Shown here: positions 1 through 64,000 of the stretch, piece after piece | Position numbering within the stretch: the stretch's first letter is position 1 | Layout of the letters: every line of letters begins with the position of its first letter | Virus record (IMG/VR): IMGVR_UViG_3300049217_000071 | Location: 62,001-126,000 of that record | Length of the DNA: 64,000 bases | Strand: one strand, 5' to 3' | Notes under the pieces: model-generated | Databases searched by the model: none | What the model saw: the letters and a program-made list of their open reading frames with translations, nothing else | Told to the model about the DNA's origin: nothing | Position numbers and translations under genes: made by a program

Positions 1-70
1 CAAACACAAACTGGGCGGCCTCACCAGGGGACCGACAGAAAATCATTTCGAGTGGCCGATTGGTCATTTC

Positions 71-397
71 GTGGTCAAGATCTATCCTAAGGAGATACAA
101 GACCCAAGTAGTTCACCTTATCTATACTTGCCACCTCCTACAGGCAGGACGGCTAAGCGGCCGGATTGTATCCTCCGATACGAACAGGTAGATGTTCACG
201 TGGAGGAATCTTCTCCCAATTCGCCACCATACTACGTCAACCTAAACACTGACAAACGTTTCAAGGACTTCACGCCTATCCAATATCATGTGGTTGGCGG
301 AATCAACCTCAGTGATGGCACTAAGATGCCTATCATTCATTTGTGTGAACTCATCCGATATCTTTATCGCCTATCTAACCTAACCGCGTTTCTGTAA
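71..397 (+). CDS. hypothetical protein
   Basis: 108-aa ORF in the dominant orientation; ends ...LSNLTAFL. Confidence 0.5.
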   Translation: MVKIYPKEIQDPSSSPYLYLPPPTGRTAKRPDCILRYEQVDVHVEESSPNSPPYYVNLNTDKRFKDFTPIQYHVVGGINLSDGTKMPIIHLCELIRYLYRLSNLTAFL

Positions 398-407
398 GAG
401 GTGTCCA

Positions 408-599
408 ATGAACAGCCAAGATAAACTGGCACTCGCACTTATAGTGAAGGACTATCCTATCATTGAGGTGCTTGATGCTTTGCAAGAAGCAATTGAAAAC
501 CAGATCGATGAGTTGGTGGATTTGGAATCTGGTCATTCGGGTATGACCAAGGAAATGTCGTTGGTAGCTCACCACTTGGGAATTTTTCCGAGGCAGTAA
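408..599 (+). CDS. hypothetical protein
   Basis: GAGGTG RBS upstream; TAATG overlap with next gene. Confidence 0.6.
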   Translation: MNSQDKLALALIVKDYPIIEVLDALQEAIENQIDELVDLESGHSGMTKEMSLVAHHLGIFPRQ

Positions 600-1120
600 T
601 GATTCAGCATACTAGTATGCTGTCTATTTTTCTTACCGCCTTTATTTCCTTCTTCATTTCCGGGTTTTTCGGCTACTCAATTCACCGTATGCTGCATCAG
701 CCTTGGTCTGGGCGCTTCAACAAATCCCATATGACTCATCACCTGATTCTGTATCCGCCCTCTGATTACCAGTCGGACACCTATAGGGAGCCGGGCAAAG
801 ACAACACCGTCAAGATCTTTTTCCTCTTTGCCCTGCCCCTTATCATCCTGCCCATCCTCTTGTGTTTGCTAAAGATTATCTCGGTGGCTATGATGATTAC
901 CGCCTTTCTGGTTATGGGGGTCATGAGCTACCTGCACGACTACCTGCACGATGCTTTTCACATCAAGAACCATTTCCTCACACGTATCCCAGGCTTTAGC
1001 GTTATATTCGCATACTGGGTGCACCTACATTATCTACATCACGTAGATATGAATACCAACTTTGGCATTTTCTTATTTCATTGGGATCGCATATTGAAAA
1101 CATTTTGGTCAGGTCCCTAA
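599..1120 (+). CDS. fatty-acid hydroxylase/sterol desaturase family membrane protein
   Basis: His boxes HRMLH, HMTHH, HDAFH, HYLHH plus NFGI..WDR motif and hydrophobic segments. Confidence 0.85.
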   Translation: MIQHTSMLSIFLTAFISFFISGFFGYSIHRMLHQPWSGRFNKSHMTHHLILYPPSDYQSDTYREPGKDNTVKIFFLFALPLIILPILLCLLKIISVAMMITAFLVMGVMSYLHDYLHDAFHIKNHFLTRIPGFSVIFAYWVHLHYLHHVDMNTNFGIFLFHWDRILKTFWSGP

Positions 1121-1150
1121 CCTCCGATCCTTTATCAAGGTAAGTTTATC

Positions 1151-1345
1151 ATGGAACACGTAAGCATTGAGAGATATCGAAACATTGGAATCATGGCGCA
1201 TATTGACGCTGGCAAGACCACTGTGTCCGAGAACATCCTCTATTACTCCGGTCGTATCCACATCATGGGCAAAGTCCACGATGGAGATACTGTCATGGAC
1301 CATGATCCCAGAGAGCGTGCCAGAGGCATTACTATCCTTGAATAA
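1151..1345 (+). pseudogene. fusA: elongation factor G N-terminal fragment
   Basis: [15 protein letters not shown] (G1) and ERARGITI (switch I); homology stops at ~1336 where the antisense HNH remnant begins. Confidence 0.9.
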
Positions 1346-1492
1346 AAAATATGATAGTCTGTGGGCACCATACTGCGTTTTGCCAATGCTGATAATTCCG
1401 TAGCCTGACTGATCTAAATTGCTTGACCACAGCCAGCATCCCGTGTTTGGCTCGGGCACATAAGAACTTTCGAGTCGATCAATGAGCCGCAT
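1337..1492 (-). pseudogene. HNH homing endonuclease N-terminal fragment
   Basis: PNTGCWLW...GYG.I.....AHRLSY typical of the region before the HNH motif; catalytic part missing; CGCGGTATATA motif just upstream of ATG. Confidence 0.8.
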
Positions 1493-1510
1493 ACTACTTA
1501 TATACCGCGT

Positions 1511-1858
1511 TCACTTCTCCTTTTTCTTCTTTCGTTTCTTAGACTTACCCCCCATTTTTTGATATACATCCATAACGACCGCCCATGGTTCGCTGTATTT
1601 TTTCCAATAAGGCTTGACAGCTTTCTTAGCGCGGTTCCAAGTTTTTTCACTAGCGACTGCACCCGGAGGATTATGGGACTTGTCGAAGGGGATGTATTCT
1701 TGGCTAGTTCCGTTTTCCTTGATCTCTTGGAATGTTTGTTCATCGATCCAACTAAGGTCTTCAGCCTTAACATCTTCAGGTTCTTTTCCTGCATAATGGG
1801 CCTCCGCTATTTTGATAGCAAATTCCTCTGCTAATTCGGCTAGTTTCTGTAAACTCAT
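1511..1858 (-). CDS. hypothetical basic phage protein (possible virion/internal protein)
   Basis: 115-aa ORF, Lys-rich tail, N-terminal KLAELAEEFAIKIA. Confidence 0.7.
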   Translation of the reverse strand: MSLQKLAELAEEFAIKIAEAHYAGKEPEDVKAEDLSWIDEQTFQEIKENGTSQEYIPFDKSHNPPGAVASEKTWNRAKKAVKPYWKKYSEPWAVVMDVYQKMGGKSKKRKKKKEK

Positions 1859-1880
1859 ACCCTAATACAAAGATAGTAAT

Positions 1881-2141
1881 ATGCAATTAGATTTCCAATT
1901 CCGAGGCGTCAGGTATATGCTCAACTTTGAGGATTATCTCTGTAAAGAATATGCGGAAAAGGGTGTCAAATCGGTAGAATTAAGAGTGTATTACACTCTA
2001 GCTCCCGAAAGTTTATATGCTTCTTCTATGAAGCTTATCAAGGATAATAAGATTGTCTGGGGTCAGTGGGACAATATGCATCTTCCTAAAGAAGCTCAAG
2101 ATCATTGTGATCGTATAATCAAACTGGCGGTTTTTGCATGA
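1881..2141 (+). CDS. hypothetical protein
   Basis: ATGA overlap with rnhB; ends IIKLAVFA. Confidence 0.6.
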   Translation: MQLDFQFRGVRYMLNFEDYLCKEYAEKGVKSVELRVYYTLAPESLYASSMKLIKDNKIVWGQWDNMHLPKEAQDHCDRIIKLAVFA

Positions 2142-2767
2142 TCGACAAACCATTTACTATTGGCTGTGATGATGTGGGTCACGGCAGTTTGGCTGGCCCC
2201 TTGGTTCTCGTGGGCGTCAGGGCGCCCAAGGATTGGGCCCTGGAGGGTCTCAACGATTCCAAGAAATTGTCCGCCAAGAAGCGTGAGGTCATGCGAGCTA
2301 AGCTGGGAAAACTGATCGAGGACAAGGTTATAACTTGGCACCTGGCCGAGCGCACCAATAACTTCATTGATCGATTTGGGGTAGGGGTAGCAATGAAAGA
2401 CGCCCTGGTGGAATGCTTTCACGCACTTTACCAGCCGGATTCATTGATAATTAGCGACGGAATTCTAAAATTTGACAACCTGGGAGTGGATGCTTACGAT
2501 ATAGAATCCGTTATCAAAGCGGATACTAAATTCCCAACCGTAATGGCGGCTAGCATTTTGGCCAAAACCTATCGTGATGAAAAGATGAAGACTTTTCATT
2601 TGCTTCATCCGATGTATGGCTGGGATCACAATGTGGGTTATGGATCCAAAGATCACCTGGAGGCTATTGCTAAGTATGGCCCTTGCCCTCTTCACCGATA
2701 CTCTTATGCTCCTATGAGACATATGACGATAGTGGATTCTAGCCAAACTTCATTCAAGGATTTCTAA
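2138..2767 (+). CDS. rnhB: ribonuclease HII
   Basis: GCDDVGHGSLAGP, LNDSKKLS, KAD...AASILAK..RD, GYG..H..A...G....HR. Confidence 0.95.
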   Translation: MIDKPFTIGCDDVGHGSLAGPLVLVGVRAPKDWALEGLNDSKKLSAKKREVMRAKLGKLIEDKVITWHLAERTNNFIDRFGVGVAMKDALVECFHALYQPDSLIISDGILKFDNLGVDAYDIESVIKADTKFPTVMAASILAKTYRDEKMKTFHLLHPMYGWDHNVGYGSKDHLEAIAKYGPCPLHRYSYAPMRHMTIVDSSQTSFKDF

Positions 2768-3013
2768 ATGTCAGAAGATAGTACCGAAACTAAAGACTCC
2801 GATAATTTACGCAGAATCAGAATGCTGGCCCGCAAAGTTTCTTTTTTGATGCAGCACCAGCATATTTTGCCGGATTTACAACATATGTTGGAGGAGATAT
2901 ATCCATCAGGCGTTGATGCTAGCGTCATCAACCGAGAGTCCCCAGAGTATTTATTGGGCGCTTATGAGGCCCTACTCAATCTAATTACAGACTTAGAAGA
3001 AAAAGGTCATTGA
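2768..3013 (+). CDS. hypothetical protein
   Basis: tightly packed ORF. Confidence 0.55.
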   Translation: MSEDSTETKDSDNLRRIRMLARKVSFLMQHQHILPDLQHMLEEIYPSGVDASVINRESPEYLLGAYEALLNLITDLEEKGH

Positions 3014-3303
3014 TGAAAACGGAATTTCCCAAGCTCCTCAAGGATATGCGTATCGCCCTGAACCCAGAGTTCAAGACTATTGTAAGCGACTCTACTCTGA
3101 CTGCCGATCAGTTTGACAAAGCCCTAATGGAAATTGAGGCCAAACAAGAGCAGATGGTCAAAGACCACGGATATACTCAGGAAGAGTTCTCTCAACTCAT
3201 CAAGGAACACTTCATTGATTTCTCCTCAACTAATCCTGACGAGTGGGTCATTAAGCTTGATACCGAGAATCCTCAGATCATTATTGGTTCCAAGACCAGC
3301 TAA
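3010..3303 (+). CDS. hypothetical protein
   Basis: tightly packed ORF. Confidence 0.6.
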   Translation: MMKTEFPKLLKDMRIALNPEFKTIVSDSTLTADQFDKALMEIEAKQEQMVKDHGYTQEEFSQLIKEHFIDFSSTNPDEWVIKLDTENPQIIIGSKTS

Positions 3304-3330
3304 TATCGTGATATATAGACTCAGCACCAT

Positions 3331-3405
3331 CGTGGTGTAGCATATTGGATGTGCGGCCGTCTCATAAGCGGTTATGAGTGGGTTCGATTCCCACCATCAC
3401 GACCA
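3331..3405 (+). tRNA. tRNA-Met/Ile2 (CAT)
   Basis: CGTGGTG/CATCACG acceptor, gccgt-ctCATaa-gcggt, GTTCGA T-loop, CCA; paired 1-72 so not an initiator. Confidence 0.9.
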
Positions 3406-3410
3406 TCTCT

Positions 3411-3851
3411 TTATTGTTTAGCAATTCCTGTGCCTGGTGTTGGTTGTTGTTGAGTACCTGGCTCATACTTCAACGACAAGGTAAGGTTGCTGTAGCTAAT
3501 GGTTTCGCCATTCTTTTGAGATGGAAATAGCTCAATATATTTTTCCAGGTAAGCCTTGACTTGTTCAGACAGTGGGGCGTATTTGCCCGTCAATTCAGGT
3601 GGATCTACACCCGGAGGAGAGACGGAAATAGTACTACCATCTCTTGTCACGTTGATAGCTAAGGCTGCTTGGTCAGTTGCCAGCATCTGCATAAACGGCA
3701 TAATCCCTAGTGATTTGACGCCAGAAGCGTGGGCCACTGAATCCTGAATATGCTGTTGAATCTCATCTTTGAGCGTGTTAGCATCAATACTGGCGTATTT
3801 CTTACGGAATTGCGAGGCAAGCTTGAAGAGGCGTAGTTCAGACTTTTTCAT
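3411..3851 (-). CDS. hypothetical protein
   Basis: 146-aa ORF; N-terminal LFKLASQFRKKYA. Confidence 0.7.
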   Translation of the reverse strand: MKKSELRLFKLASQFRKKYASIDANTLKDEIQQHIQDSVAHASGVKSLGIMPFMQMLATDQAALAINVTRDGSTISVSPPGVDPPELTGKYAPLSEQVKAYLEKYIELFPSQKNGETISYSNLTLSLKYEPGTQQQPTPGTGIAKQ

Positions 3852-3891
3852 ACTCGTATATCATTTTAGTGGTATATAGGATACCGACAAT

Positions 3892-3966
3892 GGGCGATTA
3901 ACTCAGCGGTAGAGTGCAACCCTTACAAGGTTGAAGTCGGGGGTTCGAATCCCTCATCGCCTACCA
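3892..3966 (+). tRNA. tRNA-Val (TAC)
   Basis: cloverleaf, caacc-ctTACaa-ggttg, CCA. Confidence 0.95.
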
Positions 3967-4072
3967 GATTTAGTGATAGTTAGGGGAGCCCCCTGTTGAT
4001 AGTTGCGATTCGACTAAGCTATCTGAACACGAAATCCTGTTGCCATGTCGAATAGGCGCAGGTCACTAGATT
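3967..4072 (+). ncRNA. candidate structured RNA (closing stem, two hairpins, 7-bp kissing loops)
   Basis: 3968-3977 pairs with 4062-4071; loop ATTCGAC (4008-4014) complementary to loop GTCGAAT (4047-4053). Confidence 0.55.
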
Positions 4073-4074
4073 AC

Positions 4075-4148
4075 GGGCGATTAGTTCAATGGCAGAATGC
4101 TTGCATGACTCGCAAGATACAGGGGTTCGATTCCCTTATTGCCTACCA
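4075..4148 (+). tRNA. tRNA-Val (GAC)
   Basis: cloverleaf, cttgc-atGACtc-gcaag, CCA; atypical anticodon loop. Confidence 0.9.
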
Positions 4149-4162
4149 CCAGGAGAAAGTAT

Positions 4163-4363
4163 ATGAGCGGCTCTGTGGAAGATTTTGATGGGTTGTGTGG
4201 TATCATCTACCTTCACGCTTGTTCGGATCAGCAAATTCGTTGCAAGTATGAATTTGGGCACGAAGGCCCTCACTCTTATGAGGGAACCTTAGCCACAGAT
4301 TGGTGTTTCCTGGGAGGTGTTGCCACTCATCCTGTTGAGAAATATACTCAGACAAAGAAGTAA
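4163..4363 (+). CDS. small protein with C-x4-GHxGxH possible metal-binding motif
   Basis: AGGAG RBS; CKYEFGHEGPH. Confidence 0.55.
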   Translation: MSGSVEDFDGLCGIIYLHACSDQQIRCKYEFGHEGPHSYEGTLATDWCFLGGVATHPVEKYTQTKK

Positions 4364-4368
4364 GACAT

Positions 4369-4443
4369 GCCCTGTTGGCGCAATGGTAGCGCGCTAGTTT
4401 CACACTCTAGAGGTTGTTGGTTCGATTCCAACACGGGGTACCA
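4369..4443 (+). tRNA. tRNA-Val (CAC)
   Basis: cloverleaf, ctagt-ttCACac-tctag, CCA. Confidence 0.9.
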
Positions 4444-4481
4444 GATTCGCAATTAACCATTTACATATCAAGGAAAGTCAA

Positions 4482-4706
4482 ATGAAGAAGTTCGTATCTG
4501 CCTTGTTTGCAGCTTTTGCTATCGTAGTTTTTACCGCTTCCACCTCTAACGCTGCTCCTCAGGTTCCTACCGAGAATGCCTGGTGTGGTGCCTGTTGCGG
4601 TATGATCAATGGAGCCCCGGTCGTTGGTTGCGGCTTGGTGAGTCCTTTGGTTTGTGGTTCATCCTGTTGGTGCACCAATGTGCCAGGCGTAGGCTTTGCT
4701 TGCTAA
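4482..4706 (+). CDS. small secreted Cys-rich protein
   Basis: signal-peptide-like N-terminus (MKK-hydrophobic-SNA) and 8 Cys in the last 40 aa. Confidence 0.75.
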   Translation: MKKFVSALFAAFAIVVFTASTSNAAPQVPTENAWCGACCGMINGAPVVGCGLVSPLVCGSSCWCTNVPGVGFAC

Positions 4707-5047
4707 TGACGCAAGAAGAATTCATAGAGCTGGTCAAACAATACTCTAGGGAGACGGGGATGCTGTCTTTCCTCAAACAGGATCACCCGGCTTACCTCAA
4801 GCTGATTCAAGCTGCACCTGAGATAATTCCTTGGGCTATGGAGAGGTTGAGGGCTACCATTGGCCGTGATCAAGGAGAGAGCTACGATCATGAAAATGAT
4901 CCCTGGCTTTTGATTCGCGTCATTGACCTTCAGGCTAAGGGTAGAGCTTTAGCGAACTATCCATACGAAGATTCAGGAAAGCTAGGCAAGTTGAGAGCTT
5001 ACTGTCTCAAGTGGGGCGAATCACAAGGACTGATCAAGCTCGATTAG
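4706..5047 (+). CDS. hypothetical protein
   Basis: TAATG coupling at 4706 (MTQEEF...). Confidence 0.6.
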   Translation: MTQEEFIELVKQYSRETGMLSFLKQDHPAYLKLIQAAPEIIPWAMERLRATIGRDQGESYDHENDPWLLIRVIDLQAKGRALANYPYEDSGKLGKLRAYCLKWGESQGLIKLD

Positions 5048-6027
5048 AGCTGGGTCCAGGTCTTGGTAGATCCGTTGAAGGACCAGGTGTCGTTAGCTGG
5101 GTAGTTAGCAGTAGCATAGACCCCACCGAACATAATGGTAGTGCCGCTCTGAGGATCAAAGGTCATTTGAGCATTGATACGACCGGCTGGGCCAGCGCCA
5201 TTAGCGACAGATGCTTGAGTCCAGGTAGTACCATCAAAGGTCCAAGTTTCTACCAAGTAGTTGTATTCGTTCTTACCGCCGAACATAACCCACAGGCTGT
5301 TGACAGTGTCATAAGCCATGCAGTGTCCGCTTCTGACAGAAGGGGAGGTAGCTGTGGAAAGTTGAGTCCAAGTGCCACCTGCCACAGCGGTGAACTTCCA
5401 AGTGTCATTGAACTGACTGTTGGTTCCTTGACCACCGAATAGAACGACTGATTGAACACCACCGATAGCGCCAGATCCTGCCATAGCGGCACCGATTCTT
5501 GCGGCTGGGCCTGCACCGTTAGCGACAGTAACCTGAGTCCAAGTGCTTGCAGTTCCGTCCCAAAGCCAAGTTTCGACTAGTTGAGAAAGAGTGGTTTCTC
5601 CACTGAACATTACCACACCACCAGCGGCCCCAACAGAAGCTAGGTAGCCGTCTACGGCATTGTATCGTCCAAATGGAACAGTAGCTGGGGCAGCTTGACT
5701 CCAGGTTTGACCAGAAGTGCTCCATACCCAGGTGTCTTCTAAGACGCCGGCAGCAGCAGAGGCTCCTTGACCACCATACAACATAACATTGACCCCGTCA
5801 AATTGCATGACGAAATTGACACGACCTGGAAGAGGTCCGTTAGCATTGACTAGGGTAGCACTGGTGTTAGACCAGTCGGTACCAGTGAACTCCCAAGTTT
5901 CATTGAGGAAATTTGAGAAGGATGGATAATTGCCAGTATCCATCAAAACAACTTTCTTGCCAGAAGCCGCAGTAGGATCGGTGGCCATAGCAGAGTTTGC
6001 GCAACGAAGTGGGGTGTGAGTGGTCAT
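5044..6027 (-). CDS. Kelch-repeat beta-propeller protein
   Basis: repeated (L/M)FGG...(D/E)TW...W...P.AR units. Confidence 0.9.
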   Translation of the reverse strand: MTTHTPLRCANSAMATDPTAASGKKVVLMDTGNYPSFSNFLNETWEFTGTDWSNTSATLVNANGPLPGRVNFVMQFDGVNVMLYGGQGASAAAGVLEDTWVWSTSGQTWSQAAPATVPFGRYNAVDGYLASVGAAGGVVMFSGETTLSQLVETWLWDGTASTWTQVTVANGAGPAARIGAAMAGSGAIGGVQSVVLFGGQGTNSQFNDTWKFTAVAGGTWTQLSTATSPSVRSGHCMAYDTVNSLWVMFGGKNEYNYLVETWTFDGTTWTQASVANGAGPAGRINAQMTFDPQSGTTIMFGGVYATANYPANDTWSFNGSTKTWTQL

Positions 6028-6163
6028 ATTATCCTCTTAGTAAGAATCAAAACTTTCAATATAGCTAAACATTATGGCAGAAAAGTCATAGAATATTTCG
6101 TGGGATTTTGCCCTATTATTTTCCTTTCAATATCAACGCATAAGGTGATATAAATAGTAGCAC

Positions 6164-6238
6164 GCGGGTATGGTATAGGGGTTGTGCCCAAGCCTTCCAA
6201 GCTTGAGAGGACCGGTTCGATTCCGGCTACCCGCTCCA
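6164..6238 (+). tRNA. tRNA-Gly (TCC)
   Basis: caagc-ctTCCaa-gcttg; U73; CCA. Confidence 0.95.
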
Positions 6239-6252
6239 AGTAGTTTCAGTAA

Positions 6253-6327
6253 GCGGATATAATTCAGTGGTAGAATGTATGCTTGCCAAGCATAATGTCG
6301 TCGGTTCGAGCCCGACTATCCGCTCCA
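6253..6327 (+). tRNA. tRNA-Gly (GCC)
   Basis: tatgc-ttGCCaa-gcata; U73; CCA. Confidence 0.95.
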
Positions 6328-6339
6328 CGAGAAAGATAC

Positions 6340-6446
6340 ATGTCAGACTATTCTCTAATTCTAGATACGCTTAATGGCGATCCCAATATTGCTTATTATA
6401 TTCTTGGAGTGTTTATAACTGACGGATCAGTTAGACATAAAATTGA
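6340..6446 (+). pseudogene. LAGLIDADG endonuclease N-terminal remnant
   Basis: IAYYILGVFITDGSV resembles a LAGLIDADG helix; AT-rich, directly after tRNA-Gly; rest absent. Confidence 0.55.
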
Positions 6447-6475
6447 AACGTATTCTCGGAATCTGGTGAGTTGCT

Positions 6476-6731
6476 ATGAAAATAGAAATCGAAGCGGTAG
6501 AGCTAATGGACTTGTTGGCCCAGCAAGAGCGTCAGGTGCGAGCTAACATTCAGCTCGTCCAATCACAAGAGGCTATTCCTGAGGGGGCGTGAGTTGGCTA
6601 TCAAGATGAGCGAGATTGTTCGCTTCATTAGGTTTGGTGATAGGGTAGGGGCCATCAAAATGGTTCGCGATCTAACAGGCATCGGCCTGAAAGAGGCTTA
6701 CGATTTGGTTGATGGCAACCTTCTCTTCTGA
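6476..6731 (+). pseudogene. ribosomal protein L7/L12 C-terminal-domain-like gene, frameshifted at a G5 run (6583-6587)
   Basis: 6606-6731 reads ...RVGAIKMVRDLTGIGLKEAYDLVDG; the upstream part 6476-6592 is in another frame. Confidence 0.75.
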
Positions 6732-7496
6732 TTAGTGTTTGGTTACGACTGTAGTGTAGACACCTGGCAGAGATAGGGCCATTCTTCGACCGCCTCTGGC
6801 GAATTGAGCCTGCTTCATATCTCTTCTCCACTGTGGCATAGCTTCACCGAAGATTTGTTTCTCAGTGCCTGGTCCACCCGTTCTGACGATAGCATACCCG
6901 CCAGATAGAATAGTGTAGGGAGCTTGCACAGACTTGAGATAATTGAAGGGACCATTCTTACCAACAGTGGCTTGTGGGTTGAAGAAGTTAGGAAAGACGA
7001 AGTCACTGACAGAGACATTGACGCCATTGGCTACTACGCCATATCCGATTTGTTCTACGGGATCACATAGCTCTGCACACCAAGAGGTGTTGCCGTTATC
7101 ACAGTAGCAGTTGGTGAATCGATCGCCTACCGTCTCGATAACTTCGTGAGACAGTGTGCCAGAGACGGTGTATTGTCCTGGGTTGGAGGGGTCAAACTTC
7201 ATCACAGTTCCGCCGTTGGACAAGATAGGATCACACATAATATAGCCGGTAATCTTGTCGCCCTCTTCTTGATGGAAGCCTAGGGCACCTGGGACTTGGG
7301 CATCGTTGTCAATGACAAAGATGGTCCAGGCGTGGCCGGGGACATTAGCTGGGTTGGCGTAGAACTTGATAGCCCCGCCTTTGAGGTTCCAAGCTGGGAA
7401 AACGTGTAGATTGAGTTGAGTTTGAATAGCCTGGCACATGGTGTTGACATCCGCGTTCGCCACCTTAGCGCTCTGATTTACGACAGCAATTTGCAT
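6732..7496 (-). CDS. putative zinc metallopeptidase (HExxE)
   Basis: GALGFH, TLSHEVIETVGD, ELCDPVE, VSDFV.P.FF. Confidence 0.7.
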   Translation of the reverse strand: MQIAVVNQSAKVANADVNTMCQAIQTQLNLHVFPAWNLKGGAIKFYANPANVPGHAWTIFVIDNDAQVPGALGFHQEEGDKITGYIMCDPILSNGGTVMKFDPSNPGQYTVSGTLSHEVIETVGDRFTNCYCDNGNTSWCAELCDPVEQIGYGVVANGVNVSVSDFVFPNFFNPQATVGKNGPFNYLKSVQAPYTILSGGYAIVRTGGPGTEKQIFGEAMPQWRRDMKQAQFARGGRRMALSLPGVYTTVVTKH

Positions 7497-7557
7497 ATAG
7501 CCTCCATATTATTGTCTCACCCCTATGGTAGATTATTACTCATATAGGGGAGGTCAT

Positions 7558-7734
7558 ATGGAAACGGTCATAGAGATTTTGCTTATGATGTTGTGGGATT
7601 TAGGGAAGACCGTATTGATCCAATGGTTATGGGTCAAGATCAAAGAAATGTATTCATCTCACAAGATGGGTAATCCCGCAATCGGCTTGAGACAATTATA
7701 TGGATTTGGGATCGACTTATTAGGGGCTAATTGA
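7558..7734 (+). CDS. small hypothetical protein
   Basis: GGAGG RBS before ATG 7558. Confidence 0.45.
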   Translation: METVIEILLMMLWDLGKTVLIQWLWVKIKEMYSSHKMGNPAIGLRQLYGFGIDLLGAN

Positions 7735-7752
7735 AAAAATAGCGCCGGCCCC

Positions 7753-7780
7753 TTGACTTGCATTTCGTAAGATATACATT
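7753..7780 (+). promoter_or_regulatory. sigma70-type promoter of tsf
   Basis: TTGACT-16nt-TACATT. Confidence 0.7.
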
Positions 7781-7799
7781 GACGGAAGAGGAAGATATT

Positions 7800-8699
7800 A
7801 TGAACAACGCTGAACTAATTAGGGAGCTTCGTGCTTTGACATCTGCTGGTATGAAAGACTGCCGTGATGCCTTGGAAGAGTCCGCCTGGGACTTGCAGAA
7901 AGCCGTCGACATTGTCAAGATCAAAGGCCTCAATATTGCTGATGGTCGCACTGGTCGTGTGGCCTCAGAAGGCAAAGTCGGCATTCTGTTCACATCCCCG
8001 ACTGAACCGGCTCACATTGTCGAGATCAATTGCCAGACTGACTTCGTAGCCAACAGCGATGGTTTCAAGAAGTTTGCTGCCATTACTCTAACTAAGTTGG
8101 GCGAGGTAGGACCTACCTTCACTGCTGCTATGGTAGAGGGTGACCGTAAAGAACTTGTCTCTACAACCAAGGAGAACATTGTGGTTCGTAGGTGGCAGAC
8201 CATTACTCCGGCCGCCTTCTCTCCTCTTACCAGAGTGTTCGGATATCAGCACTCCAATGCCAAGCTGGGCGTTTTGATGGTGCTACAAGCTTCCAATGAA
8301 GCTGTGGCCAATAGCCCCGAGCTACAGATTCTGGGCGAAGACCTGGCTATGCAAGCCTGTGCTATGAACCCTATAGCCGTCTCCCCGGAAAGCGTTCCCC
8401 AAGAAGAGAAGGATCGTCAAAAGGTTATCTTTGAAACTCAACTTCAAGAAGAGAAGAAGCCAGAGAAGATGTGGACCAAGATTTTGGAAGGTAAGTTCCG
8501 TAAGTGGAACTCCGAAGTCTGTCTGCTGGAGCAGGATTCGGTGGTTGTCGAGAAGACAGCCGTGAAGCAAGTAGTCAAGAATGTAGGAACCAAATTGGGC
8601 GGAGAGATTCAAGTGTTGAGTTTCGTTCGCTATCAAGCTGGTGAAGGAATCGAAAAGAAACAAGACAACCTCGCTGAGGAAGTCGCTAAAATGATGTAA
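7800..8699 (+). CDS. tsf: elongation factor Ts
   Basis: ELR..T.AGM.DC..AL, R.ASEG, EINCQTDFVA, AMQ..AM.P, CLLEQ. Confidence 0.95.
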   Translation: MNNAELIRELRALTSAGMKDCRDALEESAWDLQKAVDIVKIKGLNIADGRTGRVASEGKVGILFTSPTEPAHIVEINCQTDFVANSDGFKKFAAITLTKLGEVGPTFTAAMVEGDRKELVSTTKENIVVRRWQTITPAAFSPLTRVFGYQHSNAKLGVLMVLQASNEAVANSPELQILGEDLAMQACAMNPIAVSPESVPQEEKDRQKVIFETQLQEEKKPEKMWTKILEGKFRKWNSEVCLLEQDSVVVEKTAVKQVVKNVGTKLGGEIQVLSFVRYQAGEGIEKKQDNLAEEVAKMM

Positions 8700-8707
8700 G
8701 GTGTAAG

Positions 8708-9007
8708 ATGACCGATAATACGCAAGAATTGATCAACAAGTTGACGAACGCTATCTCCTTCAAGTTCAAGGAAGATGGCACCTCCCCAGGTCTAACTATC
8801 TCTCGCCTGAGAAATAGCTACTACTGTTCTGTGGTCCGCTACCCTAAGGGTTCGGCGCTCTCCACCAAGAACAAGGTCGTAGTGTGCAAGGCCGAAGCTG
8901 ATACTTTGGACTCGGCTCTCAAGACCGTGGCTAAGGAGTTTGTCAATTTGGCCAAGGTGCAACGCGATCCTCTGCAAGAGCTGAGCGATATCGTTCAGGG
9001 GGCCTAA
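8708..9007 (+). CDS. hypothetical protein
   Basis: operon packing. Confidence 0.65.
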   Translation: MTDNTQELINKLTNAISFKFKEDGTSPGLTISRLRNSYYCSVVRYPKGSALSTKNKVVVCKAEADTLDSALKTVAKEFVNLAKVQRDPLQELSDIVQGA

Positions 9008-9369
9008 TGAAGCGAGAAGAGCTATTAGCTGAGATGAAGGGGTGCATTGGCACTCAAGAACCCGTTGTCTTCTTTGAGAAGATGGTGGACGTTTTTGATA
9101 TGCTGTTTGATCGTATTGATGAGTTAGATGCCGAAGTGCATCGAGTCAAACTGCAATCGGCGTTGGCCATTCAATGGGAGCCCAAGATGGCCTCCGCCAT
9201 GTTGGCTGGCCAAATCAATTTTCTTCGTCAAGACAAAGACACTTACTTCAATGAGATTACAGAATTGAAGAAGGCTTTTGTGGAAGATTCGATCACGCAA
9301 AACTACAACGACTTCTGTGAGTTTTGGACAAGAACTCTTGGTTGGCACCCTTTCTTGGAATACAAATGA
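9007..9369 (+). CDS. hypothetical protein
   Basis: TAATG coupling. Confidence 0.65.
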   Translation: MKREELLAEMKGCIGTQEPVVFFEKMVDVFDMLFDRIDELDAEVHRVKLQSALAIQWEPKMASAMLAGQINFLRQDKDTYFNEITELKKAFVEDSITQNYNDFCEFWTRTLGWHPFLEYK

Positions 9370-9644
9370 CACCTCTCGAAGCCTTAGAACGAGCTATGTT
9401 TTTTATTTCGGGAGTCTGTTCCCAAAAGACATTGAATGTGCCAGGCGCGGTAGTGAGTCGTCTTTCTAAAGAAGCACGAGAAGCTTTGTGTGAATTAAAG
9501 TCGTCTGATGTAGACGGTAAGACTGCGCCAGTGGAACATATCCGTTATTGGATAGCCCCTCATCAGTATGAGCCTATGTATCGAAAGCCCGAGTATGTCC
9601 AAGATCGTTTGGACTTTGACAAGAAGATCCTCAAAAATGCTTGA
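9366..9644 (+). CDS. hypothetical protein
   Basis: ATGA coupling. Confidence 0.55.
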   Translation: MTPLEALERAMFFISGVCSQKTLNVPGAVVSRLSKEAREALCELKSSDVDGKTAPVEHIRYWIAPHQYEPMYRKPEYVQDRLDFDKKILKNA

Positions 9645-9864
9645 TAAGGATTTAGACGGGTTAAGTGCAGAGGAGTTAAAAATCGAGGTCAAAAAGCTTC
9701 GTGCCGGCATCAGGCAGCACCGCGATGCCACTGGTCATAATCTTTGCTGGTTTGTTCCTGAACTTTGGGACCTATTGCCAGAGAAGATTACGCCTGTTCC
9801 CCAGGTGCCATCCGAGGAGGAGTTCTTGTATAACTGTCGTCTGTATCGTCAAACCCTGAAATAA
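9637..9864 (+). CDS. hypothetical protein
   Basis: LRAGIRQHRDATGHNLCW..PELW.LLPE. Confidence 0.65.
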   Translation: MLDKDLDGLSAEELKIEVKKLRAGIRQHRDATGHNLCWFVPELWDLLPEKITPVPQVPSEEEFLYNCRLYRQTLK

Positions 9865-9899
9865 GGCTCTGGTAATACCGCGTTATATACGGTAGGTAT

Positions 9900-9974
9900 T
9901 CAGGGTTCGACTAATGGTCGGTCGCAAGCCTCCGAAGCTTTGAAATATGGGTTCGAATCCCATACCCTGAACCA
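9900..9974 (+). tRNA. tRNA-Arg (CCG)
   Basis: TCAGGGT/ACCCTGA acceptor, aagc-ctCCGaa-gctt, CCA. Confidence 0.9.
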
Positions 9975-10153
9975 TGAAAACTTTAGAACACAACCTTTAT
10001 ATTGAAGTGCAAGACACTCCTGATGGTCAAAAGATCCTGGATGAGCTAGTGGTTTGGCTCTGTGGATTGAAACACGAATATCCTAAAGCATATCTCAATG
10101 GTTGGATCGGCCCAGTCAAAGAGACTAAGAAGAAGTCCAAAAAATCAAAATGA
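9974..10153 (+). CDS. hypothetical protein (59 aa, below the ORF-track cutoff)
   Basis: MKTLEQHLY...KKSK*; stop overlaps the stub ATG at 10150. Confidence 0.6.
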   Translation: MKTLEHNLYIEVQDTPDGQKILDELVVWLCGLKHEYPKAYLNGWIGPVKETKKKSKKSK

Positions 10154-10194
10154 AATCCTTGGGCAAGCTGGTTTACTCACCACGCACCCACCTC
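10150..10194 (+). pseudogene. orphaned N-terminal stub of the 10939 gene
   Basis: MKSLGKLVYSPRTHL vs MKSIGKLVYNPRSHL at 10939. Confidence 0.9.
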
Positions 10195-10891
10195 AAGACA
10201 GATTCTGCAATGCAGAAATCTGTCCAACCTTCGCAAGAAAATTCTCTTGGGAGAGTGTTCCCTTCATTTTATTGCACGTGAAACAGCAGGATACGCAGTT
10301 GTCCAACTCATATCCTCGATCGTTATCGATTCGATCAATGCCGTTTCTAACCTCCCTGCCGACTTGTGTTTTGGTATGCGGCAGATCACCGCAATAAAAG
10401 CATCGAGCCGTGCATAGTTGTTTGAACTCATCAACAGTCATATCGAAATGAAGACTAGATTTTCTGTGCAGATCTGCCCTTCTAACGATGACCCTGGCGA
10501 CATAGGATCTGTATTCTGTGGGCCATGGGTCTTTTGAAATGGACTTTACCTTGTTATAGCAGCCACAAGATACCGTAGGAGATTTACCAGGTCCACTCTG
10601 TACTCTCAAGTTGCTAATCAATACCGTAGTGGTATTGCCACATTCACACCGGCACAATACAGTTGGGCATCCGTTTTTCCAAGTCCCTACTCTCGCTAAC
10701 ACCGTAAGCTTTCCAAACGTCTGTCCAACATACCTGTAAGGTCTTTCTGATAGGTGTGCACTCTCGATCAATCGTCTGACTGCATGTTCCGAAAGCTTCA
10801 ATCGTTTGGAAATGCTTTTTCGGCTATGACCGGCCGCCCACAGTTTGAATATCTCGTCCGTTTGAACCTGGCTAAAAACGATCCTTTTCAT
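10193..10891 (-). mobile_element. free-standing HNH endonuclease gene
   Basis: HTH, G.TFGKLTV, CRCECG, SCGC, CFYCG, NGIDRIDN..GY...NCVSCC..CN..K; GAGGTG RBS before ATG 10891. Confidence 0.9.
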
Positions 10892-10938
10892 CTTGCACCT
10901 CTCACCCATTATGCCCATATATAGCGAACAGATGCCAA

Positions 10939-11343
10939 ATGAAATCCATAGGGAAGCTAGTGTACAATCCTCGTAGTCATCTAGGATCGAGTGAAAAGTG
11001 GGCCATTTTGGCATGTGATGATGAGATTTCCAAATACTACAGGCATCTCTTCACCAAGGACTACCCGTATTTGAACGGAGAGCGAGTGGGCAAGCTGACC
11101 CGTCCGGTGTGGGGAACTCACATTTCTATCATTCGAGGGGAATATATTCCGAACTTCAAGCTATGGGGTCTGGACGCCAACAAGGTGATCGAGTTCACTT
11201 ACGAAGGTGGCGTTATAGACAACGGTGAATACTACTGGTTGAAAGTCAACTGTCCTTATATTGGAGATTTGCGCGAGAAGTATGGGTTGAAGAGGGAGCC
11301 GAAATTTGGTTTCCATTTGACTATCGGGAGAACCACAGAATGA
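10939..11343 (+). CDS. putative 2H phosphoesterase
   Basis: two Hx[ST] motifs: THISII and FHLTIG. Confidence 0.65.
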   Translation: MKSIGKLVYNPRSHLGSSEKWAILACDDEISKYYRHLFTKDYPYLNGERVGKLTRPVWGTHISIIRGEYIPNFKLWGLDANKVIEFTYEGGVIDNGEYYWLKVNCPYIGDLREKYGLKREPKFGFHLTIGRTTE

Positions 11344-11443
11344 ATAAGAACGAAATCAAGAAGATGGAAATCAAGAACGCAGAAATTGTCGCTTTGGTTC
11401 TTCTATTCGGCATCCTGATTTGGCTGATTTTCAGGAGATAATT

Positions 11444-11770
11444 ATGAGCCAAGTAACATCTACCTTCTATATGATGTGTTGGGGTTGCAATAGAACTTTG
11501 CCACGTCCCTATCTTGGTGAAGAAGATTATGCTCGTCAAATGCAAGAGCTAATGACAATGGGTTGGCAGCGAAGGGTTTTTGGACCAGGCGCTGATCCTT
11601 GGTTCTGTAGTGATGACTGCGCCCACAACTCAGCCAATGCCAAACGAGCGGAAGCTTGGTGGGCCAATAAAAAGAACAAAGAAGAAGTCTCCCTTTACCT
11701 AACCATTGCGGGAAGCGGAATGCTTCTCCTCGTTGGTTTGGCAGCTTTACTGGTGGCGGTGTTTCGATGA
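11444..11770 (+). CDS. Zn-finger protein with C-terminal TM helix
   Basis: CWGC...FCSDDC; hydrophobic C-terminus. Confidence 0.6.
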   Translation: MSQVTSTFYMMCWGCNRTLPRPYLGEEDYARQMQELMTMGWQRRVFGPGADPWFCSDDCAHNSANAKRAEAWWANKKNKEEVSLYLTIAGSGMLLLVGLAALLVAVFR

Positions 11771-12432
11771 TTCATCACAATGAGTTCTATCTCAGCCTAA
11801 TTAGGCACGGTCAGTCGGCCGTCAATATCCAACCGGATATGATGGGCCAAGCACCAGATACTCCCTTGACTGATAAGGGTATTTCTCAAGCAGCACTGCT
11901 GGGACAGCGTCTCAAGGGAGAGGATAAGAAGTTCGACTACGTCTTTACCTCTGACTATATTAGGGCCTACAACACCGCTAAGATTGCGATGGGAGAAGAT
12001 TATCCAATGATAGTCAGCTCCGCTCTCCGAGAATATAGTGCAGGCGATTGGGATGGGGCCTCCCGTAAAGAGATTCAGACAGAACGTCTGAAGCTAAGAA
12101 TGGCCGCTATGACCAATGCCTTCTGTCCGCCTAATGGCGAATCATTGCATATGGTGGAGCGCCGAGCCTCCCAATGGTTGGAGGATACCGTCCTCTACAA
12201 CGAAGGATTTATCAACGAAACGGCCGCTCGTCATGAGCTTGGCCTCAAGCCGATGGAGATAGCAGTTTTCTCCCACGGTATGACTATCAAGTGTCTACTA
12301 CATTACATTATGGGGTTTGATCAGAGCTTTACTTGGAAGCTCACCCTGGAAAACACATCTATCTCAAAACTACATTTTGGAATGGAAGGATGGCGATTGC
12401 TTACGATCAATGATCACGCACATTTACTATGA
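11767..12432 (+). CDS. histidine phosphatase family protein
   Basis: LIRHGQS, LRE..AG.W, P..GES, FSHG, N.SIS, ND.AHL. Confidence 0.93.
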   Translation: MIHHNEFYLSLIRHGQSAVNIQPDMMGQAPDTPLTDKGISQAALLGQRLKGEDKKFDYVFTSDYIRAYNTAKIAMGEDYPMIVSSALREYSAGDWDGASRKEIQTERLKLRMAAMTNAFCPPNGESLHMVERRASQWLEDTVLYNEGFINETAARHELGLKPMEIAVFSHGMTIKCLLHYIMGFDQSFTWKLTLENTSISKLHFGMEGWRLLTINDHAHLL

Positions 12433-12962
12433 ATGAGGTCTCCATGGGAGTCCAAGAACGAAAACGACAAAAACGAATACGAGACTATGTTATTGACCGA
12501 GATGGAATGTTGTGCTGCTACTGCGACAAGGTGTTAGAGCCAGAGACTGTCACGATGGAACATATTGTTCCAGACAGTCGAAGAGGAACTTTCAATACGA
12601 CGAACCTGACCGTCTCCTGTGCAGAATGCAACAACAGACGAGGCAACAAGCCCTTCTTTGATTACTGTAAGAAGTTCAACTTCCCGGAAGATAAACTGAA
12701 TAAGTATAAGCAACTATACTTCAACAACTTACGAATCAAGGTATTGAATATCTCCAAAGAGGAATGTCTCAAAGATGATGAGGATATTCCGGCTGCGCTT
12801 ATCAAACGAGCTTGTCAGATTCTCAAGATCAAAAGCATGGACTTTGATGATTACGAGAAGGCTTATCCCTTTGAGATAAAATTCAGTGAGCCTTGCGACC
12901 GCAGAAAGATCAAGTTTTGTTTCGAGCAATTGATCAGGATTATCGAAGAAGACAGCAAGTGA
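12429..12962 (+). CDS. HNH nuclease
   Basis: RDG..CCYC, TMEHIVP.S..G, NL..SC..CN..RG. Confidence 0.9.
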   Translation: MNEVSMGVQERKRQKRIRDYVIDRDGMLCCYCDKVLEPETVTMEHIVPDSRRGTFNTTNLTVSCAECNNRRGNKPFFDYCKKFNFPEDKLNKYKQLYFNNLRIKVLNISKEECLKDDEDIPAALIKRACQILKIKSMDFDDYEKAYPFEIKFSEPCDRRKIKFCFEQLIRIIEEDSK

Positions 12963-12991
12963 GGCGATATATTTGGCATAGGAGATAAACT

Positions 12992-13282
12992 ATGCTAAAG
13001 CCACTCAGAGATTTCATCGTTGTATCGGTTGCCAAGAAGACGGAAGAGAAGACCCCCAGCGGATTACTGCATCTTCCCGGCAACATTGAAGAGAAGGTCG
13101 TCACTGGCCAAGTTGTTGCTGTAGGTTCCGGCTACTTGACAGACAGCGGAACCGTGGTTCCCTTGGAAGTCAAAGCCGGCGACAGTATCTTGTTCAACAA
13201 GCAGATGTCGGTAGAAGTCAAGCACGCAGGGGAAACAATGTTCCTTCTTCGTGAAGAGCACATTCTCAGCGTCATCAGCTAA
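12992..13282 (+). CDS. groES: co-chaperonin GroES
   Basis: LKPL.D, T.SGL.LP, G.VVAVG.G, PL.VK.GD, LRE..IL. Confidence 0.95.
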   Translation: MLKPLRDFIVVSVAKKTEEKTPSGLLHLPGNIEEKVVTGQVVAVGSGYLTDSGTVVPLEVKAGDSILFNKQMSVEVKHAGETMFLLREEHILSVIS

Positions 13283-13341
13283 TCAAATCATTTTCCAACT
13301 TTTGCCAAAGCCATTCTTGTTAGGATGGCTTTTGTGTTCCT

Positions 13342-13965
13342 ATGAAGACCAAACACAACTACGTTGAATGCCATAATTGCAAGTGGAGACTTGAGCACCA
13401 GCCAGATTTTGACTGGGCCAAAAATCCTTGCCGTAGATGTAATAACGTTCGAGAGATCATTGATCCCAAAGAAGTTCTCTGCAATATGTGTGGAGAGGGG
13501 ATGTGCCACAACATAGAAGTTCCATCTGGACTCTGTAGCACTGACGATCCGCACGGCCTGTATGACGCTAAAGTTCAGGGCGGATATGATTCGTATCACT
13601 TGTTGGATATGAATGAATACACTTTCAGCTTCTGTGAGAAATGTTTGAGGCAATTGTTCATTCAGTGCAAGATCAAACCAGATGTAGTCTATATTGCTGG
13701 CGGTCATGACGAATATGGTTGGAAGCAAGATCAAGAAGGTTATGAATATCGTGTCTGGTGTGATGCGGGCTACCATCATCAAGCCTATCTCGATCGCAAG
13801 TGTAATATCGTCAAGGACTGTCCCAACCGAGCGGAGTATACGCGATTGTGCAACGATCACTTCGATGAAGACTGCTGTTGTGAAGAGCACAAACCAGATT
13901 ATAGTGGGCGTGGTAGCTATTCACTCACCAAGTTTATCCCCAACGTATTGAAACCCTTCCTGTGA
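13342..13965 (+). CDS. Cys-rich hypothetical protein
   Basis: multiple CxxC. Confidence 0.7.
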   Translation: MKTKHNYVECHNCKWRLEHQPDFDWAKNPCRRCNNVREIIDPKEVLCNMCGEGMCHNIEVPSGLCSTDDPHGLYDAKVQGGYDSYHLLDMNEYTFSFCEKCLRQLFIQCKIKPDVVYIAGGHDEYGWKQDQEGYEYRVWCDAGYHHQAYLDRKCNIVKDCPNRAEYTRLCNDHFDEDCCCEEHKPDYSGRGSYSLTKFIPNVLKPFL

Positions 13966-13971
13966 TTTTCT

Positions 13972-14283
13972 ATGGAACAGCCTGAGATATGTCCGCGTTG
14001 CCATTTAGAATGGAGCTTTCAAGATAGGTGGACTATCTGCCTCCCGTGTAATGTTGTTCTTTTCAAACACATAAAAGAAGTGTGTTGGTATAGTCCGTTG
14101 AATTCCGATTATGTTATCATGTCCAACATAGAAAACACCGCGGGCCACCCATTTTTAGCTTGGCATTACTCCCACAATATTTGTTCCTATGGATTAGATG
14201 GTGGGGGCGATCCTATTACTTTGCCCTGGCTTCCCTTCGACATAACGTCAGATCGTTTGAAACTTTTGCTACTGTTCTCGTAA
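13972..14283 (+). CDS. CxxC protein with C-terminal RLKLLLLFS
   Basis: see finding on shared C-terminus. Confidence 0.65.
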   Translation: MEQPEICPRCHLEWSFQDRWTICLPCNVVLFKHIKEVCWYSPLNSDYVIMSNIENTAGHPFLAWHYSHNICSYGLDGGGDPITLPWLPFDITSDRLKLLLLFS

Positions 14284-14287
14284 ACCT

Positions 14288-14359
14288 ATGAAACACTATC
14301 CTACTATCACCAAAGAGATTAGGCACGACCTATCAATACTTCCCTATAGTAGTATCTAA
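14288..14359 (+). pseudogene. orphaned N-terminal stub of the RNA-ligase-like gene
   Basis: MKHYPTITKEIRHDLSI vs MKLYPSIPRMQRNDIPSI at 15409. Confidence 0.75.
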
Positions 14360-14378
14360 CCAACATGGGGGTGTAGTC

Positions 14379-15449
14379 ATGGGCAAAATAGTGGGAAAGT
14401 GTATCGAATGTGGCAGAGAAAACAGACTAACACGAGGGTACTGTTCAACCTCTTGTTATTCGAGGTTGTTGCGATCTGGAAAACTGGATAGACTTCCTAT
14501 CATCCCACTTCCAAACGTTATGACTGGTCGTCAATCCGAAATGCTTACTGGACTAATGTTGGGAGATGGATGTCTATTCAAGTTCTCCGACAATGCTTTT
14601 CCGGTTCTATCGGTTGTCCGACAAAGAGGAGATGTAGGCTATTTGGATGATCGGTATCAAGAGTTCAAGTCGTTTTGTTTGAGTGGCATTCGTTTATATG
14701 AGGTCTTTGATGATCGAACGAACAAGACATATGAGGGGTGTAAGTTTACCACCAGAGGTTGCTCCGTTTTCACCCCCTTTTACGATGCGTGGTACGGTGG
14801 TGGAACAAAAACAGTACCAAGAGAGGTACGACTCTCGCCATTTGTGTGCTCTATATGGTTCTGTGATGATGGATGCGTTTTTGCAGACGATAGAAAGCGT
14901 CTCCATTTGAAACTGGCTACTCACGGTTTTCCGAATGAAGATACGGTATGGTTAGCTAAACGGCTGTCATCAAAGTTAGGAGAGCATTTCTATGTTGGAC
15001 ACGATCAGGGCCATGCATTCATTATGGCATCTGATGCGGCCACCAAGTCTTTCATTGGGTACATACAGGACATCATTCCATCCAGTATGGCTCGAAAGAT
15101 TACGTGGACAGACGAGCATTTTTTGATGGCCCGCTCTCGCCCACAGCTCAAAAACAGGCGCGTAGAGGATCTAAACGACAAGGAGTTTTCGTTGATGTCG
15201 TTTTTGTCCAGGTGCAAGTTGCCCCAATCATCCCTTGAGATGTGTACCAAAGTAGGTTGGATGGGCAAAACCGGTAGGACGCCATCAGCCTACAATAGGT
15301 ACCTGAAAAGGTTCTTGAGTGCGGGATGGATGAAGCCGACCAAGCTGGTCATACATGGTAAGAGCAACACCAAATACATGATCACTAACAAGGGAAGAGG
15401 AGTCTTACGTGAAGCTGTATCCTTCAATACCAAGAATGCAAAGGAATGA
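14379..15449 (+). mobile_element. free-standing double-motif LAGLIDADG endonuclease gene
   Basis: LTGLMLGDGC and SIWFCDDGC; C-terminal winged-helix-like tail. Confidence 0.9.
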
Positions 15450-16026
15450 TATTCCAAGCATCTACTTGTACTTGTTTGCGAAGGTCGACGGATCTAATAT
15501 CCGTGCGGAATGGAATAACAAACGAGGCTTCTACAAGTTTGGCACCCGCAATCAATTGACGGATGAGAAGACGATGCCTTTTGGCCGCTCTATCCCTTTG
15601 CTGCGAGATAAGTATGAAGCTGACCTGGCCAAGGTGTTCAAGGAGCAGGGTTGGAAGGACGCTATCTGTTTCTTCGAGTATTGGGGTGCCGAGTCTTTTG
15701 CCGGCAACCATAACTTTGAGGCCACGATGGATATTACCCTGATTGATGTCAACCCTTATAAAAAAGGAATACTGGTGCCGGTCGATTTCATCGAACTCTT
15801 CGGGCACCTTGATATACCAAGAGTTTGCTACCAAGGCCACGTCTCGACCGAGCTGTTTGACGGAGTCAAGCAATCCACTTTTCCTGGAATGACTTTCGAG
15901 GGTGTGGTGTGTAAGGGTGAGGAAGATGGTCGCATTGTGATGTTCAAGATCAAATCGCAGGCTTGGTTGGATAAATTGAGAACCTTTTGTAAAGGTGATG
16001 AAGGTTTGTTTGAGAGACTATCGTAA
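15409..16026 (+). CDS. RNA-ligase-like nucleotidyltransferase
   Basis: KVDGSN (motif I), FFEYWG, LIDV, FEGVVCK, FKIK. Confidence 0.75.
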   Translation: MKLYPSIPRMQRNDIPSIYLYLFAKVDGSNIRAEWNNKRGFYKFGTRNQLTDEKTMPFGRSIPLLRDKYEADLAKVFKEQGWKDAICFFEYWGAESFAGNHNFEATMDITLIDVNPYKKGILVPVDFIELFGHLDIPRVCYQGHVSTELFDGVKQSTFPGMTFEGVVCKGEEDGRIVMFKIKSQAWLDKLRTFCKGDEGLFERLS

Positions 16027-16034
16027 GGAATAAG

Positions 16035-17231
16035 ATGAGTAAACATAGCCCGGAAACTTGGAACGACTCCCATTTGTGGGACAGAATGACGCTCGCTCCT
16101 TCTATGGACAGCAAGAGTGAGATTAGCGCCAATTCAATCGGTATTATGCCGCTGATGAAGAAAATGTTGGAGTCTAAGGTAGGCCACCTAACTGAGTTTT
16201 ACGCAGAGGGCCATGTCAAAAAAGAAGAGCTTCAGCTGCCACAAGACAAAGAATTGCTGGCCAAACAAGACCACGGTAAGAAGTATTTGGACTGGCTTCA
16301 TGAATTGGGTGGCCGCTTGATCTACAAACACATCAGTGATGGTCAAGGCAGTACAGTCGCCATCTTTCTGTGGCAAGATTCCATAGTAGAATTCAATGTT
16401 GCTGGCACTTGGATGAGCTTCAGCGGCTTTTCTCATCAAGAAAGCTTTGTTCGAGGGATGTTGAAATCCCTCGAATCGCAATGGAAACCAACCACTGTAG
16501 CGGGTACTGTCTATGCCATCATGAGCCAGAACAGCCGTCTGAGTATGGGTTCCATAGGAAATGCCGGCATCCCGGTAGTAGAGGGCAACTACCATCCTGA
16601 GGTGATGAAAGGCTATAAATTCATTGTCAAAGACCTACAATCCTCGGCACCCTCCGGTCGCATTGTGGTAATGAAGGGTAAGCCGGGCACTGGCAAGACC
16701 CATTTGATCCGAGCTATGACTTTGGAAGTGCCAGACGCTATGTTCGTCTTGGTGTCTCCTGAGATGGTTCCCAGCCTGAGTGGTCCAGAACTATTGCCTC
16801 TCTTGTTGCAATATAAGAGTGGCGAAGGTCCTATCGTTTTGCTCTTGGAAGATGCTGACAAGTGTTTGGTAGCCAGAGACACAGACAACATCAATTCTAT
16901 CCAAGCTCTGCTGAACTTGAGCGATGGTATCTTGGGTTCCCTTTTGGACTTGCGTATTGTGGCCACTACTAATGCCGATGAGTTGGAGATGGAGCCGGCT
17001 ATGATGCGTCCAGGTCGTTTGAGTAAGATGCTAGATGTGGGGCCACTAGATGCTGAAACGGCTTGGAATATTTTCAAGCGATTGCTGCCAGATAATGATC
17101 CACCAGGTGAGTTGGCTCAAGAAGTCGCAATAACTTTGGCGGAAGTATACGCTTTGGCTCGCAAATATGGTTGGGAGCCCGAGGTTAGAAAAGTTGAAGA
17201 GAAAACCCCTGATCCGAACGAAGACTATTGA
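16035..17231 (+). CDS. AAA+ ATPase
   Basis: GKPGTGKT, LLLEDAD, LLN.SDG, TTN, RPGR. Confidence 0.92.
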   Translation: MSKHSPETWNDSHLWDRMTLAPSMDSKSEISANSIGIMPLMKKMLESKVGHLTEFYAEGHVKKEELQLPQDKELLAKQDHGKKYLDWLHELGGRLIYKHISDGQGSTVAIFLWQDSIVEFNVAGTWMSFSGFSHQESFVRGMLKSLESQWKPTTVAGTVYAIMSQNSRLSMGSIGNAGIPVVEGNYHPEVMKGYKFIVKDLQSSAPSGRIVVMKGKPGTGKTHLIRAMTLEVPDAMFVLVSPEMVPSLSGPELLPLLLQYKSGEGPIVLLLEDADKCLVARDTDNINSIQALLNLSDGILGSLLDLRIVATTNADELEMEPAMMRPGRLSKMLDVGPLDAETAWNIFKRLLPDNDPPGELAQEVAITLAEVYALARKYGWEPEVRKVEEKTPDPNEDY

Positions 17232-17286
17232 TCAGATTTGGGCATAAAATGGCCTTGATGTAGGACATCGTCCACAAGGAGATTTT

Positions 17287-17529
17287 ATGCAACAAGGCGA
17301 ACTTATCATAACGGGGAAGAGCAGAATTAGCATTCCGCTACACGGTTTCCCTAGCGAAGTCCGTGCCCACTTCAAGGATGAATTGGAATTGAACCCTTGC
17401 AACCCTCATCATTTTGATGAGTTAGAATACGAAGTTCAGGTCAGTAATACTGTTAGAGGTGGATTCATCTTGCTTATTACTTGGAACGTTTCGAGTGTCC
17501 GCGAAATCAAGTGGCACGTAGCTTACTGA
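17287..17529 (+). CDS. hypothetical protein
   Basis: AAGGAG RBS. Confidence 0.65.
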   Translation: MQQGELIITGKSRISIPLHGFPSEVRAHFKDELELNPCNPHHFDELEYEVQVSNTVRGGFILLITWNVSSVREIKWHVAY

Positions 17530-17538
17530 GAAAACACA

Positions 17539-18516
17539 ATGAAAGTTCTCGTCTATGGTTGGTATTACAAGGGTAATATCGGGGATAACTTGTTTGTTCA
17601 CGCTTTCAAACGACTGTTTCCTAATCTTCAGTTAGTTTTTACTGATACCATTAGCGAGAAGAGATTAGAGGATGTAGGTGCCGTTTTCTTCGGAGGCGGC
17701 TCTTTTCTTTTGGATCCTCCCTCTATCACGGGGCCTTTTGATAAGACGTGGGGCCTATTGAAGGCCAAGAAAATATTCTATCTGGGCGTAGGAGTGGAAT
17801 TAGAAATCCATCCTTTGCATCAAGAGCTGATGGCTCAAGCCGGTCTCATTGCCATCCGCTCTGCTGATCAAGTGGAACGTGTCAAGGCTATCAACCCGAA
17901 CACACGTTTCGTGCCGGATTTAGTATACGCTTTACAGGCAGATGTCAAGTCTGCTTATCGTAAAGAAGAGAAGTCTATCTTTGTGATGCCGAATATCACT
18001 GTAGTTCCGCAAGCTACCGATCCTTATTGGAAACATGCGGCCTGGTCTTATTTCAAGTCGGAGTTCGCTCAGTTCTTGGACTGGACAGTAGAGGAGGGCT
18101 ACAAACCACAGCTTTTCTCTATGTGTCGTAATCGAGATATGAGCGATGAGTGGGCAGCCACCGAAATCCTCAGTCATATGAAGAATCGCAATAGTGGGTT
18201 CATTCAGGAAGATCGTCCCCTGGAAATAGGTTTTATGTCCGAGGTGATGTCTAAACACGATTTGGTTATCACGCAGAGGTTTCACGGAATTGTTTTGGCC
18301 GAGATGACCAGGCTCCCGTATATTGCTATTCACCATCACGATAAGCTAAAGTTTTCTTCTCCTAATGATGGTGCTTTTCTTTCCTATTATAATTGTTCCA
18401 AACGACTGTTGATGGATACATTTGTGAGTGCTTTACAGATGAATTATCCTACTCTCCTACCAATAGAATCAAATATCTTTGAGACGCTCACTTCAGATGT
18501 GATGAGCCTCCTATGA
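17539..18516 (+). CDS. polysaccharide pyruvyl transferase family
   Basis: GWY..GNIGD, GGGS, PDLVY, RFHG. Confidence 0.88.
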   Translation: MKVLVYGWYYKGNIGDNLFVHAFKRLFPNLQLVFTDTISEKRLEDVGAVFFGGGSFLLDPPSITGPFDKTWGLLKAKKIFYLGVGVELEIHPLHQELMAQAGLIAIRSADQVERVKAINPNTRFVPDLVYALQADVKSAYRKEEKSIFVMPNITVVPQATDPYWKHAAWSYFKSEFAQFLDWTVEEGYKPQLFSMCRNRDMSDEWAATEILSHMKNRNSGFIQEDRPLEIGFMSEVMSKHDLVITQRFHGIVLAEMTRLPYIAIHHHDKLKFSSPNDGAFLSYYNCSKRLLMDTFVSALQMNYPTLLPIESNIFETLTSDVMSLL

Positions 18517-18528
18517 TATGGGTGATGG

Positions 18529-19830
18529 ATGGTGCGATTTGTCGGAGTCAAAGACAACTACATTTGTGTAGTCTCAGATAGTTCATTTACTGACGAAACT
18601 CTACAAGTGATAGAGGTTCCGGCCGAATTGTCGCACATTTCTCCTACTGACCTGATTACTAACTGTATTATAAAAAATGGTCAGATTAGATGTAAAAGCT
18701 CCCATAAGCCAACTAATCAACTAAAGGTAGCATTAGTAGGCAATTGGAAAATGAGATGTGGTATCGCTACCTATTCAGAACACCTCTGGCCCCAAGTCGT
18801 CAAGTATATTGGTGATTACAAACTCTTCATAGAGAAAAACGATTTGCCGACCGGCGACATTCACCAAATAGGTGATCAGATGATCCCTGATTCACAAGTA
18901 GTGGCTTGTTGGAAACGTGGCGAATCTCTCCGACCTTTGATCAAAGAGTTGAAAGAATATCACCCAGACATCGTTTGGATTCAGCACGAGTTTGGTTTGT
19001 GGCCCAACGCCAGTTATTGGTTGGCTATGATGAACCAGCTCTCTGATTATCGAGTCATCGTCACGATGCACTCCGTTTTCCATCACCGAGACAAGACCAT
19101 CATCGAGGCCTCAATGCCAGAGATTGTGGTGCACCTGGAGGGCGCCAAGAAACTTCTGCAAGAAGAAAAGGGCTTGAGTGCCAAGGTGTCTGTTATTCCT
19201 CACGGCTGCTACGATTATAACGGAGAGCGCCTGTGGAATACCTACAAGTCTCAAAAGACTTTCTTGCAGTTTGGGTTTGGGTTTCGCTACAAAGGATGGG
19301 AAAACGCCATTCGAGCTACTGCCCTTCTCAAAGAGAAGTATCCTGACATCTTTTTCACTGGTTTGTTTTCCGAATCTCCTTATGCCAAAACAGAGCACCA
19401 AATGTATTACAATGAGCTAATGCGTTTGGTAGACGAGTTGGGAGTGCGGGAAAATGTCTCCATCTTGCGAGGTTATCAGTCGGATGCCGCTTTGGACAGC
19501 TTCTTACGCACCAATCAGGCCACTATTTTCCCTTACATCTCTCATCCAGAACATGAAGTCTTTGGGGCTTCGGGAGCGGCTCGTATGGCTATGTCCAAAG
19601 GGCTGCCTGTCATCACCTCTTCCGTCAATCATTTCTCGGATTTACCTACTATCAAGGCCGATTCGCCAGAAGAGATTGCTCAAGCTTTGGAAAACCTTTT
19701 CACTGTCTCGGGTGCTAAGGAAAAGCAGATCCAAGCCCAAATAAGCTATATACAGGAAAACACTTGGGAAAAAGTTGGTTTACGCTACATCTCTCTCCTT
19801 GAAGATGAAATTGTTGATAAAAAACGATAA
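18529..19830 (+). CDS. GT4-like glycosyltransferase
   Basis: CGIATYS, IQHEFG, IPHG, FGF...YKG.E, GASGA...AM..G.PVI. Confidence 0.9.
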   Translation: MVRFVGVKDNYICVVSDSSFTDETLQVIEVPAELSHISPTDLITNCIIKNGQIRCKSSHKPTNQLKVALVGNWKMRCGIATYSEHLWPQVVKYIGDYKLFIEKNDLPTGDIHQIGDQMIPDSQVVACWKRGESLRPLIKELKEYHPDIVWIQHEFGLWPNASYWLAMMNQLSDYRVIVTMHSVFHHRDKTIIEASMPEIVVHLEGAKKLLQEEKGLSAKVSVIPHGCYDYNGERLWNTYKSQKTFLQFGFGFRYKGWENAIRATALLKEKYPDIFFTGLFSESPYAKTEHQMYYNELMRLVDELGVRENVSILRGYQSDAALDSFLRTNQATIFPYISHPEHEVFGASGAARMAMSKGLPVITSSVNHFSDLPTIKADSPEEIAQALENLFTVSGAKEKQIQAQISYIQENTWEKVGLRYISLLEDEIVDKKR

Positions 19831-19835
19831 GATCT

Positions 19836-20036
19836 ATGAAATTGTCGCTTGACGGCACTGACATCCTAACTGGTAAGCCAGCTGATACTCAAGTTTCCAA
19901 GGATATGTGGGTAGTCGATGGAATGAAATCCATTTCTCTCAAGGCTTGGCCTGAAGATAACAATGGTGGGGCCGCCTTCATCTTTACCAGCGCTAACAAT
20001 AGCGTAGCTGTTCATACTCACGGCGATTTGTCTTAA
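19836..20036 (+). pseudogene. probable fragment of a longer phage gene
   Basis: ends abruptly at the start of the HNH remnant. Confidence 0.4.
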
Positions 20037-20208
20037 CGGAATTGATAGAGTTGACAACGAGACGGGTTATATATTGGATAACTGTATTACGTGTTGTAAG
20101 ATATGCAATTACGCCAAATCTACGATGCCTTACGAAGATTTCATTACGTGGATCGATAATCTTGTCAAATATCGAGTATCACTAAATAATACGGAGAATG
20201 TCCTATGA
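20035..20208 (+). pseudogene. HNH endonuclease C-terminal remnant
   Basis: no start; NGIDRVDNETGYILDNCITCCKICNYAK, same family as the 10193 and 24278 HNHs; stop overlaps NAMPT ATG. Confidence 0.88.
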
Positions 20209-21602
20209 ATGAGAATTACCTGTTTGATACTGACAGCTATAAAGCAAGCCATTATCTTCAGTATCCCGAAAAAACCACGAGTATGTTTTCTTACGTCGAA
20301 AGCAGGGGCGGAGATTACAATGCAACCGTTTTCTTTGGGCTACAATACTTCCTCAAGGCTTATCTTACTTATCGCGTTACGCCCAAGGATGTGGAAGAAG
20401 CTAAAGAGTTCTATACTGCTCATGGCGTGCCATTCAATTATGATGGTTGGATGTATGTTGCTAAAGACCTAAAAGGTAGGTTGCCTGTCAGGATTAGGGC
20501 AGTGCCAGAGGGAACTATCGTTCCAACCCACAATATCTTGGTAAGCATCGAATCGACCGATCCTAAGGCCTTTTGGGTTGTTTCCTGGTTGGAGACAATG
20601 TTGCTACGATACGTGTGGTATGGAACTACCGTAGCCACCAGAAGTCGTAGAATTAGGCAGACAATCTTGGAAGCTTTGCGAAAGACTGCCGATGCTCCTG
20701 ATACAGAAATCAGCTTCAAACTTCATGACTTTGGTTCTCGTGGGGTGAGCAGCCAGGAAAGTGCTATGCTTGGAGGCGCAGCTCATCTCATCAATTTTAT
20801 GGGCAGCGATACCATCGCGGGCATCAGATGCGCTAACAAATACTACGACTGCCCGATGGCAGGTTTTAGTATTCCTGCTGCGGAACACTCTTCTATCACT
20901 TCGTGGGGTAAAGAACACGAGGTAGATGCGTATGCCAACATGCTAACACAGTTTGCCAAACCAGGAGCTTTGGTAGTTGTGGTAAGCGATAGCTATGATT
21001 TGTGGAATGCCTGTGAGCATCTCTGGGGCGAACAGCTCAAGCAGAAAGTTATAGATTCCGGTGCGACGGTTGTAATTCGTCCTGATAGTGGCCATCCTCC
21101 GGCCGTAGTGCTCAAGACCCTACAGATATTGGATAGTAAGTTTGGACACACAATCAATACTAAGGGGTATAAAGTCTTGAACAATGTTAGGGTTATCCAA
21201 GGTGATGGCATCAATGAGCACTCGATAAGAGACATTCTGAATGAGTTTATGTGGGATAAATACAGTGCCACCAATGTTGCCTTTGGTATGGGTGGTCAGC
21301 TATTGCAAGGTCTCAACCGAGACACTCTCAAGTTTGCTATGAAGTGTTCTTCCATTACTGTCAATGGTGAAGTGCGAGATGTCTTCAAGGATCCGATCAC
21401 CGATCACGGTAAAGTAAGCAAGGCAGGACGCTTGGATCTGGTCAAACGAGATGGTCATTTTGAGACGATTGAGATTAGCCGAGGAGACCAGGCTTCTCAC
21501 GACAACTTCAGTGAGATGCAAACTGTCTATGAGAACGGTCAGATTTTGATTGACGATACGTTCGAGAATATCCGTGCTCGTGCTAAAGGAGAAATGGTAT
21601 AA
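20205..21602 (+). CDS. nadV: nicotinamide phosphoribosyltransferase (NAMPT)
   Basis: TDSYKASH, HDFGSRG, SIPAAEHS, VSDSYD, IRPDSG, IQGDG, FGMGG.LLQ, RDT..FA.K. Confidence 0.95.
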   Translation: MNENYLFDTDSYKASHYLQYPEKTTSMFSYVESRGGDYNATVFFGLQYFLKAYLTYRVTPKDVEEAKEFYTAHGVPFNYDGWMYVAKDLKGRLPVRIRAVPEGTIVPTHNILVSIESTDPKAFWVVSWLETMLLRYVWYGTTVATRSRRIRQTILEALRKTADAPDTEISFKLHDFGSRGVSSQESAMLGGAAHLINFMGSDTIAGIRCANKYYDCPMAGFSIPAAEHSSITSWGKEHEVDAYANMLTQFAKPGALVVVVSDSYDLWNACEHLWGEQLKQKVIDSGATVVIRPDSGHPPAVVLKTLQILDSKFGHTINTKGYKVLNNVRVIQGDGINEHSIRDILNEFMWDKYSATNVAFGMGGQLLQGLNRDTLKFAMKCSSITVNGEVRDVFKDPITDHGKVSKAGRLDLVKRDGHFETIEISRGDQASHDNFSEMQTVYENGQILIDDTFENIRARAKGEMV

Positions 21603-21622
21603 ATTGTTTGAGATATTAAAAA

Positions 21623-22189
21623 ATGATATACGCCATCAGTTTCAAGCATAAGATTCCTGAGGGCGTCCTGTCTATGGATGTGACGTCCAGGTCAGGCACC
21701 TGGGGTAGGCACTTTAGCCCTTTCAATCTGGGGCCGGTCGATCTATATGACGGCTATGTGTCCCGCAACATCGAGAATGCCTTTCAGTATTCCAAGGTGT
21801 ATGCGGAATATTCTACCGTCTATGAACTGCCGGCTCCCCATTATTGGGAGTGGGCCAAAGCTGGTTGGGATAATCCTAAACCCAACAAGTATCCTATGGG
21901 TGCTTGGAACAAACACTTGTATCATTGGTGGGATAATAAGAAGCTGACCAACCTGGAAGCTCAAAACCAAATCTTCTTACCTCTCTACAAGAAGGCGGTG
22001 ATTGATACGCCAGCTTTCAAGAAACTGAAGGACAATTATCTGCATTCCGACAAGGATATTTATTTGATTGACTTCGAGGGGTATAATCATCGATTTTTGG
22101 AAAAGACCTGGGATCAGGTTATAAATGATCCCGACCGACCTGTGGGGCAAGCTTTTGCCCTGTGTATGTTGTTAGAAGGATACTTATGA
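21623..22189 (+). CDS. uncharacterised protein, paralog 1 (DUF6939-like, possibly NADAR-related)
   Basis: DVTSRS, FSPF, IENAFQYSKVY, YPMG, DFEGY. Confidence 0.7.
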   Translation: MIYAISFKHKIPEGVLSMDVTSRSGTWGRHFSPFNLGPVDLYDGYVSRNIENAFQYSKVYAEYSTVYELPAPHYWEWAKAGWDNPKPNKYPMGAWNKHLYHWWDNKKLTNLEAQNQIFLPLYKKAVIDTPAFKKLKDNYLHSDKDIYLIDFEGYNHRFLEKTWDQVINDPDRPVGQAFALCMLLEGYL

Positions 22190-22749
22190 TTCATGTCATT
22201 GGGCCTAATGATAAAGCTCCTGAAGGGGCTGCCATCATCAATACTACTTCCAGATCGAATACCTGGAGTCATTCACTGAGCCACTTTTTCTGTGGCCCCG
22301 TGGATTTATATGGTGGCTACAAATCTCTCAATGTGGAGAATGCTTGGCAGTTTTCCAAAGTGTATGAATACTACTTGGAAGCGGATGGTTCTGTAGGAGA
22401 ACGATACTTCAAGTGGGCCCAAGACGGATGGAACGATAAGTATGCTCATCGATATCCAATGGGTAAAGGAGTGGCCCCTCTGTTTTCCTATTGGGACGGA
22501 TATAGCCTGACATATGTAGAGGCTCGTAAAAAGATTTACATTCCTCTGTATTCTAAGGCGGTGCAAGAAACTTTCGCCTTTGAGAAATTGAAAAAGATGC
22601 ATCAGGAAGGCGCCGACCTTTACTTGTGGGATTTCGATGGTTATGATCATAAGATGTGCAATTTGTCTTATGAGCAGGTCATCAATAATCCTGACAGGAA
22701 GATGGGACACGCTTTTGTCATTGCAATGTTGTTAGAAGGCCACTTATGA
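22186..22749 (+). CDS. uncharacterised protein, paralog 2
   Basis: TTSRS, VENAWQFSKVY, YPMG, ARKKIYIPLY, DFDGY, GHAF. Confidence 0.75.
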   Translation: MIHVIGPNDKAPEGAAIINTTSRSNTWSHSLSHFFCGPVDLYGGYKSLNVENAWQFSKVYEYYLEADGSVGERYFKWAQDGWNDKYAHRYPMGKGVAPLFSYWDGYSLTYVEARKKIYIPLYSKAVQETFAFEKLKKMHQEGADLYLWDFDGYDHKMCNLSYEQVINNPDRKMGHAFVIAMLLEGHL

Positions 22750-23042
22750 TGACTATCGAAGAAGAGATTCAACATCTCATTACGTTTTTACGACACCCTG
22801 GTGGATTCGATGTAGATATGAGTGGGATCTTATGTATTCGTCCTATTGATGAGGGCTCTCCTCCTACTTCCTGGGAAGTTGATTGGGAAGAGATAGATGA
22901 CGGTATCATCCTCAATTTCTCAAAAGAATTTCCCAACCTTGAAGAGGCGGCTCAGTTCTTCGTGGAGAAAAGGCACTACCTGTGTGAAGGTGCGGATTTT
23001 CAATTGATAAGAATGAAAGAAGCGGGATTGATCAATGAGTAA
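22746..23042 (+). CDS. hypothetical protein
   Basis: ATGA coupling. Confidence 0.6.
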   Translation: MMTIEEEIQHLITFLRHPGGFDVDMSGILCIRPIDEGSPPTSWEVDWEEIDDGIILNFSKEFPNLEEAAQFFVEKRHYLCEGADFQLIRMKEAGLINE

Positions 23043-23949
23043 TGTCATACTGGGAACGGCAGTAGCGGATGCTTTGGGAATGCCCTTCGAGAAGAAGCTG
23101 TCTAACGACCCGCTTTTGTTGGCTTGGGACGGTAAGACCTTTTTAGGCAGCGAGCATCATAAGCTGAAGCCGGGTCAATGGACAGACGATTCGCAATTCT
23201 CTCAGGCGGTTGCCCAATCTCTGATTCAGAATAATGGATTCAATCCACAGGATTTGGCCGATCGTTATGTGGATCTGTTTACTTCGGAAACCATTCGAGG
23301 TTATGGAAGAACTACTTTGTTGGCCGTGACCAACCTCTTGGAAGGGAAGCACTGGAGTGAATCTGGCGTAGCCGGTTCCTATGGTAATGGCACGGCAATG
23401 AGAGCCGCCCCCTTCGGTATTTACTTCCGCAATGACTTGAAGATGTTGGTAGAGGCTTGCAAGATTGATAGCGCCATCACTCATGCTTCCGAAGAAGCCG
23501 AGGCCGGTTCTATCGCCATTGCTTTGGCCACAGCCTATGCGGTCAATAATGATCTGGAAGATGTATTGGAGCGCCTGCATGAGAAACTGCCTGACAGTAA
23601 GGTCAAGACACTGGTGTATAGTTTGAGTGCCTTGCTGGATACCAAGCACATTGCTCCTTCAACGGCTCTGCGTGTTCTGGGCACCAAGGCTGATGTGAGA
23701 GAGACAGTGCCTTCTGCCCTATATTGCTTCCTCAAGTTCAAGAAGTATGGGGACGCTGTTATTGCGGCTATTCGAGCCGGGGGAGATACTGATACTACAG
23801 GCGCCATTGTTGGCGCGATGTTTGGAGCTAAGCTGGGGATGAACGGAATGGATCGTGCCATCTATCAGCAGGTAGAAGATTTCGATAAGCTGGTGGAATT
23901 AGATAGCCAGCTTTACAATCGATCCAACGACAACTTTCTAAGGAACTAA
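23035..23949 (+). CDS. ADP-ribosylglycohydrolase (DraG/ARH family)
   Basis: G.AVADALG, WTDD, GNG.AMR, ITH, GGDTDT.GA. Confidence 0.95.
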   Translation: MSNVILGTAVADALGMPFEKKLSNDPLLLAWDGKTFLGSEHHKLKPGQWTDDSQFSQAVAQSLIQNNGFNPQDLADRYVDLFTSETIRGYGRTTLLAVTNLLEGKHWSESGVAGSYGNGTAMRAAPFGIYFRNDLKMLVEACKIDSAITHASEEAEAGSIAIALATAYAVNNDLEDVLERLHEKLPDSKVKTLVYSLSALLDTKHIAPSTALRVLGTKADVRETVPSALYCFLKFKKYGDAVIAAIRAGGDTDTTGAIVGAMFGAKLGMNGMDRAIYQQVEDFDKLVELDSQLYNRSNDNFLRN

Positions 23950-23953
23950 GATC

Positions 23954-24223
23954 GTGAAAAAGAAAAATGTCAAACCCAAAGAAACTACTATTCAGATAAA
24001 GTTCGCCAATGAAGCTGCTGCGCATCATTTTGCACTCTGGCTGTGTGAGGGCGGTGAGCAAGATTATTGGAATTGGATGGAGTATCGTGAACGAGAAGAA
24101 AAGGGCGATATTACTGTTGTCATTTTTGATTATCACGGCCCCGAAGATAAGCCAGAACTTTGTGGTGAGTTTATGCACGATAACACAATTAGAACCACTG
24201 TAGGTCGATTAGATAAAGATTAG
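23954..24223 (+). CDS. hypothetical protein
   Basis: WLCEGGEQDY..WM. Confidence 0.65.
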   Translation: MKKKNVKPKETTIQIKFANEAAAHHFALWLCEGGEQDYWNWMEYREREEKGDITVVIFDYHGPEDKPELCGEFMHDNTIRTTVGRLDKD

Positions 24224-24228
24224 CTCTC

Positions 24229-24273
24229 TGCTCCTACTATGTCAATATCGCGGTATATATGATAGTAGGAGCA
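24229..24273 (+). promoter_or_regulatory. 12-bp hairpin occluding the HNH RBS, with promoter motif in the loop
   Basis: TGCTCCTACTAT / ATAGTAGGAGCA; loop contains CGCGGTATATA. Confidence 0.75.
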
Positions 24274-24277
24274 AACG

Positions 24278-24853
24278 ATGAAAAACGCTGATTATGTGGG
24301 CATCGAGATCAATGGGCTGAAAATTGTAGGATATCGATGCACCAAAGGTGCCAGTCGCCGAACATATTTTACCTGCATTTGTCTTTGTGGTAAAGAGTTT
24401 GAGTCGCGTGCTGAAGCTATTAAAAATGGTATGGCCAGAAGCTGTGGGTGTAAGACTTCTGAATTGATGTCTGCGGCCCATACTTTAGATGGTGATTTTG
24501 CCGCCATAAATATAGTCTATAGACGTTACAAATACACGGCAAAAAGAAAAAGCATACCGTTTTTACTATCATCAGATCAATTCAAGCAATTTATTTTTCA
24601 GGATTGCAGTTATTGTGGAGCTAAACCAAAATTGTCTATTATGAAAATTGGTGGTAATGCAGGCCGAAAAACTGTCAAACAACTGACATATAACGGAATT
24701 GATCGTGTAGATAATAACATTGGCTATACAGTTAGTAATTGTATTACGTGTTGCTCATTTTGTAATGGTGCCAAGTCTGATTTTTCGTTGGAAGAATTTC
24801 GGATTTGGATCAAACAACTCGTCTCATTTATGAATGGTAGGAATAATGCCTGA
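24278..24853 (+). mobile_element. free-standing HNH endonuclease gene
   Basis: CICLCG, SCGC, CSYCG, NGIDRVDN..GY...NCITCC..CN.AK. Confidence 0.9.
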
Positions 24854-26354
24854 TAAAAAATGGAGTAAGTTCCCGCCCAAGAAGCCGGATAATTCGCACA
24901 TTATTTTGCCGCGATTGAAGCTAAATTGGTCGGAGTTTCAGAAAGATGTGTTTCGCAATATTGCTAAAGCTGATGAAGGGCACTTGATCGTAGAGGCTTA
25001 TGCTGGAGCGTCCAAGACCACTACTATCATTGAAAGTTTCCGATACATACCAAAAGGTAAAAAATCTATCGCTTTGGCTTTCAACAAAAAGATACAAGAG
25101 GAATTGCAGGCGCGTGCACCGTCCTATATTGAAACCTTTACTTTTCACTCTTTAGGTTATCGTGCTATCAGGCAAAGATTTGGTAATGTAGAGCTGGATG
25201 ATAACAAGGTTTTTACTCTAATCAAAAACCAGTTAGATAAAGACACGGATTACGAATTGATTATCGCTCTTTGCGAAACTGTGGCGTTTTGTAAATATGG
25301 ATTGCTGGACACTTTCAATCAAATCTCTAATTTGATCGATCATTTCGGTATCGATTTATGTGAGATGGATCGTAAAGTATTTATTGGTATAGTTACCAAA
25401 ACTCTTGGTTATGATAAGGCACAGACAGACAAGATCGACTTCAACGATATGTGTTGGCTCCCGTTTGTCTATAACTTACCGTTAGGTCAATATGACTATG
25501 TCTATATAGACGAGCGACAAGATCTCAATAAATCTCAGTTAGTTATGGTCAAGAAAGCGTGTCGTGCCAATACTGGACGTATAATTGCAGTTGGTGATGA
25601 AAATCAGGCATTATACTCTTGGCGTCTTGCTGACACCTCAATCATTGATGAGATCAAAAGTTTGCCCACTACAAAAACACTACCACTCCCAATCTCTTAT
25701 CGTTGTCCTAAAGTGATTATTGACCTGGCGAAGAACTGGGTATCAGATATTAGTTGCCCGCCAACCGCCATTGACGGGGAGATTAGAGACATTTCTCTGA
25801 ACGAACTTTATAAGTTGGTGAAGCCGGGGTGCTTCATCCTGTCGCGCACCAACGCGCCAATGGTTAAAATTTGTATGGCCCTCATAAGAAATGGCACCAA
25901 GGCCAACATCCGAGGCCGTGATGTCGGCCGACAGCTTCAGTCCCTGATCAAGAAGTCCAAGAAGAAGAGCATCGCTCTCTTTCTCAAATGGTTGGAGGAC
26001 TGGAAAAAGGAAGAAGTGGCCAGATTGAGGGAAAAGAATCTCAATCCGGAGAACGTTTTGGATCGAGTGGAATGTCTGACCAATCTCTGTGATGAATGCA
26101 CTACCCTATCAGAAGTTTCCGATAAGATAGGTGAGTTGTTCGATGATTCCGATGAGAACAACATTGTCATCCTGAGCACGGTGCATAGGGCCAAAGGCTT
26201 GGAAAGGGATGACGTTTTCCTACTCCGCTGGACCTTCCGAGTTTGGTTCGACCAGATGGAAGACATTGAAAAGCCCAATGAAGAAGCCAACATTGCTTAT
26301 GTAGCGGCCACTCGTGCCAAAAAGCGTTTGTTTATCGTGCAAAGAGCTATCTGA
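24846..26354 (+). CDS. UvrD/Rep-family SF1 helicase
   Basis: AYAGASKTT, TFHSLG, IDERQD, VGD..QALY, SYRCP, LSRTN, STVHRAKGLE, YVA.TRAK. Confidence 0.93.
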   Translation: MPDKKWSKFPPKKPDNSHIILPRLKLNWSEFQKDVFRNIAKADEGHLIVEAYAGASKTTTIIESFRYIPKGKKSIALAFNKKIQEELQARAPSYIETFTFHSLGYRAIRQRFGNVELDDNKVFTLIKNQLDKDTDYELIIALCETVAFCKYGLLDTFNQISNLIDHFGIDLCEMDRKVFIGIVTKTLGYDKAQTDKIDFNDMCWLPFVYNLPLGQYDYVYIDERQDLNKSQLVMVKKACRANTGRIIAVGDENQALYSWRLADTSIIDEIKSLPTTKTLPLPISYRCPKVIIDLAKNWVSDISCPPTAIDGEIRDISLNELYKLVKPGCFILSRTNAPMVKICMALIRNGTKANIRGRDVGRQLQSLIKKSKKKSIALFLKWLEDWKKEEVARLREKNLNPENVLDRVECLTNLCDECTTLSEVSDKIGELFDDSDENNIVILSTVHRAKGLERDDVFLLRWTFRVWFDQMEDIEKPNEEANIAYVAATRAKKRLFIVQRAI

Positions 26355-26369
26355 ATAACTCAGCATTTA

Positions 26370-27608
26370 GTGGAGATGCTCCGCTTTAGAATGCTTGCCA
26401 GGGATGTCAATTCCATTCCCACACAATACCGAACTTGGGTTGTTCCCAATACACCAGATTATACGGGTCAGTTCTATACTGGTCTCAAATCTGGACCGGC
26501 CCCTTTTGTGGATGTTTTAGCTTTCGCTATCACTGACGATTCGGTCATTGCGGATTTCAACCTACCCTTACCAGCAGATTGGAATGCCGGCGCCCCAATT
26601 GTGCCTGTCGCTTTTCCTATCCAACTGAACCTACCTTTTCCGGTAGAAGATTCCCAACTGGCCATCATTGACGGTTATGCCTATATGTTTGGTGGCAAGC
26701 TGACTGACAAGATTTTTAGAGCTGACATCAATAATCCGGCCAATTGGTTTGATACTGGCGCCACTTTACCTACACCACTGTATGGTAGCTCCTTGGCCAT
26801 TGTCAGTGATACTATCTATCTATTTGGTGGGGATGATGGTTATGGAGCAGGCGAGGGGCCTCTGGGTGCTATTTACTCTGCACCTGTCAGCAATCCATTA
26901 GATTGGACTAATACCGGGCACACTTTACCAGAGCCTCTACTTTATTCCAGCTTGGGAATGTTTAGTGGAAAGCTGTATCTATTTGGTGGATTGACTCCTG
27001 CCGGAGCCACCGATGTTATCTATAGTGCTGCTACATCCAGTCCATTGAATTGGATTGCTGATGGCTATATACCGGTGCCAGTTTATGGTTCCAGTGTGGC
27101 GCAGTTGGATGGATATTGGTTCTTATATGGTGGGCAGCTAACCCCCGATGCAGCTACCGGCGCTATTTGGACGGCCTCGACTTCCGATCCTACTTTCTGG
27201 TATCCAGATGGATATTTGCCTTGGCCATGTTCTTTCGGACAGTTTGTTACGGCCGGCAATGATGGCTACTTGTTTGGACCGATGCCAGGTTCCGCACCTA
27301 TGGGATATACGCACATTGTGCAATCCCATATATCTGCTCCTGAAACTTGGATAGACATCAAGCGATTCATTCCGGCTAATATTTCTCACTCACAAGTGGC
27401 TATCATCTATGATCGAATATGGTTCTTTGGAGGTAGTGGGGAGACTGGTATTTTTGCTTGCAACCAGAATGTCAAGTATCCGCTGTATAGTCCGGTAGTA
27501 GAAGGTTATGGTCAGGCTACCCGCGTTCTTTTTCCAATGACGAACAATGTGGCTAATCCGTTCTTGGCATTAGGTTTTCCATATTGGAAAACCGATTATT
27601 CGATGTAA
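26370..27608 (+). CDS. Kelch-like repeat protein (possible virion protein)
   Basis: repeated YLFGG...IY.A....P..W...G.LP. Confidence 0.8.
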   Translation: MEMLRFRMLARDVNSIPTQYRTWVVPNTPDYTGQFYTGLKSGPAPFVDVLAFAITDDSVIADFNLPLPADWNAGAPIVPVAFPIQLNLPFPVEDSQLAIIDGYAYMFGGKLTDKIFRADINNPANWFDTGATLPTPLYGSSLAIVSDTIYLFGGDDGYGAGEGPLGAIYSAPVSNPLDWTNTGHTLPEPLLYSSLGMFSGKLYLFGGLTPAGATDVIYSAATSSPLNWIADGYIPVPVYGSSVAQLDGYWFLYGGQLTPDAATGAIWTASTSDPTFWYPDGYLPWPCSFGQFVTAGNDGYLFGPMPGSAPMGYTHIVQSHISAPETWIDIKRFIPANISHSQVAIIYDRIWFFGGSGETGIFACNQNVKYPLYSPVVEGYGQATRVLFPMTNNVANPFLALGFPYWKTDYSM

Positions 27609-27627
27609 TTTTTCACGATGGCGGGGC

Positions 27628-27655
27628 TTGACAGCTCTTCCTCAATGATTAGGTT
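27628..27655 (+). promoter_or_regulatory. sigma70-type promoter
   Basis: TTGACA-16nt-TAGGTT. Confidence 0.6.
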
Positions 27656-27661
27656 TTTGCT

Positions 27662-28156
27662 ATGGAAGACTATAATTCTCCCGAGGCCGTCAAAGCACGA
27701 GCCGACCAAGAAGATCCTATTGTGATGTATCTCATCTACCACGAAGGTATTGGGATGGGTACGGGTAAGGCTTGAGCTCAATCAGGGCATGCGGCCGTGA
27801 TGGTGACGCTGGATTACTTCAAGCTGAAAGAAGAGTCCGTCAAACTACAGAGAGTGATACGAGATAATATGTCGTATCACGGTGAGTCCCCCGCTCCCGA
27901 ACTCTTGAAGTATAAAGAGATGGCCCCTTTACTTTCTATCTTTGGCGAGTGGCTCAATACTTCCTACCGCAAAGTGACATTGACCGCCAATGATAAAGAG
28001 TGGGCCAAGATCAAAGCTGAACCGATGTATAAAGCTATGGTGATAGATGCCGGTCTGACGCAGATACCGGCCGGTAGCGAAACGTTCATCGGTCTCTGGC
28101 CGATGCGTAAGAGTCAGCGTCCCAAGTGTATCAAACGTTTGCAAGCCTTGGAATAA
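27662..28156 (+). pseudogene. peptidyl-tRNA hydrolase Pth2-type gene with one in-frame TGA (27773-27775)
   Basis: MYLI...MGTGKA*AQSGHA, RKVTL, DAGLTQI..GS.T..GLWP. Confidence 0.85.
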
Positions 28157-28160
28157 AACG

Positions 28161-28814
28161 ATGAAGCTTGATTTCAAGATCAAAGAAGTTAGACCGAAGG
28201 TCTTCTTGTTCGAGTTCAAGGACACATACGATATGTGTATGCACTTCTTGCGTTATCAGGAATACTACGAGTCCGCCTCTTCTAAATACAGGGGCCATAA
28301 GTTTACCATCTTCGACTTTATGCGATGGTATTCCAAAACCTACGGCCACGGTGCTTTTACCTATTGCACTGATTGGGATGGTTTCAATATTCCTGGCTCT
28401 GTTATTAGGGAGATAGCAACCCGGGGCATTTTAGATTACAACAAGTATGATCGAGCTATGTGGGAAGGTTATTGCCACGGTGTCAATAAAGCTGGCAACA
28501 AAATCTATATCATTGGCGCTGTCAATGGTAGCAACGCCCTCAAGCACGAAGTGGCTCACGCCTTCTTTTACCTGCATCCAAAGTATAAGAAGGAGATGAC
28601 CAAGCTGGTCAAAGCTTTACCGGCTACTATCACAGATAAGATGAAGCATCATCTCAAAAGAGTAGGTTATACACCCAAGGTTTATGTAGATGAAATGCAA
28701 GCATACTTATCTACTGGACTAACGGAATTGTTTGGACACGATACTACTAAGTGGAAAACAGAACGTGAGCCATTTGAGAAAGCGTTCAACGAGTTTTACG
28801 GAGAATCAAAATGA
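28161..28814 (+). CDS. HExxH putative metallopeptidase
   Basis: FLRYQEYYES; LKHEVAHA; DEMQAY. Confidence 0.7.
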   Translation: MKLDFKIKEVRPKVFLFEFKDTYDMCMHFLRYQEYYESASSKYRGHKFTIFDFMRWYSKTYGHGAFTYCTDWDGFNIPGSVIREIATRGILDYNKYDRAMWEGYCHGVNKAGNKIYIIGAVNGSNALKHEVAHAFFYLHPKYKKEMTKLVKALPATITDKMKHHLKRVGYTPKVYVDEMQAYLSTGLTELFGHDTTKWKTEREPFEKAFNEFYGESK

Positions 28815-29641
28815 GTAGCAAGGATAGTTTAGGCGATCGTATGAAGTCTTATGAGGACTCTTATCGATTTAGTTTGCCAGTCAGATTGCCAGTGATTGTA
28901 AGGGTTGACGGGAAAGCCTTTCATACTTACACCAAGAATTGTAAGCGTCCCGTAGATCCGGGCCTGGTGGAATGTATGAACTTGACCGCTATGGAGCTGT
29001 GCAAGACGATGCAGGGCTGTCAATTGGCCTACGTGCAGTCAGATGAGATCTCTCTCTTGCTAACCAATTTCCAAACGGTGGATACTCAGTCGTGGTTTGA
29101 GAACAACCTACAAAAGATGGTCAGCGTAGCTGCCTCTATTGCGGGCGTCACCTTCACTACCAACTCAGAGGAGATTTGGGGATATGGCGGTGATATGGGA
29201 GACTTCCCTATTCAGAAGCCCGCTTACTTCGATGCTCGTGCTTTCGTCCTTCCCAAGGAGGAAGTATGCAACTACTTCTTGTGGAGACAGTTAGATGCTA
29301 CCCGCAACTCGGTGCAGATGTTGGCTCGTAGTATCTATTCTCACAAGCAACTGGAGGGAAAGAACAACTACGAATTGCAAGAGATGATTTTCAATGCCGG
29401 TACCAACTGGGATAAATGCCCTATCCCTCAGAAGAGGGGTCGCTGTATTGTCAAGACCAAGATAGAGAAAGAAGCTTTCAACCCCAAGACCAAGCAGACT
29501 GTCAAGGCTTTGCGTTCTGAGTGGATAGTGGATAATGAAATCCCTATTTTCTCTCAAGACCGCCGATACATCGATAAGTTCTTGTTTCCCAAGGAAGTCT
29601 TGGAATCTTGGGACTTGACTGCGAATGAGTTGACCCCGTAA
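28811..29641 (+). CDS. tRNA(His) guanylyltransferase-like protein (Thg1/TLP)
   Basis: RMK.YE, RVDGKAFH, YVQSDEISL, FDAR, YFLWRQ.DA.RNS. Confidence 0.95.
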   Translation: MSSKDSLGDRMKSYEDSYRFSLPVRLPVIVRVDGKAFHTYTKNCKRPVDPGLVECMNLTAMELCKTMQGCQLAYVQSDEISLLLTNFQTVDTQSWFENNLQKMVSVAASIAGVTFTTNSEEIWGYGGDMGDFPIQKPAYFDARAFVLPKEEVCNYFLWRQLDATRNSVQMLARSIYSHKQLEGKNNYELQEMIFNAGTNWDKCPIPQKRGRCIVKTKIEKEAFNPKTKQTVKALRSEWIVDNEIPIFSQDRRYIDKFLFPKEVLESWDLTANELTP

Positions 29642-29651
29642 AGGAAATACT

Positions 29652-30719
29652 ATGAGCAATATTACTCCCAGCATCGAGAGCAAAATCGGGCGCGGTCTCT
29701 ACAAGATTGCGGAGCACCCGTTGTGCATTGTCAAGGAGAAAGTGTTTGAGTATTTCGATGATATGGCCCGTATCGAGATAGATACCCCATATGTTTCTGT
29801 GATCGATAATTTCGATAGACTACGTGTGCCTCCCGATCATCCTTCCAGGCAAGCGACCGATACCTACTACAAAGATGATAGCACCTGTCTCCGCACTCAC
29901 ATGACTTGCTACCTATATCCATTAGGACAGTCTAAAAGTGGAGAGAGTCAGCTTCGCTACATCACTTGTGGAGATGTGTATCGTAAAGATGCCATTGATG
30001 CCACTCACTATCCCGTCTTCCATCAAATGGATGCCTTCTATATTGTGGATGATGAGGTGGATGTCAAGAAGCACTTGCGAAAGAAGTTGACCGGCTTGGT
30101 CAAGCATCTCTTCGGCACCAAAGTAGACTTCCAATTCCTGGAAGACTCAGAACACAAAGATGTCTACTTCCCCTTCACGGTAGATTCTTTGGAAGTTAGT
30201 GTCTCGCTCAAGGATGAAAACGGTCAGATTCAGCAGTTGGAAATTTTGGGGGCAGGCACCGTCCATCCTGAAATTATGACCGCTTTGGGCCTGCCTAATA
30301 AAAGAGCTTGGGCCTTCGGTTTGGGTCTGGAACGTCTGGCTATGGTGATGTTTGACATTCCTGACATTCGATTGTTCTGGTCTACCGATAAGCGTTTCAC
30401 CAGCCAGTTCACATCAGGTCAGATTACCAAGTTCGTCCCCTTCTCTAAGTATGAAGTTTGCTACAAGGACATATCTTTCTACTTGAGCAACGGGTTCTCT
30501 TACAACGATTTGTGTTCTATTGCCCGAGATGAGGATGCCGACAACTTGATCGAATCTATTGCGTTAGTGGATGCTTTCGAGCACAAAGGGCGAGCCTCGC
30601 ATTGTTATAGGATCACATACCGTTCGATGGATAGCACGCTCCGTAATGCAGACGTCAACAAAATCCAAAAGGGTATTCGAGAAAGAGTAGCTTCGGAATT
30701 AGGAGTAGAGATTAGATGA
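29652..30719 (+). CDS. single-chain (mitochondrial-type) phenylalanyl-tRNA synthetase
   Basis: HP.R...DTYY, LRTHMT, YRKD.IDATHYPVFHQM, YFPFT, LEILGAG, WAFGLGLERLAM, DIR.FW, C-terminal FDX-ACB (KDISF...CYRITYRS). Confidence 0.93.
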   Translation: MSNITPSIESKIGRGLYKIAEHPLCIVKEKVFEYFDDMARIEIDTPYVSVIDNFDRLRVPPDHPSRQATDTYYKDDSTCLRTHMTCYLYPLGQSKSGESQLRYITCGDVYRKDAIDATHYPVFHQMDAFYIVDDEVDVKKHLRKKLTGLVKHLFGTKVDFQFLEDSEHKDVYFPFTVDSLEVSVSLKDENGQIQQLEILGAGTVHPEIMTALGLPNKRAWAFGLGLERLAMVMFDIPDIRLFWSTDKRFTSQFTSGQITKFVPFSKYEVCYKDISFYLSNGFSYNDLCSIARDEDADNLIESIALVDAFEHKGRASHCYRITYRSMDSTLRNADVNKIQKGIRERVASELGVEIR

Positions 30720-31039
30720 GCTGTTTTCTGTGTTCCAAAGATTTCGTTAGGCCTCCTAATGGGGACTGGTCTAGTGATCGCGAGATATGCGATCTATGTG
30801 AGCGAGAGTTCTGTTTTGATTGTGGCGAATTGGAAGCTTACGAATTCACTTTTCCAAATTGTTGTCCTGGTGTTTATTGGTGTGTTATCTGTAAAACCAG
30901 GTATTTAGAAGAGGCCAAGGGACATTTATTCGTTATAGCTAATCACGACAACCACCCCGACCTATTGACGTATTGCAGCATTGATACCACTAATGGCGCT
31001 TTTGCCGACCGATGCAACAAATGTGGTATGTGGGCTTAG
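30716..31039 (+). CDS. Cys-rich Zn-finger protein
   Basis: five CxxC. Confidence 0.6.
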   Translation: MSCFLCSKDFVRPPNGDWSSDREICDLCEREFCFDCGELEAYEFTFPNCCPGVYWCVICKTRYLEEAKGHLFVIANHDNHPDLLTYCSIDTTNGAFADRCNKCGMWA

Positions 31040-31352
31040 CAAGGTTCCCAAAGAGGGATATACTGAGCGTCTGCAAAACTGTCCCAATTGGAAAGTTGGG
31101 GCTATCAAAATGTGCGACCGATTGGATAATTTGCGCTCTTTGATGATACCGGGTAATACTTTGGAGTTTCAGAAAAAGCAGATCAAAGAAACAAAAGAAA
31201 AATACTTCCCAATTTTTGATAAAACGGCCGACACTCTCTGTCCTCCTGAATATGCTCATCATGTCAGGGCGGTTCGAGATGAAATAAAAAGATTAGTTGA
31301 GCGTTATAGTACCATTATCGAGTTGCAGCAAAACGCGACAACTAACTGTTAG
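31032..31352 (+). pseudogene. C-terminal half of a Mesh1/SpoT-type HD (p)ppGpp hydrolase
   Basis: LSK....Y..RL......IK.CDRLDNLRS; N-terminal HD motif absent. Confidence 0.65.
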
Positions 31353-31361
31353 GAGGTCAAT

Positions 31362-31946
31362 TTGACCTGTATAGTCGGATTAGTAGATAAGGGCGATGTA
31401 TACATTGGTGGTGATAGTGCTGGAGTAGCTGGATTATCTCTCTCTATTAGGGCAGATGAGAAGGTCTTTGGTAATGGTCCGTTTTTGATGGGCTTCACAA
31501 CTTCTTTTCGTATGGGTCAGTTGCTCCGATATAAGTTTGATCCTCCCGCCCAAACAGTGGGACAAGAGGATATGCGGTATATGGTGACCAGCTTTATCGA
31601 TGCTGCCCGCCAATGTTTTTCCCAGAATGGTTTCGGTGATAAAGAGGCCACTCAGGGAGGTTCTTTCTTGGTAGGGTATAAGAGCAAGCTCTACTCTATT
31701 GAATCTGACTACCAGGTAGGTATTCCCGCCACCCCGTTTGATGCAGTGGGTTGTGGTTCTGATTTGGCTCTGGGAGCCTTATATGCCACTGCCGGCCTCA
31801 AACCAGAATTGCGTGTTCGCACCGCTTTGGAAGCTGCCAGTTCTTTTAGTGCCGGAGTAGCTCCTCCATTTACTATTCTCAAGTTGTCTGGGGCCCCACC
31901 CAAGAAGGTCAAGCCTAAGAAGAATGCCGCTAAGCCAGTCAAGTAA
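31362..31946 (+). CDS. Ntn-hydrolase, HslV/proteasome-beta-like peptidase
   Basis: MTCIVGL..GGDS, KVF, AVGCGSDLALGAL. Confidence 0.8.
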   Translation: MTCIVGLVDKGDVYIGGDSAGVAGLSLSIRADEKVFGNGPFLMGFTTSFRMGQLLRYKFDPPAQTVGQEDMRYMVTSFIDAARQCFSQNGFGDKEATQGGSFLVGYKSKLYSIESDYQVGIPATPFDAVGCGSDLALGALYATAGLKPELRVRTALEAASSFSAGVAPPFTILKLSGAPPKKVKPKKNAAKPVK

Positions 31947-31964
31947 TCATTTGGAGATAATGCG

Positions 31965-32984
31965 ATGTCAAAGTTAGAGTATGTTTGGTTAGATGGCTGT
32001 AAACCTATGCAGAGTTTACGTAGTAAAACCAAAATCTTCAATAGGGTAAACTTACTAGACAGTTTTCGATTAGATCAATGCCCCATGTGGGGGTTTGACG
32101 GCAGCTCTACGGAACAGGCTACCGGAGACAAATCAGATTGTGTATTACAGCCAGTCTTTATGACCAGAGATCCTCAACGTAAAGGTGATTGTTATTTGGT
32201 AATGTGTGAGGTGCTCAATGCAGATGGCACACCTCATGCCTCTAATACCCGAGCCACCATTGAAGACGATAGTGAGGATTATTGGTTTGGTTTTGAGCAG
32301 GAGTATTTCCTATGGAATCCTGAGACCAATAAACCATTAGGTTTTCACGAAGTGCATACCACTCGTCCTCAAGGCCCTTATTATTGTTCAGTAGGTGCCA
32401 GCAATGCCTTTGGTCGAGAAATTGTGGAAGAGCACCTGGATGTATGTCTCGAAGCTGGCCTCAAGATCGAGGGCATCAATGCTGAGGTGGCCCCGGGCCA
32501 ATGGGAGTTTCAGGTTTTCGCCAAGGGAGCTAAGTTAGCAGGAGACCAATTATGGTTGGCCCGCTATCTATTGGAACGAATTGGCGAGAAACACGGAGTA
32601 GCTATCAATTGGCATTGTAAGCCCCTTGGTGATACAGACTGGAATGGCAGTGGAATGCATACCAACTTCTCTAATTCTCTATTGAGAACCTGTGGTAAAT
32701 CAGAAGTCTATGCCAAGGTATGTCAGGCTTTCAAGCCCGTGGTCAAAGAACATATGGATGTCTATGGCCCCCATAATGAAATGCGCTTGACAGGTAAACA
32801 CGAAACGGCTGCCATTGACCAGTTCTCCTACGGGATATCTGACCGAGGAGCCTCTATTCGTATCCCGATGGCTACCGTCAATAACGATTGGAAGGGCTGG
32901 TTAGAGGATAGGCGACCAAACAGTGCCGCTGACCCTTATCTGGTAGCTTCTAGAATTATCAAGACTCTCAAGACCGTTGGCTGA
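31965..32984 (+). CDS. glnII: glutamine synthetase type II
   Basis: EYVWLDG, LRSKT, FDGSST.QA, GFEQEY, QGPYYC, NAEV..GQWEFQ, WNGSGMH.NFS, RLTG.HET, RGASIRIP, EDRRP. Confidence 0.95.
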   Translation: MSKLEYVWLDGCKPMQSLRSKTKIFNRVNLLDSFRLDQCPMWGFDGSSTEQATGDKSDCVLQPVFMTRDPQRKGDCYLVMCEVLNADGTPHASNTRATIEDDSEDYWFGFEQEYFLWNPETNKPLGFHEVHTTRPQGPYYCSVGASNAFGREIVEEHLDVCLEAGLKIEGINAEVAPGQWEFQVFAKGAKLAGDQLWLARYLLERIGEKHGVAINWHCKPLGDTDWNGSGMHTNFSNSLLRTCGKSEVYAKVCQAFKPVVKEHMDVYGPHNEMRLTGKHETAAIDQFSYGISDRGASIRIPMATVNNDWKGWLEDRRPNSAADPYLVASRIIKTLKTVG

Positions 32985-33021
32985 GCAAAAGAGCCAGGCA
33001 AAGTAATAAATTGCCCTGCGC

Positions 33022-33049
33022 TTGACACGCCCCGTCTAAGCCTTACATT
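33022..33049 (+). promoter_or_regulatory. sigma70-type promoter of ligA
   Basis: TTGACA-16nt-TACATT. Confidence 0.7.
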
Positions 33050-33130
33050 GAGGGTGGCTGTTGGGAGAGGTGTATCCGCCCTCCGATTTTTAACTGGCCC
33101 GCACTTACCCAACCCTAAAAAGGTGAAAGA

Positions 33131-35002
33131 ATGTCATCAAATCGCATTACCGAGCTGGCTGATAAGATTACCCAGGCTCGATTGGACTATTACAATGGTC
33201 AGCCAACCGTTTCTGACAAGATTTTCGATGCTTGGGCCGATGAGCTTCGCACCCTGGACGCTAATCACATAGCTTTGACGGCTGTAGGTGCTCCTGTCGG
33301 CCCTTCCGAATGGAAGAAAGCTAAGCACCAGATCCCGATGGGATCTCTCAACAAAGTCAATCAACCTGCCGAAATGTTGGACTGGGCCAGTGATAAGAAC
33401 TGCAAGTCCTGGTTTATGACGGAAAAGCTGGACGGACTCTCTATAGAAGTGATCTATGAGGGTGGTAAGGTGGTACAAGCCATTACCCGAGGTGATGGTG
33501 AGACGGGCGAAGACATTACGGTCAACGTGATTCGTATGGGTGGAGTCAATCCCGATTTGAAAACTGACTTCAATGGTTCCCTTCGTGGTGAAATCATTAT
33601 GAAGAAGAGCATTCATCAGAAGTTCTTCGCTGATAAAGCCAATCCTCGCAATGCAGCTTCTGGTGTTTCCAAGCGTTTGGATGGTGTGGATGTGGATAAG
33701 CTCGACATTCTCTTCTACCAAGTTTTGGGTGATGTAGATTTCAAAACGGAAGAAGACCAGTTCAAGTGGTTGCAGAAGCATAAAGTCGGCACTCCCAACT
33801 ATTGGATCTGGAGTTCGGCTCTTGCCATCAATGTTATGTGGCGTGAATACCAAGACAAAGAGCGCGATAAGCTGGATTATGATATCGACGGACTGGTGGT
33901 TCGTATCAATGACATGGCCGATCAAATGGCTTGTGGTGATAAAGACCTCCGCCCCTTGGGTGCTATGGCCTTCAAGTTTGACAATGAGACCCGTGAGAGC
34001 ACTATCAAAGACATCATCTGGCAGGTGGGCAACAGTGGACGCCTAACTCCGGTGGCTGTGGTGGAGCCCGTTCTCCTGGTGGGAGCTATGGTTTCCCGAG
34101 CCAGCTTGTATAACATTGCCTACATTGAGGAATTGGGTTTGGATATCGGGGCCCGCGTCCTGGTGGCCCGAGCTAATGACGTGATTCCTCGCATTGAGGA
34201 GTTGGTCAAGGGTACCAAGACGGTAGCCAAGATGCCCAAGAAGTGTCCTGATTGTGGTGGAATAGTGGATATGCAGGGTGAGAACCTGATTTGCACCAAC
34301 ACGGAGAACTGCCGATCCCAGATCATTGGTCGCATCAAGAACTGGATCAAAGAACTCAACCTGTTGGAGTGGGGGGATTCTTTGGTGGAGAAGTTGGTGG
34401 ATGCTAAGAAGGTCAAGAACATTGCTGACCTCTATACTCTTCAAGTGGATGACATTTCCAAGTTGGATCGCTTGGGAGATAAGACGGCCAAGAAGTGTTT
34501 GGATATCTTGAACGCTAATAAGAATGTAGCTTTGGAAGTCTTTTTAGGCGCTTTATCCATTCCAACTATTGGGCAATCGACGATTAAATTAATAATGAAA
34601 GATGGTTGTGATACTTTAGAAAAGTTTGGTCAGTTAAGTAGCGTTCAATTTGAGCAGGTATCGGGAGTAGGTCCGGTCAAAGCGCGATTTTTAGCTGATG
34701 GACTCAAACATAATCAGCAACTAATCCTTGATTTGTTAAAAAATGGAGTGGAGATCAAAGAAATTGTTGATGGCAAATTGACTGGTAAAAGTTTTGCTAT
34801 TACTGGAACGCTCTCTATCAAGCGCGCTGAGGTTGAAAAATTGATTCAAGACAATGGCGGTGAAGTGAAAAGTAGCGTTGGAAAAGGATTGAACTACCTA
34901 ATTATTTCTGATCCACAATCTACCAGCAGTAAAGCACAAGCCGCCCGAAAGTTGGGTACCGTTCTTATTAACGAGGCACAATTTTTAGACTTGATTAGCT
35001 AA
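33131..35002 (+). CDS. ligA: NAD+-dependent DNA ligase
   Basis: EKLDG, TRGDG..GEDIT, NPRNAA, DGLVV, Zn finger, HhH, BRCT. Confidence 0.97.
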   Translation: MSSNRITELADKITQARLDYYNGQPTVSDKIFDAWADELRTLDANHIALTAVGAPVGPSEWKKAKHQIPMGSLNKVNQPAEMLDWASDKNCKSWFMTEKLDGLSIEVIYEGGKVVQAITRGDGETGEDITVNVIRMGGVNPDLKTDFNGSLRGEIIMKKSIHQKFFADKANPRNAASGVSKRLDGVDVDKLDILFYQVLGDVDFKTEEDQFKWLQKHKVGTPNYWIWSSALAINVMWREYQDKERDKLDYDIDGLVVRINDMADQMACGDKDLRPLGAMAFKFDNETRESTIKDIIWQVGNSGRLTPVAVVEPVLLVGAMVSRASLYNIAYIEELGLDIGARVLVARANDVIPRIEELVKGTKTVAKMPKKCPDCGGIVDMQGENLICTNTENCRSQIIGRIKNWIKELNLLEWGDSLVEKLVDAKKVKNIADLYTLQVDDISKLDRLGDKTAKKCLDILNANKNVALEVFLGALSIPTIGQSTIKLIMKDGCDTLEKFGQLSSVQFEQVSGVGPVKARFLADGLKHNQQLILDLLKNGVEIKEIVDGKLTGKSFAITGTLSIKRAEVEKLIQDNGGEVKSSVGKGLNYLIISDPQSTSSKAQAARKLGTVLINEAQFLDLIS

Positions 35003-35078
35003 AATCTATGCATATTATCACCTATCATTGGGATATTTATAGGATATATACGCCTATGAAGACTTAATGTGAGGAACG

Positions 35079-35669
35079 ATGAGGAAACGCAAAGTATATT
35101 TAGCTGATTCACCAGGACGCCCATCATCACGAGCAGTGTATTTCAATGGGGCTGTGTGGAAACCTGTCGATGACAAGACAAACTATTCGGTGGCTGATGT
35201 AGTTGAATGTTCGACTAATGGTAATCTTCTTTTGGTTGGTAATGAAACTTGGGAAGAAGTTTTTAGGAATAAAGGCGCTGTTAAGTGTAAAATACAAGAG
35301 TGTGAGAATGGGCCCCCTTTCATTAGGGGATTATGTAATACTCATTATCAACGAGCGCAGAGATGTGGTGATGAAAATTACATACCATATATGGCTCCCA
35401 AAGGAACTGGATTCACTCATAAATCAGGATATCGTATAGTTTCTGATGGCAATGGTGGTAAAATTAAAGAGCACCGTTTGGTAATGGAAAAGCATTTAGG
35501 TCGCAAACTTTTACCAGAAGAAAATGTTCACCACAAAAATGGAAACCGCTCTGATAATAGATTAGAAAATCTTGAATTGTGGAGTACAAAACAACCACAA
35601 GGTAAAAGAATAGAAGATTTAGTGGTGTATGCCAAGGAAATATTGAAGCTTTATGGAGATGAATTATGA
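35079..35669 (+). mobile_element. free-standing HNH endonuclease gene
   Basis: EHRLVME.HLGR.L...E.VHHKNG.R.DNR.ENLELW. Confidence 0.92.
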
Positions 35670-35830
35670 CTGTTTATAAAAAAGGTATATTAGATTGGTG
35701 TTCATCCGTGGAAGAAACTTTTCAGCCACGCGAGAATTTAACACGTGCAGAAGATGCTAAACAAATTCCAGAGCAATTTTTAGCAACAGCCATCCGATAT
35801 CTACGTGCTGTATGCAAGTAGCTTCCCGAT

Positions 35831-35866
35831 ATTTCTAAAGATGAGTTCTTGGAGTTGGTGAAATGA
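35831..35866 (+). pseudogene. probable orphaned C-terminus of ligA
   Basis: ISKDEFLELVK* vs INEAQFLDLIS*; stop overlaps the next ATG. Confidence 0.6.
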
Positions 35867-36264
35867 GTATCTTTGTAAGAATGGCTGACGCAATAATCAA
35901 TATCATTGGCCCGCCCGATGATATCAAGGCCGTCTATGTGCCTGCCAAGCGTGTAAGAGAAGATTTGGATGTCCCCAATATCTTTGTGGGCAAAATTATG
36001 GACGATGGAAACATCAAGTGTGAAGTTGTTGCCCATAATAACAAGAACAATATGCACGTCAAGATACTGGAGATCAAATGGGAACGTCTGGGAACCTATT
36101 TTGATGTAGGTAAAATCTATCCCGTGTTTATGCACTCTAACGGAATCTTGGGCGAAGGAATGCAGATTTGGGAGATTTCTTCCAAACGTATGAAGCGAGA
36201 TACTTCTCAGGTATTGTTGTGCTGGGAAAAAGATATTGGTTGGAGTTGGGACTTAGATTTTTGA
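35863..36264 (+). CDS. hypothetical protein
   Basis: 133-aa ORF. Confidence 0.65.
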   Translation: MSIFVRMADAIINIIGPPDDIKAVYVPAKRVREDLDVPNIFVGKIMDDGNIKCEVVAHNNKNNMHVKILEIKWERLGTYFDVGKIYPVFMHSNGILGEGMQIWEISSKRMKRDTSQVLLCWEKDIGWSWDLDF

Positions 36265-36273
36265 GGTGAGACG

Positions 36274-36495
36274 ATGAAGAAGGTCAAGATTGATAATGTG
36301 TGGCCACATGACATAATCAAAACAGAAAATGGTATCGGCCAAGTAGCCAGTGTTGAACAGGTATCGGATGGCGGGGCTCCCGCTAAGATTGAGTTTGCCT
36401 GGCATCAGGCCGGTTATCCATACACGGCTTATTTTTACTGGTCAACAGAAGTTGTTGTTCTTTCAGATGAAGATCTGCTACATCTTCGGAATTGA
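36274..36495 (+). CDS. hypothetical protein
   Basis: GAGGTG RBS. Confidence 0.6.
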   Translation: MKKVKIDNVWPHDIIKTENGIGQVASVEQVSDGGAPAKIEFAWHQAGYPYTAYFYWSTEVVVLSDEDLLHLRN

Positions 36496-36510
36496 GATAT
36501 AGGAGGTTCT

Positions 36511-36813
36511 ATGAAGAAGTTATTTACTGCCTTGGTTTTTTGTTTGGGTCTGATGGGTCTGACAAGCTGCACCGAGAGTGTGGCTTATGCTCAGCCAGTG
36601 GTTGTCAATCAACCTGTCCAAATCTGTGACCAATATGGTTGCCGTTATGTGGTAGCCCCATACTACTACAATACGCCTCGTGTATGGGTGACCTATCGTA
36701 GGCCCTATGGCGGTTATTACTACAACGCTCCTCGCTACTATTACCGTAGTGGTGTACGTTATTACTACCGTGGCGGATATCGCGGTGGATACCGTGGAGG
36801 CTGGCGTAGGTAA
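36511..36813 (+). CDS. putative lipoprotein with Tyr/Arg/Gly-rich tail
   Basis: lipobox LTSC; YYY and RGGY repeats. Confidence 0.75.
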   Translation: MKKLFTALVFCLGLMGLTSCTESVAYAQPVVVNQPVQICDQYGCRYVVAPYYYNTPRVWVTYRRPYGGYYYNAPRYYYRSGVRYYYRGGYRGGYRGGWRR

Positions 36814-37013
36814 TGTGCACCTGTGAGAATAGAATGTGCCCCAAATGTGATCCGGGCATTGAAGCTTTCTATCAGCAAAAGCTAAAAGAAGCTGGTTCGT
36901 TTGCAGACTATATTGATGCTAAGGATGTTTGGTATGAGTATTGCGCTCTCAAAGCCGAAGAAGCGGCTGATGATGCTGTGCAACCTAAAGATGAATCGGA
37001 ATGCACTTACTAA
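36813..37013 (+). CDS. hypothetical protein
   Basis: TAATG coupling. Confidence 0.5.
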   Translation: MCTCENRMCPKCDPGIEAFYQQKLKEAGSFADYIDAKDVWYEYCALKAEEAADDAVQPKDESECTY

Positions 37014-37297
37014 TTGCTCTCCTTGCCATTTTCGGTTTAGCCTTTGCTATCAAAGAGACCTCCGGTCCTTTTGATGTCTTGGATAAGCTGCGTGGTTTAC
37101 TGATGCGAAACAAATACGTGGGAGTTTTCTTCTACGGTTTGCTTTCCTGCTATTTCTGCGTGGGTTTCCACTGCGGGTGGATCGTTTATCTATTGAGCGA
37201 GGAAAATTACACGTGGCAATTTTTTATGCTTTATGGTTTGGCTGGCGGAACGGTTTGTTTAATCATTGATGCCTTGCTCTCGAAGCTCCATCAATAA
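37001..37297 (+). CDS. membrane protein (DUF1360-like)
   Basis: GPF....LR, LLSCYFCVGFH, TM helices. Confidence 0.7.
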   Translation: MHLLIALLAIFGLAFAIKETSGPFDVLDKLRGLLMRNKYVGVFFYGLLSCYFCVGFHCGWIVYLLSEENYTWQFFMLYGLAGGTVCLIIDALLSKLHQ

Positions 37298-37964
37298 CAT
37301 TTTGTTTGGCTGATAACGGTCGCAAATTATCTAATGCCCAACATTTTTGGAAGTTAGCATCATTCATAGAAGAATAAAGCAGAGTTGATTGAGGGACAAT
37401 ATGATCAATCTGCCAAGTCCAAGTGGATGAATCATTATCATCCCAAATTTTATGATTGTACGAGCCATGATTTTGCCAGGTCATCCACGGCTCAAAATGC
37501 TTTTCGAGATGCGATTTTAATTCTTGGAAAGAATACGGAAGATATTTAGTTATCGATCCGTTTTTGGATATGGCTTTCTGAACGCTTCTACTAATAATTT
37601 TTCTCAATCGAAAAGCGATATCGTTTTGTCTTCTCTTTCTATCTTGCTCTCTTCGTATTGCCTTATGTTCTGCACGATAATTTCTGTTGTACTCTGAGAT
37701 TTTATCTTTATTCTTTTTCTTGTATGCAGATTTTCTCTTCTTCACCACTTCTGCGTGGTTCAGTCGATATCTTTTTTCGTTTTCTCTACACCGTTCTTTG
37801 TTGTTTTGGTGCCACTCAGTAGTTTTGTTATTTTGACATTCTATACAATAGGGGGCCCAATAAATAGAGATGACACCCGATTTTTTTATGTATTTTCTTT
37901 GCTTAAAGTTGTCTACTGTTAGTTCCAAACTACGATTACAGCTAATACAAATCTTGTGTTTCAT
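37263..37964 (-). mobile_element. free-standing HNH-type endonuclease gene
   Basis: CISC, YCIEC, HLEKHF..WMTW.N.G, WQIDHIVP, CWAL.NLRPL....N. Confidence 0.88.
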
Positions 37965-37988
37965 ATATAGTTATATATCGGACCGAAT

Positions 37989-38069
37989 TTTTTTATTTTG
38001 TGGGGACTTGCGCTGCTCGTTATGAGCCTTATTATAGATGGAGTCTTGACACGTCTCCACCGTGAATAA
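37989..38069 (+). pseudogene. orphaned C-terminus of the 37001 membrane gene
   Basis: FFILWGLALLVMSLIIDGVLTRLHRE* vs FFMLYGLAGGTVCLIIDALLSKLHQ*. Confidence 0.85.
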
Positions 38070-38416
38070 TCCCGTATCGGATTTATGAGATACTGGTTGA
38101 TTATCACGACGTTGTTGCTGTCTGGATGTGGCGGTGAGTTATGGTTTACTCCTAACGGGCATCAATAGAAATACATAATATTCCTCTGTATCTTCCAAAG
38201 AATGATACTATTTTTGTTTTTACTACTGGTAATGAAATGACCGCAGCATTACAAAATGTGAATAAAAATAAAGTAAGACTAATTGATCGAAAGATTATTT
38301 CTGGTCTTGTTGATAATAATGAAAATTTTTGGTTGCAGGTTAATGCATTGCTATATGATACTTTTACTGATTAAATAAATGGATATATTATGGCTAAAGT
38401 AATTAAATAAGCAGAC

Positions 38417-39880
38417 ATGGGAAGCGTCAAAGTTGAAGAATCTATTAAACAATGGACTCTTAACTATACTGACATAATTTTGAATAGTAATAAATTCTAT
38501 TCACTTGAGGTAGTTAAAACTAATAAAGGCTATTTCTTATACACCCAATATGGCAGGGTCGGAGGCACCAAAGCCAAGGAATATCGCCAATGCTCCGATC
38601 AAGCTGATGCCGAATCTGAAGCTACCAAAATCGTCAAAGCTAAAACCAAGAAAGGATATGTAGAAGTATCTTTGGTCAAGTCGGATGTCGGAAGTGATGC
38701 TGCCCAAGCTAAAATAGAAAAAGTCTCAGCTACCACTGAACAACTAAAGAAAGCTGGTATTACCGTTAAAGAAGAGCCTGCCGTTGCCAGCAAACTTCAT
38801 ACAGAGGTTCAGGATTTAGTCAGAACATGGTTCGGCGTAACTCAAGAGTTCGTCGATCTTAACCTTGACACATCCAAATGTTCTTTAGGACAACTTTCAA
38901 TTCTACAGATTACCAAAGGCAAAGACCTATTGGATGAAGCTCGCAAAATTGTTCATATGACAAAACCAGATGAACAAGAGCTTAATAAGTTGACTAATTC
39001 TTACTATAGCAATATTCCTCACAATTTTGGTTATACCAGAATTGATGCCAACGCTTTGCGTTTGGACTCAGACGTTAAGATTGATAAGGCTTTTGATATG
39101 CTTGACGTTCTAAATCAAGCTAAAGATGTCGAAGCAGTTATCTCCAAGAAGAGTGCAGTCGATGCACAGTATGCTACTCTCAATGCCGACCTTGAGTTCA
39201 TTGAGCAGGGTACTCCCACGTTCAAGTGGATTGAGAAGATGGTTCTGGAAACCCGAGCCAGCAACCACAGCGGCTTAGGTAAACTGAAGGTTCACAAGGT
39301 CTTCCGTGTCACTCGTCACGATGAGGACAAGCGATTCATTGAGAATTGCCAAGTCATCGCCAAGGAGTGCGGTAAGTTCGTGCCCTCTGATGTGTATGCT
39401 GGTTTGGTCAAGAACCGTCCTGATGTTCCCAAGGCATTGGAAGACCTCTACCACAAAGCAAATGTCCTTCCTGGTTGGCACGGAACTCGTAGAGCCAATA
39501 TGATTGGTATTACCACCAAGGGACTTCTTATTCGTCCTTCTGGTGTTATTCACGCTGGTAGTATGTTTGGAGATGGCTGTTATTTTGCTTCATCTTCGTC
39601 AAAATCAATTAATTATTGTGATGTTAAGGGATCATATTGGGCACAAGGAAATAATAAAACAGGATATCTATTTCTGTGTGATGTAGCTTTTGGAAATCAA
39701 AAAATGGCTACTGGCTCACATTATTATAATTCAAATAACATCAAGCCATATCACAGCGTATGGGCTAAAGCTGGTCAAGGCGGAGTTATTAATGATGAAA
39801 TGATTACTTACCATGCTACGGGACCAAATCAGCAGCATGCTATAAAATATATAATCGAGTTTGAGACGCAGGTGAAGTAA
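38417..39880 (+). CDS. PARP-family ADP-ribosyltransferase (WGR + regulatory + catalytic)
   Basis: NKFY..E, QYGRVG, K.KKGY; LGQLS..QI; YYS.IPH; WHGT, G.MFG.G.YFA..SSKS.NY, NDE (H-Y-E). Confidence 0.93.
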   Translation: MGSVKVEESIKQWTLNYTDIILNSNKFYSLEVVKTNKGYFLYTQYGRVGGTKAKEYRQCSDQADAESEATKIVKAKTKKGYVEVSLVKSDVGSDAAQAKIEKVSATTEQLKKAGITVKEEPAVASKLHTEVQDLVRTWFGVTQEFVDLNLDTSKCSLGQLSILQITKGKDLLDEARKIVHMTKPDEQELNKLTNSYYSNIPHNFGYTRIDANALRLDSDVKIDKAFDMLDVLNQAKDVEAVISKKSAVDAQYATLNADLEFIEQGTPTFKWIEKMVLETRASNHSGLGKLKVHKVFRVTRHDEDKRFIENCQVIAKECGKFVPSDVYAGLVKNRPDVPKALEDLYHKANVLPGWHGTRRANMIGITTKGLLIRPSGVIHAGSMFGDGCYFASSSSKSINYCDVKGSYWAQGNNKTGYLFLCDVAFGNQKMATGSHYYNSNNIKPYHSVWAKAGQGGVINDEMITYHATGPNQQHAIKYIIEFETQVK

Positions 39881-40140
39881 TGAAAACAGATGACGCTCTC
39901 TATAAAGAGATACAAAAAGATATAGCTAATGGTGTAGCGGTAGTTCTTCGAGAAACTATCACATTCGATGGTATAATCAAACAGCAATATATCGTAAGAA
40001 TGTTTTTAGATGGAATCAATATTATGCTTTGGAAATACTCAGACATCACATCTAGGTGGGAATCCAAGTCAATGAGTTGGCTACAGTTGGACGCGCAAGA
40101 AATAAAGACGCTACAAACATTTCTACTCAAGTTCAACTAA
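39880..40140 (+). CDS. hypothetical protein
   Basis: TAATG coupling to PARP. Confidence 0.55.
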   Translation: MKTDDALYKEIQKDIANGVAVVLRETITFDGIIKQQYIVRMFLDGINIMLWKYSDITSRWESKSMSWLQLDAQEIKTLQTFLLKFN

Positions 40141-40806
40141 GTGGGGCCAAGTAATTCCTCTAATAGCTCGTGAGATAGCTGATTCACTAACATTTAACAT
40201 TTTGCTCAGTTGAACGAATGTCATCCCTTCTCGATGTAATTTTCGTGCTTGAAGAACGATTTCGTCGGTAAGTTTGGCAAAGCTATTGGCACTACCTAAG
40301 ATTTTTTTACCATAGAATGGATTATCGGCCCCAAAGAACTTTCTATTTGGATTTTGGCTCATTAGCTGTTTAGATTGTTGGCTGTGTTGTTTTCCGAAGA
40401 AACTGTTTCCGGCACCCTGTCTTTGTTCTGACATTGATTGTTTGGTTTCTTCTGAATGATGTTTTCCGAGCATACTTGGTGTTCGAGGTTTTATCACTAC
40501 CGTTTTGGTAGCTAACTGTCCGCCTCCCGTTAGGTTATAGCCAAACTCTTTTTTGTTAGACCGGAAAAATTGAACCCAAAATTGTTCAGCCTCATCTATT
40601 GTTTCTTTTGTGTGTTGCTCAATTTCTATAAACTCAAAATTATCTAAACCATATTTTCTGATGCTTCGATATATTGGCTTGTTGTTGAGCTTCGTGAAAG
40701 CTTCGTATTTATGGCGGCCCTGGCGCCTTTTCATATTGTTAGTTTGCCCTACATAAAGTTTTGAGTTTGTTTTGTTGCGGATAATATAGATAGAATACAT
40801 AGTCAT
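40123..40806 (-). mobile_element. GIY-YIG endonuclease gene (NUMOD3-like repeats)
   Basis: SIY.I.N..N.KLYVGQT, GYNLT.GG, GKHHSEETK, FFGKQHS. Confidence 0.92.
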
Positions 40807-40867
40807 ATTCCTATATCATCATATTGATAGGATGTGGCGGTGCAGGCCGAAATAAGTCGAGGAAATA

Positions 40868-41350
40868 TTGATCGAAATAATTACTGGCGACCTCTTGGCG
40901 TCTAAAGAAAAGTATCTGTTGCATCAGACTAACTGTATCTCTACCAAAGGTGCAGCCGGAGTTGCCAAATCTATTTTTGATAAGTATCCTTATGCTGATT
41001 GCTATGCTGATCGTATCGAAACGTCCAAGCCCGGAACAATCGATATTCGGGGTAATGATCAAGATCAGAGGTTGATAATCAATCTTCACGGTCAGTATTA
41101 TCCTGGTCGCTCCCGATATCCTCTTTCAAGTTTAGATGGTCTAGCTCCTCGTCAGAAATACTTTTACAATGGTTTATTGCGTGTAGCCAAGATCGAGAAC
41201 CTGAAAAGTATAGCATTGCCTTGGAGGGTTGGTTGTGGTCTTGGTGGCGGAGACTGGGAATGGTATTTGGGAACGCTGACTAACTTCGCTAACTATGTAG
41301 GTGAAAAGGGCGTCAGAGTTTGTGTTTACCGTAGAGAAGGAGACGAGTAA
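40868..41350 (+). CDS. macrodomain ADP-ribose hydrolase
   Basis: I.GDLL, HQTNC, GAAGVAK.I, SIALP..VGCGLGGG.W. Confidence 0.92.
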   Translation: MIEIITGDLLASKEKYLLHQTNCISTKGAAGVAKSIFDKYPYADCYADRIETSKPGTIDIRGNDQDQRLIINLHGQYYPGRSRYPLSSLDGLAPRQKYFYNGLLRVAKIENLKSIALPWRVGCGLGGGDWEWYLGTLTNFANYVGEKGVRVCVYRREGDE

Positions 41351-41781
41351 TGGCTATCAAATTCTATCGCACTAAAGATCCGCACGGGTATATGGGCAAC
41401 TTCTATCGAGCTAGAATGTTCATCTATGGCCGTTGGTGGAACTGGGTGGAGTCTCCTTATCAGGCAGAGAAGAGTTTAGATCGAGCGGAACAGGATATGA
41501 TCTGGCAGGCACAGAAGCCAATGGAGGCCAGAGACCTGGGACAGAAGGTCAAGATGCGAGAGGGCTGGGATCTCGTCAAGGATATGGTGATGTATGATTG
41601 CGTCATGGCCAAGTTCTTGCAACACAAGAACATCCGCGACCAATTGATCGCTACCGGAGACGAAGAGCTAATCGAAGATTCACCCGTCGATTGGTATTGG
41701 GGTTGCGGCAAAGATGGAACTGGACAGAATCATCTGGGCCAGATTCTTATGCGAGTTAGAAAAGAGTTGCAGGGCGAGTAA
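41350..41781 (+). CDS. NADAR (YbiA) family protein
   Basis: FY, NF, VE..YQA.K, W..VK..VM, AKF.QH, L..TG...L.E.SP.D.YWG, GQN.LG.ILM.VR. Confidence 0.95.
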   Translation: MAIKFYRTKDPHGYMGNFYRARMFIYGRWWNWVESPYQAEKSLDRAEQDMIWQAQKPMEARDLGQKVKMREGWDLVKDMVMYDCVMAKFLQHKNIRDQLIATGDEELIEDSPVDWYWGCGKDGTGQNHLGQILMRVRKELQGE

Positions 41782-41795
41782 ATTATCGCTGGCCC

Positions 41796-41823
41796 TTGAC
41801 ACGGTATTTACAGGATTTAGGTT
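41796..41823 (+). promoter_or_regulatory. sigma70-type promoter
   Basis: TTGACA-16nt-TAGGTT. Confidence 0.6.
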
Positions 41824-41849
41824 CATCAAACATTTCAGGAGAAAACAAA

Positions 41850-42344
41850 ATGGCTACTTTAGAAGATACGGTTCGTTCGGTTGTGCAGGATTTCATCAAC
41901 AATGCCACGCTCTTTACAGCGTTGGATGTCAGCAATGCGGTCAAGCAGTCGCTCCCCAATGCTCGCCACCGTGAGGTGAGGGACGTGGTGCGCAATATGT
42001 TCTGCTCTGACATCGAGTCGCAGGGTTGGGCTCGTAAGGGTATTACGGTCAATCTGGAGGACGGCACTACGGCCGAGGCTCTTCTGTATCATCCCGCCAG
42101 CGATGCCTGGGACTTGGATACCAAGTATGATGATCAGAAGCGTGCTCAAACTTCCTTCCGCCCCGTGGTGGCAGCACAAGCCGCTTTGGCTCAGGCAGTT
42201 GCTTTGGCTCCGGTTGTTGCTACGTCCGGTCCCGCTTCAACCCCAGCTCCTGCTGCTATGGCTTCGACTCCTATGCCGAATGCCAGAACCATGTGGGACG
42301 ATATGTTCAAGACGCAGCCCTCTCTTTTCCCGGTGAAGTCGTGA
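41850..42344 (+). CDS. hypothetical protein
   Basis: AGGAG RBS; Ala/Pro-rich tail. Confidence 0.7.
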   Translation: MATLEDTVRSVVQDFINNATLFTALDVSNAVKQSLPNARHREVRDVVRNMFCSDIESQGWARKGITVNLEDGTTAEALLYHPASDAWDLDTKYDDQKRAQTSFRPVVAAQAALAQAVALAPVVATSGPASTPAPAAMASTPMPNARTMWDDMFKTQPSLFPVKS

Positions 42345-42571
42345 AAGTCAAGTTGCAAGGCCGCGCCACCAACATCAAACGTGGTGATGAGTTTACGGAG
42401 GTAACCTTGGCTTTTCAAGGCAAGGTGCTGAACACCAGGTTCATCGTAGCCAAAGAAACTACGATGCAAGTGGAGTTGAAGATCAAGTCAGTCATTGCTG
42501 ATGAAATCAAGTTCGGCTCTCTCTTCACGGTTACCTTGGATGACGAGACGCACGAAGAACGCCTGGACTAA
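42341..42571 (+). CDS. hypothetical protein
   Basis: GTGA coupling. Confidence 0.6.
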   Translation: MKVKLQGRATNIKRGDEFTEVTLAFQGKVLNTRFIVAKETTMQVELKIKSVIADEIKFGSLFTVTLDDETHEERLD

Positions 42572-42573
42572 CG

Positions 42574-43383
42574 ATGTATCGGCAAACCAATGTCATCTAC
42601 TATCGTGGAATAGAGTTTGAGCGAGAAGAGTTAGTTCACGCCCAAAAACTTTTTACCTGCACTAACCGATTGCCAGAGATCCATAAAGGAGATTTGGTGA
42701 TCGGTAGGTATTCTCTGTATCCATTCTATGCGGATCAAGAGAAAGATATCGAGTATCTGGGCGCTACACTCATCAATTCTTATCAGCAGCACCGCTACAT
42801 TGCGGACTTGCAAAACTATGTGTATGACTTGCAAGATCTAACTCCCAAGACTTGGGATGATCTGCAAAGCATTCCTGAGGTAGGTCCTTTTGTCATCAAG
42901 GGAGAAACCAACTCTCGTAAGTCTAACTGGCTACGAGATATGTATGCTCCCGACAAGAAGGCGGCCATTGATATCTGTAATCGATTGGGTAATGATGGGC
43001 TGATGCAACAGCAGAAGCTTTACATCCGACAGTATGTGCCTTTGGCCAAGTTGTTGGACGGTGTCAATGGCATGCCTGTCACGATGGAGTTTCGCTTCTT
43101 TGTCGCCTGTCAAAAACTATTGTGCGGCGGCTACTATTGGCAAAACTATGTGGATGATTTACCGGCCAAACCCAGTGAGACGCAAGTTCCACTTGATTTC
43201 CTCAACAAAGTCATTACTCGTGTGGGAGATAAGTCTAACTTCTACGTCATTGACGTGGGGCTGACACAAAGTGGTGAGTGGATTGTTATTGAGCTGAATG
43301 ATGGCCAGCAATCTGGTCTCTCTTGTATTGATCCGGCCGAACTATACCAGAAGTTGGGTTTGGTCATTGAGGGATTGATCTAA
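42574..43383 (+). CDS. ATP-grasp protein (R2K/DUF4343-like)
   Basis: FVIKG, EFRFF, FYVIDVG, WIVIELNDGQ.SGL. Confidence 0.85.
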   Translation: MYRQTNVIYYRGIEFEREELVHAQKLFTCTNRLPEIHKGDLVIGRYSLYPFYADQEKDIEYLGATLINSYQQHRYIADLQNYVYDLQDLTPKTWDDLQSIPEVGPFVIKGETNSRKSNWLRDMYAPDKKAAIDICNRLGNDGLMQQQKLYIRQYVPLAKLLDGVNGMPVTMEFRFFVACQKLLCGGYYWQNYVDDLPAKPSETQVPLDFLNKVITRVGDKSNFYVIDVGLTQSGEWIVIELNDGQQSGLSCIDPAELYQKLGLVIEGLI

Positions 43384-44043
43384 TCAGCGATTCTTAGCGG
43401 ATGGAACGGCCGGGTAAGTAATTGGTTCATTACCAGCCGAAGGTAATGTATCATCAAATGATTCTGGTGGAATGATGCTGGTTCCCTGAGGGCTCGTCGG
43501 TTGCCGTTGTGCCGGTGGTGGTGCTGGTGGTCTCACAGTATCACGCAATTGAATCAGTGGGTTGTCTTTCAGATAAGATTGAAGAACGTTGCCCAAAGAC
43601 TTTAGCTTACGAATCCCTAAGTTTTTAGGATGCACCACACGTGCACCCGTTTGGAAATCTTCGTTGGTACCTTGCAGGTGTTTACTAGTAGTTTCGATGA
43701 GATGGTCAATGACTTCTTTATCGGGGCTGGTTGAAGTAAACTGCACCACTTTTTCTGCCACTTTCTGAGCCTCACGAGGATGAATTTTTACCTCGTTATA
43801 TAGGCGCATAAGCTCTCGGTGCACCTTCATAATGTGTCGCAAAATTTGAGGGTCCATCTTGCGTTCCCACAAGACTCGGAGATCGCCTTCAATTTCATTT
43901 GCAATACCAAAGAGTTTGGACTCCAGGGTTCGGCCCAAACGCTCTAATCTGGCTTGTTCAGCCTCAAAAGGAGTCTGTGCCACTAAATCAGCGATTTTGG
44001 CAAGCATTTGATTGGCGAGTTGGATAACTTCTTGATGAGACAT
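43384..44043 (-). CDS. hypothetical protein
   Basis: 219-aa ORF; N-terminal QLANQMLAKIA. Confidence 0.7.
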   Translation of the reverse strand: MSHQEVIQLANQMLAKIADLVAQTPFEAEQARLERLGRTLESKLFGIANEIEGDLRVLWERKMDPQILRHIMKVHRELMRLYNEVKIHPREAQKVAEKVVQFTSTSPDKEVIDHLIETTSKHLQGTNEDFQTGARVVHPKNLGIRKLKSLGNVLQSYLKDNPLIQLRDTVRPPAPPPAQRQPTSPQGTSIIPPESFDDTLPSAGNEPITYPAVPSAKNR

Positions 44044-44051
44044 ATAGGTAT

Positions 44052-44678
44052 ATGAAATTATTCAATACTGTTCAAGAGCTATGGTCGTATTGCGCCTTTT
44101 GTCCCCTCTGCGAGGATATTTGCCGTGACGTCATTGTAGATGTAGCGATGGACTCCGATTTCAATATTGAGACCTCTTTCGAGAAGAAGGATCAATTCCT
44201 TCACATAACTTGTGAGAGGCGTTTGTGGAGAAGCCGCCCCATCGATAAGAAAAAGAACAGGACGCACGAAACTGTTTGTAAGTATGTGATTGATTGCACG
44301 AAAAACACTTTCACGCTGTTATCTCAACCCGATACGCCAGAACAGGCATCCTGTTATATACAGAGTATGTGTGAGTCATGCGCTAACACTTTTACTTACG
44401 GTGCAGATATGGAACTGTATGCACATAGTCAAAAGGTTTTCAATATTGGGTTGGAGCGGGAGTCAATTGAATTGTCTGATGACACCCACAGATATGAACT
44501 CAACTACTATTACAGCAATGACACGCCACCAGGCGTAGGTATGTTTGTTTACCGCAGTCTTTTAGATGCGGAAGGCGATCCCGACAATTTGGGCATCAAA
44601 CTTCCTCTCATGGAATTAGATTTCTACGACCCTAAGAAAGTCATCAACAAACTCAAGACACTTATTCTTTTCAGCTAA
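44052..44678 (+). CDS. CxxC protein with C-terminal KLKTLILFS
   Basis: shared C-terminus. Confidence 0.7.
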   Translation: MKLFNTVQELWSYCAFCPLCEDICRDVIVDVAMDSDFNIETSFEKKDQFLHITCERRLWRSRPIDKKKNRTHETVCKYVIDCTKNTFTLLSQPDTPEQASCYIQSMCESCANTFTYGADMELYAHSQKVFNIGLERESIELSDDTHRYELNYYYSNDTPPGVGMFVYRSLLDAEGDPDNLGIKLPLMELDFYDPKKVINKLKTLILFS

Positions 44679-44687
44679 GGAGTTCCT

Positions 44688-44891
44688 ATGTCTACCTTCC
44701 ACGAAGCCAATCAAGTCCGTCTGGCACTCAAGATGAAACTTTCTCAACACGCTTGGTATAACAGCAGCGTTGTCCTGTCTTCCGAAGATGGATATAGCAT
44801 TCTGGTCCGGGTCAAGCAGGTCGACAATAAAGTCCGTAAGATTATCGCACCCGTCATAGACGGTGTTAGTATAAAGGTAGAAGGCGAATGA
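44688..44891 (+). CDS. hypothetical protein
   Basis: AAGGAG RBS. Confidence 0.65.
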   Translation: MSTFHEANQVRLALKMKLSQHAWYNSSVVLSSEDGYSILVRVKQVDNKVRKIIAPVIDGVSIKVEGE

Positions 44892-45541
44892 CACTCAAGA
44901 TAGTAGCAATAAGTGATACGCACTCTCATCACCGCAAGCTGAGCTTGCCCGATGGGGATGTTCTCATTCATGCCGGAGATATCTCCTGGCGTGGCGAGCT
45001 TCCTATCATCGAGGACTTTGCTGCCTGGTTGAAAGAGCAGCCGCACAAGAAGAAGATTGTTATCTTCGGTAATCACGAGATCGGTTTTCAGCACGGCTAT
45101 AAGAGGCCGATGGCTATCAAATTGATCCAAGACGCCGGTGCCATCTATTTGGAGAACAGTGGCGTGGAGATTGACGGCGTCAATTTCTATGGTTCCCCAG
45201 TGCAGCCGTGGTTCCACGATTGGGAGTGGAACTATCAGCGAGGTCCCGAGATTGCAGCAATTTGGGCCCAGATTCCTACAAATACCAACGTGCTCATCAC
45301 CCACGGCCCGCCCTATCTAATTATGGACGAAGCTCCTCGGGGAGTCTTTGATCACGAGAATGTAGGTTGTAAAGACTTGATGAACAGACTGGGAGATTTG
45401 CCCGATCTGAAAGCTCATGTCTTTGGTCATATCCACGCAGGCTATGGCACCCGACAGATCGGTCCTTGCCTCTTTGTCAATGCCGCTTCCTGCACGGAAC
45501 AATATGCGGCCACTAACCCACCCATTGTATTCGAGGTGTAA
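44888..45541 (+). CDS. calcineurin-like metallophosphoesterase
   Basis: SDTH, HAGD, GNHE, THGPP, FGHIH. Confidence 0.93.
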   Translation: MTLKIVAISDTHSHHRKLSLPDGDVLIHAGDISWRGELPIIEDFAAWLKEQPHKKKIVIFGNHEIGFQHGYKRPMAIKLIQDAGAIYLENSGVEIDGVNFYGSPVQPWFHDWEWNYQRGPEIAAIWAQIPTNTNVLITHGPPYLIMDEAPRGVFDHENVGCKDLMNRLGDLPDLKAHVFGHIHAGYGTRQIGPCLFVNAASCTEQYAATNPPIVFEV

Positions 45542-45542
45542 G

Positions 45543-45974
45543 ATGAAAGTCAAGCCTAAAGAAATTATGGTAGTGCTACCGGCTGCTCATCTCTTCCAGT
45601 CCGAGGATGAGATGGCCAGCTTTGCTTCCGCTATCAATACCATCATTCACGGCAAGGTCAAGATCAAATACGAAGTGCTGGGCCAATTGGGCGGCCAGTA
45701 TGTCGGGCTCTTCTACATTCAGAGGAACAACGAGTCGCAGGAAATTCACGATGAGTTTGTTCGTCTGATTGAACAGGAAGAGATTAGAGATCATTTTTCG
45801 GGGGAAGAATTGCCGGAAGATGATGAGATGCAAGTTTCAGATGCCGGCGCCACCATATTTCATCGAATCTGTCCTGACTGTGATGCATTGAGTATGCTAC
45901 ACCAAAAAGGTCTTCAGCACTGTGAGTGTGGTGAAGATTGGGTGAATGGCCGATGTGAATCTCGAAGGGAATAA
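45543..45974 (+). CDS. hypothetical protein with C-terminal Zn ribbon
   Basis: CPDC...CECG. Confidence 0.6.
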   Translation: MKVKPKEIMVVLPAAHLFQSEDEMASFASAINTIIHGKVKIKYEVLGQLGGQYVGLFYIQRNNESQEIHDEFVRLIEQEEIRDHFSGEELPEDDEMQVSDAGATIFHRICPDCDALSMLHQKGLQHCECGEDWVNGRCESRRE

Positions 45975-45980
45975 ATCAAA

Positions 45981-46025
45981 ATGATTGTTGCATTCACGGG
46001 TCATCGACCTGACAAGCTGGCGTAA
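45981..46025 (+). pseudogene. orphaned N-terminal stub of the SLOG/YspA gene
   Basis: MIVAFTGHRPDKLA* vs MIVAFTGHRPEKIGG. Confidence 0.93.
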
Positions 46026-46045
46026 GCCGCGATATATACCTTTGT

Positions 46046-46750
46046 ATGAAGGCAACCGTAGAAAAAGTCATCCAAACTTATCTTGAAGTAAAAAGTATCC
46101 GTAAAGCCGCCGAATTGACAGGCTATTCAAAATCTGGTGTTCAGCATTTGTTGACGACCAATAATGTCGCCTTGTTTCCACGCAGCAGGGGTGGGGCCGA
46201 AAATTCTTCTCGCAAAGCCATTTTGGATTTGGACGCTTCTAATCCAAGAAGGTTAGTTCGTAATACCGGCTATATGACGGATTTATACATTGACAAGAAG
46301 ATGTCAGTCCCTGAAATTGCTCTCCAATTAGGAATAAGTACCGCAACAGTTTTTACTGGTTTAGAACGGTGTGGCATTGCATCAAGAACAATAGAAGAAG
46401 CATTGACCGGTAAGCCAAGGCCAGCCTCACAAGGATCCAAAAACCATAACTGGAAAGGTGGACTATCTGGCTGGAGGAAACTGGCCCGTGGTAGGCTCAA
46501 CGAACATTTTGTTCGCCCAATAATGAAACGAGATAACTTCTCCTGTCAGTGGTGTGGCTCGAAGAAGAATATCGTAGTTCATCACCACAAACGCTCGTTT
46601 ATGGAGATTGTCAATCTAGTCAGACAACAGTGTGATGAAAAAGATATAGACCAGTTTGTCAAACTCATAATTAGCGAACATTCATTAGATGACGGAATTA
46701 CGCTTTGCAAGAAGTGCCACGACAATCACCATAAGGAACACGGGAAATGA
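46046..46750 (+). mobile_element. free-standing HNH endonuclease gene
   Basis: two HTH, NHNWKGG, RDNF.CQWCG, VHH, GITLCKKCH...H. Confidence 0.9.
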
Positions 46751-47220
46751 TAGTAGCTTTTACGGGTCATAGGCCAGAAAAAATCGGAGGATACAGACTC
46801 CCTAACCCCACTTACATTCACGTCTGTCAAGAGATCGAAAAGACTCTGACGGAACTCCGGCCCTATATGGTCATCACGGGAATGGCTTTGGGTGTCGACC
46901 AATGGGCAGCTAACATAGCCCGTAAGATGAAGATTCCTTATATCGCTGCCATTCCTTTCGAGGGCCAAGAGTCCAAATGGCCTAAGCGGAGTCAGCGGAC
47001 TTATCGCGCTCTCCGTAAGCTGGCTATGGGTGAAACCATTGTCAGCCCTGGAGAGTACTCGGTAGAGAAGATGCAGATCCGTAATCAGTGGATGGTAGAT
47101 AACGCGGATGCCGTCATTGCCGTGTGGGATGGAACTCGGGGTGGAACCAAGAACTGTATTGAGTATGCTAAATCTCAGAACAAGCAAATTTATTACATTG
47201 ACCCGCGCCTTGACAAGTGA
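46747..47220 (+). CDS. SLOG superfamily YspA/DUF1273 protein
   Basis: FTGHRP, GMALGVDQWAA, PF.GQ...W, RN.WMVD, VWDG..GGT.NC..YA. Confidence 0.9.
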   Translation: MIVAFTGHRPEKIGGYRLPNPTYIHVCQEIEKTLTELRPYMVITGMALGVDQWAANIARKMKIPYIAAIPFEGQESKWPKRSQRTYRALRKLAMGETIVSPGEYSVEKMQIRNQWMVDNADAVIAVWDGTRGGTKNCIEYAKSQNKQIYYIDPRLDK

Positions 47221-47429
47221 ATTGGTGGTAATTATGCTCTTACAACCGTGCCACGAATTATCCGACTTTCCAGTGAAGCTTTGGTGGCCTGATACTGTTG
47301 TAGGTGCACTGATATGCACTGTGATATGTCTGGTGATTATTACGGTGATTTGGGCACTGGCCGCTCTCTATATAAAGATTTTCGATCTCTAAGGTTGGCA
47401 ATATCGAGATATATTAGAGACACAGGAAT

Positions 47430-47513
47430 GCCTATGTGGCGGAATGGCAGACGCGCTCGTCTCAAACACGAGTCCCGAAAGGGGTGTGGGTTCGACTCCC
47501 ACCATCGGTACCA
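47430..47513 (+). tRNA. tRNA-Leu (CAA)
   Basis: ctcgt-ctCAAac-acgag, long variable arm, CCA. Confidence 0.93.
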
Positions 47514-47514
47514 A

Positions 47515-47775
47515 TCATTTCAGGTTCTTGTAAGTCTTGATTCCCCTTCGTAGCAGTATTCTTCCCAATGTAGAATTGGTGATTTCGTTCTCAAAGAACT
47601 CTTCGTTGATATTATTGATGTCTTCTAAATCTGAAGCACTTACTCTAATGTTGAGCTGATAGGTATAAGTGTATCCATCATTGGCGGGAAAGCCAGGATG
47701 TCCTGGAAATCGTTTTCCATAACCATCACTGTAGCCGTCATTATCAACATTGTATATGTGTTTGTTTTTAGGCAT
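47515..47775 (-). CDS. possible ribbon-helix-helix DNA-binding protein
   Basis: AAGGAGG RBS; LNIRVS..D...I.......STLGR.LL..G. Confidence 0.5.
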   Translation of the reverse strand: MPKNKHIYNVDNDGYSDGYGKRFPGHPGFPANDGYTYTYQLNIRVSASDLEDINNINEEFFENEITNSTLGRILLRRGIKTYKNLK

Positions 47776-47850
47776 TTAGCCTCCTTGTTAGTTTCGTTAG
47801 GCTCGTTAGCTTTCCTACTCATAACTCTTTATTGATAGATCCGGTGCAAA

Positions 47851-48238
47851 ATGGGTGATGTGCAAGTTTATAAGCTGGTGCTCCAGGTGAGCCCAAGTTC
47901 TCGGATGACTTCGAGGTGGTCAAGAAAGCTGTTCTGCAAGTAACGGATATCAAGACTAACCGCAACAAATACTACGCTATTGAGCTGCACTCCAACAAAG
48001 ACAAGTACCGTGTCTTCACTCATTATGGCCGCACGGATGATTTGGATAGCAATCCTAATGCAGGTGCCCGAGAGGGAAGATGAAAAACTACTCCAATATT
48101 ACTTATGGGCTGAAAGAGCCGCCGGCCGGATATGATAGTTGCCACGGAGTTAGAGGAACGCAGTTCGCAGATGATGAGTTTGTTATCTATTCTCATGACC
48201 AGCAAAAGCTGGAATATTTGGCGGAATGCACTTATTGA
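47851..48238 (+). pseudogene. second PARP gene, frameshifted and internally deleted
   Basis: WGR part: TDIKTNRNKYYAIELH...VFTHYGRT; 48080-48238: GYDSCHG...DDEFVIY...QQKLEYLAE (PARP catalytic end). Confidence 0.8.
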
Positions 48239-48254
48239 GGAAAATTAGCTGGGC

Positions 48255-48283
48255 TTGACCATTCAACCGCCCATCGTTATATT
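48255..48283 (+). promoter_or_regulatory. sigma70-type promoter
   Basis: TTGACC-17nt-TATATT. Confidence 0.65.
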
Positions 48284-48299
48284 AGGTCGAGAGGTTATA

Positions 48300-48911
48300 A
48301 TGTTCAAGAAAATTGCTTTGGTTTGTGCTTTAGTATTGGCTGGTTGTGCTTCGCCTACTGCGGTTGCAGTGCAGCCGGTTGTTCCAGTCAAAGCAGAACC
48401 CCCAGCTTGGGTAGTTCTCAAGACCGCTAATTACTCTATCTCAGTCCCACCTGATTTCATCAATGTCAAGGACTCTAAAGAAAACCTTTTGGACTTTGTC
48501 TATAAGTCTCCCGACAGTATGTTGGTGCTAACTTTGACAACCGATCAAACTACGGATGATCTGGATACTTATGCCAGCGCTTTCGTGCAAGCAATGATCA
48601 ATGATGGGGCCGACCTCTTGCAAGCTAAAGAGGGAATGATGGGTGGGCTCCGAACCGCACTTCTTGTGATGGGGATGAACCGTAGATTTATTACTCTGCA
48701 CTTCTTGGCCCAAGACAACAGGATAATGGCCGGTGGGGCAGCCAGAGGCCCGAACTCTCCTAAAGTTGCTACCAAGGTGTATTACGTCAGTTGTGCCATC
48801 AATCCCTTGATGCTCAAAGATAAAGCCGCTACTTGCTTGGAAATCACCAAGAGTTTTACTCCTGCACCGATAGGAGACGATGCCGTTCACATCAGGAAGC
48901 TCCCTGAATGA
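48300..48911 (+). CDS. putative lipoprotein
   Basis: lipobox LAGC; YSISVPPDF (PsbP/DcrB-like). Confidence 0.75.
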   Translation: MFKKIALVCALVLAGCASPTAVAVQPVVPVKAEPPAWVVLKTANYSISVPPDFINVKDSKENLLDFVYKSPDSMLVLTLTTDQTTDDLDTYASAFVQAMINDGADLLQAKEGMMGGLRTALLVMGMNRRFITLHFLAQDNRIMAGGAARGPNSPKVATKVYYVSCAINPLMLKDKAATCLEITKSFTPAPIGDDAVHIRKLPE

Positions 48912-49026
48912 GTTTTTGGATGCACCTGTTGCTGGCGGTGAGTTTGACGCTGACTTTTAGCCTCTTGGCTTATCAGTTATTTTTCGATGAATAACATAGC
49001 AATAACGAGATATATACATACCAAAT

Positions 49027-49112
49027 GTCACTGTGGTGTAATGGTAGCCACGAAAGTTTTAGAAGCTTTTGCTCGAAAGGGCGTGTAGGTTCGAGTCCTA
49101 TCAGTGACACCA
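49027..49112 (+). tRNA. tRNA-Leu (TAG)
   Basis: aaagt-ttTAGaa-gcttt, long arm, CCA. Confidence 0.93.
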
Positions 49113-49115
49113 AAT

Positions 49116-49201
49116 GCGGTTGTGTTGTAATGGTAGCCAAGGCAGAATGAGAGTCTGTTGGGGGAAACCCCGTGTAGGTTCAAGTCCTATCAACCGCACC
49201 A
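49116..49201 (+). tRNA. tRNA-Leu (GAG)
   Basis: gcaga-atGAGag-tctgt, long arm, CCA. Confidence 0.9.
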
Positions 49202-49207
49202 AATAAT

Positions 49208-49293
49208 GCTCACGTGGCGGAATGGTATACGCGAATGTCTCAGAAGCATTTGGGAGAAATCCCTTGGAGGTTCAAGTCCTCTCGTGAGCACCA
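49208..49293 (+). tRNA. tRNA-Leu (CAG)
   Basis: aatgt-ctCAGaa-gcatt, long arm, CCA. Confidence 0.93.
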
Positions 49294-49301
49294 ATTATTG
49301 A

Positions 49302-49667
49302 TTAGCTATACTTTTTGACTAACCTATCGACAATCGTAGCGATATTAGTTGAAGCAACAGGTGGGGTTGGCTTATTGATTTCTTTGATCCACCACATCAG
49401 TCTGTTGTAAGTTTCCAAACTTTGCTTGGCTAAAATCTTGCCTTGAGTGCTGACATCGGATTGAATGGTAGGTAGCACTTGACTTTGCAAGTCAAAAGCC
49501 ATCTGACTCAACTGTGTATAGAGTGGTCGTTTATCAGCAGGTAATGTGTTGGAATGCTGTTGTTGTTGAAGTTAGGTGATAAAAGCTTCAGCCTGTTCAA
49601 TAGCTTCACCAGCGGCTTCTAAATTAGCAGCCTGTCCATACCTCTTGAAGAGTTGTTCTAAAGACAT
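49302..49667 (-). pseudogene. paralog of the C-terminal domain of the upstream gene, with in-frame TAA (49572-49574)
   Basis: MSLEQLFKRYGQAANLEAAGEAIEQAEAFIT*LQQ...LYTQLSQM vs MNAAGDVISKATAFLQAL...IYLQLQQM. Confidence 0.7.
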
Positions 49668-50782
49668 TAGGATTGTCCATACTTAGCAATTAGCTTATCA
49701 AGTGCGGAATCGGTAGCTGGAGCAGCCGGTCTTCTTTGTTGTGGTCTTCTGTTATGTTGTCCGGCTGTACGAGCTTGACCCGCTATTTGGGTGAGCCACT
49801 GTCCAATTTGCTGAGATACTTGTTGAGCTTGTCCCAACTGTTGTGGATTGAATTGTAAAGATGGTAAAGCGGCAGCAAGTTGTCCACCCATCTGTTGTAG
49901 TTGCAAATAAATCTGATTGAGGTTCTTAGGACGACCCATCTGGAATTGAGCTGGTAGTGCTTGTAGAAAAGCAGTAGCCTTGCTAATAACATCACCCGCC
50001 GCATTCATCTCAGGACTTTGACCACTGGATGCAGCAGGAGCATCACCCGCATATCCGCCAGGCGCTCTTCCTTCTGAAGCGGTATCTAAAACACGCTGCA
50101 TAGCGATAGCATCGGTTGCTTGCGGCATTCCGTATTCGGTTTTGTAGGACTGTAAAGCAAATTGAGTATTAGGGCCTATGACACCGTCAACGGCCAATGG
50201 TTTACCATCTTTACCAGTTAGCTTGTAAGTGAATCGTAGAATGGTTTGTAGCTGTCTCACCTTAGGATCGGAAGCGGCTTTTTGAGGTTCTGCCGGTTGT
50301 CTAATACCAGTTCCACTCATATCTGGCTGTCCAGCAGCGGGCTCGCCCCAAAGACCACTTTGGGTTCCAGGAGCACTCCAAGGAGTGGTTTGAGCATACT
50401 TGTTCAATAGCTCTTCACTCACATCTAAAGATGAATTCTTTTTCTTATCAGACTTCCCAATGCTAGGATATTTAGAATGCACCTTGCCACTAACCAAAGA
50501 CTGTAAGCTTTTTAGGGAGCCGCCATACCAAGATGGCACAGAGCTGTATTGATGAACTCTGGCCAGAGCATTTCTGGCTTGGCCCTCATCATTGATTGGG
50601 AAATGATCCTTCTTATCCTTGGCACTGGAAGCTGGGACACAAACAGTTCCACGATTACGAACCTTGGCCTTAGGATCTAGCTTTTTCTTTTCCTTTTTCT
50701 TAGCCTCGATAATTAGAGAGGTGATCCCTATTTTTTCGTAATTACAGGTTATTTTTAGTAATTTGTTTGCATCGCGGGACAT
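49667..50782 (-). CDS. Gln-rich protein with peptidoglycan-binding domain
   Basis: VRQLQTIL...LAVDGVIGPNT..AL..Y; HFPI.....ARNALAR. Confidence 0.8.
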   Translation of the reverse strand: MSRDANKLLKITCNYEKIGITSLIIEAKKKEKKKLDPKAKVRNRGTVCVPASSAKDKKDHFPINDEGQARNALARVHQYSSVPSWYGGSLKSLQSLVSGKVHSKYPSIGKSDKKKNSSLDVSEELLNKYAQTTPWSAPGTQSGLWGEPAAGQPDMSGTGIRQPAEPQKAASDPKVRQLQTILRFTYKLTGKDGKPLAVDGVIGPNTQFALQSYKTEYGMPQATDAIAMQRVLDTASEGRAPGGYAGDAPAASSGQSPEMNAAGDVISKATAFLQALPAQFQMGRPKNLNQIYLQLQQMGGQLAAALPSLQFNPQQLGQAQQVSQQIGQWLTQIAGQARTAGQHNRRPQQRRPAAPATDSALDKLIAKYGQS

Positions 50783-50846
50783 TGAAACCTCTTTCGACAG
50801 GTGGTATAGAAGAGACATACTAATAATTACGGGATTATTGCCATAG

Positions 50847-51323
50847 ATGGTCGAGTTTAGTAATAGGGAAAGTTTGCTGGCTTGGGCGGCAGGTTTGTTC
50901 GATGGTGAAGGAACAATCTATATTTCCAAGGCTAGAATTAGAGCTTCCGTTCATATGACAGATCTGGATATCTTGGAAACTTTTCGCTCTAACTTTGGTG
51001 GTTTCATCCATCCACAGAAGAAGCAAAAAGAACATCATAAAAAGTCGTGGAGATGGTCTTTGCAGGCTTCAGATAAGGCAATGTCTTTCTTGACGGATAT
51101 ATTACCGTTTTTACACGCCAGGAGATCAAAAAGGGTGGCAGAGGCAATTAGCTGCTATTCTCTGGCGATGCAGGAAAGAAAATCCAAGCAAAATAAGGTA
51201 AAGGAAGTAAGGGAGAAGATTAGAGAATTAGGAAAAACTGATATGACGCATAAAGACATATCAATATTATTCCATGTAGATAGAAGCTACGTTTCCCATG
51301 TGCTAAATGGGTCTTACGTATAA
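50847..51323 (+). mobile_element. single-motif LAGLIDADG endonuclease gene in tRNA region
   Basis: LAWAAGLFDGEGTIYI; FL..ILPFL; C-terminal HTH. Confidence 0.88.
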
Positions 51324-51326
51324 TAT

Positions 51327-51402
51327 GGTGTCGTTTGTCATCTAGTGATGATGGCTGACTGTGAATCAGCTAAGGCGAGTGCAATCCTCGTACGACACCC
51401 CA
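51327..51402 (+). tRNA. tRNA-His (GTG) with encoded G-1
   Basis: G-1:C73, gctga-ctGTGaa-tcagc; T-loop TGC rather than TTC. Confidence 0.9.
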
Positions 51403-51410
51403 AGCCAAAT

Positions 51411-51485
51411 GGCTCGTTCGTCTATCGGTTAGGACAAGAGGCTTTCAACCTCTGAAGAGGAGTTCGACTCTCCTACGGGTCACCA
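51411..51485 (+). tRNA. tRNA-Glu (TTC)
   Basis: agagg-ctTTCaa-cctct, CCA. Confidence 0.93.
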
Positions 51486-51503
51486 GCAGCACAAACCAGT
51501 AAT

Positions 51504-51578
51504 GGTCCCATCGTCTAGCGGCTAGGACGCGACCCTCTCAAGGTCAAAACACGGGTTCGATTCCCGTTGGGATCACCA
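51504..51578 (+). tRNA. tRNA-Glu (CTC)
   Basis: gacc-ctCTCaa-ggtc, CCA. Confidence 0.93.
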
Positions 51579-51610
51579 AAGCTATCAATAGCTTGATATA
51601 GTTAGAGTAT

Positions 51611-51685
51611 GCCTCTGTGGTCCAAGGGATGGGCAGCCGCCTTCTAAGTGGCCTTATGTAGGTTCGAATCCTACCAGAGGTGCCA
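51611..51685 (+). tRNA. tRNA-Arg (TCT)
   Basis: gccgc-ctTCTaa-gtggc, CCA. Confidence 0.92.
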
Positions 51686-51696
51686 GATAGTTAGAT

Positions 51697-51771
51697 GCGC
51701 TTATGGTCTAATGGAAGGGCAACAGCCTACGAAGCTGTCCTATGCAGGTTCGAGTCCTGCTAAGCGCGCCA
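51697..51771 (+). tRNA. tRNA-Arg (ACG)
   Basis: acagc-ctACGaa-gctgt, CCA. Confidence 0.93.
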
Positions 51772-51772
51772 A

Positions 51773-52210
51773 ATGAAAGTCTGCACAAAGTGCAAATTCG
51801 ATTATCCTGCACCATTGGAAGATCATTTCAATAGAAGAAGTTCAGCTAAAGACGGATTTCAATACCGTTGTAAAAAGTGTATGGTTGAAGTTCATAAAGA
51901 GCACTACCAAGAGAATGTGTCCTACTATAAAAAGAAGGCGCTAAAACACAACGCTAAATATAGACTAAGAAATCTTCAGTATATGGTTGATTATCTCAAA
52001 CAGCACCCATGCGTTGACTGTCCCGAAATAGATCCGGTAGTACTAGAATTTGATCATCGTGGTAATAAAGATTACAATGTCGGCGAGATGTCGAATTACA
52101 GTTTGAGCACTATAATAAAAGAGATTGCGAAGTGTGATATAAGGTGTGCCAATTGTCATAAACGAAAGACGGCCAAGCAATTCAACTACTATCAAGGTAT
52201 TACTTTGTAA
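51773..52210 (+). mobile_element. HNH endonuclease gene between tRNA-Arg genes
   Basis: CTKC, CKKC, PCVDC, LEFDH, EIAKC.IRCANCH. Confidence 0.88.
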
Positions 52211-52224
52211 GAATATGTCTCTAT

Positions 52225-52299
52225 GTCTCTATGGTCCAATGGAAGGGCAGCGGCCTTCGAAGCCGCCTTATGTAGGTTCGAGTCCTATTAGAGATACCA
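52225..52299 (+). tRNA. tRNA-Arg (TCG)
   Basis: gcggc-ctTCGaa-gccgc, CCA. Confidence 0.92.
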
Positions 52300-52302
52300 C
52301 AT

Positions 52303-52379
52303 ACGCCTGTAGCTCAGTTGGATAGAGCGCAACCCTGCGAAGGTTGAGGTCATCGGTTCGAATCCGATTAGGCGTGCCA
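52303..52379 (+). tRNA. tRNA-Arg (GCG)
   Basis: caacc-ctGCGaa-ggttg, A20, G73, CCA. Confidence 0.92.
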
Positions 52380-52381
52380 AA

Positions 52382-52403
52382 AGCTCCGCAAGGAGCTATT
52401 TTT
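52382..52403 (+). terminator. intrinsic terminator after tRNA cluster
   Basis: AGCTCC-gcaa-GGAGCT then ATTTTT. Confidence 0.7.
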
Positions 52404-52407
52404 ATTT

Positions 52408-52860
52408 GTGGAGCCTGAAATGAAAGCACATGAGCTGGCCACGATTACTCAGCAAGCTATTACCAAGCGAAACAACGAGAGACCTGCCCAACTCTACAAA
52501 GAGTTGATGGCATCGATGGAATCTATAGCTAAAACTGGATATGATCACATTGATTTTCTCTTCAGTGATCCACCTGAGGTGATAGCGGAAGTACTTGACT
52601 GTCTCCGAAAAGATGGTTATAGTCTCGGTAAGTTAGAGAAGGGTGTTGTTAGAATTACTTGGGGCAAGAATGTCCAATGCGAATTCGATATTGCTTGGGT
52701 AGGTCGTTGCAAAGAGCCAGCAGGTAAGACTGGGTTTTGTGTTGAGCACACATCTCGTAGATGCACTTGCGGTAGGCAAGCTGTCCGAGAATGTGAAGCT
52801 ACCATTGGCGCTTTTGTGTGTGGACATCTAACTTGTGGCAAATGCCGCCACCAACACTAA
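52408..52860 (+). CDS. hypothetical protein with Cys-rich C-terminus
   Basis: 150-aa ORF. Confidence 0.65.
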   Translation: MEPEMKAHELATITQQAITKRNNERPAQLYKELMASMESIAKTGYDHIDFLFSDPPEVIAEVLDCLRKDGYSLGKLEKGVVRITWGKNVQCEFDIAWVGRCKEPAGKTGFCVEHTSRRCTCGRQAVRECEATIGAFVCGHLTCGKCRHQH

Positions 52861-52861
52861 A

Positions 52862-53089
52862 ATGGATGACGATGATGATAAGCTGACTCTGCGTGATAAG
52901 TTGGCTGCTGCCGCTTTACCCGCACTGATGCAACGATACAATGATCACGTCTCCTCCAAGTGGACTATGATGAAGAATGGCAACACCATCACCACGGAAG
53001 CCTTTCGAGAAGATGCGGAGATCATTTCCGTTATGGCTTACAAGCTTGCCGATGCAATGCGCAAGGCCCGATTGAAGGCCTTTACCTAA
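52862..53089 (+). CDS. conserved phage protein (LRD..A..A...AY..ADAM..AR)
   Basis: motif common in small phage proteins. Confidence 0.7.
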   Translation: MDDDDDKLTLRDKLAAAALPALMQRYNDHVSSKWTMMKNGNTITTEAFREDAEIISVMAYKLADAMRKARLKAFT

Positions 53090-53103
53090 TAGAATGGAGC
53101 TAC

Positions 53104-53409
53104 ATGCCCCGACCAGAATTCGTAACGAATGAAGACCTACAACGATGGTCAGACAAGATAGATAACGATCCACTGATGTCGCCAGCCTTGGCGCAAAGCC
53201 CTCTAATAAGAGAAGTCTGTTTAGCAGGACGGTGGTTGAACGAGAAACTGATAGAGCTGGATTGTCCCGACCATATCATTGGCTGTATTATGTATACGGC
53301 CGGAGAGATTTGTTTTGGACGTTCCGATCCTTGGAAAGTGCATCAAGATATCCTGGATAGGTATGTCAATAACACGCTCGTGATTGATCCGCCAGATGAA
53401 TCCAACTGA
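53104..53409 (+). CDS. hypothetical protein
   Basis: GGAG RBS. Confidence 0.6.
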   Translation: MPRPEFVTNEDLQRWSDKIDNDPLMSPALAQSPLIREVCLAGRWLNEKLIELDCPDHIIGCIMYTAGEICFGRSDPWKVHQDILDRYVNNTLVIDPPDESN

Positions 53410-53818
53410 AACTAAACTCTCGGCTATGGAGAGCTTCGTCAAACTATTTGATGAAGAGCAGCCCACCTGTATCTATTGCAAAACTCTCTGTGGGATCAGT
53501 TCACGGACAGTAGCTAATGATGGTAAGATTTGGACTACCAATACCTACAGTTGTATAGAGTGTAAAGAAACTGTCAATACCTATGTAGTGGATGGTCTCC
53601 AGACTCTTTTTGATCCGCTTAGGAAGATGCCAGTTTGTTATGACTTCCGATTGTCTTGCAATGAGCTGGTTCTGTGGTATGGTGATAACCCAGAAAACTT
53701 CTTGGTTGGCAATAGGGTGATGAGCGTACATTGTGCGAAAATCCCCACTTTTGTCATGGATTTTTCCGACAAAAACAAACTGTATCGTAAGCTCAAGACT
53801 TACCTACTATTTTCCTGA
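53396..53818 (+). CDS. CxxC protein with C-terminal KLKTYLLFS
   Basis: shared C-terminus. Confidence 0.7.
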   Translation: MNPTETKLSAMESFVKLFDEEQPTCIYCKTLCGISSRTVANDGKIWTTNTYSCIECKETVNTYVVDGLQTLFDPLRKMPVCYDFRLSCNELVLWYGDNPENFLVGNRVMSVHCAKIPTFVMDFSDKNKLYRKLKTYLLFS

Positions 53819-53851
53819 ATAGCTGCTTCAATCTTTTTTCTTTGCATCACA

Positions 53852-53879
53852 TTGACAGTAATTGTATCGTGAGTATATT
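53852..53879 (+). promoter_or_regulatory. sigma70-type promoter
   Basis: TTGACA-16nt-TATATT. Confidence 0.7.
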
Positions 53880-53912
53880 GTAAGGGTATCTTTTGATTAG
53901 GGAAGGAATAAC

Positions 53913-55046
53913 ATGCCGAAGGATCTAACCGCACCGACTATGTCCTCTTCAGACTTCAATCTGGAGAAATTGAATACGAAAGACTTGTCCGAGCATTTGG
54001 GCGCCTCCATTCAGATGGGCGGCAATATTGCCGTCTTCGGTCGCAGAGGCACCGGTAAAACGGAAATCGCCAAATACGAAATCAAGAAAGCAGATTTTAC
54101 GGAAGTCTATATCAACCTCTCCGTTTTGGAACGAGTAGATATGGGCGGTTATCCCAACATTATGGCCGCTGGTCAACGGAAGAAGTTCGTTGACTTTTTG
54201 CTCCCCGAGTTCTATGAACAGATGATGGAAGGCAAGAAGCCAGTCGTTGCTCTGTTAGACGAAGTGGATAAGGCCGACCCCAGTTTATGGGCGCCACTCT
54301 TGGAGTTCACGCAATTCCGCAGCATCAACCATCGTCCCCTTCCTAAGTTGCATGCCATTATTATGACCGGCAACTTGATTTCAGAAGGCGGCTCTCGTCC
54401 CAGCTTGCCGCTGTTGGATAGAGCAGAAAAGTATTTAGTGGAAGCTGACGCCACCTCTTGGTTGGATTGGGCCGGTAAGTCAGGTCGCATTCATCCTTCC
54501 ATTACGGCCTATGTCAACGACCATCCTAAGGATTTGTTCGGGGCTGTTGACCCAGAAGAGCGTTATGCCGATCCTTCCCCTCGTGGTTGGGATAGAGCCT
54601 CTCAAATTCTCTTCAAGGGAGAAGAGCGCGGTTGGAGCACCTACCTGCTCAACAAGAAGGTGGCAGGATGCGTGGGCAAAGATGCCGGCATCAAGTACTC
54701 TAACTACTATGAGCACTATATGGAACTTCTACCGATGGTGGAAGACATCTATCAGGGCCGAGACGTTTCTGGCAAGTACGCCACCTTGGAGCCTACCAAG
54801 AAATTGGTAGCTTGTATGATCACCTGTGCCCGTTTGGCAACTCAGTTGGATCAAGTCAAGGAGTCTGATGAACTGCCGGTTTCTATCAAGCACGTCGGCA
54901 AGTTCCTGCACAAGGTCTCTTACGAAAACGTTTTGGTGGCTGTGAGAAGTCAAGTTCAGATTGAGCGTATGGTCAAATTCAATCTTGACGAACATCCTGA
55001 TTGGGCTAATGTATTGAGCAAGATCAACAAGCAGGTAGATCAATAA
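53913..55046 (+). CDS. MoxR-like AAA+ ATPase
   Basis: GRRGTGKT, LLDEVDKA, TGN, PL.DR, PSPRGW. Confidence 0.9.
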   Translation: MPKDLTAPTMSSSDFNLEKLNTKDLSEHLGASIQMGGNIAVFGRRGTGKTEIAKYEIKKADFTEVYINLSVLERVDMGGYPNIMAAGQRKKFVDFLLPEFYEQMMEGKKPVVALLDEVDKADPSLWAPLLEFTQFRSINHRPLPKLHAIIMTGNLISEGGSRPSLPLLDRAEKYLVEADATSWLDWAGKSGRIHPSITAYVNDHPKDLFGAVDPEERYADPSPRGWDRASQILFKGEERGWSTYLLNKKVAGCVGKDAGIKYSNYYEHYMELLPMVEDIYQGRDVSGKYATLEPTKKLVACMITCARLATQLDQVKESDELPVSIKHVGKFLHKVSYENVLVAVRSQVQIERMVKFNLDEHPDWANVLSKINKQVDQ

Positions 55047-55085
55047 GACCTATCCCCCAATTGATATATACTCAATGGAGTCTCA

Positions 55086-56780
<1,695 letters not shown>

Positions 56781-56782
56781 GA

Positions 56783-57262
56783 ATGAACAACCTCATCAAC
56801 ATTGAGTTCCTGGACAAGAAGGCTTTTCCTAAAGGGCCTTGGATGAGTGAGCCAGATATCTGTGCTTGGGAACATAAGATTCCTTGCTTGGCTCTGCGTG
56901 ATATGAGCTTGGGTATTTGGAGGGGTTTTGCGGCCCTAACAGAAGGTCATCCTTTCTATGGTAGGATTATGGAAGAGTTGATCAAGATTCCTCAAGCCAC
57001 TGAAATCTTCCTATCTACTTATGGCGGAATTAGTGGAGTGGGTCGTTTGCCTACCGAGTATGCCAGGTTTGACAAGAACTATTGGTGGGTTAGTGTCGCC
57101 ACCATTCACGGTGGAGATTTGGTACCACTCCTCAAGATGGAGGACGTGGACGCTAATATGGCCAAGATGATGTCTAACCAAACCTACAAGAACCTCAAGT
57201 TCATTAGAAGAGAAGTCAATAAGCTGGCAGAAAGTTTAGCCAGAATTACTTCAGTGGAGTAA
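56783..57262 (+). CDS. hypothetical phage protein
   Basis: GPW..EPD; HPFYG. Confidence 0.7.
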   Translation: MNNLINIEFLDKKAFPKGPWMSEPDICAWEHKIPCLALRDMSLGIWRGFAALTEGHPFYGRIMEELIKIPQATEIFLSTYGGISGVGRLPTEYARFDKNYWWVSVATIHGGDLVPLLKMEDVDANMAKMMSNQTYKNLKFIRREVNKLAESLARITSVE

Positions 57263-57267
57263 GTCAA

Positions 57268-57795
57268 ATGGTTTTTATGATCGCCTTGATGGGCGGACTC
57301 TTTGCAGTCCTGGCCTTCATTCATTTCTTTGTGGATTGGATCTTCCAAAGCCACGCTGAAGCTATGGTCAAGCACAACAATCCCTACATTCGAGCTAAAC
57401 ATTGCCTCATCTATACGCTGGGTTTTACTCCGCTCTTTTGGTTAGTAGGCTTTGGTCGTTTGGAATGGATGATTGGTCTCAACATTCTTTTCCTGTCTCA
57501 TTTCATTGAAGACACATATTGGCCAGTGTTCCTCTGGGCCAAATACATTCGCAGACCGCCCGAGATGACTCAACCTCGTAAGCAGGTGGGGTTTGATGGA
57601 TACGTTGCTGTTCTACCGCCCGATGCCAAGGCTGGGTTTATGGAGTTTGTGCAGACTCCGCTGGGCAAGATCCTGATGATTGCTATTGACCAAATCATTC
57701 ATCTGTTTTTCCTCTTCCCTATTGCTTGGATGATCCTGAGCCATATTACGGATGACTTTGGGATTACGCTCCTTTCTTTTATCCGCCCAATCTGA
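57268..57795 (+). CDS. DUF3307-like membrane protein
   Basis: HF.VDW.FQ, H..IY, SHFIED, DQI.H. Confidence 0.8.
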   Translation: MVFMIALMGGLFAVLAFIHFFVDWIFQSHAEAMVKHNNPYIRAKHCLIYTLGFTPLFWLVGFGRLEWMIGLNILFLSHFIEDTYWPVFLWAKYIRRPPEMTQPRKQVGFDGYVAVLPPDAKAGFMEFVQTPLGKILMIAIDQIIHLFFLFPIAWMILSHITDDFGITLLSFIRPI

Positions 57796-57811
57796 AAAAT
57801 TCGCGCCACCC

Positions 57812-57839
57812 TTGACGCCGCAATTTACGTGGATACGTT
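57812..57839 (+). promoter_or_regulatory. sigma70-type promoter of rIIA/rIIB
   Basis: TTGACG-16nt-TACGTT. Confidence 0.6.
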
Positions 57840-57884
57840 GGGGTCAGGTGTGCGAAGTGTTTTACCGGAGAGGTATACTGCGAA

Positions 57885-59996
57885 ATGAAACTGGATGGCG
57901 CTAAACCGTTTTTTGAGTCATCAGGAGATATGGAGGAGCAATTCTTCTCCGTAGAAGATCAGGGAATGATCTTCGACATCTTGCGCAACAAGATGTATTC
58001 CAATCCTATTCTGGCAATCTGTCGTGAGATTGCTTGCAACGCCCGAGATGCCCATCGTGAAGTGGGCAAGCCAGACGAGCCCATCCATATTCAGTTGCCA
58101 GTTGGCTTGCAGCCCGAATATCGAATCAAAGACTTTGGCCCCGGCATCAGCACAGATCGTATGCTCAATGTTTTCATCAAGTATACGGCCAGCACTAAAC
58201 GCCAAGACAATATGCAGACGGGTGGTTTTGGCCTGGGTGCTAAGACGCCTTTCTCCTATAGTGATCAGTTCCACATTACTACGGTAGTAGATGGTATCAA
58301 ATACAGCTATACTTGCGGTATCGACGAAACCAAGGTAGGTAAGCTGGTGCTCTTGGGCAAAGAACCGTCCGAGGAACCCAATAGCACGGAAATTGCCGTA
58401 CCTGTTAAGCCACAAGACTACAATTCCTTCCGTCAGTATACGGAACAAGCCTGTCGTCGTTGGACGGTTAGACCCAGTATTACTGGATCCAATATTGTCT
58501 GGTCAGAACACAAGAAGCTTCTGGAGGGCGCCAACTGGGTTATGGAAGAGTCAGATGGCGGCTATTATGGAGGTCAACATCCCAAGTTAGTGATTGATGG
58601 CATTGAGTATCCTTTGGAGTTAGAAGCCCTCAGAAAGTATGCAGATGCTAAACTGATCGCCTCTATCAAAGGTGATCTGGTTATGTATTTCGGAGTGGGC
58701 GAGCTAAGCTTGTCAGCTAACCGTGAGCAAGTTTATTTGGATAAGCCGACTCAGGATAAAATCGGCACTCGTTTAGAAGAGATCCAAAAAGAAATCAAGA
58801 TACGAGTGGAAACCAAGATTGAGACCTTCCTCAATTATTGGGATGCCAATCTTTACTACCGTAAAGAGATGAATGCATACTTCAACAACATAGACTTTTT
58901 GTTGCCTCTGTCCTGGCACGGTCATCAACTGACTAACAGGCAAGGCTCCGTCAACATCGGCTGTAATGTCTATTACTTCGAGCGAGGTAAGTATTCCCGT
59001 AAGTATGGACCTCAGCCCGACAAGCTGAGTCGTAGTATTATGCAGGTTCTTACTTTTGAGAATGATTATGAGTTGTATCTCAATGATCTCTCTATCAAAG
59101 AGCCCACCATCAAGCACGTCAAGAAAGCCTTTGACGATAACCCAGCTCTCAAACGCATCCAAGTTATCTGTCCGACAGATACTGTCACAGAAGACAGCTT
59201 GAACACCAAGTTTCATTTGGATCTGATGTTGCCTAAGAGGCTCTCTTCCATTACCAAGGCAAAGGGCCGTGCTTACACGCCCTCAGCATCCAGGCTGTTC
59301 ATCTTCAAGTTTGACCCCGTCCCTGGAGATTTTCGTCAGGTGAGTTATGATGCGATGGAGGAAGATCCTCACCCCACCAAGGTGCTGTGCCTACTGCATC
59401 GTCGTGATAATGATCGTATTCCGATCCTGATCAATCAGCCTACCCAACCTTTCGATCTTTTCCGAGCCCTCTTGGAAAAGAATTCAGACGTTTCTTTTTA
59501 TGGAGTGGATCAAAACACCGATAAGGATAGGTTGGAAGAAGAGTTCAGTGATTTCACCAAGGCAGATGATTTTATGGACACTGAAGTCTTCAATAACAAA
59601 GCTATCAACTTCTTGGAGATCAAATTCGCACAGGACAAAGATGATTATCGGAATCATCATATGATAGAAATTCTGGATCAGATAGAACCACTAATCCTAG
59701 ACAAGCAGAGTCTTTTTCTTACCAGGCTCTTCTTACTGCAAAAACTGGCGAAGCTCAAGGATACTAACAAAGCGTTGCTGTTCATTTATGAGCAGGTCAA
59801 AGGCGAGATTACTGACGTAGCCTTGGGAGATTTTGCCACGGACAATCCAGAGTGGGATATTGGGAAGATTGACAATCAATATGAGTCGAGATATCCTCTG
59901 CTGACGGCCTACGACATTTACACTAAGGCCTACGCTCGCATTGAAGACATCGCGCACTACGTAAATCTAATAGACAAAGAACTAGCAGGAGTATAA
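57885..59996 (+). CDS. rIIA: RIIA-like protein (GHKL ATPase domain)
   Basis: YSN...AICRE...NA.DAH, D.GPG, STK, GGFGLG.K.PF.Y; adjacent to rIIB. Confidence 0.88.
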   Translation: MKLDGAKPFFESSGDMEEQFFSVEDQGMIFDILRNKMYSNPILAICREIACNARDAHREVGKPDEPIHIQLPVGLQPEYRIKDFGPGISTDRMLNVFIKYTASTKRQDNMQTGGFGLGAKTPFSYSDQFHITTVVDGIKYSYTCGIDETKVGKLVLLGKEPSEEPNSTEIAVPVKPQDYNSFRQYTEQACRRWTVRPSITGSNIVWSEHKKLLEGANWVMEESDGGYYGGQHPKLVIDGIEYPLELEALRKYADAKLIASIKGDLVMYFGVGELSLSANREQVYLDKPTQDKIGTRLEEIQKEIKIRVETKIETFLNYWDANLYYRKEMNAYFNNIDFLLPLSWHGHQLTNRQGSVNIGCNVYYFERGKYSRKYGPQPDKLSRSIMQVLTFENDYELYLNDLSIKEPTIKHVKKAFDDNPALKRIQVICPTDTVTEDSLNTKFHLDLMLPKRLSSITKAKGRAYTPSASRLFIFKFDPVPGDFRQVSYDAMEEDPHPTKVLCLLHRRDNDRIPILINQPTQPFDLFRALLEKNSDVSFYGVDQNTDKDRLEEEFSDFTKADDFMDTEVFNNKAINFLEIKFAQDKDDYRNHHMIEILDQIEPLILDKQSLFLTRLFLLQKLAKLKDTNKALLFIYEQVKGEITDVALGDFATDNPEWDIGKIDNQYESRYPLLTAYDIYTKAYARIEDIAHYVNLIDKELAGV

Positions 59997-60000
59997 GATC

Positions 60001-60933
60001 ATGAGCAAAGAAGTAAGTTGGTTGGTCACGAACGAGAACGTAACCGTTAGGTGGGAAGGTCAGTCGCACATTGTTAGTCGAGGTACGCCCTTGGCAGATG
60101 ATCTGATTGCCGCCCTCAAAGATGGCAGGAAGGACGAGATACCTGAGCTTATCTCGGTGGCCTCCCGAATCAAGACCTTTTCCAAGGGAAATTTCGTGGT
60201 GGACAAAGGCCGTGTGCTCATCAATGGGGTGGAAGCTCCTCGTGTCTTGAGTGATAGAATTGTCCAGTTCTCTAATGAAGGACTACCTTTTCAGCCCTTG
60301 CTCAAGTTTGCCGAGAACTTGCAACAGAACCCGTCCTTCCGAGCGGTCAATGAACTGTTTCAGTTCTTGGAGAAGAACAATCATCCTCTAACGGAGAATG
60401 GCTGTTTCATTGCTTACAAGAAGGTTCGTTCTGACTTCAAGGACGCCTACACCGGCACCTTCGATAACTCGGTAGGTGAAACACCTTCTATGCCGCGCAA
60501 TCAGGTCAATGAAGACCCTACGCAAACTTGTAGCGATGGTTTGCACGTGGCTAACTGGCACTATGCGGCCAACGTCTACTCGGCAGAGACAGACGCTATT
60601 ATGATTGAGGTGGAAGTCAACCCAGCTGATGTGGTAGCCGTTCCAGTCGACTATGACCAGGCCAAGATGAGGTGCTGTAAGTATAAGGTTCTTTCGGTGG
60701 TAACTCAGCCCCACAATGACAACGTGGCTCTTCGAGTAACCAGTCCAAGTTATACGGAAGAAGAGGAAGAGCCTTGTTATTATTGTGGAGAGACCGATTG
60801 CACCTATTGTGATGAATGTGATAGTGAGTGTGGGAATAACTGTGATTGCGATCGTAGCGAAGCCTCTCTCGATGATGACGATGAGGAAGAGGAAGAAGAG
60901 TATCCTTACGAGGATGAGATTGAGGGCGAATGA
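60001..60933 (+). CDS. rIIB: RIIB-like protein with Cys/acidic tail
   Basis: NPS.RAV.EL..FL, G.F.AYK.V, MPR..V, CS.GLHV, V.P.DVV.VP.D...K.R.C.Y.V. Confidence 0.9.
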   Translation: MSKEVSWLVTNENVTVRWEGQSHIVSRGTPLADDLIAALKDGRKDEIPELISVASRIKTFSKGNFVVDKGRVLINGVEAPRVLSDRIVQFSNEGLPFQPLLKFAENLQQNPSFRAVNELFQFLEKNNHPLTENGCFIAYKKVRSDFKDAYTGTFDNSVGETPSMPRNQVNEDPTQTCSDGLHVANWHYAANVYSAETDAIMIEVEVNPADVVAVPVDYDQAKMRCCKYKVLSVVTQPHNDNVALRVTSPSYTEEEEEPCYYCGETDCTYCDECDSECGNNCDCDRSEASLDDDDEEEEEEYPYEDEIEGE

Positions 60934-61115
60934 TTTTTGAGGTGGGAGCCAGACTATGGATTTGTGATACCTGTGGTATAGAAGTATTATTACAAGTACG
61001 CAATTACTCTGCTGGCCCTCCAGAAGGCTGGACTATGAGAAGAGAGCGGCTTCATTGGTACTCTCTTCCAATCATCAAATGCTATTGTTCTGAATGCTCC
61101 AGCGTTTCCCATTAA
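60930..61115 (+). CDS. small Zn-finger protein
   Basis: CDTCG...PEGW...CSEC. Confidence 0.6.
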   Translation: MIFEVGARLWICDTCGIEVLLQVRNYSAGPPEGWTMRRERLHWYSLPIIKCYCSECSSVSH

Positions 61116-61689
61116 CAATGCGTGAAATTTGTGCGGCAGACAGGCTGAATATTCTACAAAGTTCAGCCTGTTTATATTTGCCTGTGGCAAACAGGTCGCA
61201 TATTTCTTTTACCTGCTCTTTGGTAATTTTTGCTCTTACTTTAAGTAAAGCTTCTTTTACATGAGACTTCATACTATTTCCATAGTTGCCATTAGCCTTA
61301 CCAAACAGTTGAACGCCATGCATTGGATTACCTTCGCCTGAATTCAATCTGCTCATACGCCGTTTACGCTCTTCAGTCCATTTAGTACCAGTCACCCCAT
61401 CGCCACCATCCGTTTCATTGTATACTTGATAAGAGTTTTCTTTTAGAAATTTGATCCATTCAGCTTCTCTATCATTAGCTTGCTCTTTGGTTTCTAATTC
61501 CTCAATTACTTTGAAGGCAAACTTATCGGCACCATATTTGTTTATGGCGCAATGAACCGCGTATCTCTTTTTAGATTTGGCATCTGATTTATGGCGCTTC
61601 CAACGCTCCCTGGGATTATTGGTAATTCCTACGTAAAGCTTGCCATTAATTGTATTGAATATCAGATATAAATAAAACATTACCTTCAT
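61075..61689 (-). mobile_element. GIY-YIG endonuclease gene
   Basis: YLY.I.N.INGKLYVGIT, YNETDGG, C-terminal HTH. Confidence 0.92.
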
Positions 61690-61737
61690 CTCCGTATGTG
61701 AGATATAGTTTTATTGATAGGATTTTACGGAGATATT

Positions 61738-62916
61738 ATGAATATTGCAATACTTGGGGCAGCTTGGGGTGATGAAGGTAAAGGACACATTACTCACCAC
61801 CTTTCCAAAGATTACGATTGGGTAGTTAGGTTTGGTGGTGGTGCCAATGCGGGCCACACTATTTACCGAGATGGTAAGAAGTATGTCCATAACCTGCTTC
61901 CTTCTGTTGACTTCCGAGTTCCTCAGGTCAAAGCCTATTTGGGCTCGGGAATGGTCATTGACATTGAAAAGCTGCGTGATGAAGTGTATGATGCCGATGA
62001 AGCTTTTCCGGGAGTGGGTAAGCGTATCTATGTTGACAAGAACGCCTTCATCGTAACCGACCATCACAAAGCAGAAGATAAAGCTAAGAACGGTCATCTG
62101 GGAACTACCTGTCGTGGTATTGGTCCCGCTTATAGAGATAAGATTGAGCGCACTGGCACACGCGTTGGAGATCTTCTCAAAGGTGGAGATCCATACTGGA
62201 ATGACTTTATGTATCAGTTGGTTGGTAAGGGTGTCCGATTCGTGGATCTCTTGCAAATGCGAGATGAGATGTCTCGTGGCAATATTCTTTACGAGGGAGC
62301 CCAAGGCGTTCTCTTGGACATCAATAACGGCATCTATCCTTACGTGAGTTGCAGTGATTGCACTGTAGGCGGCATCTATTCCAGCGGTTTTCATTTTGCA
62401 CCTCCTCAAAAGGTTTATGGAGTAGCTAAAGCTTACACTACTAAAGTAGGTGAAGGTCCTTTCCCTACCGAGCTATCTGGTGAAGAAGCAGAGGCCCTTC
62501 GTAAGAGAGGTAAAGAATATGGAGCCACTACAGGTCGTCCCAGGCGAGTAGGTTGGTTGGATTTGCCAGCCTTGGATTATGCTTGCAAAGTTTCTGGCAT
62601 TACCGATCTTATCCTGACCAAATTTGATGTCTTGGCTGGAATGGAGAAGGTTCCGGTTTGTGTCTTGTATGAAGAACAGCCTCGTAGTCCAACGGCGTTC
62701 TTTGATGCCAAGCCCCAGTATGTCAATCTAAAAGGTTGGGAGACTGTGGAAAGGCACGAACACGAAATTAGGGGGTCGGGTTTTAGAGGGGTCGATTTTG
62801 CTGGCGAGCTGTATGATTTCATTGACCAGGTCGAAAAGTCTACTGGTCATCGAGTCGGATACGTTTCTCTGGGGACCGAAGACAAAGATATAGTCAAGTG
62901 GCACTACTACGGTTGA
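61738..62916 (+). CDS. purA: adenylosuccinate synthetase
   Basis: G..WGDEGKG, GG.NAGHT, GIGPAY.DK, EGAQG, YPYV, GATTGRPRR.GW.D. Confidence 0.96.
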   Translation: MNIAILGAAWGDEGKGHITHHLSKDYDWVVRFGGGANAGHTIYRDGKKYVHNLLPSVDFRVPQVKAYLGSGMVIDIEKLRDEVYDADEAFPGVGKRIYVDKNAFIVTDHHKAEDKAKNGHLGTTCRGIGPAYRDKIERTGTRVGDLLKGGDPYWNDFMYQLVGKGVRFVDLLQMRDEMSRGNILYEGAQGVLLDINNGIYPYVSCSDCTVGGIYSSGFHFAPPQKVYGVAKAYTTKVGEGPFPTELSGEEAEALRKRGKEYGATTGRPRRVGWLDLPALDYACKVSGITDLILTKFDVLAGMEKVPVCVLYEEQPRSPTAFFDAKPQYVNLKGWETVERHEHEIRGSGFRGVDFAGELYDFIDQVEKSTGHRVGYVSLGTEDKDIVKWHYYG

Positions 62917-62932
62917 TGATATAGAACAGGGT

Positions 62933-63964
62933 ATGTTAGCTCTGGATAAGATTGATCCACAATTTAGAAAGCTGGTCGACCAACTATTTTTCACCGATAG
63001 AACCGATCTGGACACTTCTAATTTCTCAGCATTGCTGGGAAACAAAGACGAACACTTTGCCTACCTACATGATCGCTTTACTCGCAGTTTAGAGATCTTC
63101 TGGGATGAGGCTTTTTGGTTACATCGTTTTGATCTACTATTGTCTTTACATTCCAAAAGGGCCTCTATGGTTTTAGAGCCGCACCTGATTTCTCAGTTCC
63201 GTTCTTTGATCATTAGGAATTCGCAAGCTAATATCAACACTGATAATGCCTATATACAGTTCGTAGCTTGGTCGAAAGCCAAGAGCAGTAGGAAGGAAGA
63301 CGTTTCGGCTATTCGAGATTTCTTGTTGGGCCTTCCTCATATCATTCAGATCAATAGACTAACTGGTATAGTTTCTAACTTTGCCCCTCATATCTTCCAA
63401 AGCTGTGATGAATACATCGAGATTATCTCCAAGAAGATTGGGCAAGTAGCTCGCAACTTTGAGGTCTTGCAGCAATTAGAAAAGCAGGGACTCAAAATTG
63501 ATAAGGGCCCCGTCTTCAAGTTAGCTAAAGACCTGTTTCTCAAAAGAGTGCCTAATCGTAGTAATAAGCGCGCCCTGTTCATTATGATGGAAGATACGGC
63601 AGTGATGGGTCATTTGCAATCGGAATATCGTCCCCCCGTTCATCGATCCCGTTTGACCGATCTAATAGTATCCTGTGATTACAAGGAATTAGAACAGCAT
63701 CACTTGCGCAACATCAAGAACCTGCTTATCTTGGACGCCACCTTAGCGGATGAAATCTTATTCACCTATCTAGACAGTTTATACACATGTAGGGCTGGAT
63801 ATAAACGATCTAACATCAAGCGACTCATCCGTGTTTGCAAGACTTTCTCACAACTCTCTTCCAAAAAAGTATTGGCTTATCTGGCATCTACTAACAGAAT
63901 GTCTGACATCAAATATGTCTTGAAGGCATTCCCAGAGTTGAAACCCCTCGCCCCTTTTATATGA
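62933..63964 (+). CDS. hypothetical protein
   Basis: 343-aa ORF. Confidence 0.7.
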   Translation: MLALDKIDPQFRKLVDQLFFTDRTDLDTSNFSALLGNKDEHFAYLHDRFTRSLEIFWDEAFWLHRFDLLLSLHSKRASMVLEPHLISQFRSLIIRNSQANINTDNAYIQFVAWSKAKSSRKEDVSAIRDFLLGLPHIIQINRLTGIVSNFAPHIFQSCDEYIEIISKKIGQVARNFEVLQQLEKQGLKIDKGPVFKLAKDLFLKRVPNRSNKRALFIMMEDTAVMGHLQSEYRPPVHRSRLTDLIVSCDYKELEQHHLRNIKNLLILDATLADEILFTYLDSLYTCRAGYKRSNIKRLIRVCKTFSQLSSKKVLAYLASTNRMSDIKYVLKAFPELKPLAPFI

Positions 63965-63971
63965 GCCTATT

Positions 63972-64000
63972 ATGATGCACCTAACTGAAAAAGCCGCCAA
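63972..64000 (+). CDS. partial ORF, possibly HesB/IscA-like start
   Basis: MMHLTEKAA only; truncated by window. Confidence 0.3.

What the first reader, a model, noticed from the sequence alone, without database searches (positions are those of the whole stretch)
14288..15500. LAGLIDADG overprints a new N-terminus for the RNA-ligase-like gene
Stub MKHYPTITKEIRHDLSI precedes the LAGLIDADG. The functional gene starts MKLYPSIPRMQRNDIPSI inside the last 41 nt of the LAGLIDADG ORF, in another frame, just ahead of the catalytic KVDG motif. It is more diverged than the other cases, as expected under dual-coding constraint. An imperfect hairpin (about 14338-14374) may cover the GGGGG RBS.
Basis: partly seen in the sequence, partly recalled or inferred. 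Interest (0 to 1): 0.72.

Follow-up and report, generated by a model that had tools for sequence, protein, structure and literature searches.

The report
Homing endonuclease carrying a replacement gene start
A selfish LAGLIDADG homing-endonuclease gene has inserted into the start of a jumbo phage's small RNA-ligase-like gene and carries its own foreign copy of that gene's first ~27 codons, so the ligase stays intact while the original start is left as a dead 15-codon stub; this mirrors a trick known from fungal mitochondria.

Summary
A stub ORF (14288-14359), a 356-aa LAGLIDADG_2 gene (14379-15449) and a 205-aa RNA-ligase-fold gene (GTG at 15409, 41-nt overlap) lie as described.

The family begins MKxYPSITKE.R.D.YIYAFDK.DGS in 114 of 119 homologues. 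The stub is the native start: 15/15 residues and 45/48 nt match the syntenic endonuclease-free relative L001.

The working N-terminus was not created by overprinting. It is a homologous foreign copy that travels with the endonuclease. Codons 1-30 are 59% identical to L001 and 64-70% identical to other endonuclease-bearing alleles; the rest of the gene is 86% against 58-71%.

The overprinted piece is the endonuclease's last 11-13 residues, which are read out of frame from the ligase start. This overlap is conserved in six loci whose endonucleases share only 44-54% identity.

The cassette (~14332-15489) replaces ~28 nt that run into the KxDG motif, which is probably the target site.

Cassette pieces are 99-100% identical in soil and lake metagenomes, while most flanking pieces are 85-97% identical. 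This suggests recent mobility.

The proposed hairpin is not supported (z -0.79).

The closest analogue is the fungal mitochondrial mobile ORFs that carry replacement C-termini. I rate this a new variant of a known kind. Cleavage and ligase activity are untested.

The parts
13972..14283 (+). Upstream 103-aa ORF of unknown function. It forms the left homology arm and is conserved upstream of the ligase gene in the endonuclease-free relative L001.
   Evidence: The DNA alignment with L001 runs through this ORF into the stub. One lake-water contig lacks the ORF and joins 13958 to 14285.
14288..14332 (+). Native remnant of the ligase gene: the original start codon plus codons 2-15 (MKHYPTITKEIRHDL).
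   Evidence: 15/15 aa identical to P0002. 45/48 nt identical to L001. 50 bits against the family N-terminus matrix.
14288..14359 (+). Stub ORF of 23 codons. The native remnant reads on into element sequence and stops at TAA 14357-14359, 19 nt before the endonuclease start.
   Evidence: Comparable stubs stop 10-31 nt before the endonuclease in L008, L075 and L076.
14332..15489 (+). The inserted mobile cassette, with boundaries good to about ±3 nt. It contains a 5' leader, the LAGLIDADG gene and an imported ligase 5' coding segment. It replaces about 28 nt of the native gene (codons 15-24, up to the Asp of KxDG).
   Evidence: Homology to L001 breaks at ~14331/14332 and resumes at ~15490. Wild-type alleles in metagenome contigs become similar to the window exactly at 15490 and 15498.
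14332..14378 (+). Cassette leader. It is homologous among endonuclease-bearing loci (CTATCAATA...GTATC...).
   Evidence: Alignments. Fold statistics (z -0.79).
14379..15449 (+). Free-standing LAGLIDADG_2 homing-endonuclease gene, 356 aa. It has an N-terminal four-Cys segment, two LAGLIDADG motifs (LGDG 61-64 and CDDG 162-165) and a C-terminal ~115-aa extension.
   Evidence: Pfam PF03161 E 6e-19. phrog_11023. Invariant columns in the alignment of 14 homologues. Single copy in the 268-kb virus record.
15394..15402 (+). Shine-Dalgarno-like GAAGAGGAG for the ligase restart, 6 nt before GTG 15409. It lies inside endonuclease codons G-R-G.
   Evidence: Purine-rich GGAAAG / GGGAGG stretches sit at the same place in five other loci.
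15409..15449 (+). Dual-coding overlap of 41 nt. Ligase codons 1-13 are read in a second frame as the endonuclease tail (R)EAVSFNTKNAKE*.
   Evidence: An overlap of 32-41 nt is conserved in L006, L007, L008, L075 and L076. Endonuclease relatives that lack this tail end where the overlap starts; the one whose context was fetched (L077) is not next to a ligase gene.
15409..15489 (+). Imported foreign 5' coding segment of the ligase gene, codons 1-27. It has three extra codons relative to the native type, including the tandem TACTTG TACTTG at 15463-15474.
   Evidence: Mosaic identity profile. The same +3-codon allele type occurs in L002, L003, L006, L007 and L079.
15409..16026 (+). Hybrid RNA-ligase-fold gene, 205 aa, consisting of a nucleotidyltransferase domain only. 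Motif I KVDG lies at 15481-15492. From about codon 28 onward the sequence is native.
   Evidence: 1634 homologues of 202-205 aa. AlphaFold2 pLDDT 90.5. Foldseek top hits are T4 Rnl1, TbREL1, Naegleria RNA ligase and T4 Rnl2. dN/dS is 0.074 against L001.

Best explanation
This is a free-standing LAGLIDADG homing-endonuclease cassette inserted inside the 5' end of a jumbo phage's small RNA-ligase-fold gene. The cassette keeps the gene whole by carrying its own copy of the gene's start.

Likely mechanism:
1. Inferred: the endonuclease cuts endonuclease-free alleles in the ~28-nt stretch that encodes (F/Y)IYAFDK.D. This stretch sits just before and into the catalytic KxDG motif.
2. Inferred: the break is repaired from an endonuclease-bearing genome. 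The left homology arm is the upstream ORF plus ligase codons 1-15. The right arm is the ligase body from the Gly of KxDG onward.
3. Shown: what lies between the arms is the cassette. It comprises a ~47-nt leader, the endonuclease gene and a foreign version of ligase codons 1-27 with its own Shine-Dalgarno and start codon. That start is embedded in the endonuclease's last codons.
4. Shown: the recipient's first 15 codons remain as a stub that ends 19 nt before the endonuclease start.
5. Inferred: the full-length ligase is made from GTG 15409.
6. Inferred: the foreign segment differs from the native target, with three extra codons and many substitutions. This difference would protect the invaded allele from being cut again.
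7. Speculative: the stub retains the ligase's original expression signals, and these may now drive the endonuclease.

The 41-nt overlap is an old, conserved feature of this cassette. The endonuclease's C-terminal tail reads out of frame across the ligase start, not the other way round.
For: Anatomy.

The stub is native.
- It matches P0002 at 15/15 aa and L001 at 45/48 nt, at the orthologous position in an otherwise syntenic endonuclease-free locus.

The gene is a mosaic.
- Codons 31-end are 86% nt identical to L001 and 58-71% to endonuclease-bearing alleles.
- Codons 1-30 are 59% identical to L001 and 64-70% to the endonuclease-bearing alleles.

The architecture recurs.
- In all five other loci fetched for the closest endonuclease homologues (44-54% identical; L006, L007, L008, L075, L076) the endonuclease lies immediately upstream of this ligase gene. 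The ligase start sits inside endonuclease codons L-[DNRS]-E.
- Stubs are clear in L008, L075 and L076.
- More distant endonuclease homologues lack the tail. The one whose context was fetched, L077, lies elsewhere.

The imported start persists without the endonuclease.
- L002 keeps only the last ~30 endonuclease codons, yet the ligase is full length.
- In L078 the endonuclease carries a nonsense change at window position 15286 while the ligase is intact.
- L079 carries the imported allele type with no endonuclease at all.

The ligase looks functional.
- All nucleotidyltransferase motif columns are invariant and present.
- dN/dS is 0.074.
- The model is confident and has an RNA-ligase fold.
- Residues 1-10 of the model are disordered, which suggests the swapped tail is tolerant of change.

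There are signs of mobility.
- Contig pieces from three other metagenomes that lie on the cassette show 5 differences in 1920 nt.
- Most flanking pieces are 85-97% identical, though some X3 and X5 flank pieces are about 99%.
- Two single contigs bridge a near-identical cassette and a diverged flank.
- Loose ends of wild-type alleles place the right boundary at 15490 and 15498.

The analogue is documented: mitochondrial mobile ORFs with replacement C-termini (PMC3630166).
Against: - No cleavage, homing, transcription or translation has been measured. The target site is inferred only from where homology breaks.
- The ligase restart uses GTG.
- The low dN/dS could largely predate the insertion.
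- In L008 the ligase downstream of the endonuclease has a frameshift at KxDG. In L014 the ligase body is gone. The gene is therefore dispensable in some relatives and may not be protected everywhere.
- No stub was recognised in L006 or L007, so the stub is not a necessary part of the element.
- The metagenome contigs are short and may mix strains. Several flank pieces in X3 and X5 are themselves about 99% identical. The contrast between cassette and flanks rests mainly on two bridging contigs and on X4.
- How the first stub-forming insertion arose is unknown.
Confidence: 0.8

Rival explanations
1. Dead-end insertion. The endonuclease disrupted the ligase gene, the downstream ORF from 15409 is not translated or is inactive, and the similarity of its first codons to the family N-terminus is a passive leftover.
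For: - GTG start and no expression data.
- The ligase is frameshifted in L008 and deleted in L014, so it is dispensable in some relatives.
- A distant ligase paralogue exists elsewhere in the genome, 34% identical.
Against: - The ORF is full length and every invariant family column is kept.
- A Shine-Dalgarno lies 6 nt upstream.
- dN/dS is 0.074.
- The same restart is conserved in six loci whose endonucleases have diverged to 44-54% identity.
- The imported start outlives the endonuclease in L002 and L078.
Confidence: 0.1
2. The endonuclease ORF created a new N-terminus by overprinting, and the divergence of that N-terminus results from dual-coding constraint.
For: - The 41-nt overlap is real.
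- Within the overlap the ligase departs from otherwise invariant family residues. For example, Lys9 is 100% conserved in the family but is Arg here.
Against: - The new N-terminus is homologous to the family N-terminus at M1, K2, Y4, P5, S6, I7, R12 and D14.
- The same allele type exists with no endonuclease (L079).
- Divergence and three extra codons extend 13-15 codons beyond the overlap.
- Endonuclease relatives that lack the tail stop where the overlap begins, and the one whose context was fetched (L077) lies away from any ligase gene. The endonuclease tail is therefore the newer reading.
Confidence: 0.06
3. Intron or other splicing element. The stub is exon 1, and an RNA or protein splicing event joins it to the ligase body.
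For: LAGLIDADG genes often live in group I introns or inteins. Joining the stub after codon 17 to YLFAKVDG would restore the native spacing to the catalytic lysine.
Against: - No Rfam intron match in 13900-16100 even at E up to 10, and none across the window at gathering score.
- Only ~47 nt lie upstream of the endonuclease ORF and ~40 nt downstream, too little for a ribozyme core.
- Stop codons in the stub frame rule out an intein.
- The downstream copy has its own complete start.
- L002 and L079 make the full-length gene with no stub.
Confidence: 0.02

Closest known systems
Mitochondrial mobile ORFs (mORFs) that form hybrid genes: Allomyces macrogynus atp6; Glomus atp6, atp9, cox2 and nad3; Rhizopus atp9; Mortierella cox2 (PMC3630166 and references therein)
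   Same: - A free-standing LAGLIDADG or GIY-YIG gene travels with a foreign copy of one end of its target gene.
- The hybrid gene stays intact.
- The native end is left as an orphan that resembles close relatives far more than the inserted copy does. Here the figures are 94% against 59% nt; in Glomus they are 91-98% against 64-81%.
   Different: - Here the N-terminus is replaced, not the C-terminus, so the cassette must also supply a ribosome-binding site and a start codon.
- It does so by embedding them in the endonuclease's own last codons, giving a conserved 32-41 nt dual-coding overlap.
- The host is a jumbo phage, not a mitochondrion.
- The orphan lies upstream and may now serve endonuclease expression.
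- A mirror-image C-terminal version does occur in relatives of this phage (L019, L014).
Intronless homing by free-standing endonucleases of T4-like phages (seg and mob genes; PMC2988022)
   Same: - A free-standing endonuclease gene lies next to the gene it targets.
- It spreads by double-strand-break repair with co-conversion of flanking sequence.
- The invaded allele differs at the target site.
- Distribution among related phages is sporadic.
   Different: - T4 seg and mob genes sit between genes or split a gene into two working polypeptides. They are not described as carrying a duplicate of a gene end.
- Most are GIY-YIG or HNH enzymes, not LAGLIDADG.
Split genes created by endonuclease insertion (mobE in Aeh1 nrdA, mobA in T4 gene 39/60; PMC2988022)
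   Same: An endonuclease gene lies inside a conserved coding region close to catalytic residues, and host function is retained without an intron or intein.
   Different: In those cases both fragments are needed and reassemble as subunits. Here the upstream fragment is a 15-codon relic made redundant by the imported copy.
Group I intron- or intein-encoded LAGLIDADG endonucleases
   Same: The enzyme family is the same, and conserved catalytic-site codons of an enzyme gene are targeted.
   Different: No ribozyme or intein is present. Neutrality is achieved at the DNA level by duplicating the gene end, not by splicing.
ATP-dependent RNA ligases (T4 Rnl1 and Rnl2, TbREL1, Naegleria Rnl5-type)
   Same: The target gene's product has the nucleotidyltransferase fold with motifs I (KVDG), III, IIIa, IV and V.
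   Different: It is only 205 aa and has no C-terminal or N-terminal substrate-binding domain. Sequence similarity is weak: PF09414 is reached by 26 of 42 family members but not by this protein. Activity and substrate are unknown.

Membership tests
Free-standing LAGLIDADG homing endonuclease gene | LAGLIDADG fold with two motifs and their acidic residues | tested here: met
   PF03161 E 6e-19 over residues 54-223. LGDG 61-64 and CDDG 162-165 fall in invariant columns across 14 homologues.
Free-standing LAGLIDADG homing endonuclease gene | Sporadic presence at one genomic site among close relatives | tested here: met
   Absent from the syntenic loci L001, L004 and L005. Present at the same site in L006, L007, L008, L075 and L076. 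114 of 119 listed ligase homologues have the uninterrupted canonical start.
Free-standing LAGLIDADG homing endonuclease gene | Not embedded in an intron or intein | tested here: met
   No Rfam intron at E up to 10. The ORF has its own Shine-Dalgarno and ATG. Stop codons separate it from the stub frame.
Free-standing LAGLIDADG homing endonuclease gene | Site-specific cleavage of the endonuclease-free allele, with the invaded allele resistant | not testable with these tools
   The target is inferred only from the ~28 nt replaced between the homology breaks.
Free-standing LAGLIDADG homing endonuclease gene | Evidence of lateral spread: element much more similar than its flanks | tested here: inconclusive
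   Cassette pieces show 5 differences in 1920 nt across three other metagenomes. Most flank pieces are 85-97% identical, but some in X3 and X5 are about 99%. Two bridging contigs link a near-identical cassette to a diverged flank. Contigs are short and may mix strains.
mORF-type hybrid gene (gene-end replacement by a mobile endonuclease ORF) | Two copies of one gene end flank the endonuclease ORF, one continuous with the gene and one orphaned | tested here: met
   Stub at 14288-14332 and working copy at 15409-15489.
mORF-type hybrid gene (gene-end replacement by a mobile endonuclease ORF) | The orphan copy is native and the working copy is foreign | tested here: met
   The stub is 45/48 nt identical to L001. 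Working codons 1-30 are 59% identical to L001 and 64-70% to other endonuclease-bearing alleles, while the gene body is 86% identical to L001.
mORF-type hybrid gene (gene-end replacement by a mobile endonuclease ORF) | The replaced end is the C-terminus, downstream-duplicated as in all described cases | tested here: not met
   Here the N-terminus is replaced and a new translation start is supplied. This is why I call it a variant and not a member. The C-terminal form occurs in L019 and L014.
mORF-type hybrid gene (gene-end replacement by a mobile endonuclease ORF) | The hybrid gene is expressed and the orphan is not part of the product | not testable with these tools
   No RNA run was shown to hold this sequence.
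ATP-dependent RNA ligase / covalent nucleotidyltransferase superfamily | Motif I KxDG and motifs III, IIIa, IV and V | tested here: met
   K25, D27, G28; F88, F89, E90; F97, A98, G99; E164, G165, V167, K169; F179, K180, K182 are invariant columns in 42 sequences and are present in the window protein.
ATP-dependent RNA ligase / covalent nucleotidyltransferase superfamily | Nucleotidyltransferase fold | tested here: met
   Model pLDDT 90.5. The top 30 Foldseek PDB hits are almost all RNA ligases, with probability 1.0 and query TM about 0.6.
ATP-dependent RNA ligase / covalent nucleotidyltransferase superfamily | Passes the curated family profile (PF09414) | tested here: inconclusive
   The window protein has no Pfam hit at E 0.01. 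26 of 42 relatives match weakly, best E 1.8e-6. phrog_548 'RNA ligase' matches at E 8e-8.
ATP-dependent RNA ligase / covalent nucleotidyltransferase superfamily | Lysine adenylylation and strand-sealing activity; an accessory nucleic-acid-binding domain | not testable with these tools
   Activity is untested. The protein is 205 aa and the model shows no accessory domain.
Group I intron with internal endonuclease ORF | Ribozyme core flanking the ORF | tested here: not met
   Searches find none. Less than 50 nt of non-ORF sequence lies on either side.

The most novel reading that the evidence does not exclude
Jumbo phages of this group may use a general way, not described for phages as far as I could find, for homing endonucleases to live inside protein-coding genes without introns or inteins. 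Each cassette carries a resistant replacement copy of the invaded gene's start or end. In the N-terminal form the new start codon and ribosome-binding site are written into the endonuclease's own last codons. The orphaned native start may be taken over to express the endonuclease. This one window holds four such events involving LAGLIDADG and HNH/EndoVII-type genes, and the same ligase gene is attacked at both ends in relatives. Such gene-end swapping would continually graft foreign termini onto phage enzymes.
Probability: 0.45. Interest if true: 0.7.

Novelty: new variant of a known kind. Interest (0 to 1): 0.55.

Why it matters
It shows a third way, besides self-splicing elements and split genes, for a phage homing endonuclease to sit inside a conserved coding region without killing the gene. 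The endonuclease brings a spare gene end.

- Annotation: short 'hypothetical' ORFs before endonuclease genes may be relic gene starts. Genes called after such endonucleases may be chimeras whose first codons have a different history from the rest.
- Evolution: this is a route for very short-tract horizontal replacement at enzyme active-site borders. It also gives a clean natural example of a conserved dual-coding overlap whose direction of origin can be read.
- Practical use: the cassette points to a probable ~28-bp natural target next to the KxDG motif. That gives a testable specificity for a new LAGLIDADG enzyme.

Tried and rejected
- Group I intron or other RNA family: Rfam at gathering score over the whole window and at E up to 10 over 13900-16100 gave only tRNAs and one chance snoRNA hit.
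- Hairpin over the endonuclease ribosome-binding site: not better than shuffles in the window, and no consensus structure across six loci. Only L007 has a convincing hairpin (z -4.55).
- Promoter and terminator scan of 13900-16100: no more sites than in shuffled sequence.
- Named phage records: only one 83-nt match to an uncultured 635-kb phage, so there was no annotated relative to lean on.
- Sequence search of the ligase against PDB, as a single sequence and as a profile: nothing meaningful. The fold search was needed.
- My first reading of a 'decayed stub' in L006 (MNYLSIF...) was withdrawn. That stretch is the conserved cassette leader, not ligase sequence.
- The idea that the leader is itself a degraded copy of the target half-site (16 of 33 nt matches to L001) is suggestive but too weak to claim.
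- Literature searches for a phage precedent of an endonuclease with a duplicated gene start found none. The library is incomplete, so this is not proof of absence.
Full report
**What is in the sequence**

The window comes from a 268-kb IMG/VR virus record estimated at about 62% complete. It carries many tRNA genes. Relatives lie on contigs of up to about 490 kb, so this is a jumbo phage known only from metagenomes. The source appears to be a moss metagenome.

Between 14288 and 16026 on the + strand lie three ORFs:
- a 23-codon ORF at 14288-14359, MKHYPTITKEIRHDLSILPYSSI*;
- a 356-codon ORF at 14379-15449;
- a 205-codon ORF at 15409-16026 that starts with GTG and overlaps the previous ORF by 41 nt in another frame.

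The middle ORF is a LAGLIDADG_2 endonuclease (Pfam E 6e-19; PHROG 'homing endonuclease with LAGLIDADG motif'). Both LAGLIDADG motifs fall in invariant alignment columns.

**The downstream gene**

It belongs to a large family: 1634 hits, nearly all 202-205 aa.
- Sequence profiles label it only weakly. phrog_548 'RNA ligase' matches at E 8e-8. PF09414 is matched by 26 of 42 relatives but not by the window protein.
- An AlphaFold2 model is confident, with pLDDT 90.5. Its best PDB matches are ATP-dependent RNA ligases: T4 Rnl1, TbREL1, Naegleria RNA ligase and T4 Rnl2, all at probability 1.0.
- The lysine of KVDG and the residues of motifs III, IIIa, IV and V are invariant columns and are present.

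It is a bare nucleotidyltransferase domain. 'RNA-ligase-like' is a fair name, but activity is untested.

**Which N-terminus is the family's?**

Of the 119 listed homologues other than the near-identical P0001, 114 begin with the consensus MKSYPSITKEIRHDIYIYAFDKLDGS, with the catalytic lysine at position 22.
- The stub matches the closest homologue P0002 at 15 of 15 residues.
- It scores 50 bits on a matrix built from those 114 sequences. The working N-terminus scores 18-22 bits.

P0002's contig, L001, is syntenic with the window in gene order: His_Phos, HNH, Cpn10, two small ORFs, ligase, AAA ATPase. It has no endonuclease.
- DNA alignment runs through the upstream 103-aa ORF and the first 45 nt of the stub (45/48 identical), then breaks at about 14331/14332.
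- Similarity resumes at about 15490, the Gly codon of KVDG.
- Metagenome contigs that carry wild-type alleles become similar to the window exactly at 15490 and 15498. Their preceding letters encode YIYAFDKLD and YAFSKLDGS.

So about 1158 nt (14332-15489) replace about 28 nt of the native gene.

**The working N-terminus is imported, not invented**

A codon-wise identity profile shows a mosaic.
- From codon 31 onward the window gene is 86% nt identical to L001, but only 58-71% identical to alleles that carry the endonuclease.
- In codons 1-30 it is 59% identical to L001 and 64-70% identical to those alleles. This includes L007, whose gene body is only 58% identical.

The imported segment keeps the family's invariant M1, K2, Y4, P5, I7, R12 and D14. 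It has three extra codons before the lysine, including a tandem TACTTG TACTTG. The same allele type appears in L002, L003, L006 and L007. It also appears in L079, where the gene directly follows the upstream ORF with no endonuclease and no stub. The divergence continues well past the 41-nt overlap, so dual-coding constraint cannot be its main cause.

**The overlap is old, and its direction can be read**

The closest endonuclease homologues are 44-54% identical. In all five other loci fetched for them (L006, L007, L008, L075, L076) the endonuclease sits immediately upstream of this ligase gene. The ligase start (ATG or GTG) is embedded in endonuclease codons L-[DNRS]-E, giving an overlap of 32-41 nt.

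The ligase's invariant YPSI is read in the other frame as the endonuclease's (I/V/L)SFN. More distant homologues of the endonuclease lack this tail and end where the overlap begins. The one whose context was fetched, L077, lies away from any ligase gene. The endonuclease's last 11-13 residues are therefore the overprinted novelty, and the ligase start is the older reading.

**Stubs recur**

L008, L075 and L076 each have a short ORF beginning MK(S/H)YPSI(T/P)K, 10-31 nt upstream of the endonuclease start. No stub was recognised in L006 or L007. What first looked like one in L006 is the conserved cassette leader.

The usual architecture is: native stub, leader, endonuclease, overlapped imported start, native body. 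With this layout the stub and its upstream gene can serve as the left homology arm during homing. That last point is inference.

**Signs of the endonuclease life cycle**

- L002 has lost all but the last ~30 codons of the endonuclease but keeps the imported start and a full-length ligase.
- L078 is an independent NCBI assembly, 98.7% identical to the window. Its endonuclease carries a nonsense change at window position 15286, and its ligase is intact.
- L008 has a frameshift at the KxDG codons of the ligase.
- Contig pieces from soil and lake-water metagenomes that lie on the cassette show 5 differences in 1920 nt. Most flank pieces are 85-97% identical, though some in X3 and X5 are about 99%.
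- One contig joins an upstream flank with 26 differences in 175 nt to stub plus endonuclease with 4 differences in 469 nt. That contig also lacks the 103-aa ORF.
- Another contig bridges the endonuclease 3' end and a ligase body with 75 differences in 943 nt. The listed differences begin at 15445.

This fits recent lateral spread. The contigs are short and strains may be mixed, so I treat this evidence as suggestive.

**Is the ligase still functional?**

- The ORF is full length and all motifs are intact.
- A GAAGAGGAG Shine-Dalgarno lies 6 nt before the GTG.
- dN/dS against L001 over the native body is 0.074, with dS 0.71.
- Residues 1-10 of the model are disordered and residues 11-20 are of low confidence. 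The swapped tail is therefore probably tolerant of change.

None of this proves translation or activity.

**Rejected or unsupported points**

- No intron was found.
No shared structure emerges from six loci. L007 alone has a strong hairpin at the equivalent place (z -4.55).
- Hairpins that sequester the ribosome-binding site are a known control of T4-type endonuclease genes (PMC2988022). The idea is reasonable but is not shown here.

**Comparison with what is known**

The closest precedent is the mitochondrial mobile ORFs of Allomyces, Glomus, Rhizopus and Mortierella. There a LAGLIDADG or GIY-YIG ORF arrives with a foreign C-terminal segment of atp6, atp9, cox2 or nad3 and leaves the native C-terminus as an orphan (PMC3630166). 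The logic here is the same, as is the signature of native orphan and foreign working copy.

The differences are the end replaced (N-terminal), the need for a new translation start and its solution (a start written into the endonuclease tail), and the host (a phage).

T4-type free-standing endonucleases share the homing logic. In the review read here they sit between genes or split them into subunits. Three literature searches found no phage case with a duplicated gene start. The library is incomplete.

I therefore rate this as a new variant of a known kind.

**Wider pattern**

The same window holds three more endonuclease ORFs, of HNH/EndoVII type by PHROGs, each flanked by a short duplicate of a neighbour's end. 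In relatives L019 and L014, a shorter LAGLIDADG gene (33% identical) sits at the 3' end of this same ligase gene with an orphan C-terminal stub downstream. Gene-end replacement therefore looks like a common habit of endonucleases in this phage group.

Noticed in passing
window 10150-10194 vs 10939-10983; intervening ORF 10193-11014 (-): A second stub case. A 15-residue peptide, MKSLGKLVYSPRTHL, is 80% identical to the start of the 2H-phosphoesterase-like gene at 10939. Between them, on the opposite strand, lies an HNH/EndoVII-type ORF (PHROGs E 1e-16).
   Followed up: partly
window 45981-46019 vs 46747-46785; intervening ORF 46046-46750 (+): A third stub case. MIVAFTGHRPDKL is 85% identical to the start of the YpsA/SLOG-family gene at 46747. 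An HNH endonuclease ORF (phrog_8446, E 5e-19) lies between them, and its stop overlaps the gene's ATG.
   Followed up: partly
window 37220-37294 vs 37989-38063; intervening ORF 37263-37964 (-): A C-terminal version. The last 25 residues of the 98-aa ORF at 37001-37297 recur, 52% identical, about 700 nt downstream. An EndoVII-like ORF lies on the opposite strand between them.
   Followed up: partly
L019:2-1021 and L014:2468-3332: In relatives, a shorter LAGLIDADG gene of 240-256 aa, 33% identical to the window's, sits at the 3' end of the same ligase gene. An orphan 31-residue ligase C-terminal stub lies downstream of it. In L014 the ligase body is absent and only Cpn10, endonuclease, stub and AAA ATPase remain.
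   Followed up: partly
L008:3528-3610: The ligase downstream of the endonuclease has one extra base in the codons of KxDG, which breaks the frame at the catalytic lysine. This could be a pseudogene, a repair scar at the presumed cut site, or a homopolymer sequencing error.
   Followed up: no
L078:1-372 (window 15037-15408; change at window 15286): An independent NCBI assembly, 98.7% identical to the window, has a stop codon inside the endonuclease (..GRTP*AYN..). Its ligase remains intact, so the endonuclease appears to be decaying in a sister strain.
   Followed up: partly
L002:492-629: Only the last ~30 codons of the endonuclease survive, overlapping a full-length ligase gene of the imported N-terminus type. 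This looks like a footprint of endonuclease loss.
   Followed up: partly
L003:3452-3530: An imported-type N-terminus (MKSYPSIPRMVREQIPSGYFYLFG*) stands out of frame with the ligase body, with no endonuclease nearby. The cause may be a frameshift or a scar, and remains unexplained.
   Followed up: no
window 13959-14284: A lake-water contig joins 13958 directly to 14285. It thus lacks the 103-aa ORF, and its upstream flank is only about 85% identical, while its stub plus endonuclease are 99% identical to the window.
   Followed up: no
window 15407 (metagenome run X3, contig record 6): One contig matches the window from 15407 onward at 94% identity. It is preceded by about 600 nt of unrelated sequence ending ..GTGCAAAGCATGCGGTCATTGGGATGACGA. 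A different upstream element may therefore be attached to the same imported ligase start.
   Followed up: no
window 12429-12962: This HNH endonuclease ORF occupies the same position, between His_Phos and Cpn10, in L001, L004, L006, L008 and L014. Unlike the LAGLIDADG gene it is not sporadic and may be a fixed or domesticated nuclease.
   Followed up: no
window 40123-40806 (-) and 61075-61689 (-): Two GIY-YIG plus NUMOD3 endonuclease genes. With the HNH and LAGLIDADG genes, the 64-kb window holds at least seven nuclease ORFs of homing type.
   Followed up: no
G000:C1:52570-53181 (outside the window): A distant paralogue of the ligase-like gene, 34% identical (E 3e-16), lies about 25 kb upstream in the same virus record.
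   Followed up: no
L007:2459-2494: A perfect 12-16 bp hairpin lies immediately 5' of, and reaches into, the endonuclease's GAGAGGAA ribosome-binding site (z -4.55). It resembles the translational control hairpins of T4 endonuclease genes.
   Followed up: partly

What the first reader, a model, noticed from the sequence alone, without database searches (positions are those of the whole stretch)
20205..23949. NAMPT - tandem unknown paralogs - ADP-ribosylglycohydrolase operon
NAMPT is followed by two ~188-aa paralogs (TSRS, ENAxQ(F/Y)SKVY, YPMG, DFxGY, G(Q/H)AF; both end ATGTTGTTAGAAGG..ACTTATGAT), a small ORF and an ARH. Known: phage NAMPT is part of the NARP2 pathway that rebuilds NAD+ against NAD-depleting defences, and ARH removes ADP-ribose. 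Inference: the E-x3-Q-x2-K motif resembles NADAR (E..YQA.K, as at 41350), so the paralogs may be a new ADP-ribose eraser family. No NMNAT partner is visible in this window.
Basis: partly seen in the sequence, partly recalled or inferred. Interest (0 to 1): 0.7.

Follow-up and report, generated by a model that had tools for sequence, protein, structure and literature searches.

The report
NADAR-like eraser pair beside phage NAMPT
A giant phage carries, packed between its NAD+-salvage enzyme NAMPT and an ADP-ribosylhydrolase, two old paralogs of an uncharacterised protein family (Pfam DUF6939) that fold like NADAR enzymes and keep their catalytic residues, so they are probably ADP-ribose-removing enzymes used against bacterial NAD+/ADP-ribose defences.

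Summary
On the + strand lie NAMPT (20205-21602), paralog A (21623-22189), paralog B (22186-22749), a 98-aa ORF (22746-23042) and an ADP-ribosylglycohydrolase (23035-23949). They are separated by 20 nt or overlap (ATGA).

A and B are 46% identical. They are not a new family: both belong to Pfam DUF6939, a large uncharacterised family of huge phages and giant viruses, rare in bacteria.

- In exhaustive PDB searches the three solved NADARs are the top three hits for both models (Z 8.9-9.2, 6.9-7.4, 6.7; next 5.0-5.4).
- 37 of 98 family members weakly hit Pfam NADAR-DarT1.
- The NADAR E-x6-K pair is almost invariant, and an invariant Asp follows the last strand.
- The domain is repeatedly fused or adjacent to canonical NADAR, DUF4326, SLOG, 2H, Nudix and SIR2.

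A-type and B-type are ancient clades with fixed pocket differences, and each occurs alone in relatives.

The missing NMNAT is explained. All syntenic relatives carry a bifunctional NMNAT/Nudix gene just upstream of NAMPT. Here a 3' HNH remnant marks a deletion at that spot.

Enzyme activity and substrate are untested. This is a new variant of a known kind, of moderate interest.

The parts
19836..20036 (+). Conserved 66-aa ORF. In relatives it lies between the glycosyltransferase and the NMNAT/Nudix gene. Here it marks the left edge of the deletion.
   Evidence: Homologs at 58-80% identity in 12 syntenic loci, always upstream of NMNAT/Nudix; no Pfam family.
20035..20208 (+). 3' remnant of an HNH homing endonuclease gene (last ~53 codons only). 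It is the scar of a deletion that removed NMNAT/Nudix. It also holds the best sigma-70-like promoter match of the region (20162-20190).
   Evidence: tblastn: 55% identity to residues 139-191 of the intact HNH at 24278-24853. Locus L015 has the order orf66, NMNAT/Nudix, HNH, NAMPT. Promoter scan 10/12, a consensus match only.
20205..21602 (+). Nicotinamide phosphoribosyltransferase (NAMPT/NadV), the first enzyme of the NARP2-type NAD+ rebuild.
   Evidence: PF18127 plus PF04095, NF006629 649 bits, phrog_448, PDB 7yqo 1e-170.
21623..22189 (+). Paralog A: an A-type DUF6939 protein with a NADAR-like fold. It has Glu51, Lys58 and Asp150. Its clade has fixed changes at otherwise conserved sites: R89K, R114Q, Y118F, D151E, H175Q, W54F/Y.
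   Evidence: PF22075 24 bits (below the cut-off of 27) and PF22397 E 0.02. Model pLDDT 97; VIA Z 9.2, 7.4 and 6.7 to 8bat, 2b3w and 8bau. Separate clade with SH-aLRT 100. Residue table.
22186..22749 (+). Paralog B: a mainstream B-type DUF6939 protein with a NADAR-like fold. It has Glu51, Gln55, Lys58, Asp149 and Asp151. His33 is unusual at a near-invariant Pro. Its start overlaps the stop of A (ATGA).
   Evidence: PF22075 32.3 bits, above the cut-off of 27. Model pLDDT 96. Foldseek and VIA top three are NADAR. Conservation.
22746..23042 (+). 98-aa ORF of unknown function, conserved between the DUF6939 gene(s) and ARH in the lineage. ATGA overlap with B and an 8-nt overlap with ARH.
   Evidence: Homologs in 7 syntenic loci. 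No Pfam, PHROG, NCBIfam or PADLOC family. Atlas: only phage hypothetical proteins.
23035..23949 (+). ADP-ribosylglycohydrolase (ARH/DraG superfamily), nearest to MJ1187 and ARH3. The TDD and GGDTDT motifs are present.
   Evidence: PF03747 229.6 bits, phrog_6572. PDB 1t5j 8e-25, ARH3 3e-19. Motifs were read in the translation; their role as metal ligands is from my knowledge of ARH3/DraG.
23954..24223 (+). 89-aa ORF that follows ARH in relatives as well. Function unknown.
   Evidence: Homologs at 53-73% identity in 4 syntenic loci, directly after ARH; no family.
24278..24853 (+). Intact HNH homing endonuclease, inserted between the 89-aa ORF and the UvrD-like helicase. It is a mobile insertion, not part of the functional module.
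   Evidence: PHROG endonuclease families down to 1e-12. In relatives L026, L066 and L084 the 89-aa ORF is followed directly by UvrD.
41350..41781 (+). Canonical NADAR of the same phage, listed for comparison. The phage therefore has three NADAR-fold genes.
   Evidence: PF08719 117.8 bits.

Best explanation
The two genes encode ancient paralogs (A-type and B-type) of Pfam DUF6939. I conclude that DUF6939 is a divergent branch of the NADAR superfamily, nearest to the Asp-type, DarT1-associated NADARs. Most likely they are ADP-ribosyl N-glycohydrolases. In that mechanism a helix carrying Glu51-x3-Gln55-x2-Lys58 holds the distal ribose and the diphosphate, and Asp149, at the end of the last strand, completes the catalytic centre, so that ADP-ribose is cut from a nitrogen of its carrier. 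My preferred substrate is a base-ADP-ribosylated nucleic acid: guanine-N2-ADPr made by DarT1-like toxins, or another base. The fixed pocket differences between A and B would then give two specificities.

The genes are translationally coupled with NAMPT upstream and an ARH3/DraG-like hydrolase downstream. In relatives a bifunctional NMNAT/ADP-ribose-pyrophosphatase, and sometimes NadE, belong to the same block. The block as a whole reads as an 'erase and recycle' island of a roughly 430-480 kb phage. In that reading the erasers free ADP-ribose from conjugates, the Nudix domain splits it, and NAMPT plus NMNAT rebuild NAD+. In this phage the NMNAT/Nudix gene has been deleted, so the second step must come from the host or from a CinA/NadD-like phage protein elsewhere in the genome.

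Shown: gene order, family membership, fold similarity, residue conservation, fusions, synteny and the deletion. Inferred: catalysis, the substrate, the recycling flow and co-transcription.
For: - Family: B exceeds the DUF6939 gathering score; A is 46% identical to B.
- Fold: both models are confident (pLDDT 96 and 97). In an exhaustive comparison with 48,161 PDB chains the only three NADAR structures rank 1-3 (Z 8.9/6.9/6.7 for B and 9.2/7.4/6.7 for A), covering 135-151 of 188 residues; the next hits score 5.0-5.4. Foldseek gives probability 0.98 and 0.94 for 8bat and 2b3w.
- Sequence: 37 of 98 family members individually hit Pfam NADAR-DarT1 (best 6.4e-6), and no other family recurs. Geobacter NADAR is the only PDB hit of the 26-sequence profile and the top hit of a single family member; with the 98-sequence profile it ranks fourth, behind marginal hits to designed TIM barrels. 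The alignments put family Glu/Lys on its VESAFQSSK motif.
- Conservation over 150 clusters at 50% identity: E51 151/151, Q55 147/151, K58 148/152, D149 143/147. E and K with this spacing are the catalytic residues of E. coli C7 NADAR (E88, K95) and AdfN-T4 (E36, K43). The subfamily-defining charged residue sits in the last strand and is Asp in DarT1-linked NADARs (PMC11543638, PMC11825919, PMC11125620); the model's last strand, 146-149, is followed by the invariant Asp.
- Fusions: to canonical NADAR (4 of 10 long proteins examined), DUF4326, YAcAr-SLOG and 2H phosphoesterase.
- Adjacency: canonical NADAR lies directly next to DUF6939 in L037, L058 and L064.
- Bacterial neighbours: SIR2, NUDIX (twice), SLOG and DUF4326.
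- Synteny: NMNAT/Nudix, NAMPT, [NadE], DUF6939, orf98, ARH in 14 of 80 viral loci and in L008-L010.
- Packing: a 20-nt gap, then ATGA, ATGA and 8-nt overlaps, with no convincing terminator inside.
- Precedent: phage NADARs are proven anti-DarTG1 enzymes (PMC11825919), and NADAR genes next to phage NadV/NadM were noted before (PMC9503650).
Against: - No biochemical data exist for any DUF6939 protein (literature searches were empty).
- The structural similarity is moderate: Foldseek TM 0.33-0.43, rmsd above 4 A, and Z just above the 7-8 that unrelated models can reach according to the tool's own note.
- A profile-profile comparison with a small NADAR alignment was not significant.
- There is no hit to PF08719, and PDB sequence E-values are only 0.13-0.47.
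- I could not superpose residues, so the equivalence of Asp149 with the NADAR third catalytic residue rests on secondary-structure position only.
- No DarT-like gene was seen next to any DUF6939 gene.
- In 66 of 80 viral loci the gene is not near NAMPT or ARH but among replication and nucleotide-metabolism genes.
- In the A-type clade the catalytic-position Lys is relaxed (K 43, R 33, G 6 of 84).
- B here carries His at a near-invariant Pro.
- The ADP-ribose docking job was not run by the tool.
Confidence: 0.6

Rival explanations
1. The paralogs act on soluble, low-molecular-weight N-glycosidic ADP-ribose derivatives, such as cyclic ADP-ribose-type immune signals or other NAD+ breakdown products, rather than on modified nucleic acids. 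They would linearise these to ADP-ribose, both silencing the signal and feeding the Nudix/NAMPT/NMNAT salvage line.
For: In this lineage the genes sit inside the NAD+ salvage block. Bacterial neighbours are NUDIX ADP-ribose-pyrophosphatase-like genes, SIR2 and SLOG, and fusions are to SLOG, 2H and DUF4326. Iyer et al. argue on contextual grounds that most phage NADAR, Macro, SLOG and Nudix domains target soluble ADPr derivatives (PMC9503650, PMC7824862). No DarT-like toxin was seen nearby.
Against: Every NADAR assayed so far in the papers read acts on base-linked ADPr in nucleic acids (PMC11543638, PMC11125620, PMC12945103, PMC11825919). The nearest structural and sequence relative is the DarT1-associated, DNA-acting type. 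In most phages the gene lies among DNA replication and nucleotide-metabolism genes.
Confidence: 0.28
2. They are nucleotide-metabolism N-glycosidases of the YbiA kind, clearing ribosylamine-type intermediates or damaged nucleotides. They would have no role in ADP-ribose biology, and the position next to NAMPT and ARH would be lineage-specific synteny without functional meaning.
For: E. coli YbiA, a NADAR, was described as an N-glycosidase of riboflavin intermediates (as cited in PMC9503650 and PMC11125620). In other phages DUF6939 lies near IMPDH, thymidylate synthase, ThyX, DHFR and topoisomerase genes. The NAMPT/ARH linkage is found in only 14 of 80 viral loci.
Against: Fusions and adjacencies are overwhelmingly to ADP-ribose-network domains: NADAR, DUF4326, SLOG, 2H, NUDIX and SIR2. 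YbiA itself hydrolyses guanine-ADPr in vitro (PMC11125620). The family is closest to the DarT1-linked type, not to YbiA.
Confidence: 0.08
3. A and B work only together, as an obligate heterodimer (one catalytic subunit and one regulatory or substrate-binding subunit). That would explain the conserved tandem arrangement and the relaxed Lys in A-type proteins.
For: Tandem A-B with a stop/start overlap is found in the window and in L012, L013, L017 and L026. A-type proteins have fixed changes at conserved positions and a variable catalytic-position Lys.
Against: Close relatives carry only B (L008, L011, L014, L015, L018, L019, L085) or only A (L054, L058, L060, L066, L084) in the same slot. A soil relative has A joined directly to orf98. 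In L058 the second slot holds a canonical NADAR instead. The solved and assayed NADARs in the papers read were used as stand-alone proteins.
Confidence: 0.04

Closest known systems
DarT1-associated NADAR antitoxins (DarG1; Pfam PF22397; BC4488-type; structures 8BAT, and 8BAU for the general fold)
   Same: Best structural match for both paralogs (Z 8.9 and 9.2, 150-151 residues aligned). Recurrent weak Pfam hits (37 of 98 members). Shared N-terminal S-[KR]-S ... LS-x-F ... E-x3-Q-x2-K stretch. An acidic Asp rather than Glu at the end of the last strand.
   Different: Only about 18% identity, and below the Pfam gathering score. No DarT toxin next to any DUF6939 gene examined. Shorter (187-188 aa, against 219-254 aa for the solved chain). 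The family is mostly viral. Activity is unknown.
Phage orphan NADARs AdfN (T4 gp30.3, AdfN-Bas32, AdfN-Bas60), anti-DarTG1 factors (PMC11825919)
   Same: Stand-alone NADAR-fold proteins encoded by large phages without a toxin partner, with the Glu/Lys pair conserved. This is the precedent for a phage eraser of DNA ADP-ribosylation.
   Different: AdfN-T4 is of the His type. No Escherichia phage was hit by tblastn with B, so DUF6939 is a different branch. No phenotype is known.
Canonical NADAR/YbiA (Pfam PF08719), including the phage's own copy at 41350-41781
   Same: Same fold class (Z 6.7-7.4) and the same E-x6-K motif. Often fused or adjacent to DUF6939.
   Different: No significant sequence or profile match. 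It has a Glu in the last-strand motif. Co-occurrence and fusion argue for complementary rather than redundant roles.
NARP2 NAD+ reconstitution pathway (Nampt + Nmnat; bioRxiv 10.1101/2024.02.11.579819)
   Same: NAMPT is present. Relatives carry the KVP40-like bifunctional NMNAT/Nudix immediately upstream.
   Different: In this phage the NMNAT/Nudix gene is deleted at the syntenic site and absent from the 268-kb record. The eraser genes are not part of NARP2 as defined.
NAD+/ADP-ribose gene neighbourhoods of large phages described by Iyer, Burroughs, Anantharaman and Aravind (PMC9503650, PMC7824862)
   Same: They report NADAR genes next to NadV/NadM in phages, and fusions among NADAR, Macro, SLOG, Nudix and DUF4326. 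The present island fits this picture.
   Different: I found no mention of DUF6939/PF22075 in the searchable literature. The A/B paralogy and the deletion of NMNAT are specific to this case.

Membership tests
Pfam DUF6939 (PF22075) | HMM score at or above the gathering threshold (27 bits) | tested here: met
   B scores 32.3 bits. A scores 24.0 bits (below threshold) but is 46% identical to B and falls inside the family tree; 96 of 98 relatives hit the model.
NADAR superfamily | [quoted passage not shown] | tested here: met
   The three solved NADARs are ranks 1-3 of 48,161 chains for both models (Z 8.9-9.2, 6.9-7.4, 6.7), over 135-151 residues; the next hit scores 5.0-5.4. The similarity is moderate (TM 0.33-0.43).
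NADAR superfamily | Conserved catalytic Glu and Lys spaced E-x6-K on one helix | tested here: met
   E51 151/151 and K58 148/152 over cluster representatives. HMMER aligns them to the Glu/Lys of Geobacter NADAR. In the A-type clade the Lys is K, R or G.
NADAR superfamily | [quoted passage not shown] | tested here: inconclusive
   The invariant Asp149 (D-F-D in B-type, D-F-E in A-type) directly follows the last strand, 146-149, of the model. No residue-level superposition was possible, and the hhalign placement was not significant.
NADAR superfamily | Significant match to a NADAR sequence model (PF08719 or PF22397) | tested here: inconclusive
   No PF08719 hit. For PF22397, A has E 0.02 (14.8 bits against a cut-off of 27), and 37 of 98 members hit at E below 0.1, best 6.4e-6.
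NADAR superfamily | Hydrolysis of ADP-ribose from a base nitrogen | not testable with these tools
   Needs enzyme assays. The ligand co-folding job was not run by the tool.
DarTG1-type toxin-antitoxin / AdfN counter-defence | Genetic linkage to DarT1 (antitoxin), or rescue from DarT1 (AdfN) | tested here: not met
   No DarT (PF14487) in the phage record (the control genomes did not ring either, so this is weak). No DarT-like neighbour was seen in the bacterial loci inspected, where only selected neighbours were scanned against Pfam. Rescue is not testable here.
NARP2 | Nampt that makes NMN from nicotinamide and PRPP | tested here: met
   Full-length NAMPT, NF006629 649 bits. Activity is inferred from homology.
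NARP2 | Phage-encoded Nmnat partner | tested here: not met
   No homolog of the relatives' NMNAT/Nudix in the 268-kb record, and a deletion scar at the syntenic site. The record is only 62% complete, and a CinA/NadD-like protein exists at genome 10055-11185.
ADP-ribosylglycohydrolase (ARH/DraG, PF03747) | Full-length domain match with metal-binding Asp/Thr motifs | tested here: met
   229.6 bits over profile positions 2-284 of 287. TDD and GGDTDT are present in the translation; their role as ligands is from my knowledge of ARH3/DraG structures.

The most novel reading that the evidence does not exclude
DUF6939 is a functionally distinct, mainly viral branch of the NADAR superfamily whose A-type and B-type forms remove ADP-ribose from two different carriers, for example two different nucleobases, or DNA versus RNA or a soluble signal. 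Together with ARH, Nudix and NAMPT it would form a previously unrecognised 'erase-and-recycle' counter-defence module, which both reverses ADP-ribosylating immunity and channels the freed ADP-ribose back into NAD+. It would thus point to bacterial base-ADP-ribosylating defences not yet described.
Probability: 0.25. Interest if true: 0.75.

Novelty: new variant of a known kind. Interest (0 to 1): 0.5.

Why it matters
DUF6939 is large: about 1650 clusters at 50% identity, spread over huge phages, several cultured phage groups (Erwinia, Dickeya, Klebsiella, Citrobacter, Yersinia, Ralstonia) and giant viruses. It has no assigned function.

Linking it to NADAR turns it into a directly testable candidate class of ADP-ribose erasers, at a time when DNA and RNA base ADP-ribosylation (DarT1/2, pierisin-like toxins) and NAD+-centred immunity are being mapped. 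The cultured phages that carry a homolog make knock-out and rescue experiments feasible.

The fixed A/B differences offer a natural specificity experiment. The deletion of NMNAT/Nudix beside an HNH remnant shows how homing-endonuclease traffic remodels such islands, and warns against calling NARP2 from NAMPT alone.

Tried and rejected
- PHROGs, NCBIfam and PADLOC gave nothing for A, B or orf98.
- Megablast of the region against GenBank phages gave no match.
- Annotated records of cultured phages with homologs list only hypothetical proteins.
- Literature searches for DUF6939 and PF22075 found no papers. No supplement text is held for PMC9503650.
- hhalign of the family against a five-sequence NADAR alignment was not significant. 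That alignment was poor, so this is weak negative evidence.
- PDB sequence searches with profiles or single members never passed E 0.1 for NADAR.
- Co-folding of B with ADP-ribose: the tool did not fold ligand complexes.
- Rejected: a recent tandem duplication. The DNA is 61.5% identical and the two copies fall in separate clades on a long stem.
- Rejected: an obligate heterodimer.
- Rejected: the CinA/NadD-like protein as a specific replacement for the lost NMNAT. Relatives that keep NMNAT/Nudix have it too.
- The phage record has no KptA, DarT, NadE or PF01661 Macro.
- No RNA run holding the region was listed. That search was run with kind 'any', which the tool says is no search for RNA, so co-transcription could not be checked.
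- The Atlas search for orf98 gave no lead.

Full report
**What is there.** The window is part of a 268,344-bp IMG/VR virus record (window = record 62001-126000), estimated 62% complete. Complete relatives reach 480,838 bp, so this is a huge phage; the window also holds 17 tRNA genes. The probable source is a moss metagenome, with relatives in lake and soil samples. On the + strand lie:
- NAMPT, 20205-21602
- paralog A, 21623-22189
- paralog B, 22186-22749
- a 98-aa ORF, 22746-23042
- an ADP-ribosylglycohydrolase, 23035-23949

NAMPT and ARH are unambiguous. The spacing is a 20-nt gap, then ATGA, ATGA and 8-nt overlaps. The scan shows no convincing internal terminator; its best promoter-like match lies just upstream of NAMPT (consensus matches only). 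An independent assembly of the probable source sample reproduces 18500-23000 exactly. The only correction is that B starts at the ATG at 22186.

**The paralogs are a catalogued but unstudied family.** A and B are 46% identical (E 4e-59). B passes the Pfam gathering score for DUF6939 (PF22075). A falls just below it and has a weak hit to NADAR-DarT1.
- Size: more than 1700 clusters at 90% identity among close relatives, and 1652 clusters at 50% identity by profile search.
- Range: huge uncultured phages; Erwinia, Dickeya, Klebsiella, Citrobacter, Yersinia and Ralstonia phages; giant viruses. Only 24 loci were found in one genome each of 185,579 prokaryote species.
- Annotation: all annotated copies are 'hypothetical', and no paper in the searchable library mentions the family.

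**Is it NADAR-like?** Four lines of evidence say yes.
- Fold. AlphaFold models of B and A are very confident (pLDDT 96 and 97). The Foldseek top three for B (the only model run through Foldseek) are Geobacter NADAR (8bat), E. coli YbiA (2b3w) and Phytophthora NADAR (8bau). An aligner that does not depend on Foldseek, run against 48,161 chains, puts the same three at ranks 1-3 for both models: Z 8.9/6.9/6.7 and 9.2/7.4/6.7 over 135-151 residues. The next chains score 5.0-5.4 and are unrelated phosphatase-like folds.
- Sequence. When 98 members are scanned one by one, 96 hit DUF6939 and 37 hit NADAR-DarT1 (best 6.4e-6); no other family recurs. Among solved structures, Geobacter NADAR is the only hit of the 26-sequence profile and the top hit of a single member. 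With the 98-sequence profile it ranks fourth, behind marginal hits to designed TIM barrels. It aligns the family's S-[KR]-S ... LS-x-F ... E-N-A-x-Q-x-S-K stretch to its own.
- Residues. Across 150 cluster representatives Glu51 is invariant, Gln55 is 147/151, Lys58 is 148/152 and Asp149 is 143/147. Glu and Lys with exactly this spacing are the catalytic pair of E. coli C7 NADAR (E88, K95) and of T4 AdfN (E36, K43). The third, subfamily-defining charged residue lies in the last strand and is Asp in the DarT1-linked type (PMC11543638, PMC11825919, PMC11125620). In the models the invariant Asp directly follows the last strand.
- Caveats. The similarity is moderate (TM 0.33-0.43). A profile-profile test against a small NADAR alignment was not significant. 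I could not superpose residues.

I conclude that DUF6939 is a divergent branch of the NADAR superfamily, nearest to the Asp-type DarT1-associated NADARs. My confidence in the homology is about 0.85.

**Context as functional evidence.**
- Fusions. Of ten long family members, four are fused to canonical NADAR, one of which also carries DUF4326. One each is fused to a YAcAr SLOG domain, a 2H phosphoesterase and a CoiA nuclease.
- Adjacency. Canonical NADAR lies directly beside DUF6939 in three unrelated viral loci. In L058 it occupies the slot that B has here.
- Bacterial neighbours. In Bacillus sp. M6-12, SIR2 lies upstream and NUDIX downstream. In Lacrimispora, NUDIX lies upstream. In Acidobacteriota, a SLOG gene lies upstream and DUF4326 is fused or adjacent.

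All of these are components of the NAD+/ADP-ribose network defined by Aravind's group, who also noted NADAR genes next to phage NadV/NadM (PMC9503650, PMC7824862).

**Synteny and the missing NMNAT.** In 14 of 80 viral loci, and in L008-L010, the order is: glycosyltransferases, orf66, bifunctional NMNAT/Nudix, NAMPT, sometimes NadE, DUF6939 (A, B or both), orf98, ARH, orf89, UvrD-like helicase, Kelch protein. Here orf66 (19836-20036) is followed at once by the last 53 codons of an HNH endonuclease (20035-20208) and then by NAMPT. L015 shows the presumable precursor order: orf66, NMNAT/Nudix, HNH, NAMPT. The record has no homolog of the relatives' NMNAT/Nudix. Close relatives in lake and soil runs diverge exactly at 19843-19847 and at 20204. 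The NMNAT/Nudix gene was therefore deleted here. NARP2, as defined in bioRxiv 10.1101/2024.02.11.579819, is incomplete in the recovered part of the genome. A CinA-like/NadD-like fusion at genome 10055-11185 might adenylylate NMN or NaMN, but relatives that keep NMNAT/Nudix have it too. Outside this lineage and its sister clade, DUF6939 is not linked to NAMPT or ARH; it sits among replication and nucleotide-metabolism genes.

**Two paralogs.** A-type proteins form a separate clade on a long stem (SH-aLRT 100), while B-type proteins nest in the mainstream of the family. Fixed differences at otherwise conserved sites are R89K, R114Q, Y118F, D151E, H175Q and W54F/Y. The catalytic-position Lys is relaxed in A-type (K 43, R 33, G 6 of 84). 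Relatives carry both, only A or only B, and a soil strain joins A directly to orf98. So this is neither a recent duplication nor an obligate heterodimer. The likeliest reading is two specificities.

**Mechanism proposed.** I propose that both proteins are ADP-ribosyl N-glycohydrolases that work like NADARs.
- Preferred substrate: base-ADP-ribosylated nucleic acid (probability about 0.35-0.4). Every NADAR assayed in the papers read acts on such substrates, including phage AdfN against DarTG1 (PMC11825919, PMC11125620, PMC12945103), and the nearest relative is the DNA-acting type.
- Main rival: soluble ADP-ribose derivatives (about 0.28), favoured by the salvage and Nudix/SLOG/SIR2 contexts.

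Either way the island reads as erasers plus NAD+ rebuilding. Catalysis, substrate and co-transcription are inferred, not shown.

**Verdict.** Three corrections apply:
- The family already exists as DUF6939.
- The pair is ancient, not local.
- The NMNAT partner was lost by deletion.

I rate it a new variant of a known kind, of moderate interest and readily testable.

Noticed in passing
window 20035-20208: Truncated 3' end of an HNH homing endonuclease gene directly upstream of NAMPT. Relatives have NMNAT/Nudix (and sometimes an intact HNH) at this spot, so it is a deletion scar.
   Followed up: yes
window 22282-22284 (codon 33 of paralog B): B has His (CAC) where 119 of 120 B-type and 83 of 84 A-type proteins have Pro in the LSPF motif. 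An independent assembly of the probable source sample has the same base. The functional meaning is unknown.
   Followed up: partly
window 22176-22746 (run X4, soil metagenome): A related strain has a contig that joins 22176 to 22746 with 12 other letters between. That is, paralog B is absent and A is followed directly by orf98.
   Followed up: partly
window 40868-41781: A canonical NADAR (41350-41781, PF08719) is preceded, with a one-base overlap, by a 160-aa ORF (40868-41350) that has no Pfam hit. From memory its N-terminus looks Macro-like; this was not tested.
   Followed up: partly
window 24278-24853: An intact HNH endonuclease lies between the 89-aa ORF and the UvrD-like helicase. Several relatives have these two genes adjacent, so this looks like a mobile insertion. 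A third, more distant copy lies on the minus strand at about 10202-10570.
   Followed up: partly
window 3331-9974 and 47430-52379: 17 tRNA genes in two clusters (Met, Val x3, Gly x2, Arg x6, Leu x4, Glu x2), as expected for a huge phage.
   Followed up: no
own record 10055-11185, 22677-23876 and 31452-32054 (outside the window; loci L004, L091, L003): Three further nucleotide-cofactor genes: a CinA-like plus NadD-like fusion (376 aa), also present in relatives; a nucleoside-2-deoxyribosyltransferase-like plus NUDIX fusion (399 aa); and a 200-aa cytidylyltransferase-like protein that looks like CoaD to me (the CoaD reading is from memory).
   Followed up: partly
L060:2931-3191 and 11 other syntenic loci: A ~92-aa Cys-rich ORF (two CxxC pairs) sits directly upstream of the DUF6939 gene in 12 relatives. 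It is absent from this window, where NAMPT is followed by A after 20 nt.
   Followed up: no
window 17539-19830: A polysaccharide pyruvyl transferase and a GT4/GT1 glycosyltransferase lie upstream of the island and are syntenic in relatives.
   Followed up: no

What the first reader, a model, noticed from the sequence alone, without database searches (positions are those of the whole stretch)
34520..35866. DNA ligase tail apparently swapped; old end stranded after the HNH
ligA ends INEAQFLDLIS*. After the HNH and a 51-aa ORF (35666-35821) comes ISKDEFLELVK*, same register to the stop and ATGA-coupled to the next gene. By eye, ligA codons shift to A/T-ending from about 34520, suggesting a long incoming tract. 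The match is short (4 of 11 identical), so this is weaker than the other cases.
Basis: partly seen in the sequence, partly recalled or inferred. Interest (0 to 1): 0.62.

Follow-up and report, generated by a model that had tools for sequence, protein, structure and literature searches.

The report
Homing-nuclease-linked swap of ligase gene end
In this uncultured huge phage, the last quarter of the DNA ligase gene was replaced by a foreign version that travels with a selfish HNH nuclease gene, and a 36-base relic of an older ligase end survives downstream; this is an ordinary kind of event, but unusually well documented here.

Summary
The ligA gene (33131-35002) changes character near base 34514-34565. 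GC3 drops from 0.58 to 0.33. Identity to its nearest relative falls from 84% to 59% in DNA, and from 90% to 69% in protein. Trees of the 5' and 3' parts disagree significantly.

The new 3' part, which I call the "LINE" allele, is found in many unrelated ligase backgrounds. It is the only allele followed by orthologues of the HNH gene at 35079-35669 (4 of 6 LINE loci against 0 of 70 others).

The 12-mer DISKDEFLELVK is the best match in the whole 268-kb genome to the usual ligase end. It matches a relative's real ligA end at 32 of 36 bases. It keeps the same overlap with the next gene that HNH-less relatives show between ligA and that gene.

The relic was probably not stranded by this HNH's arrival. 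The same junction of small ORF and relic occurs in relatives with an unrelated HNH, and in one with no HNH. The 51-aa ORF is a real conserved gene.

Best reading: free-standing homing endonucleases drive repeated replacement of the ligase end, layered on an older insertion. This is a new member of a known kind.

The parts
33131..35002 (+). NAD-dependent DNA ligase gene (ligA, 623 aa). It is intact but mosaic.
   Evidence: Pfam finds the adenylation, OB, HhH and BRCT domains. There are 119 homologues at 69-85% identity.
33131..34513 (+). Resident 5' part of ligA (codons 1-461).
   Evidence: GC3 is 0.58. It is 90% identical in protein to P0002 and 84% in DNA to L086. It is sister to P0002 with SH-aLRT support 100.
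34514..35002 (+). Incoming 3' part of ligA (end of the HhH region plus the BRCT domain), the 'LINE' allele. The left boundary lies between 34514 and 34565.
   Evidence: GC3 is 0.33. The identity change point against L086 is at 34546. A lake-water contig stops matching at 34565. This part sits in a LINE clade with support 99, next to P0006 and P0026. The residues diagnostic of LINE lie only at positions 487-622.
35003..35078 (+). A 76-base spacer that belongs to the HNH module.
   Evidence: Blocks of it are conserved in all four module copies for which DNA is held. A weak sigma-70-like site lies at 34991-35018. It is a lead only.
35079..35669 (+). Free-standing HNH endonuclease gene (196 aa, HNH_3). 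Its TGA overlaps the ATG of the next ORF.
   Evidence: Pfam E = 4.8e-12. dN/dS is 0.10-0.12 against the L001 and L084 orthologues. No Rfam intron was found in 33000-36500. Permafrost runs hold copies of 34852-35656 with 0-1 mismatches.
35666..35821 (+). A 51-aa conserved small gene (the orf52/66 family), ending in TAG.
   Evidence: Homologues are found in L009 (52 aa, directly after ligA), L001, L088, L090 and others. dN/dS is 0.08-0.13.
35822..35830 (+). A 9-base linker (coding LPD) between the small gene and the relic. It is not ligase-like.
   Evidence: It is shared with L001 and with most members of the orf66 family, where it reads ELPD.
35831..35866 (+). Relic of a ligase gene end: 11 codons (ISKDEFLELVK) plus the stop. 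It carries a GGAG and the ATGA overlap for g133.
   Evidence: It ranks 1 of 313,577 12-mers. It matches the L009 ligA end at 32 of 36 bases. It is colinear with the L086 ligA end and the g133 start remnant.
35863..36264 (+). g133, the 133-aa gene coupled to the relic. In HNH-less relatives its homologue is coupled directly to ligA.
   Evidence: Its homologue follows ligA directly in L004, L005, L023, L085 and L090. L086 keeps only its first and last few codons. GC3 is 0.49, the genome norm.

Best explanation
The locus records two layers of endonuclease-driven gene-end replacement.

Layer 1 is older and partly inferred. In an ancestor where ligA overlapped g133, a block was inserted 36 bases before the ligA stop. 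The block held a substitute ligase 3' end, probably a homing endonuclease gene, and the small gene orf52. The gene stayed whole because the block brought its own end. The last 11 codons of the old gene were left behind orf52, still carrying the ribosome-binding site and the start overlap of g133.

Layer 2 is recent, and its sequence pattern is shown. The present module is the 'LINE' ligase 3' allele, a 76-base spacer and an HNH_3 endonuclease gene. It entered this genome by recombination, with the left crossover at 34514-34565 inside ligA and the right end at about the HNH/orf51 border or within orf51.

The likely mechanism is intronless homing, and this step is inferred. The HNH cuts ligA alleles that lack it. 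The break is repaired from an HNH-bearing co-infecting genome, and the flanking ligase sequence is co-converted. The LINE allele is probably the cut-resistant version of the target. A second, unrelated HNH (PF01844) does the same in relatives, with its own 'LIDE' ligase allele.
For: Mosaic ligA:
- GC3 falls from 0.58 to 0.33 at base 34514. L086 shows no such break.
- P0002 is 90% identical over residues 1-460 and 69% over 461-623. P0086 is 64% and 85% over the same parts.
- In the 5' tree the window is sister to P0002, and the LINE label needs at least 10 changes. In the 3' tree LINE forms one clade with support 99.
- AU tests reject a LINE clade in the 5' part (p = 7.5e-5) and a window+P0002 clade in the 3' part (p = 0.004).

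Link between the HNH and the LINE allele:
- The HNH orthologue follows 4 of 6 LINE loci with DNA and 0 of 70 others (Fisher p = 1.2e-5).
- It is also present after ligA on the P0026 contig.

Ongoing mobility:
- L082 and L085 differ at 10 bases in the first 4992, then diverge from ligA codon 331 onward.
- Permafrost runs hold 34852-35656 with 0-1 mismatches, but the ligA 5' part only at 85-90%.
- A lake-water contig is 92% identical up to 34565, then has 805 unlike bases in place of 1414, and resumes inside g133.
- HNH dN/dS is 0.10-0.12.

The relic:
- It ranks first in the genome and matches a real ligA end at 32 of 36 bases.
- It is colinear with the real ligA end and g133 start of L086.
- ligA is coupled directly to g133 in L004 and L005.

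Older date of the relic:
- The same junction is found in L001, L088 (with the other HNH) and L090 (no HNH).

Independent proof that ligase ends get stranded in this phage group:
- L084 carries a 43-aa LIDE ligase fragment before the PF01844 HNH.
- It also carries GTILLSEEDFLNLMK* right after that HNH and just before the metallophosphatase gene.
Against: - No cleavage or homing was observed. The target site is unknown.
- Two LINE loci (L083, L012) and the P0086 contig lack the HNH.
- The loci compared are neither phylogenetically independent nor randomly sampled. Several LINE loci were fetched because they were LINE.
- The permafrost pieces are short contigs of 150-560 bases, so their genomic background is not linked to them.
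- L090, with the order ligA, g133, orf66, needs an extra rearrangement under this model.
- The relic is only 36 bases long. Whether it is this lineage's own DNA or came with a donor cannot be settled. It matches L086 at 29 of 36 bases and the L001 relic at 26 of 36.
Confidence: 0.72

Rival explanations
1. Single event. The module consisting of the LINE ligase end, the HNH and orf51 entered this genome's own ligA 36 bases before its stop, and stranded this genome's own old end. The junction looks the same in other genomes because repair copies it from the donor template each time.
For: - GC3 is low from 34514 to 35821 (ligA 3' part 0.33, HNH 0.26, orf51 0.25) and returns to the genome norm at the relic and g133 (0.47, 0.49).
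- The relic carries the minority ...FLELVK variant, as do the window's nearest 5' relatives P0002, P0004 and L086.
- L086 shows that this lineage once had its ligA end joined to the g133 start.
- The nearest relative by ligA 5' identity (the lake-water contig) has no HNH between ligA and g133.
Against: - orf52/66 has low GC3 (0.21-0.26) in every genome, whatever the background, so the GC3 boundary at 35821 is not informative.
- The near-identity with the permafrost copy ends at about 35656. The orf51 region is then 93% identical and soon becomes unlike, which suggests that orf51 is a flank and not cargo.
- The same junction occurs with an unrelated HNH in L088 and with no HNH in L090.
Confidence: 0.17
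2. The tail is not a relic. It is the native C-terminus of the orf66 protein family, which shares a short functional peptide with the ligase, for example a motif that binds a common partner. The window copy is simply cut short by a TAG.
For: - Six of the nine family members aligned are read through the linker ELP[DEN] into a ligase-like tail.
- L090 carries such a tail away from the ligase end and with no HNH nearby.
- The genome holds two tRNA genes with a CUA anticodon, and TAG is a rare stop (7 of 239 long ORFs), so read-through here is conceivable.
Against: - The tails vary in length, in stop position and in sequence: ISEEEFLDLVK, MSEEQFLEMVKKNE, LSAEEFLEQKKP, SVEEKSLDKI, or none. The first 50 residues are strongly conserved by comparison.
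- L009 ends at CKEE* with no tail.
- The DNA is colinear with real ligA ends beyond the stop codon and into the start of g133.
- P0247's tail is identical in 11 of 11 residues, and in its end position, to ligase tails such as that of P0070.
- L084 shows ligase ends stranded with no orf52 involved.
Confidence: 0.08
3. There was no recombination. The GC3 shift reflects domain-specific codon use in the BRCT region, and the tail similarity is due to chance.
For: Most relatives show a slightly lower GC3 in the last 163 codons, by 0.05-0.12. The two tails within the window share only 4 of 11 residues.
Against: - The drop is 0.25 here and 0.37 in L001, against 0.01 in the nearest relative L086.
- The AU tests reject congruent trees for the two parts.
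- The tail ranks 1 of 313,577 12-mers.
Confidence: 0.01

Closest known systems
Mobile endonuclease ORFs (mORFs) of fungal mitochondria that make 'gene hybrids': Allomyces macrogynus atp6, and Glomus sp. atp6, atp9, cox2 and nad3 (PMC3630166, read)
   Same: A foreign C-terminal coding segment arrives together with an endonuclease ORF and completes the host gene. The native C-terminal piece is left downstream as a duplicate. That native piece resembles close relatives' gene ends more than the inserted one does.
   Different: - The host here is a huge phage, the gene is a DNA ligase and the nuclease is an HNH (LAGLIDADG or GIY-YIG in the fungi).
- The endonuclease is a separate ORF behind a 76-base spacer, not fused in frame.
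- The relic is only 11 codons long, and a small conserved gene separates it from the nuclease.
- The relic appears older than the present nuclease.
Free-standing homing endonucleases of T-even phages (SegF, SegG, SegE, MobE), known as 'intronless homing' with marker exclusion and co-conversion (PMC2988022, read)
   Same: An endonuclease gene lies between genes and is present in some relatives but not others. Flanking sequence of an essential replication or repair gene is co-converted, giving mosaic alleles with tract ends that vary between genomes.
   Different: Nothing here was tested by crosses or cleavage. The T4 cases, as far as I know (my own knowledge), are not described with a stranded duplicate of the neighbouring gene's end. 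Here two unrelated HNH families each carry a private allele of the same gene end.
Nuclease genes at the boundaries of genetic exchange between phages (ICP1 and others; PMC10448857, read)
   Same: An HNH-3 homing endonuclease gene lies next to an essential gene, at a sharp break in sequence similarity between related phages.
   Different: A text search of that paper for remnant, duplicate and ligase found no stranded gene ends and no ligase case.
Integrating elements that carry a replacement 3' end of their tRNA or tmRNA target gene (my own knowledge, not tested here)
   Same: The mobile DNA brings a substitute for the part of the gene that it displaces, so the gene stays functional while the old end is pushed downstream.
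   Different: Those elements use site-specific integrases and attachment sites. Here no integrase is present, and the pattern fits break repair by homologous recombination.

Membership tests
Free-standing homing endonuclease gene (intronless homing) | Encodes a nuclease of a homing-endonuclease family | tested here: met
   HNH_3 (PF13392), E = 4.8e-12, residues 132-171. The reading frame is intact and dN/dS is 0.10-0.12.
Free-standing homing endonuclease gene (intronless homing) | Lies outside any intron or intein | tested here: met
   It is a separate ORF after the ligA stop. ligA is one open frame. There is no Rfam match up to E = 1 in 33000-36500.
Free-standing homing endonuclease gene (intronless homing) | Present or absent at the same locus among close relatives | tested here: met
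   - Absent in L086, the P0002 contig, the lake-water contig and 70 other loci.
- Present in L001, L082, L084 and the P0026 contig.
Free-standing homing endonuclease gene (intronless homing) | Co-converted flanking sequence with mosaic boundaries | tested here: met
   The window's boundary is at 34514-34565. In the L082/L085 pair the boundary is at ligA codon 331. P0017 is LINE up to residue 575 and of the usual type after that.
Free-standing homing endonuclease gene (intronless homing) | Site-specific cleavage of the allele that lacks the gene, and its preferential inheritance in mixed infection | not testable with these tools
   This needs enzyme assays or crosses. The phage is known only from metagenomes.
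mORF-type gene hybrid (foreign C-terminus, endonuclease, native C*-terminus) | An inserted foreign 3' segment completes the host gene in frame | tested here: met
   ligA is intact with a full BRCT match over residues 548-622. Its 3' part belongs to a different clade from its 5' part.
mORF-type gene hybrid (foreign C-terminus, endonuclease, native C*-terminus) | A native C*-terminal duplicate lies downstream of the endonuclease and is closer to relatives' gene ends than the inserted end is | tested here: met
   The relic scores 25.2 bits against 15.5 for the present tail. It matches the L009 ligA end at 32 of 36 bases. It is only 11 codons long.
mORF-type gene hybrid (foreign C-terminus, endonuclease, native C*-terminus) | The duplicate was created by the insertion of the endonuclease now present | tested here: inconclusive
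   The same junction is found with another HNH (L088) and with none (L090). This points to an older event, but templated repair could copy the junction each time.
NAD-dependent DNA ligase (LigA) | Adenylation, OB-fold, helix-hairpin-helix and BRCT domains in that order | tested here: met
   PF01653, PF03120, PF14520/PF12826 and PF00533 match in that order. The zinc-finger model was not reported, although four cysteines lie at residues 372-394 and are invariant across 28 relatives.

The most novel reading that the evidence does not exclude
The stranded ligase end may have been put to use rather than being dead DNA. It may serve as the landing strip and right-hand homology arm for successive homing endonucleases. 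It may also supply the ribosome-binding site and start overlap that keep g133 expressed. In most relatives it is translated as a ligase-mimicking C-terminal peptide on the small orf52 protein. In this genome that extension would depend on read-through of a TAG by one of the phage's two CUA-anticodon tRNAs, which would make it a switchable ligase-tail mimic.
Probability: 0.1. Interest if true: 0.7.

Novelty: new member of a known kind. Interest (0 to 1): 0.47.

Why it matters
This locus shows, in an uncultured group of huge phages with genomes up to about 500 kb, that selfish nuclease genes repeatedly rewrite the end of an essential replication enzyme. They also spread a private version of its BRCT domain across otherwise unrelated genomes. 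The same 800 bases are nearly identical in moss and permafrost samples.

There are practical consequences too. A single-gene ligase tree of these phages would be misleading. Short ORFs and odd 'tails' next to nuclease genes can be fossils of earlier insertions. One relative, L084, preserves three stacked ligase ends, so such fossils can be used to order past invasion events.

Tried and rejected
- A DNA search of 50,697 phage records found nothing. The best cultured-phage ligase is only 32.5% identical, so no annotated relative could be used.
- Single-protein scans of viral contigs with the ligase and with g133 found nothing.
- DNA of the contigs holding P0002, P0086 and P0026 could not be fetched; only gene tables came back. 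L086, from the same 90% cluster as P0002, was used instead.
- I tested genome-wide TAG recoding as an explanation for the in-frame TAG. Standard-code ORFs already cover 92.6% of the genome. Reading TAG as sense gains no more than reading TGA as sense does (0.96 against 0.97), and a count of long frames with internal stops was uninformative. I therefore named no other genetic code.
- A search for the NCLDV capsid family rang nowhere, including the controls, so it says nothing.
- No terminator-like site was found in 34800-36400. The promoter-like sites are barely above the shuffled expectation (8 against 4.4).
- The third AU test, which held the window together with P0006 and P0026 in the 5' tree, did not finish.
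- A genome-wide scan for duplicated gene ends mostly returned tandem paralogues. One example is 21623-22189 with 22186-22749, which is not a stranded end.
- GC3 could not serve as a marker for the right boundary, because orf52/66 has low GC3 in every genome.
Full report
**Setting.** The window is bases 62001-126000 of a single 268,344-base virus record. The record has 44.7% G+C. It is linear and about 62% complete by CheckV, and it most likely comes from a moss metagenome. No cultured phage is close: a DNA search found nothing, and the best ligase match is 32.5% identical. Metagenomes hold many relatives on contigs of up to about 510 kb. In these, the genes upstream of the ligase are syntenic: PTH2, Thg1, a phenylalanyl-tRNA synthetase subunit, an HD protein and a 194-aa gene.

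**The observation.**
- ligA runs 33131-35002 and ends INEAQFLDLIS*.
- After a 76-base spacer comes an HNH_3 gene (35079-35669; Pfam E = 4.8e-12). Its TGA overlaps the ATG of a 51-aa ORF (35666-35821, ending in TAG).
- In the same frame follow LPD and ISKDEFLELVK*, ending at 35866. That TGA overlaps the ATG at 35863 of a 133-aa gene, which I call g133.

**Is ligA mosaic?** Yes, by five lines of evidence.
1. GC3 changes from 0.58 to 0.33 at codon 461 (base 34514). The nearest relative with DNA, L086, has 0.57 and 0.56. L001, another carrier of the same HNH, has 0.61 and 0.24.
2. DNA identity to L086 falls from 84% to 59%, with a change point at 34546.
3. In protein, P0002 is 90% identical over residues 1-460 and 69% over 461-623. 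P0086 is 64% and 85% over the same parts.
4. The trees of the two parts disagree.
   - In the 5' tree the window is sister to P0002 (support 100), and proteins with the new kind of tail are scattered, needing at least 10 changes.
   - In the 3' tree those proteins form one clade (support 99), with the window next to P0006 and P0026.
   - AU tests reject the congruent alternatives (p = 7.5e-5 and p = 0.004).
5. A 2471-base contig from a lake-water run is 92% identical to the window from 33851 to 34565. It then has 805 unlike bases where the window has 1414, and it resumes inside g133 at 35980.

The residues that define the new allele lie only at positions 487-622, which is the end of the HhH region plus the BRCT domain. 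I call this allele LINE, after its ...LINE.QFLDLI. ending.

**The allele travels with the HNH.**
- Among loci with DNA, orthologues of this HNH (at least 60% identical) follow 4 of 6 LINE-type ligases: the window, L001, L082 and L084. They follow none of 70 other ligases that have at least 300 bases downstream (Fisher p = 1.2e-5).
- The gene table of the P0026 contig shows the HNH after ligA as well.
- Exceptions exist. L083, L012 and the P0086 contig have the allele without the HNH. P0017 is LINE only up to residue 575.
- The sampling is neither independent nor random, so the p-value is indicative only.
- The HNH is under purifying selection (dN/dS 0.10-0.12). It lies in no intron known to Rfam.
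- The 76-base spacer is conserved in all four copies with DNA.

**The exchange is ongoing.**
- L082 (LINE plus HNH) and L085 (a third tail class...LIDEDSLLNLTI) differ at only 10 of their first 4992 bases. They then diverge from ligA codon 331 to the end.
- Two permafrost runs from another study hold contigs with 0-1 mismatches to 34852-35656, which covers the ligase end, the spacer and the HNH. In the same runs, pieces matching the ligA 5' part are only 85-90% identical, and nothing matches g133.
- Those permafrost contigs are short, so their genomic background is inferred and not shown.

**Is the downstream 11-mer a ligase end?** Yes.
- Most of the 119 relatives end in LISE[ED][ED]FL[DE]LVK.
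- A matrix built from 107 such ends ranks DISKDEFLELVK first among 313,577 12-mers in the six frames of the whole genome. It scores 25.2 bits, against 17.3 for the runner-up and 15.5 for the ligase's present tail.
- The DNA from 35831 to 35866 matches the real ligA end of L009 at 32 of 36 bases, with a score far above shuffles.
- The match runs on past the stop. The window reads AAATGAGTATCTTT and L086's real ligA end reads AAATAAGTATTTGG. In L086, a remnant of the last six codons of g133 follows. So L086's ancestor had ligA overlapping g133.
- In L004, L005, L023, L085 and L090, a g133 homologue follows ligA directly.
- The relic also contains a GGAG eight bases before the g133 start (read from the sequence). 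This could explain why it has been kept; that is an inference.

**Was it stranded by this HNH?** Probably not.
- The 51-aa ORF is a real gene, with dN/dS of 0.08-0.13. In the HNH-less locus L009 it follows ligA with an ATGA overlap and ends at ...CKEE*, with no tail.
- In six of the nine aligned family members, the ORF is read through a linker ELP[DEN] into a ligase-like tail. A seventh carries the linker but stops two residues later.
- L001 has the same HNH, and the tail reads DISLDEFLDKVK.
- L088 has an unrelated HNH (PF01844) behind a LIDE-type ligase. Its tail PISEEEFLDLVK again overlaps a g133 homologue.
- L090 has no HNH, and the ORF follows g133. Its tail has decayed to LSAEEFLEQKKP.
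- The tails differ in length and in stop position, while the first 50 residues are well conserved. That fits an appended relic better than a selected motif.
- The junction therefore predates the present module. The permafrost near-identity ends at about 35656, and the next 91 bases have 6 mismatches before the contig becomes unlike. This suggests that orf51 now acts as the right-hand flank for the HNH.
- I cannot exclude that the module and orf51 arrived together, with the 36 bases being this lineage's own. The relic has the minority ELVK ending, like its nearest relatives, and it matches L086 at 29 of 36 bases against 26 of 36 for the L001 relic. The difference is too small to decide.

**Independent precedent in the same phage group.** L084 carries three ligase ends in a row:
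- the working LINE end, followed by the HNH_3 gene and two cargo ORFs;
- a 43-aa fragment reading ...LVIADVNSTSSKAVAARKLGIKLIDEENLLHLVI*, followed by the PF01844 HNH;
- GTILLSEEDFLNLMK* immediately after that HNH's stop and eight bases before the metallophosphatase gene. That gene follows ligA directly in L008, L011, L012, L022 and L083.

L085 keeps only the first 31 codons of the PF01844 HNH between a LIDE ligase and g133. So two unrelated HNH families each go with a private ligase-end allele, and both leave ligase ends behind.

**Mechanism.**
- Shown: the mosaic structure, the linkage of allele and HNH, the presence and absence of the HNH among relatives, the near-identical copies in unrelated samples, and the relics.
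- Inferred from established knowledge of free-standing homing endonucleases (PMC2988022): the HNH cuts ligA alleles that lack it. The break is resected and repaired from an HNH-bearing genome during co-infection, and ligase sequence is co-converted back to the first stretch with enough homology. The conserved LEVFLGALSIP.IGQSTIK region at codons 468-486 is a likely crossover site. The LINE allele is probably the uncuttable form of the target.
- Inferred for the original stranding: a break repaired from a donor whose right flank had no homologue in the recipient, so that the join was illegitimate and fell 36 bases before the stop.

**Comparison with known systems.**
- The architecture matches the 'gene hybrids' made by mobile endonuclease ORFs in fungal mitochondria: foreign C-terminus, endonuclease, native C*-terminus (PMC3630166).
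- The dynamics match intronless homing and marker exclusion in T-even phages, and the finding that nuclease genes sit at boundaries of exchange between phages (PMC10448857). A term search of that last paper found no stranded ends and no ligase case.
- I file this as a new member of a known kind.

**Limits.**
- There is no biochemistry.
- Several key relatives are known only from gene tables.
- The relic is short.
- L090 needs an extra rearrangement under the model.

Noticed in passing
G000:C1:161750-161822 and 163289-163362 (outside the window); window 35819-35821: The genome encodes 53 tRNAs and a tmRNA, including two tRNAs with a CUA anticodon. TAG ends only 7 of 239 long ORFs. The TAG that ends orf51 aligns with GAA in L001. 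Read-through to a 66-aa product is therefore conceivable, but coverage tests show no genome-wide recoding.
   Followed up: partly
L087 (G000:C1:135000-138000): 573-1505, 1549-2358, 2355-2393: This is a second stranded gene end in the same genome. A polynucleotide kinase/phosphatase gene ends GLTCFQVAPGDF*. It is followed by a 269-aa ORF with helix-turn-helix hits, and then by GLTCFQVAEGDF*. The working end uses G/C-ending codons and the stranded copy uses A/T-ending ones.
   Followed up: partly
window 31965-32984: A 339-aa glutamine synthetase gene lies between the 194-aa gene and ligA. It is absent at this position in L086, L001 and the P0002 contig, so it is an insertion relative to them.
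   Followed up: partly
L084 5943-8947: One locus holds three stacked ligase ends and two different HNH genes. Between them lie two ORFs of 282 and 189 aa with no Pfam hit. By eye, the first has a GNPPFG motif like those of DNA methyltransferases.
   Followed up: partly
L082 and L085, 1-5893: These are near-isogenic contigs from two related samples. They differ at 10 bases in the first 4992, then carry different ligase 3' parts from codon 331 on: LINE plus HNH in one, LIDE in the other.
   Followed up: yes
L086 6870-6904: g133 has been deleted, leaving its first bases (GTAT) and its last six codons between ligA and the 72-aa gene.
   Followed up: yes
L085 5910-6002: A 31-codon remnant of the PF01844-type HNH, 90% identical to the start of the L084 copy, lies between a LIDE-type ligA and the g133 homologue. 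It looks like a decayed endonuclease gene.
   Followed up: partly
window 37263-37964 (minus strand): A 233-aa cysteine- and lysine-rich ORF has, by eye, an H-N-H-like C-terminal motif (...IDHIVPQS...NLRPL...) but no Pfam hit at E <= 0.001. It may be another homing-type nuclease close to this locus.
   Followed up: no
window 34985-35095: The spacer between ligA and the HNH has conserved blocks in four genomes, and a weak promoter-like site lies at 34991-35018. It may be the nuclease's own expression signal.
   Followed up: partly
window 21623-22189 and 22186-22749: These are tandem paralogues of 188 and 187 aa joined by an ATGA overlap. My scan for duplicated gene ends picked them up, but they are whole-gene duplicates and not a stranded end.
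   Followed up: partly
P0017 (ligase on a 478,717-base ENA contig): This is a reverse mosaic. The LINE-diagnostic residues run from 487 to 575, and the usual type follows from 588 to the end (...LISEDDFLNLVK). It may record a partial conversion or a loss of the HNH.
   Followed up: no
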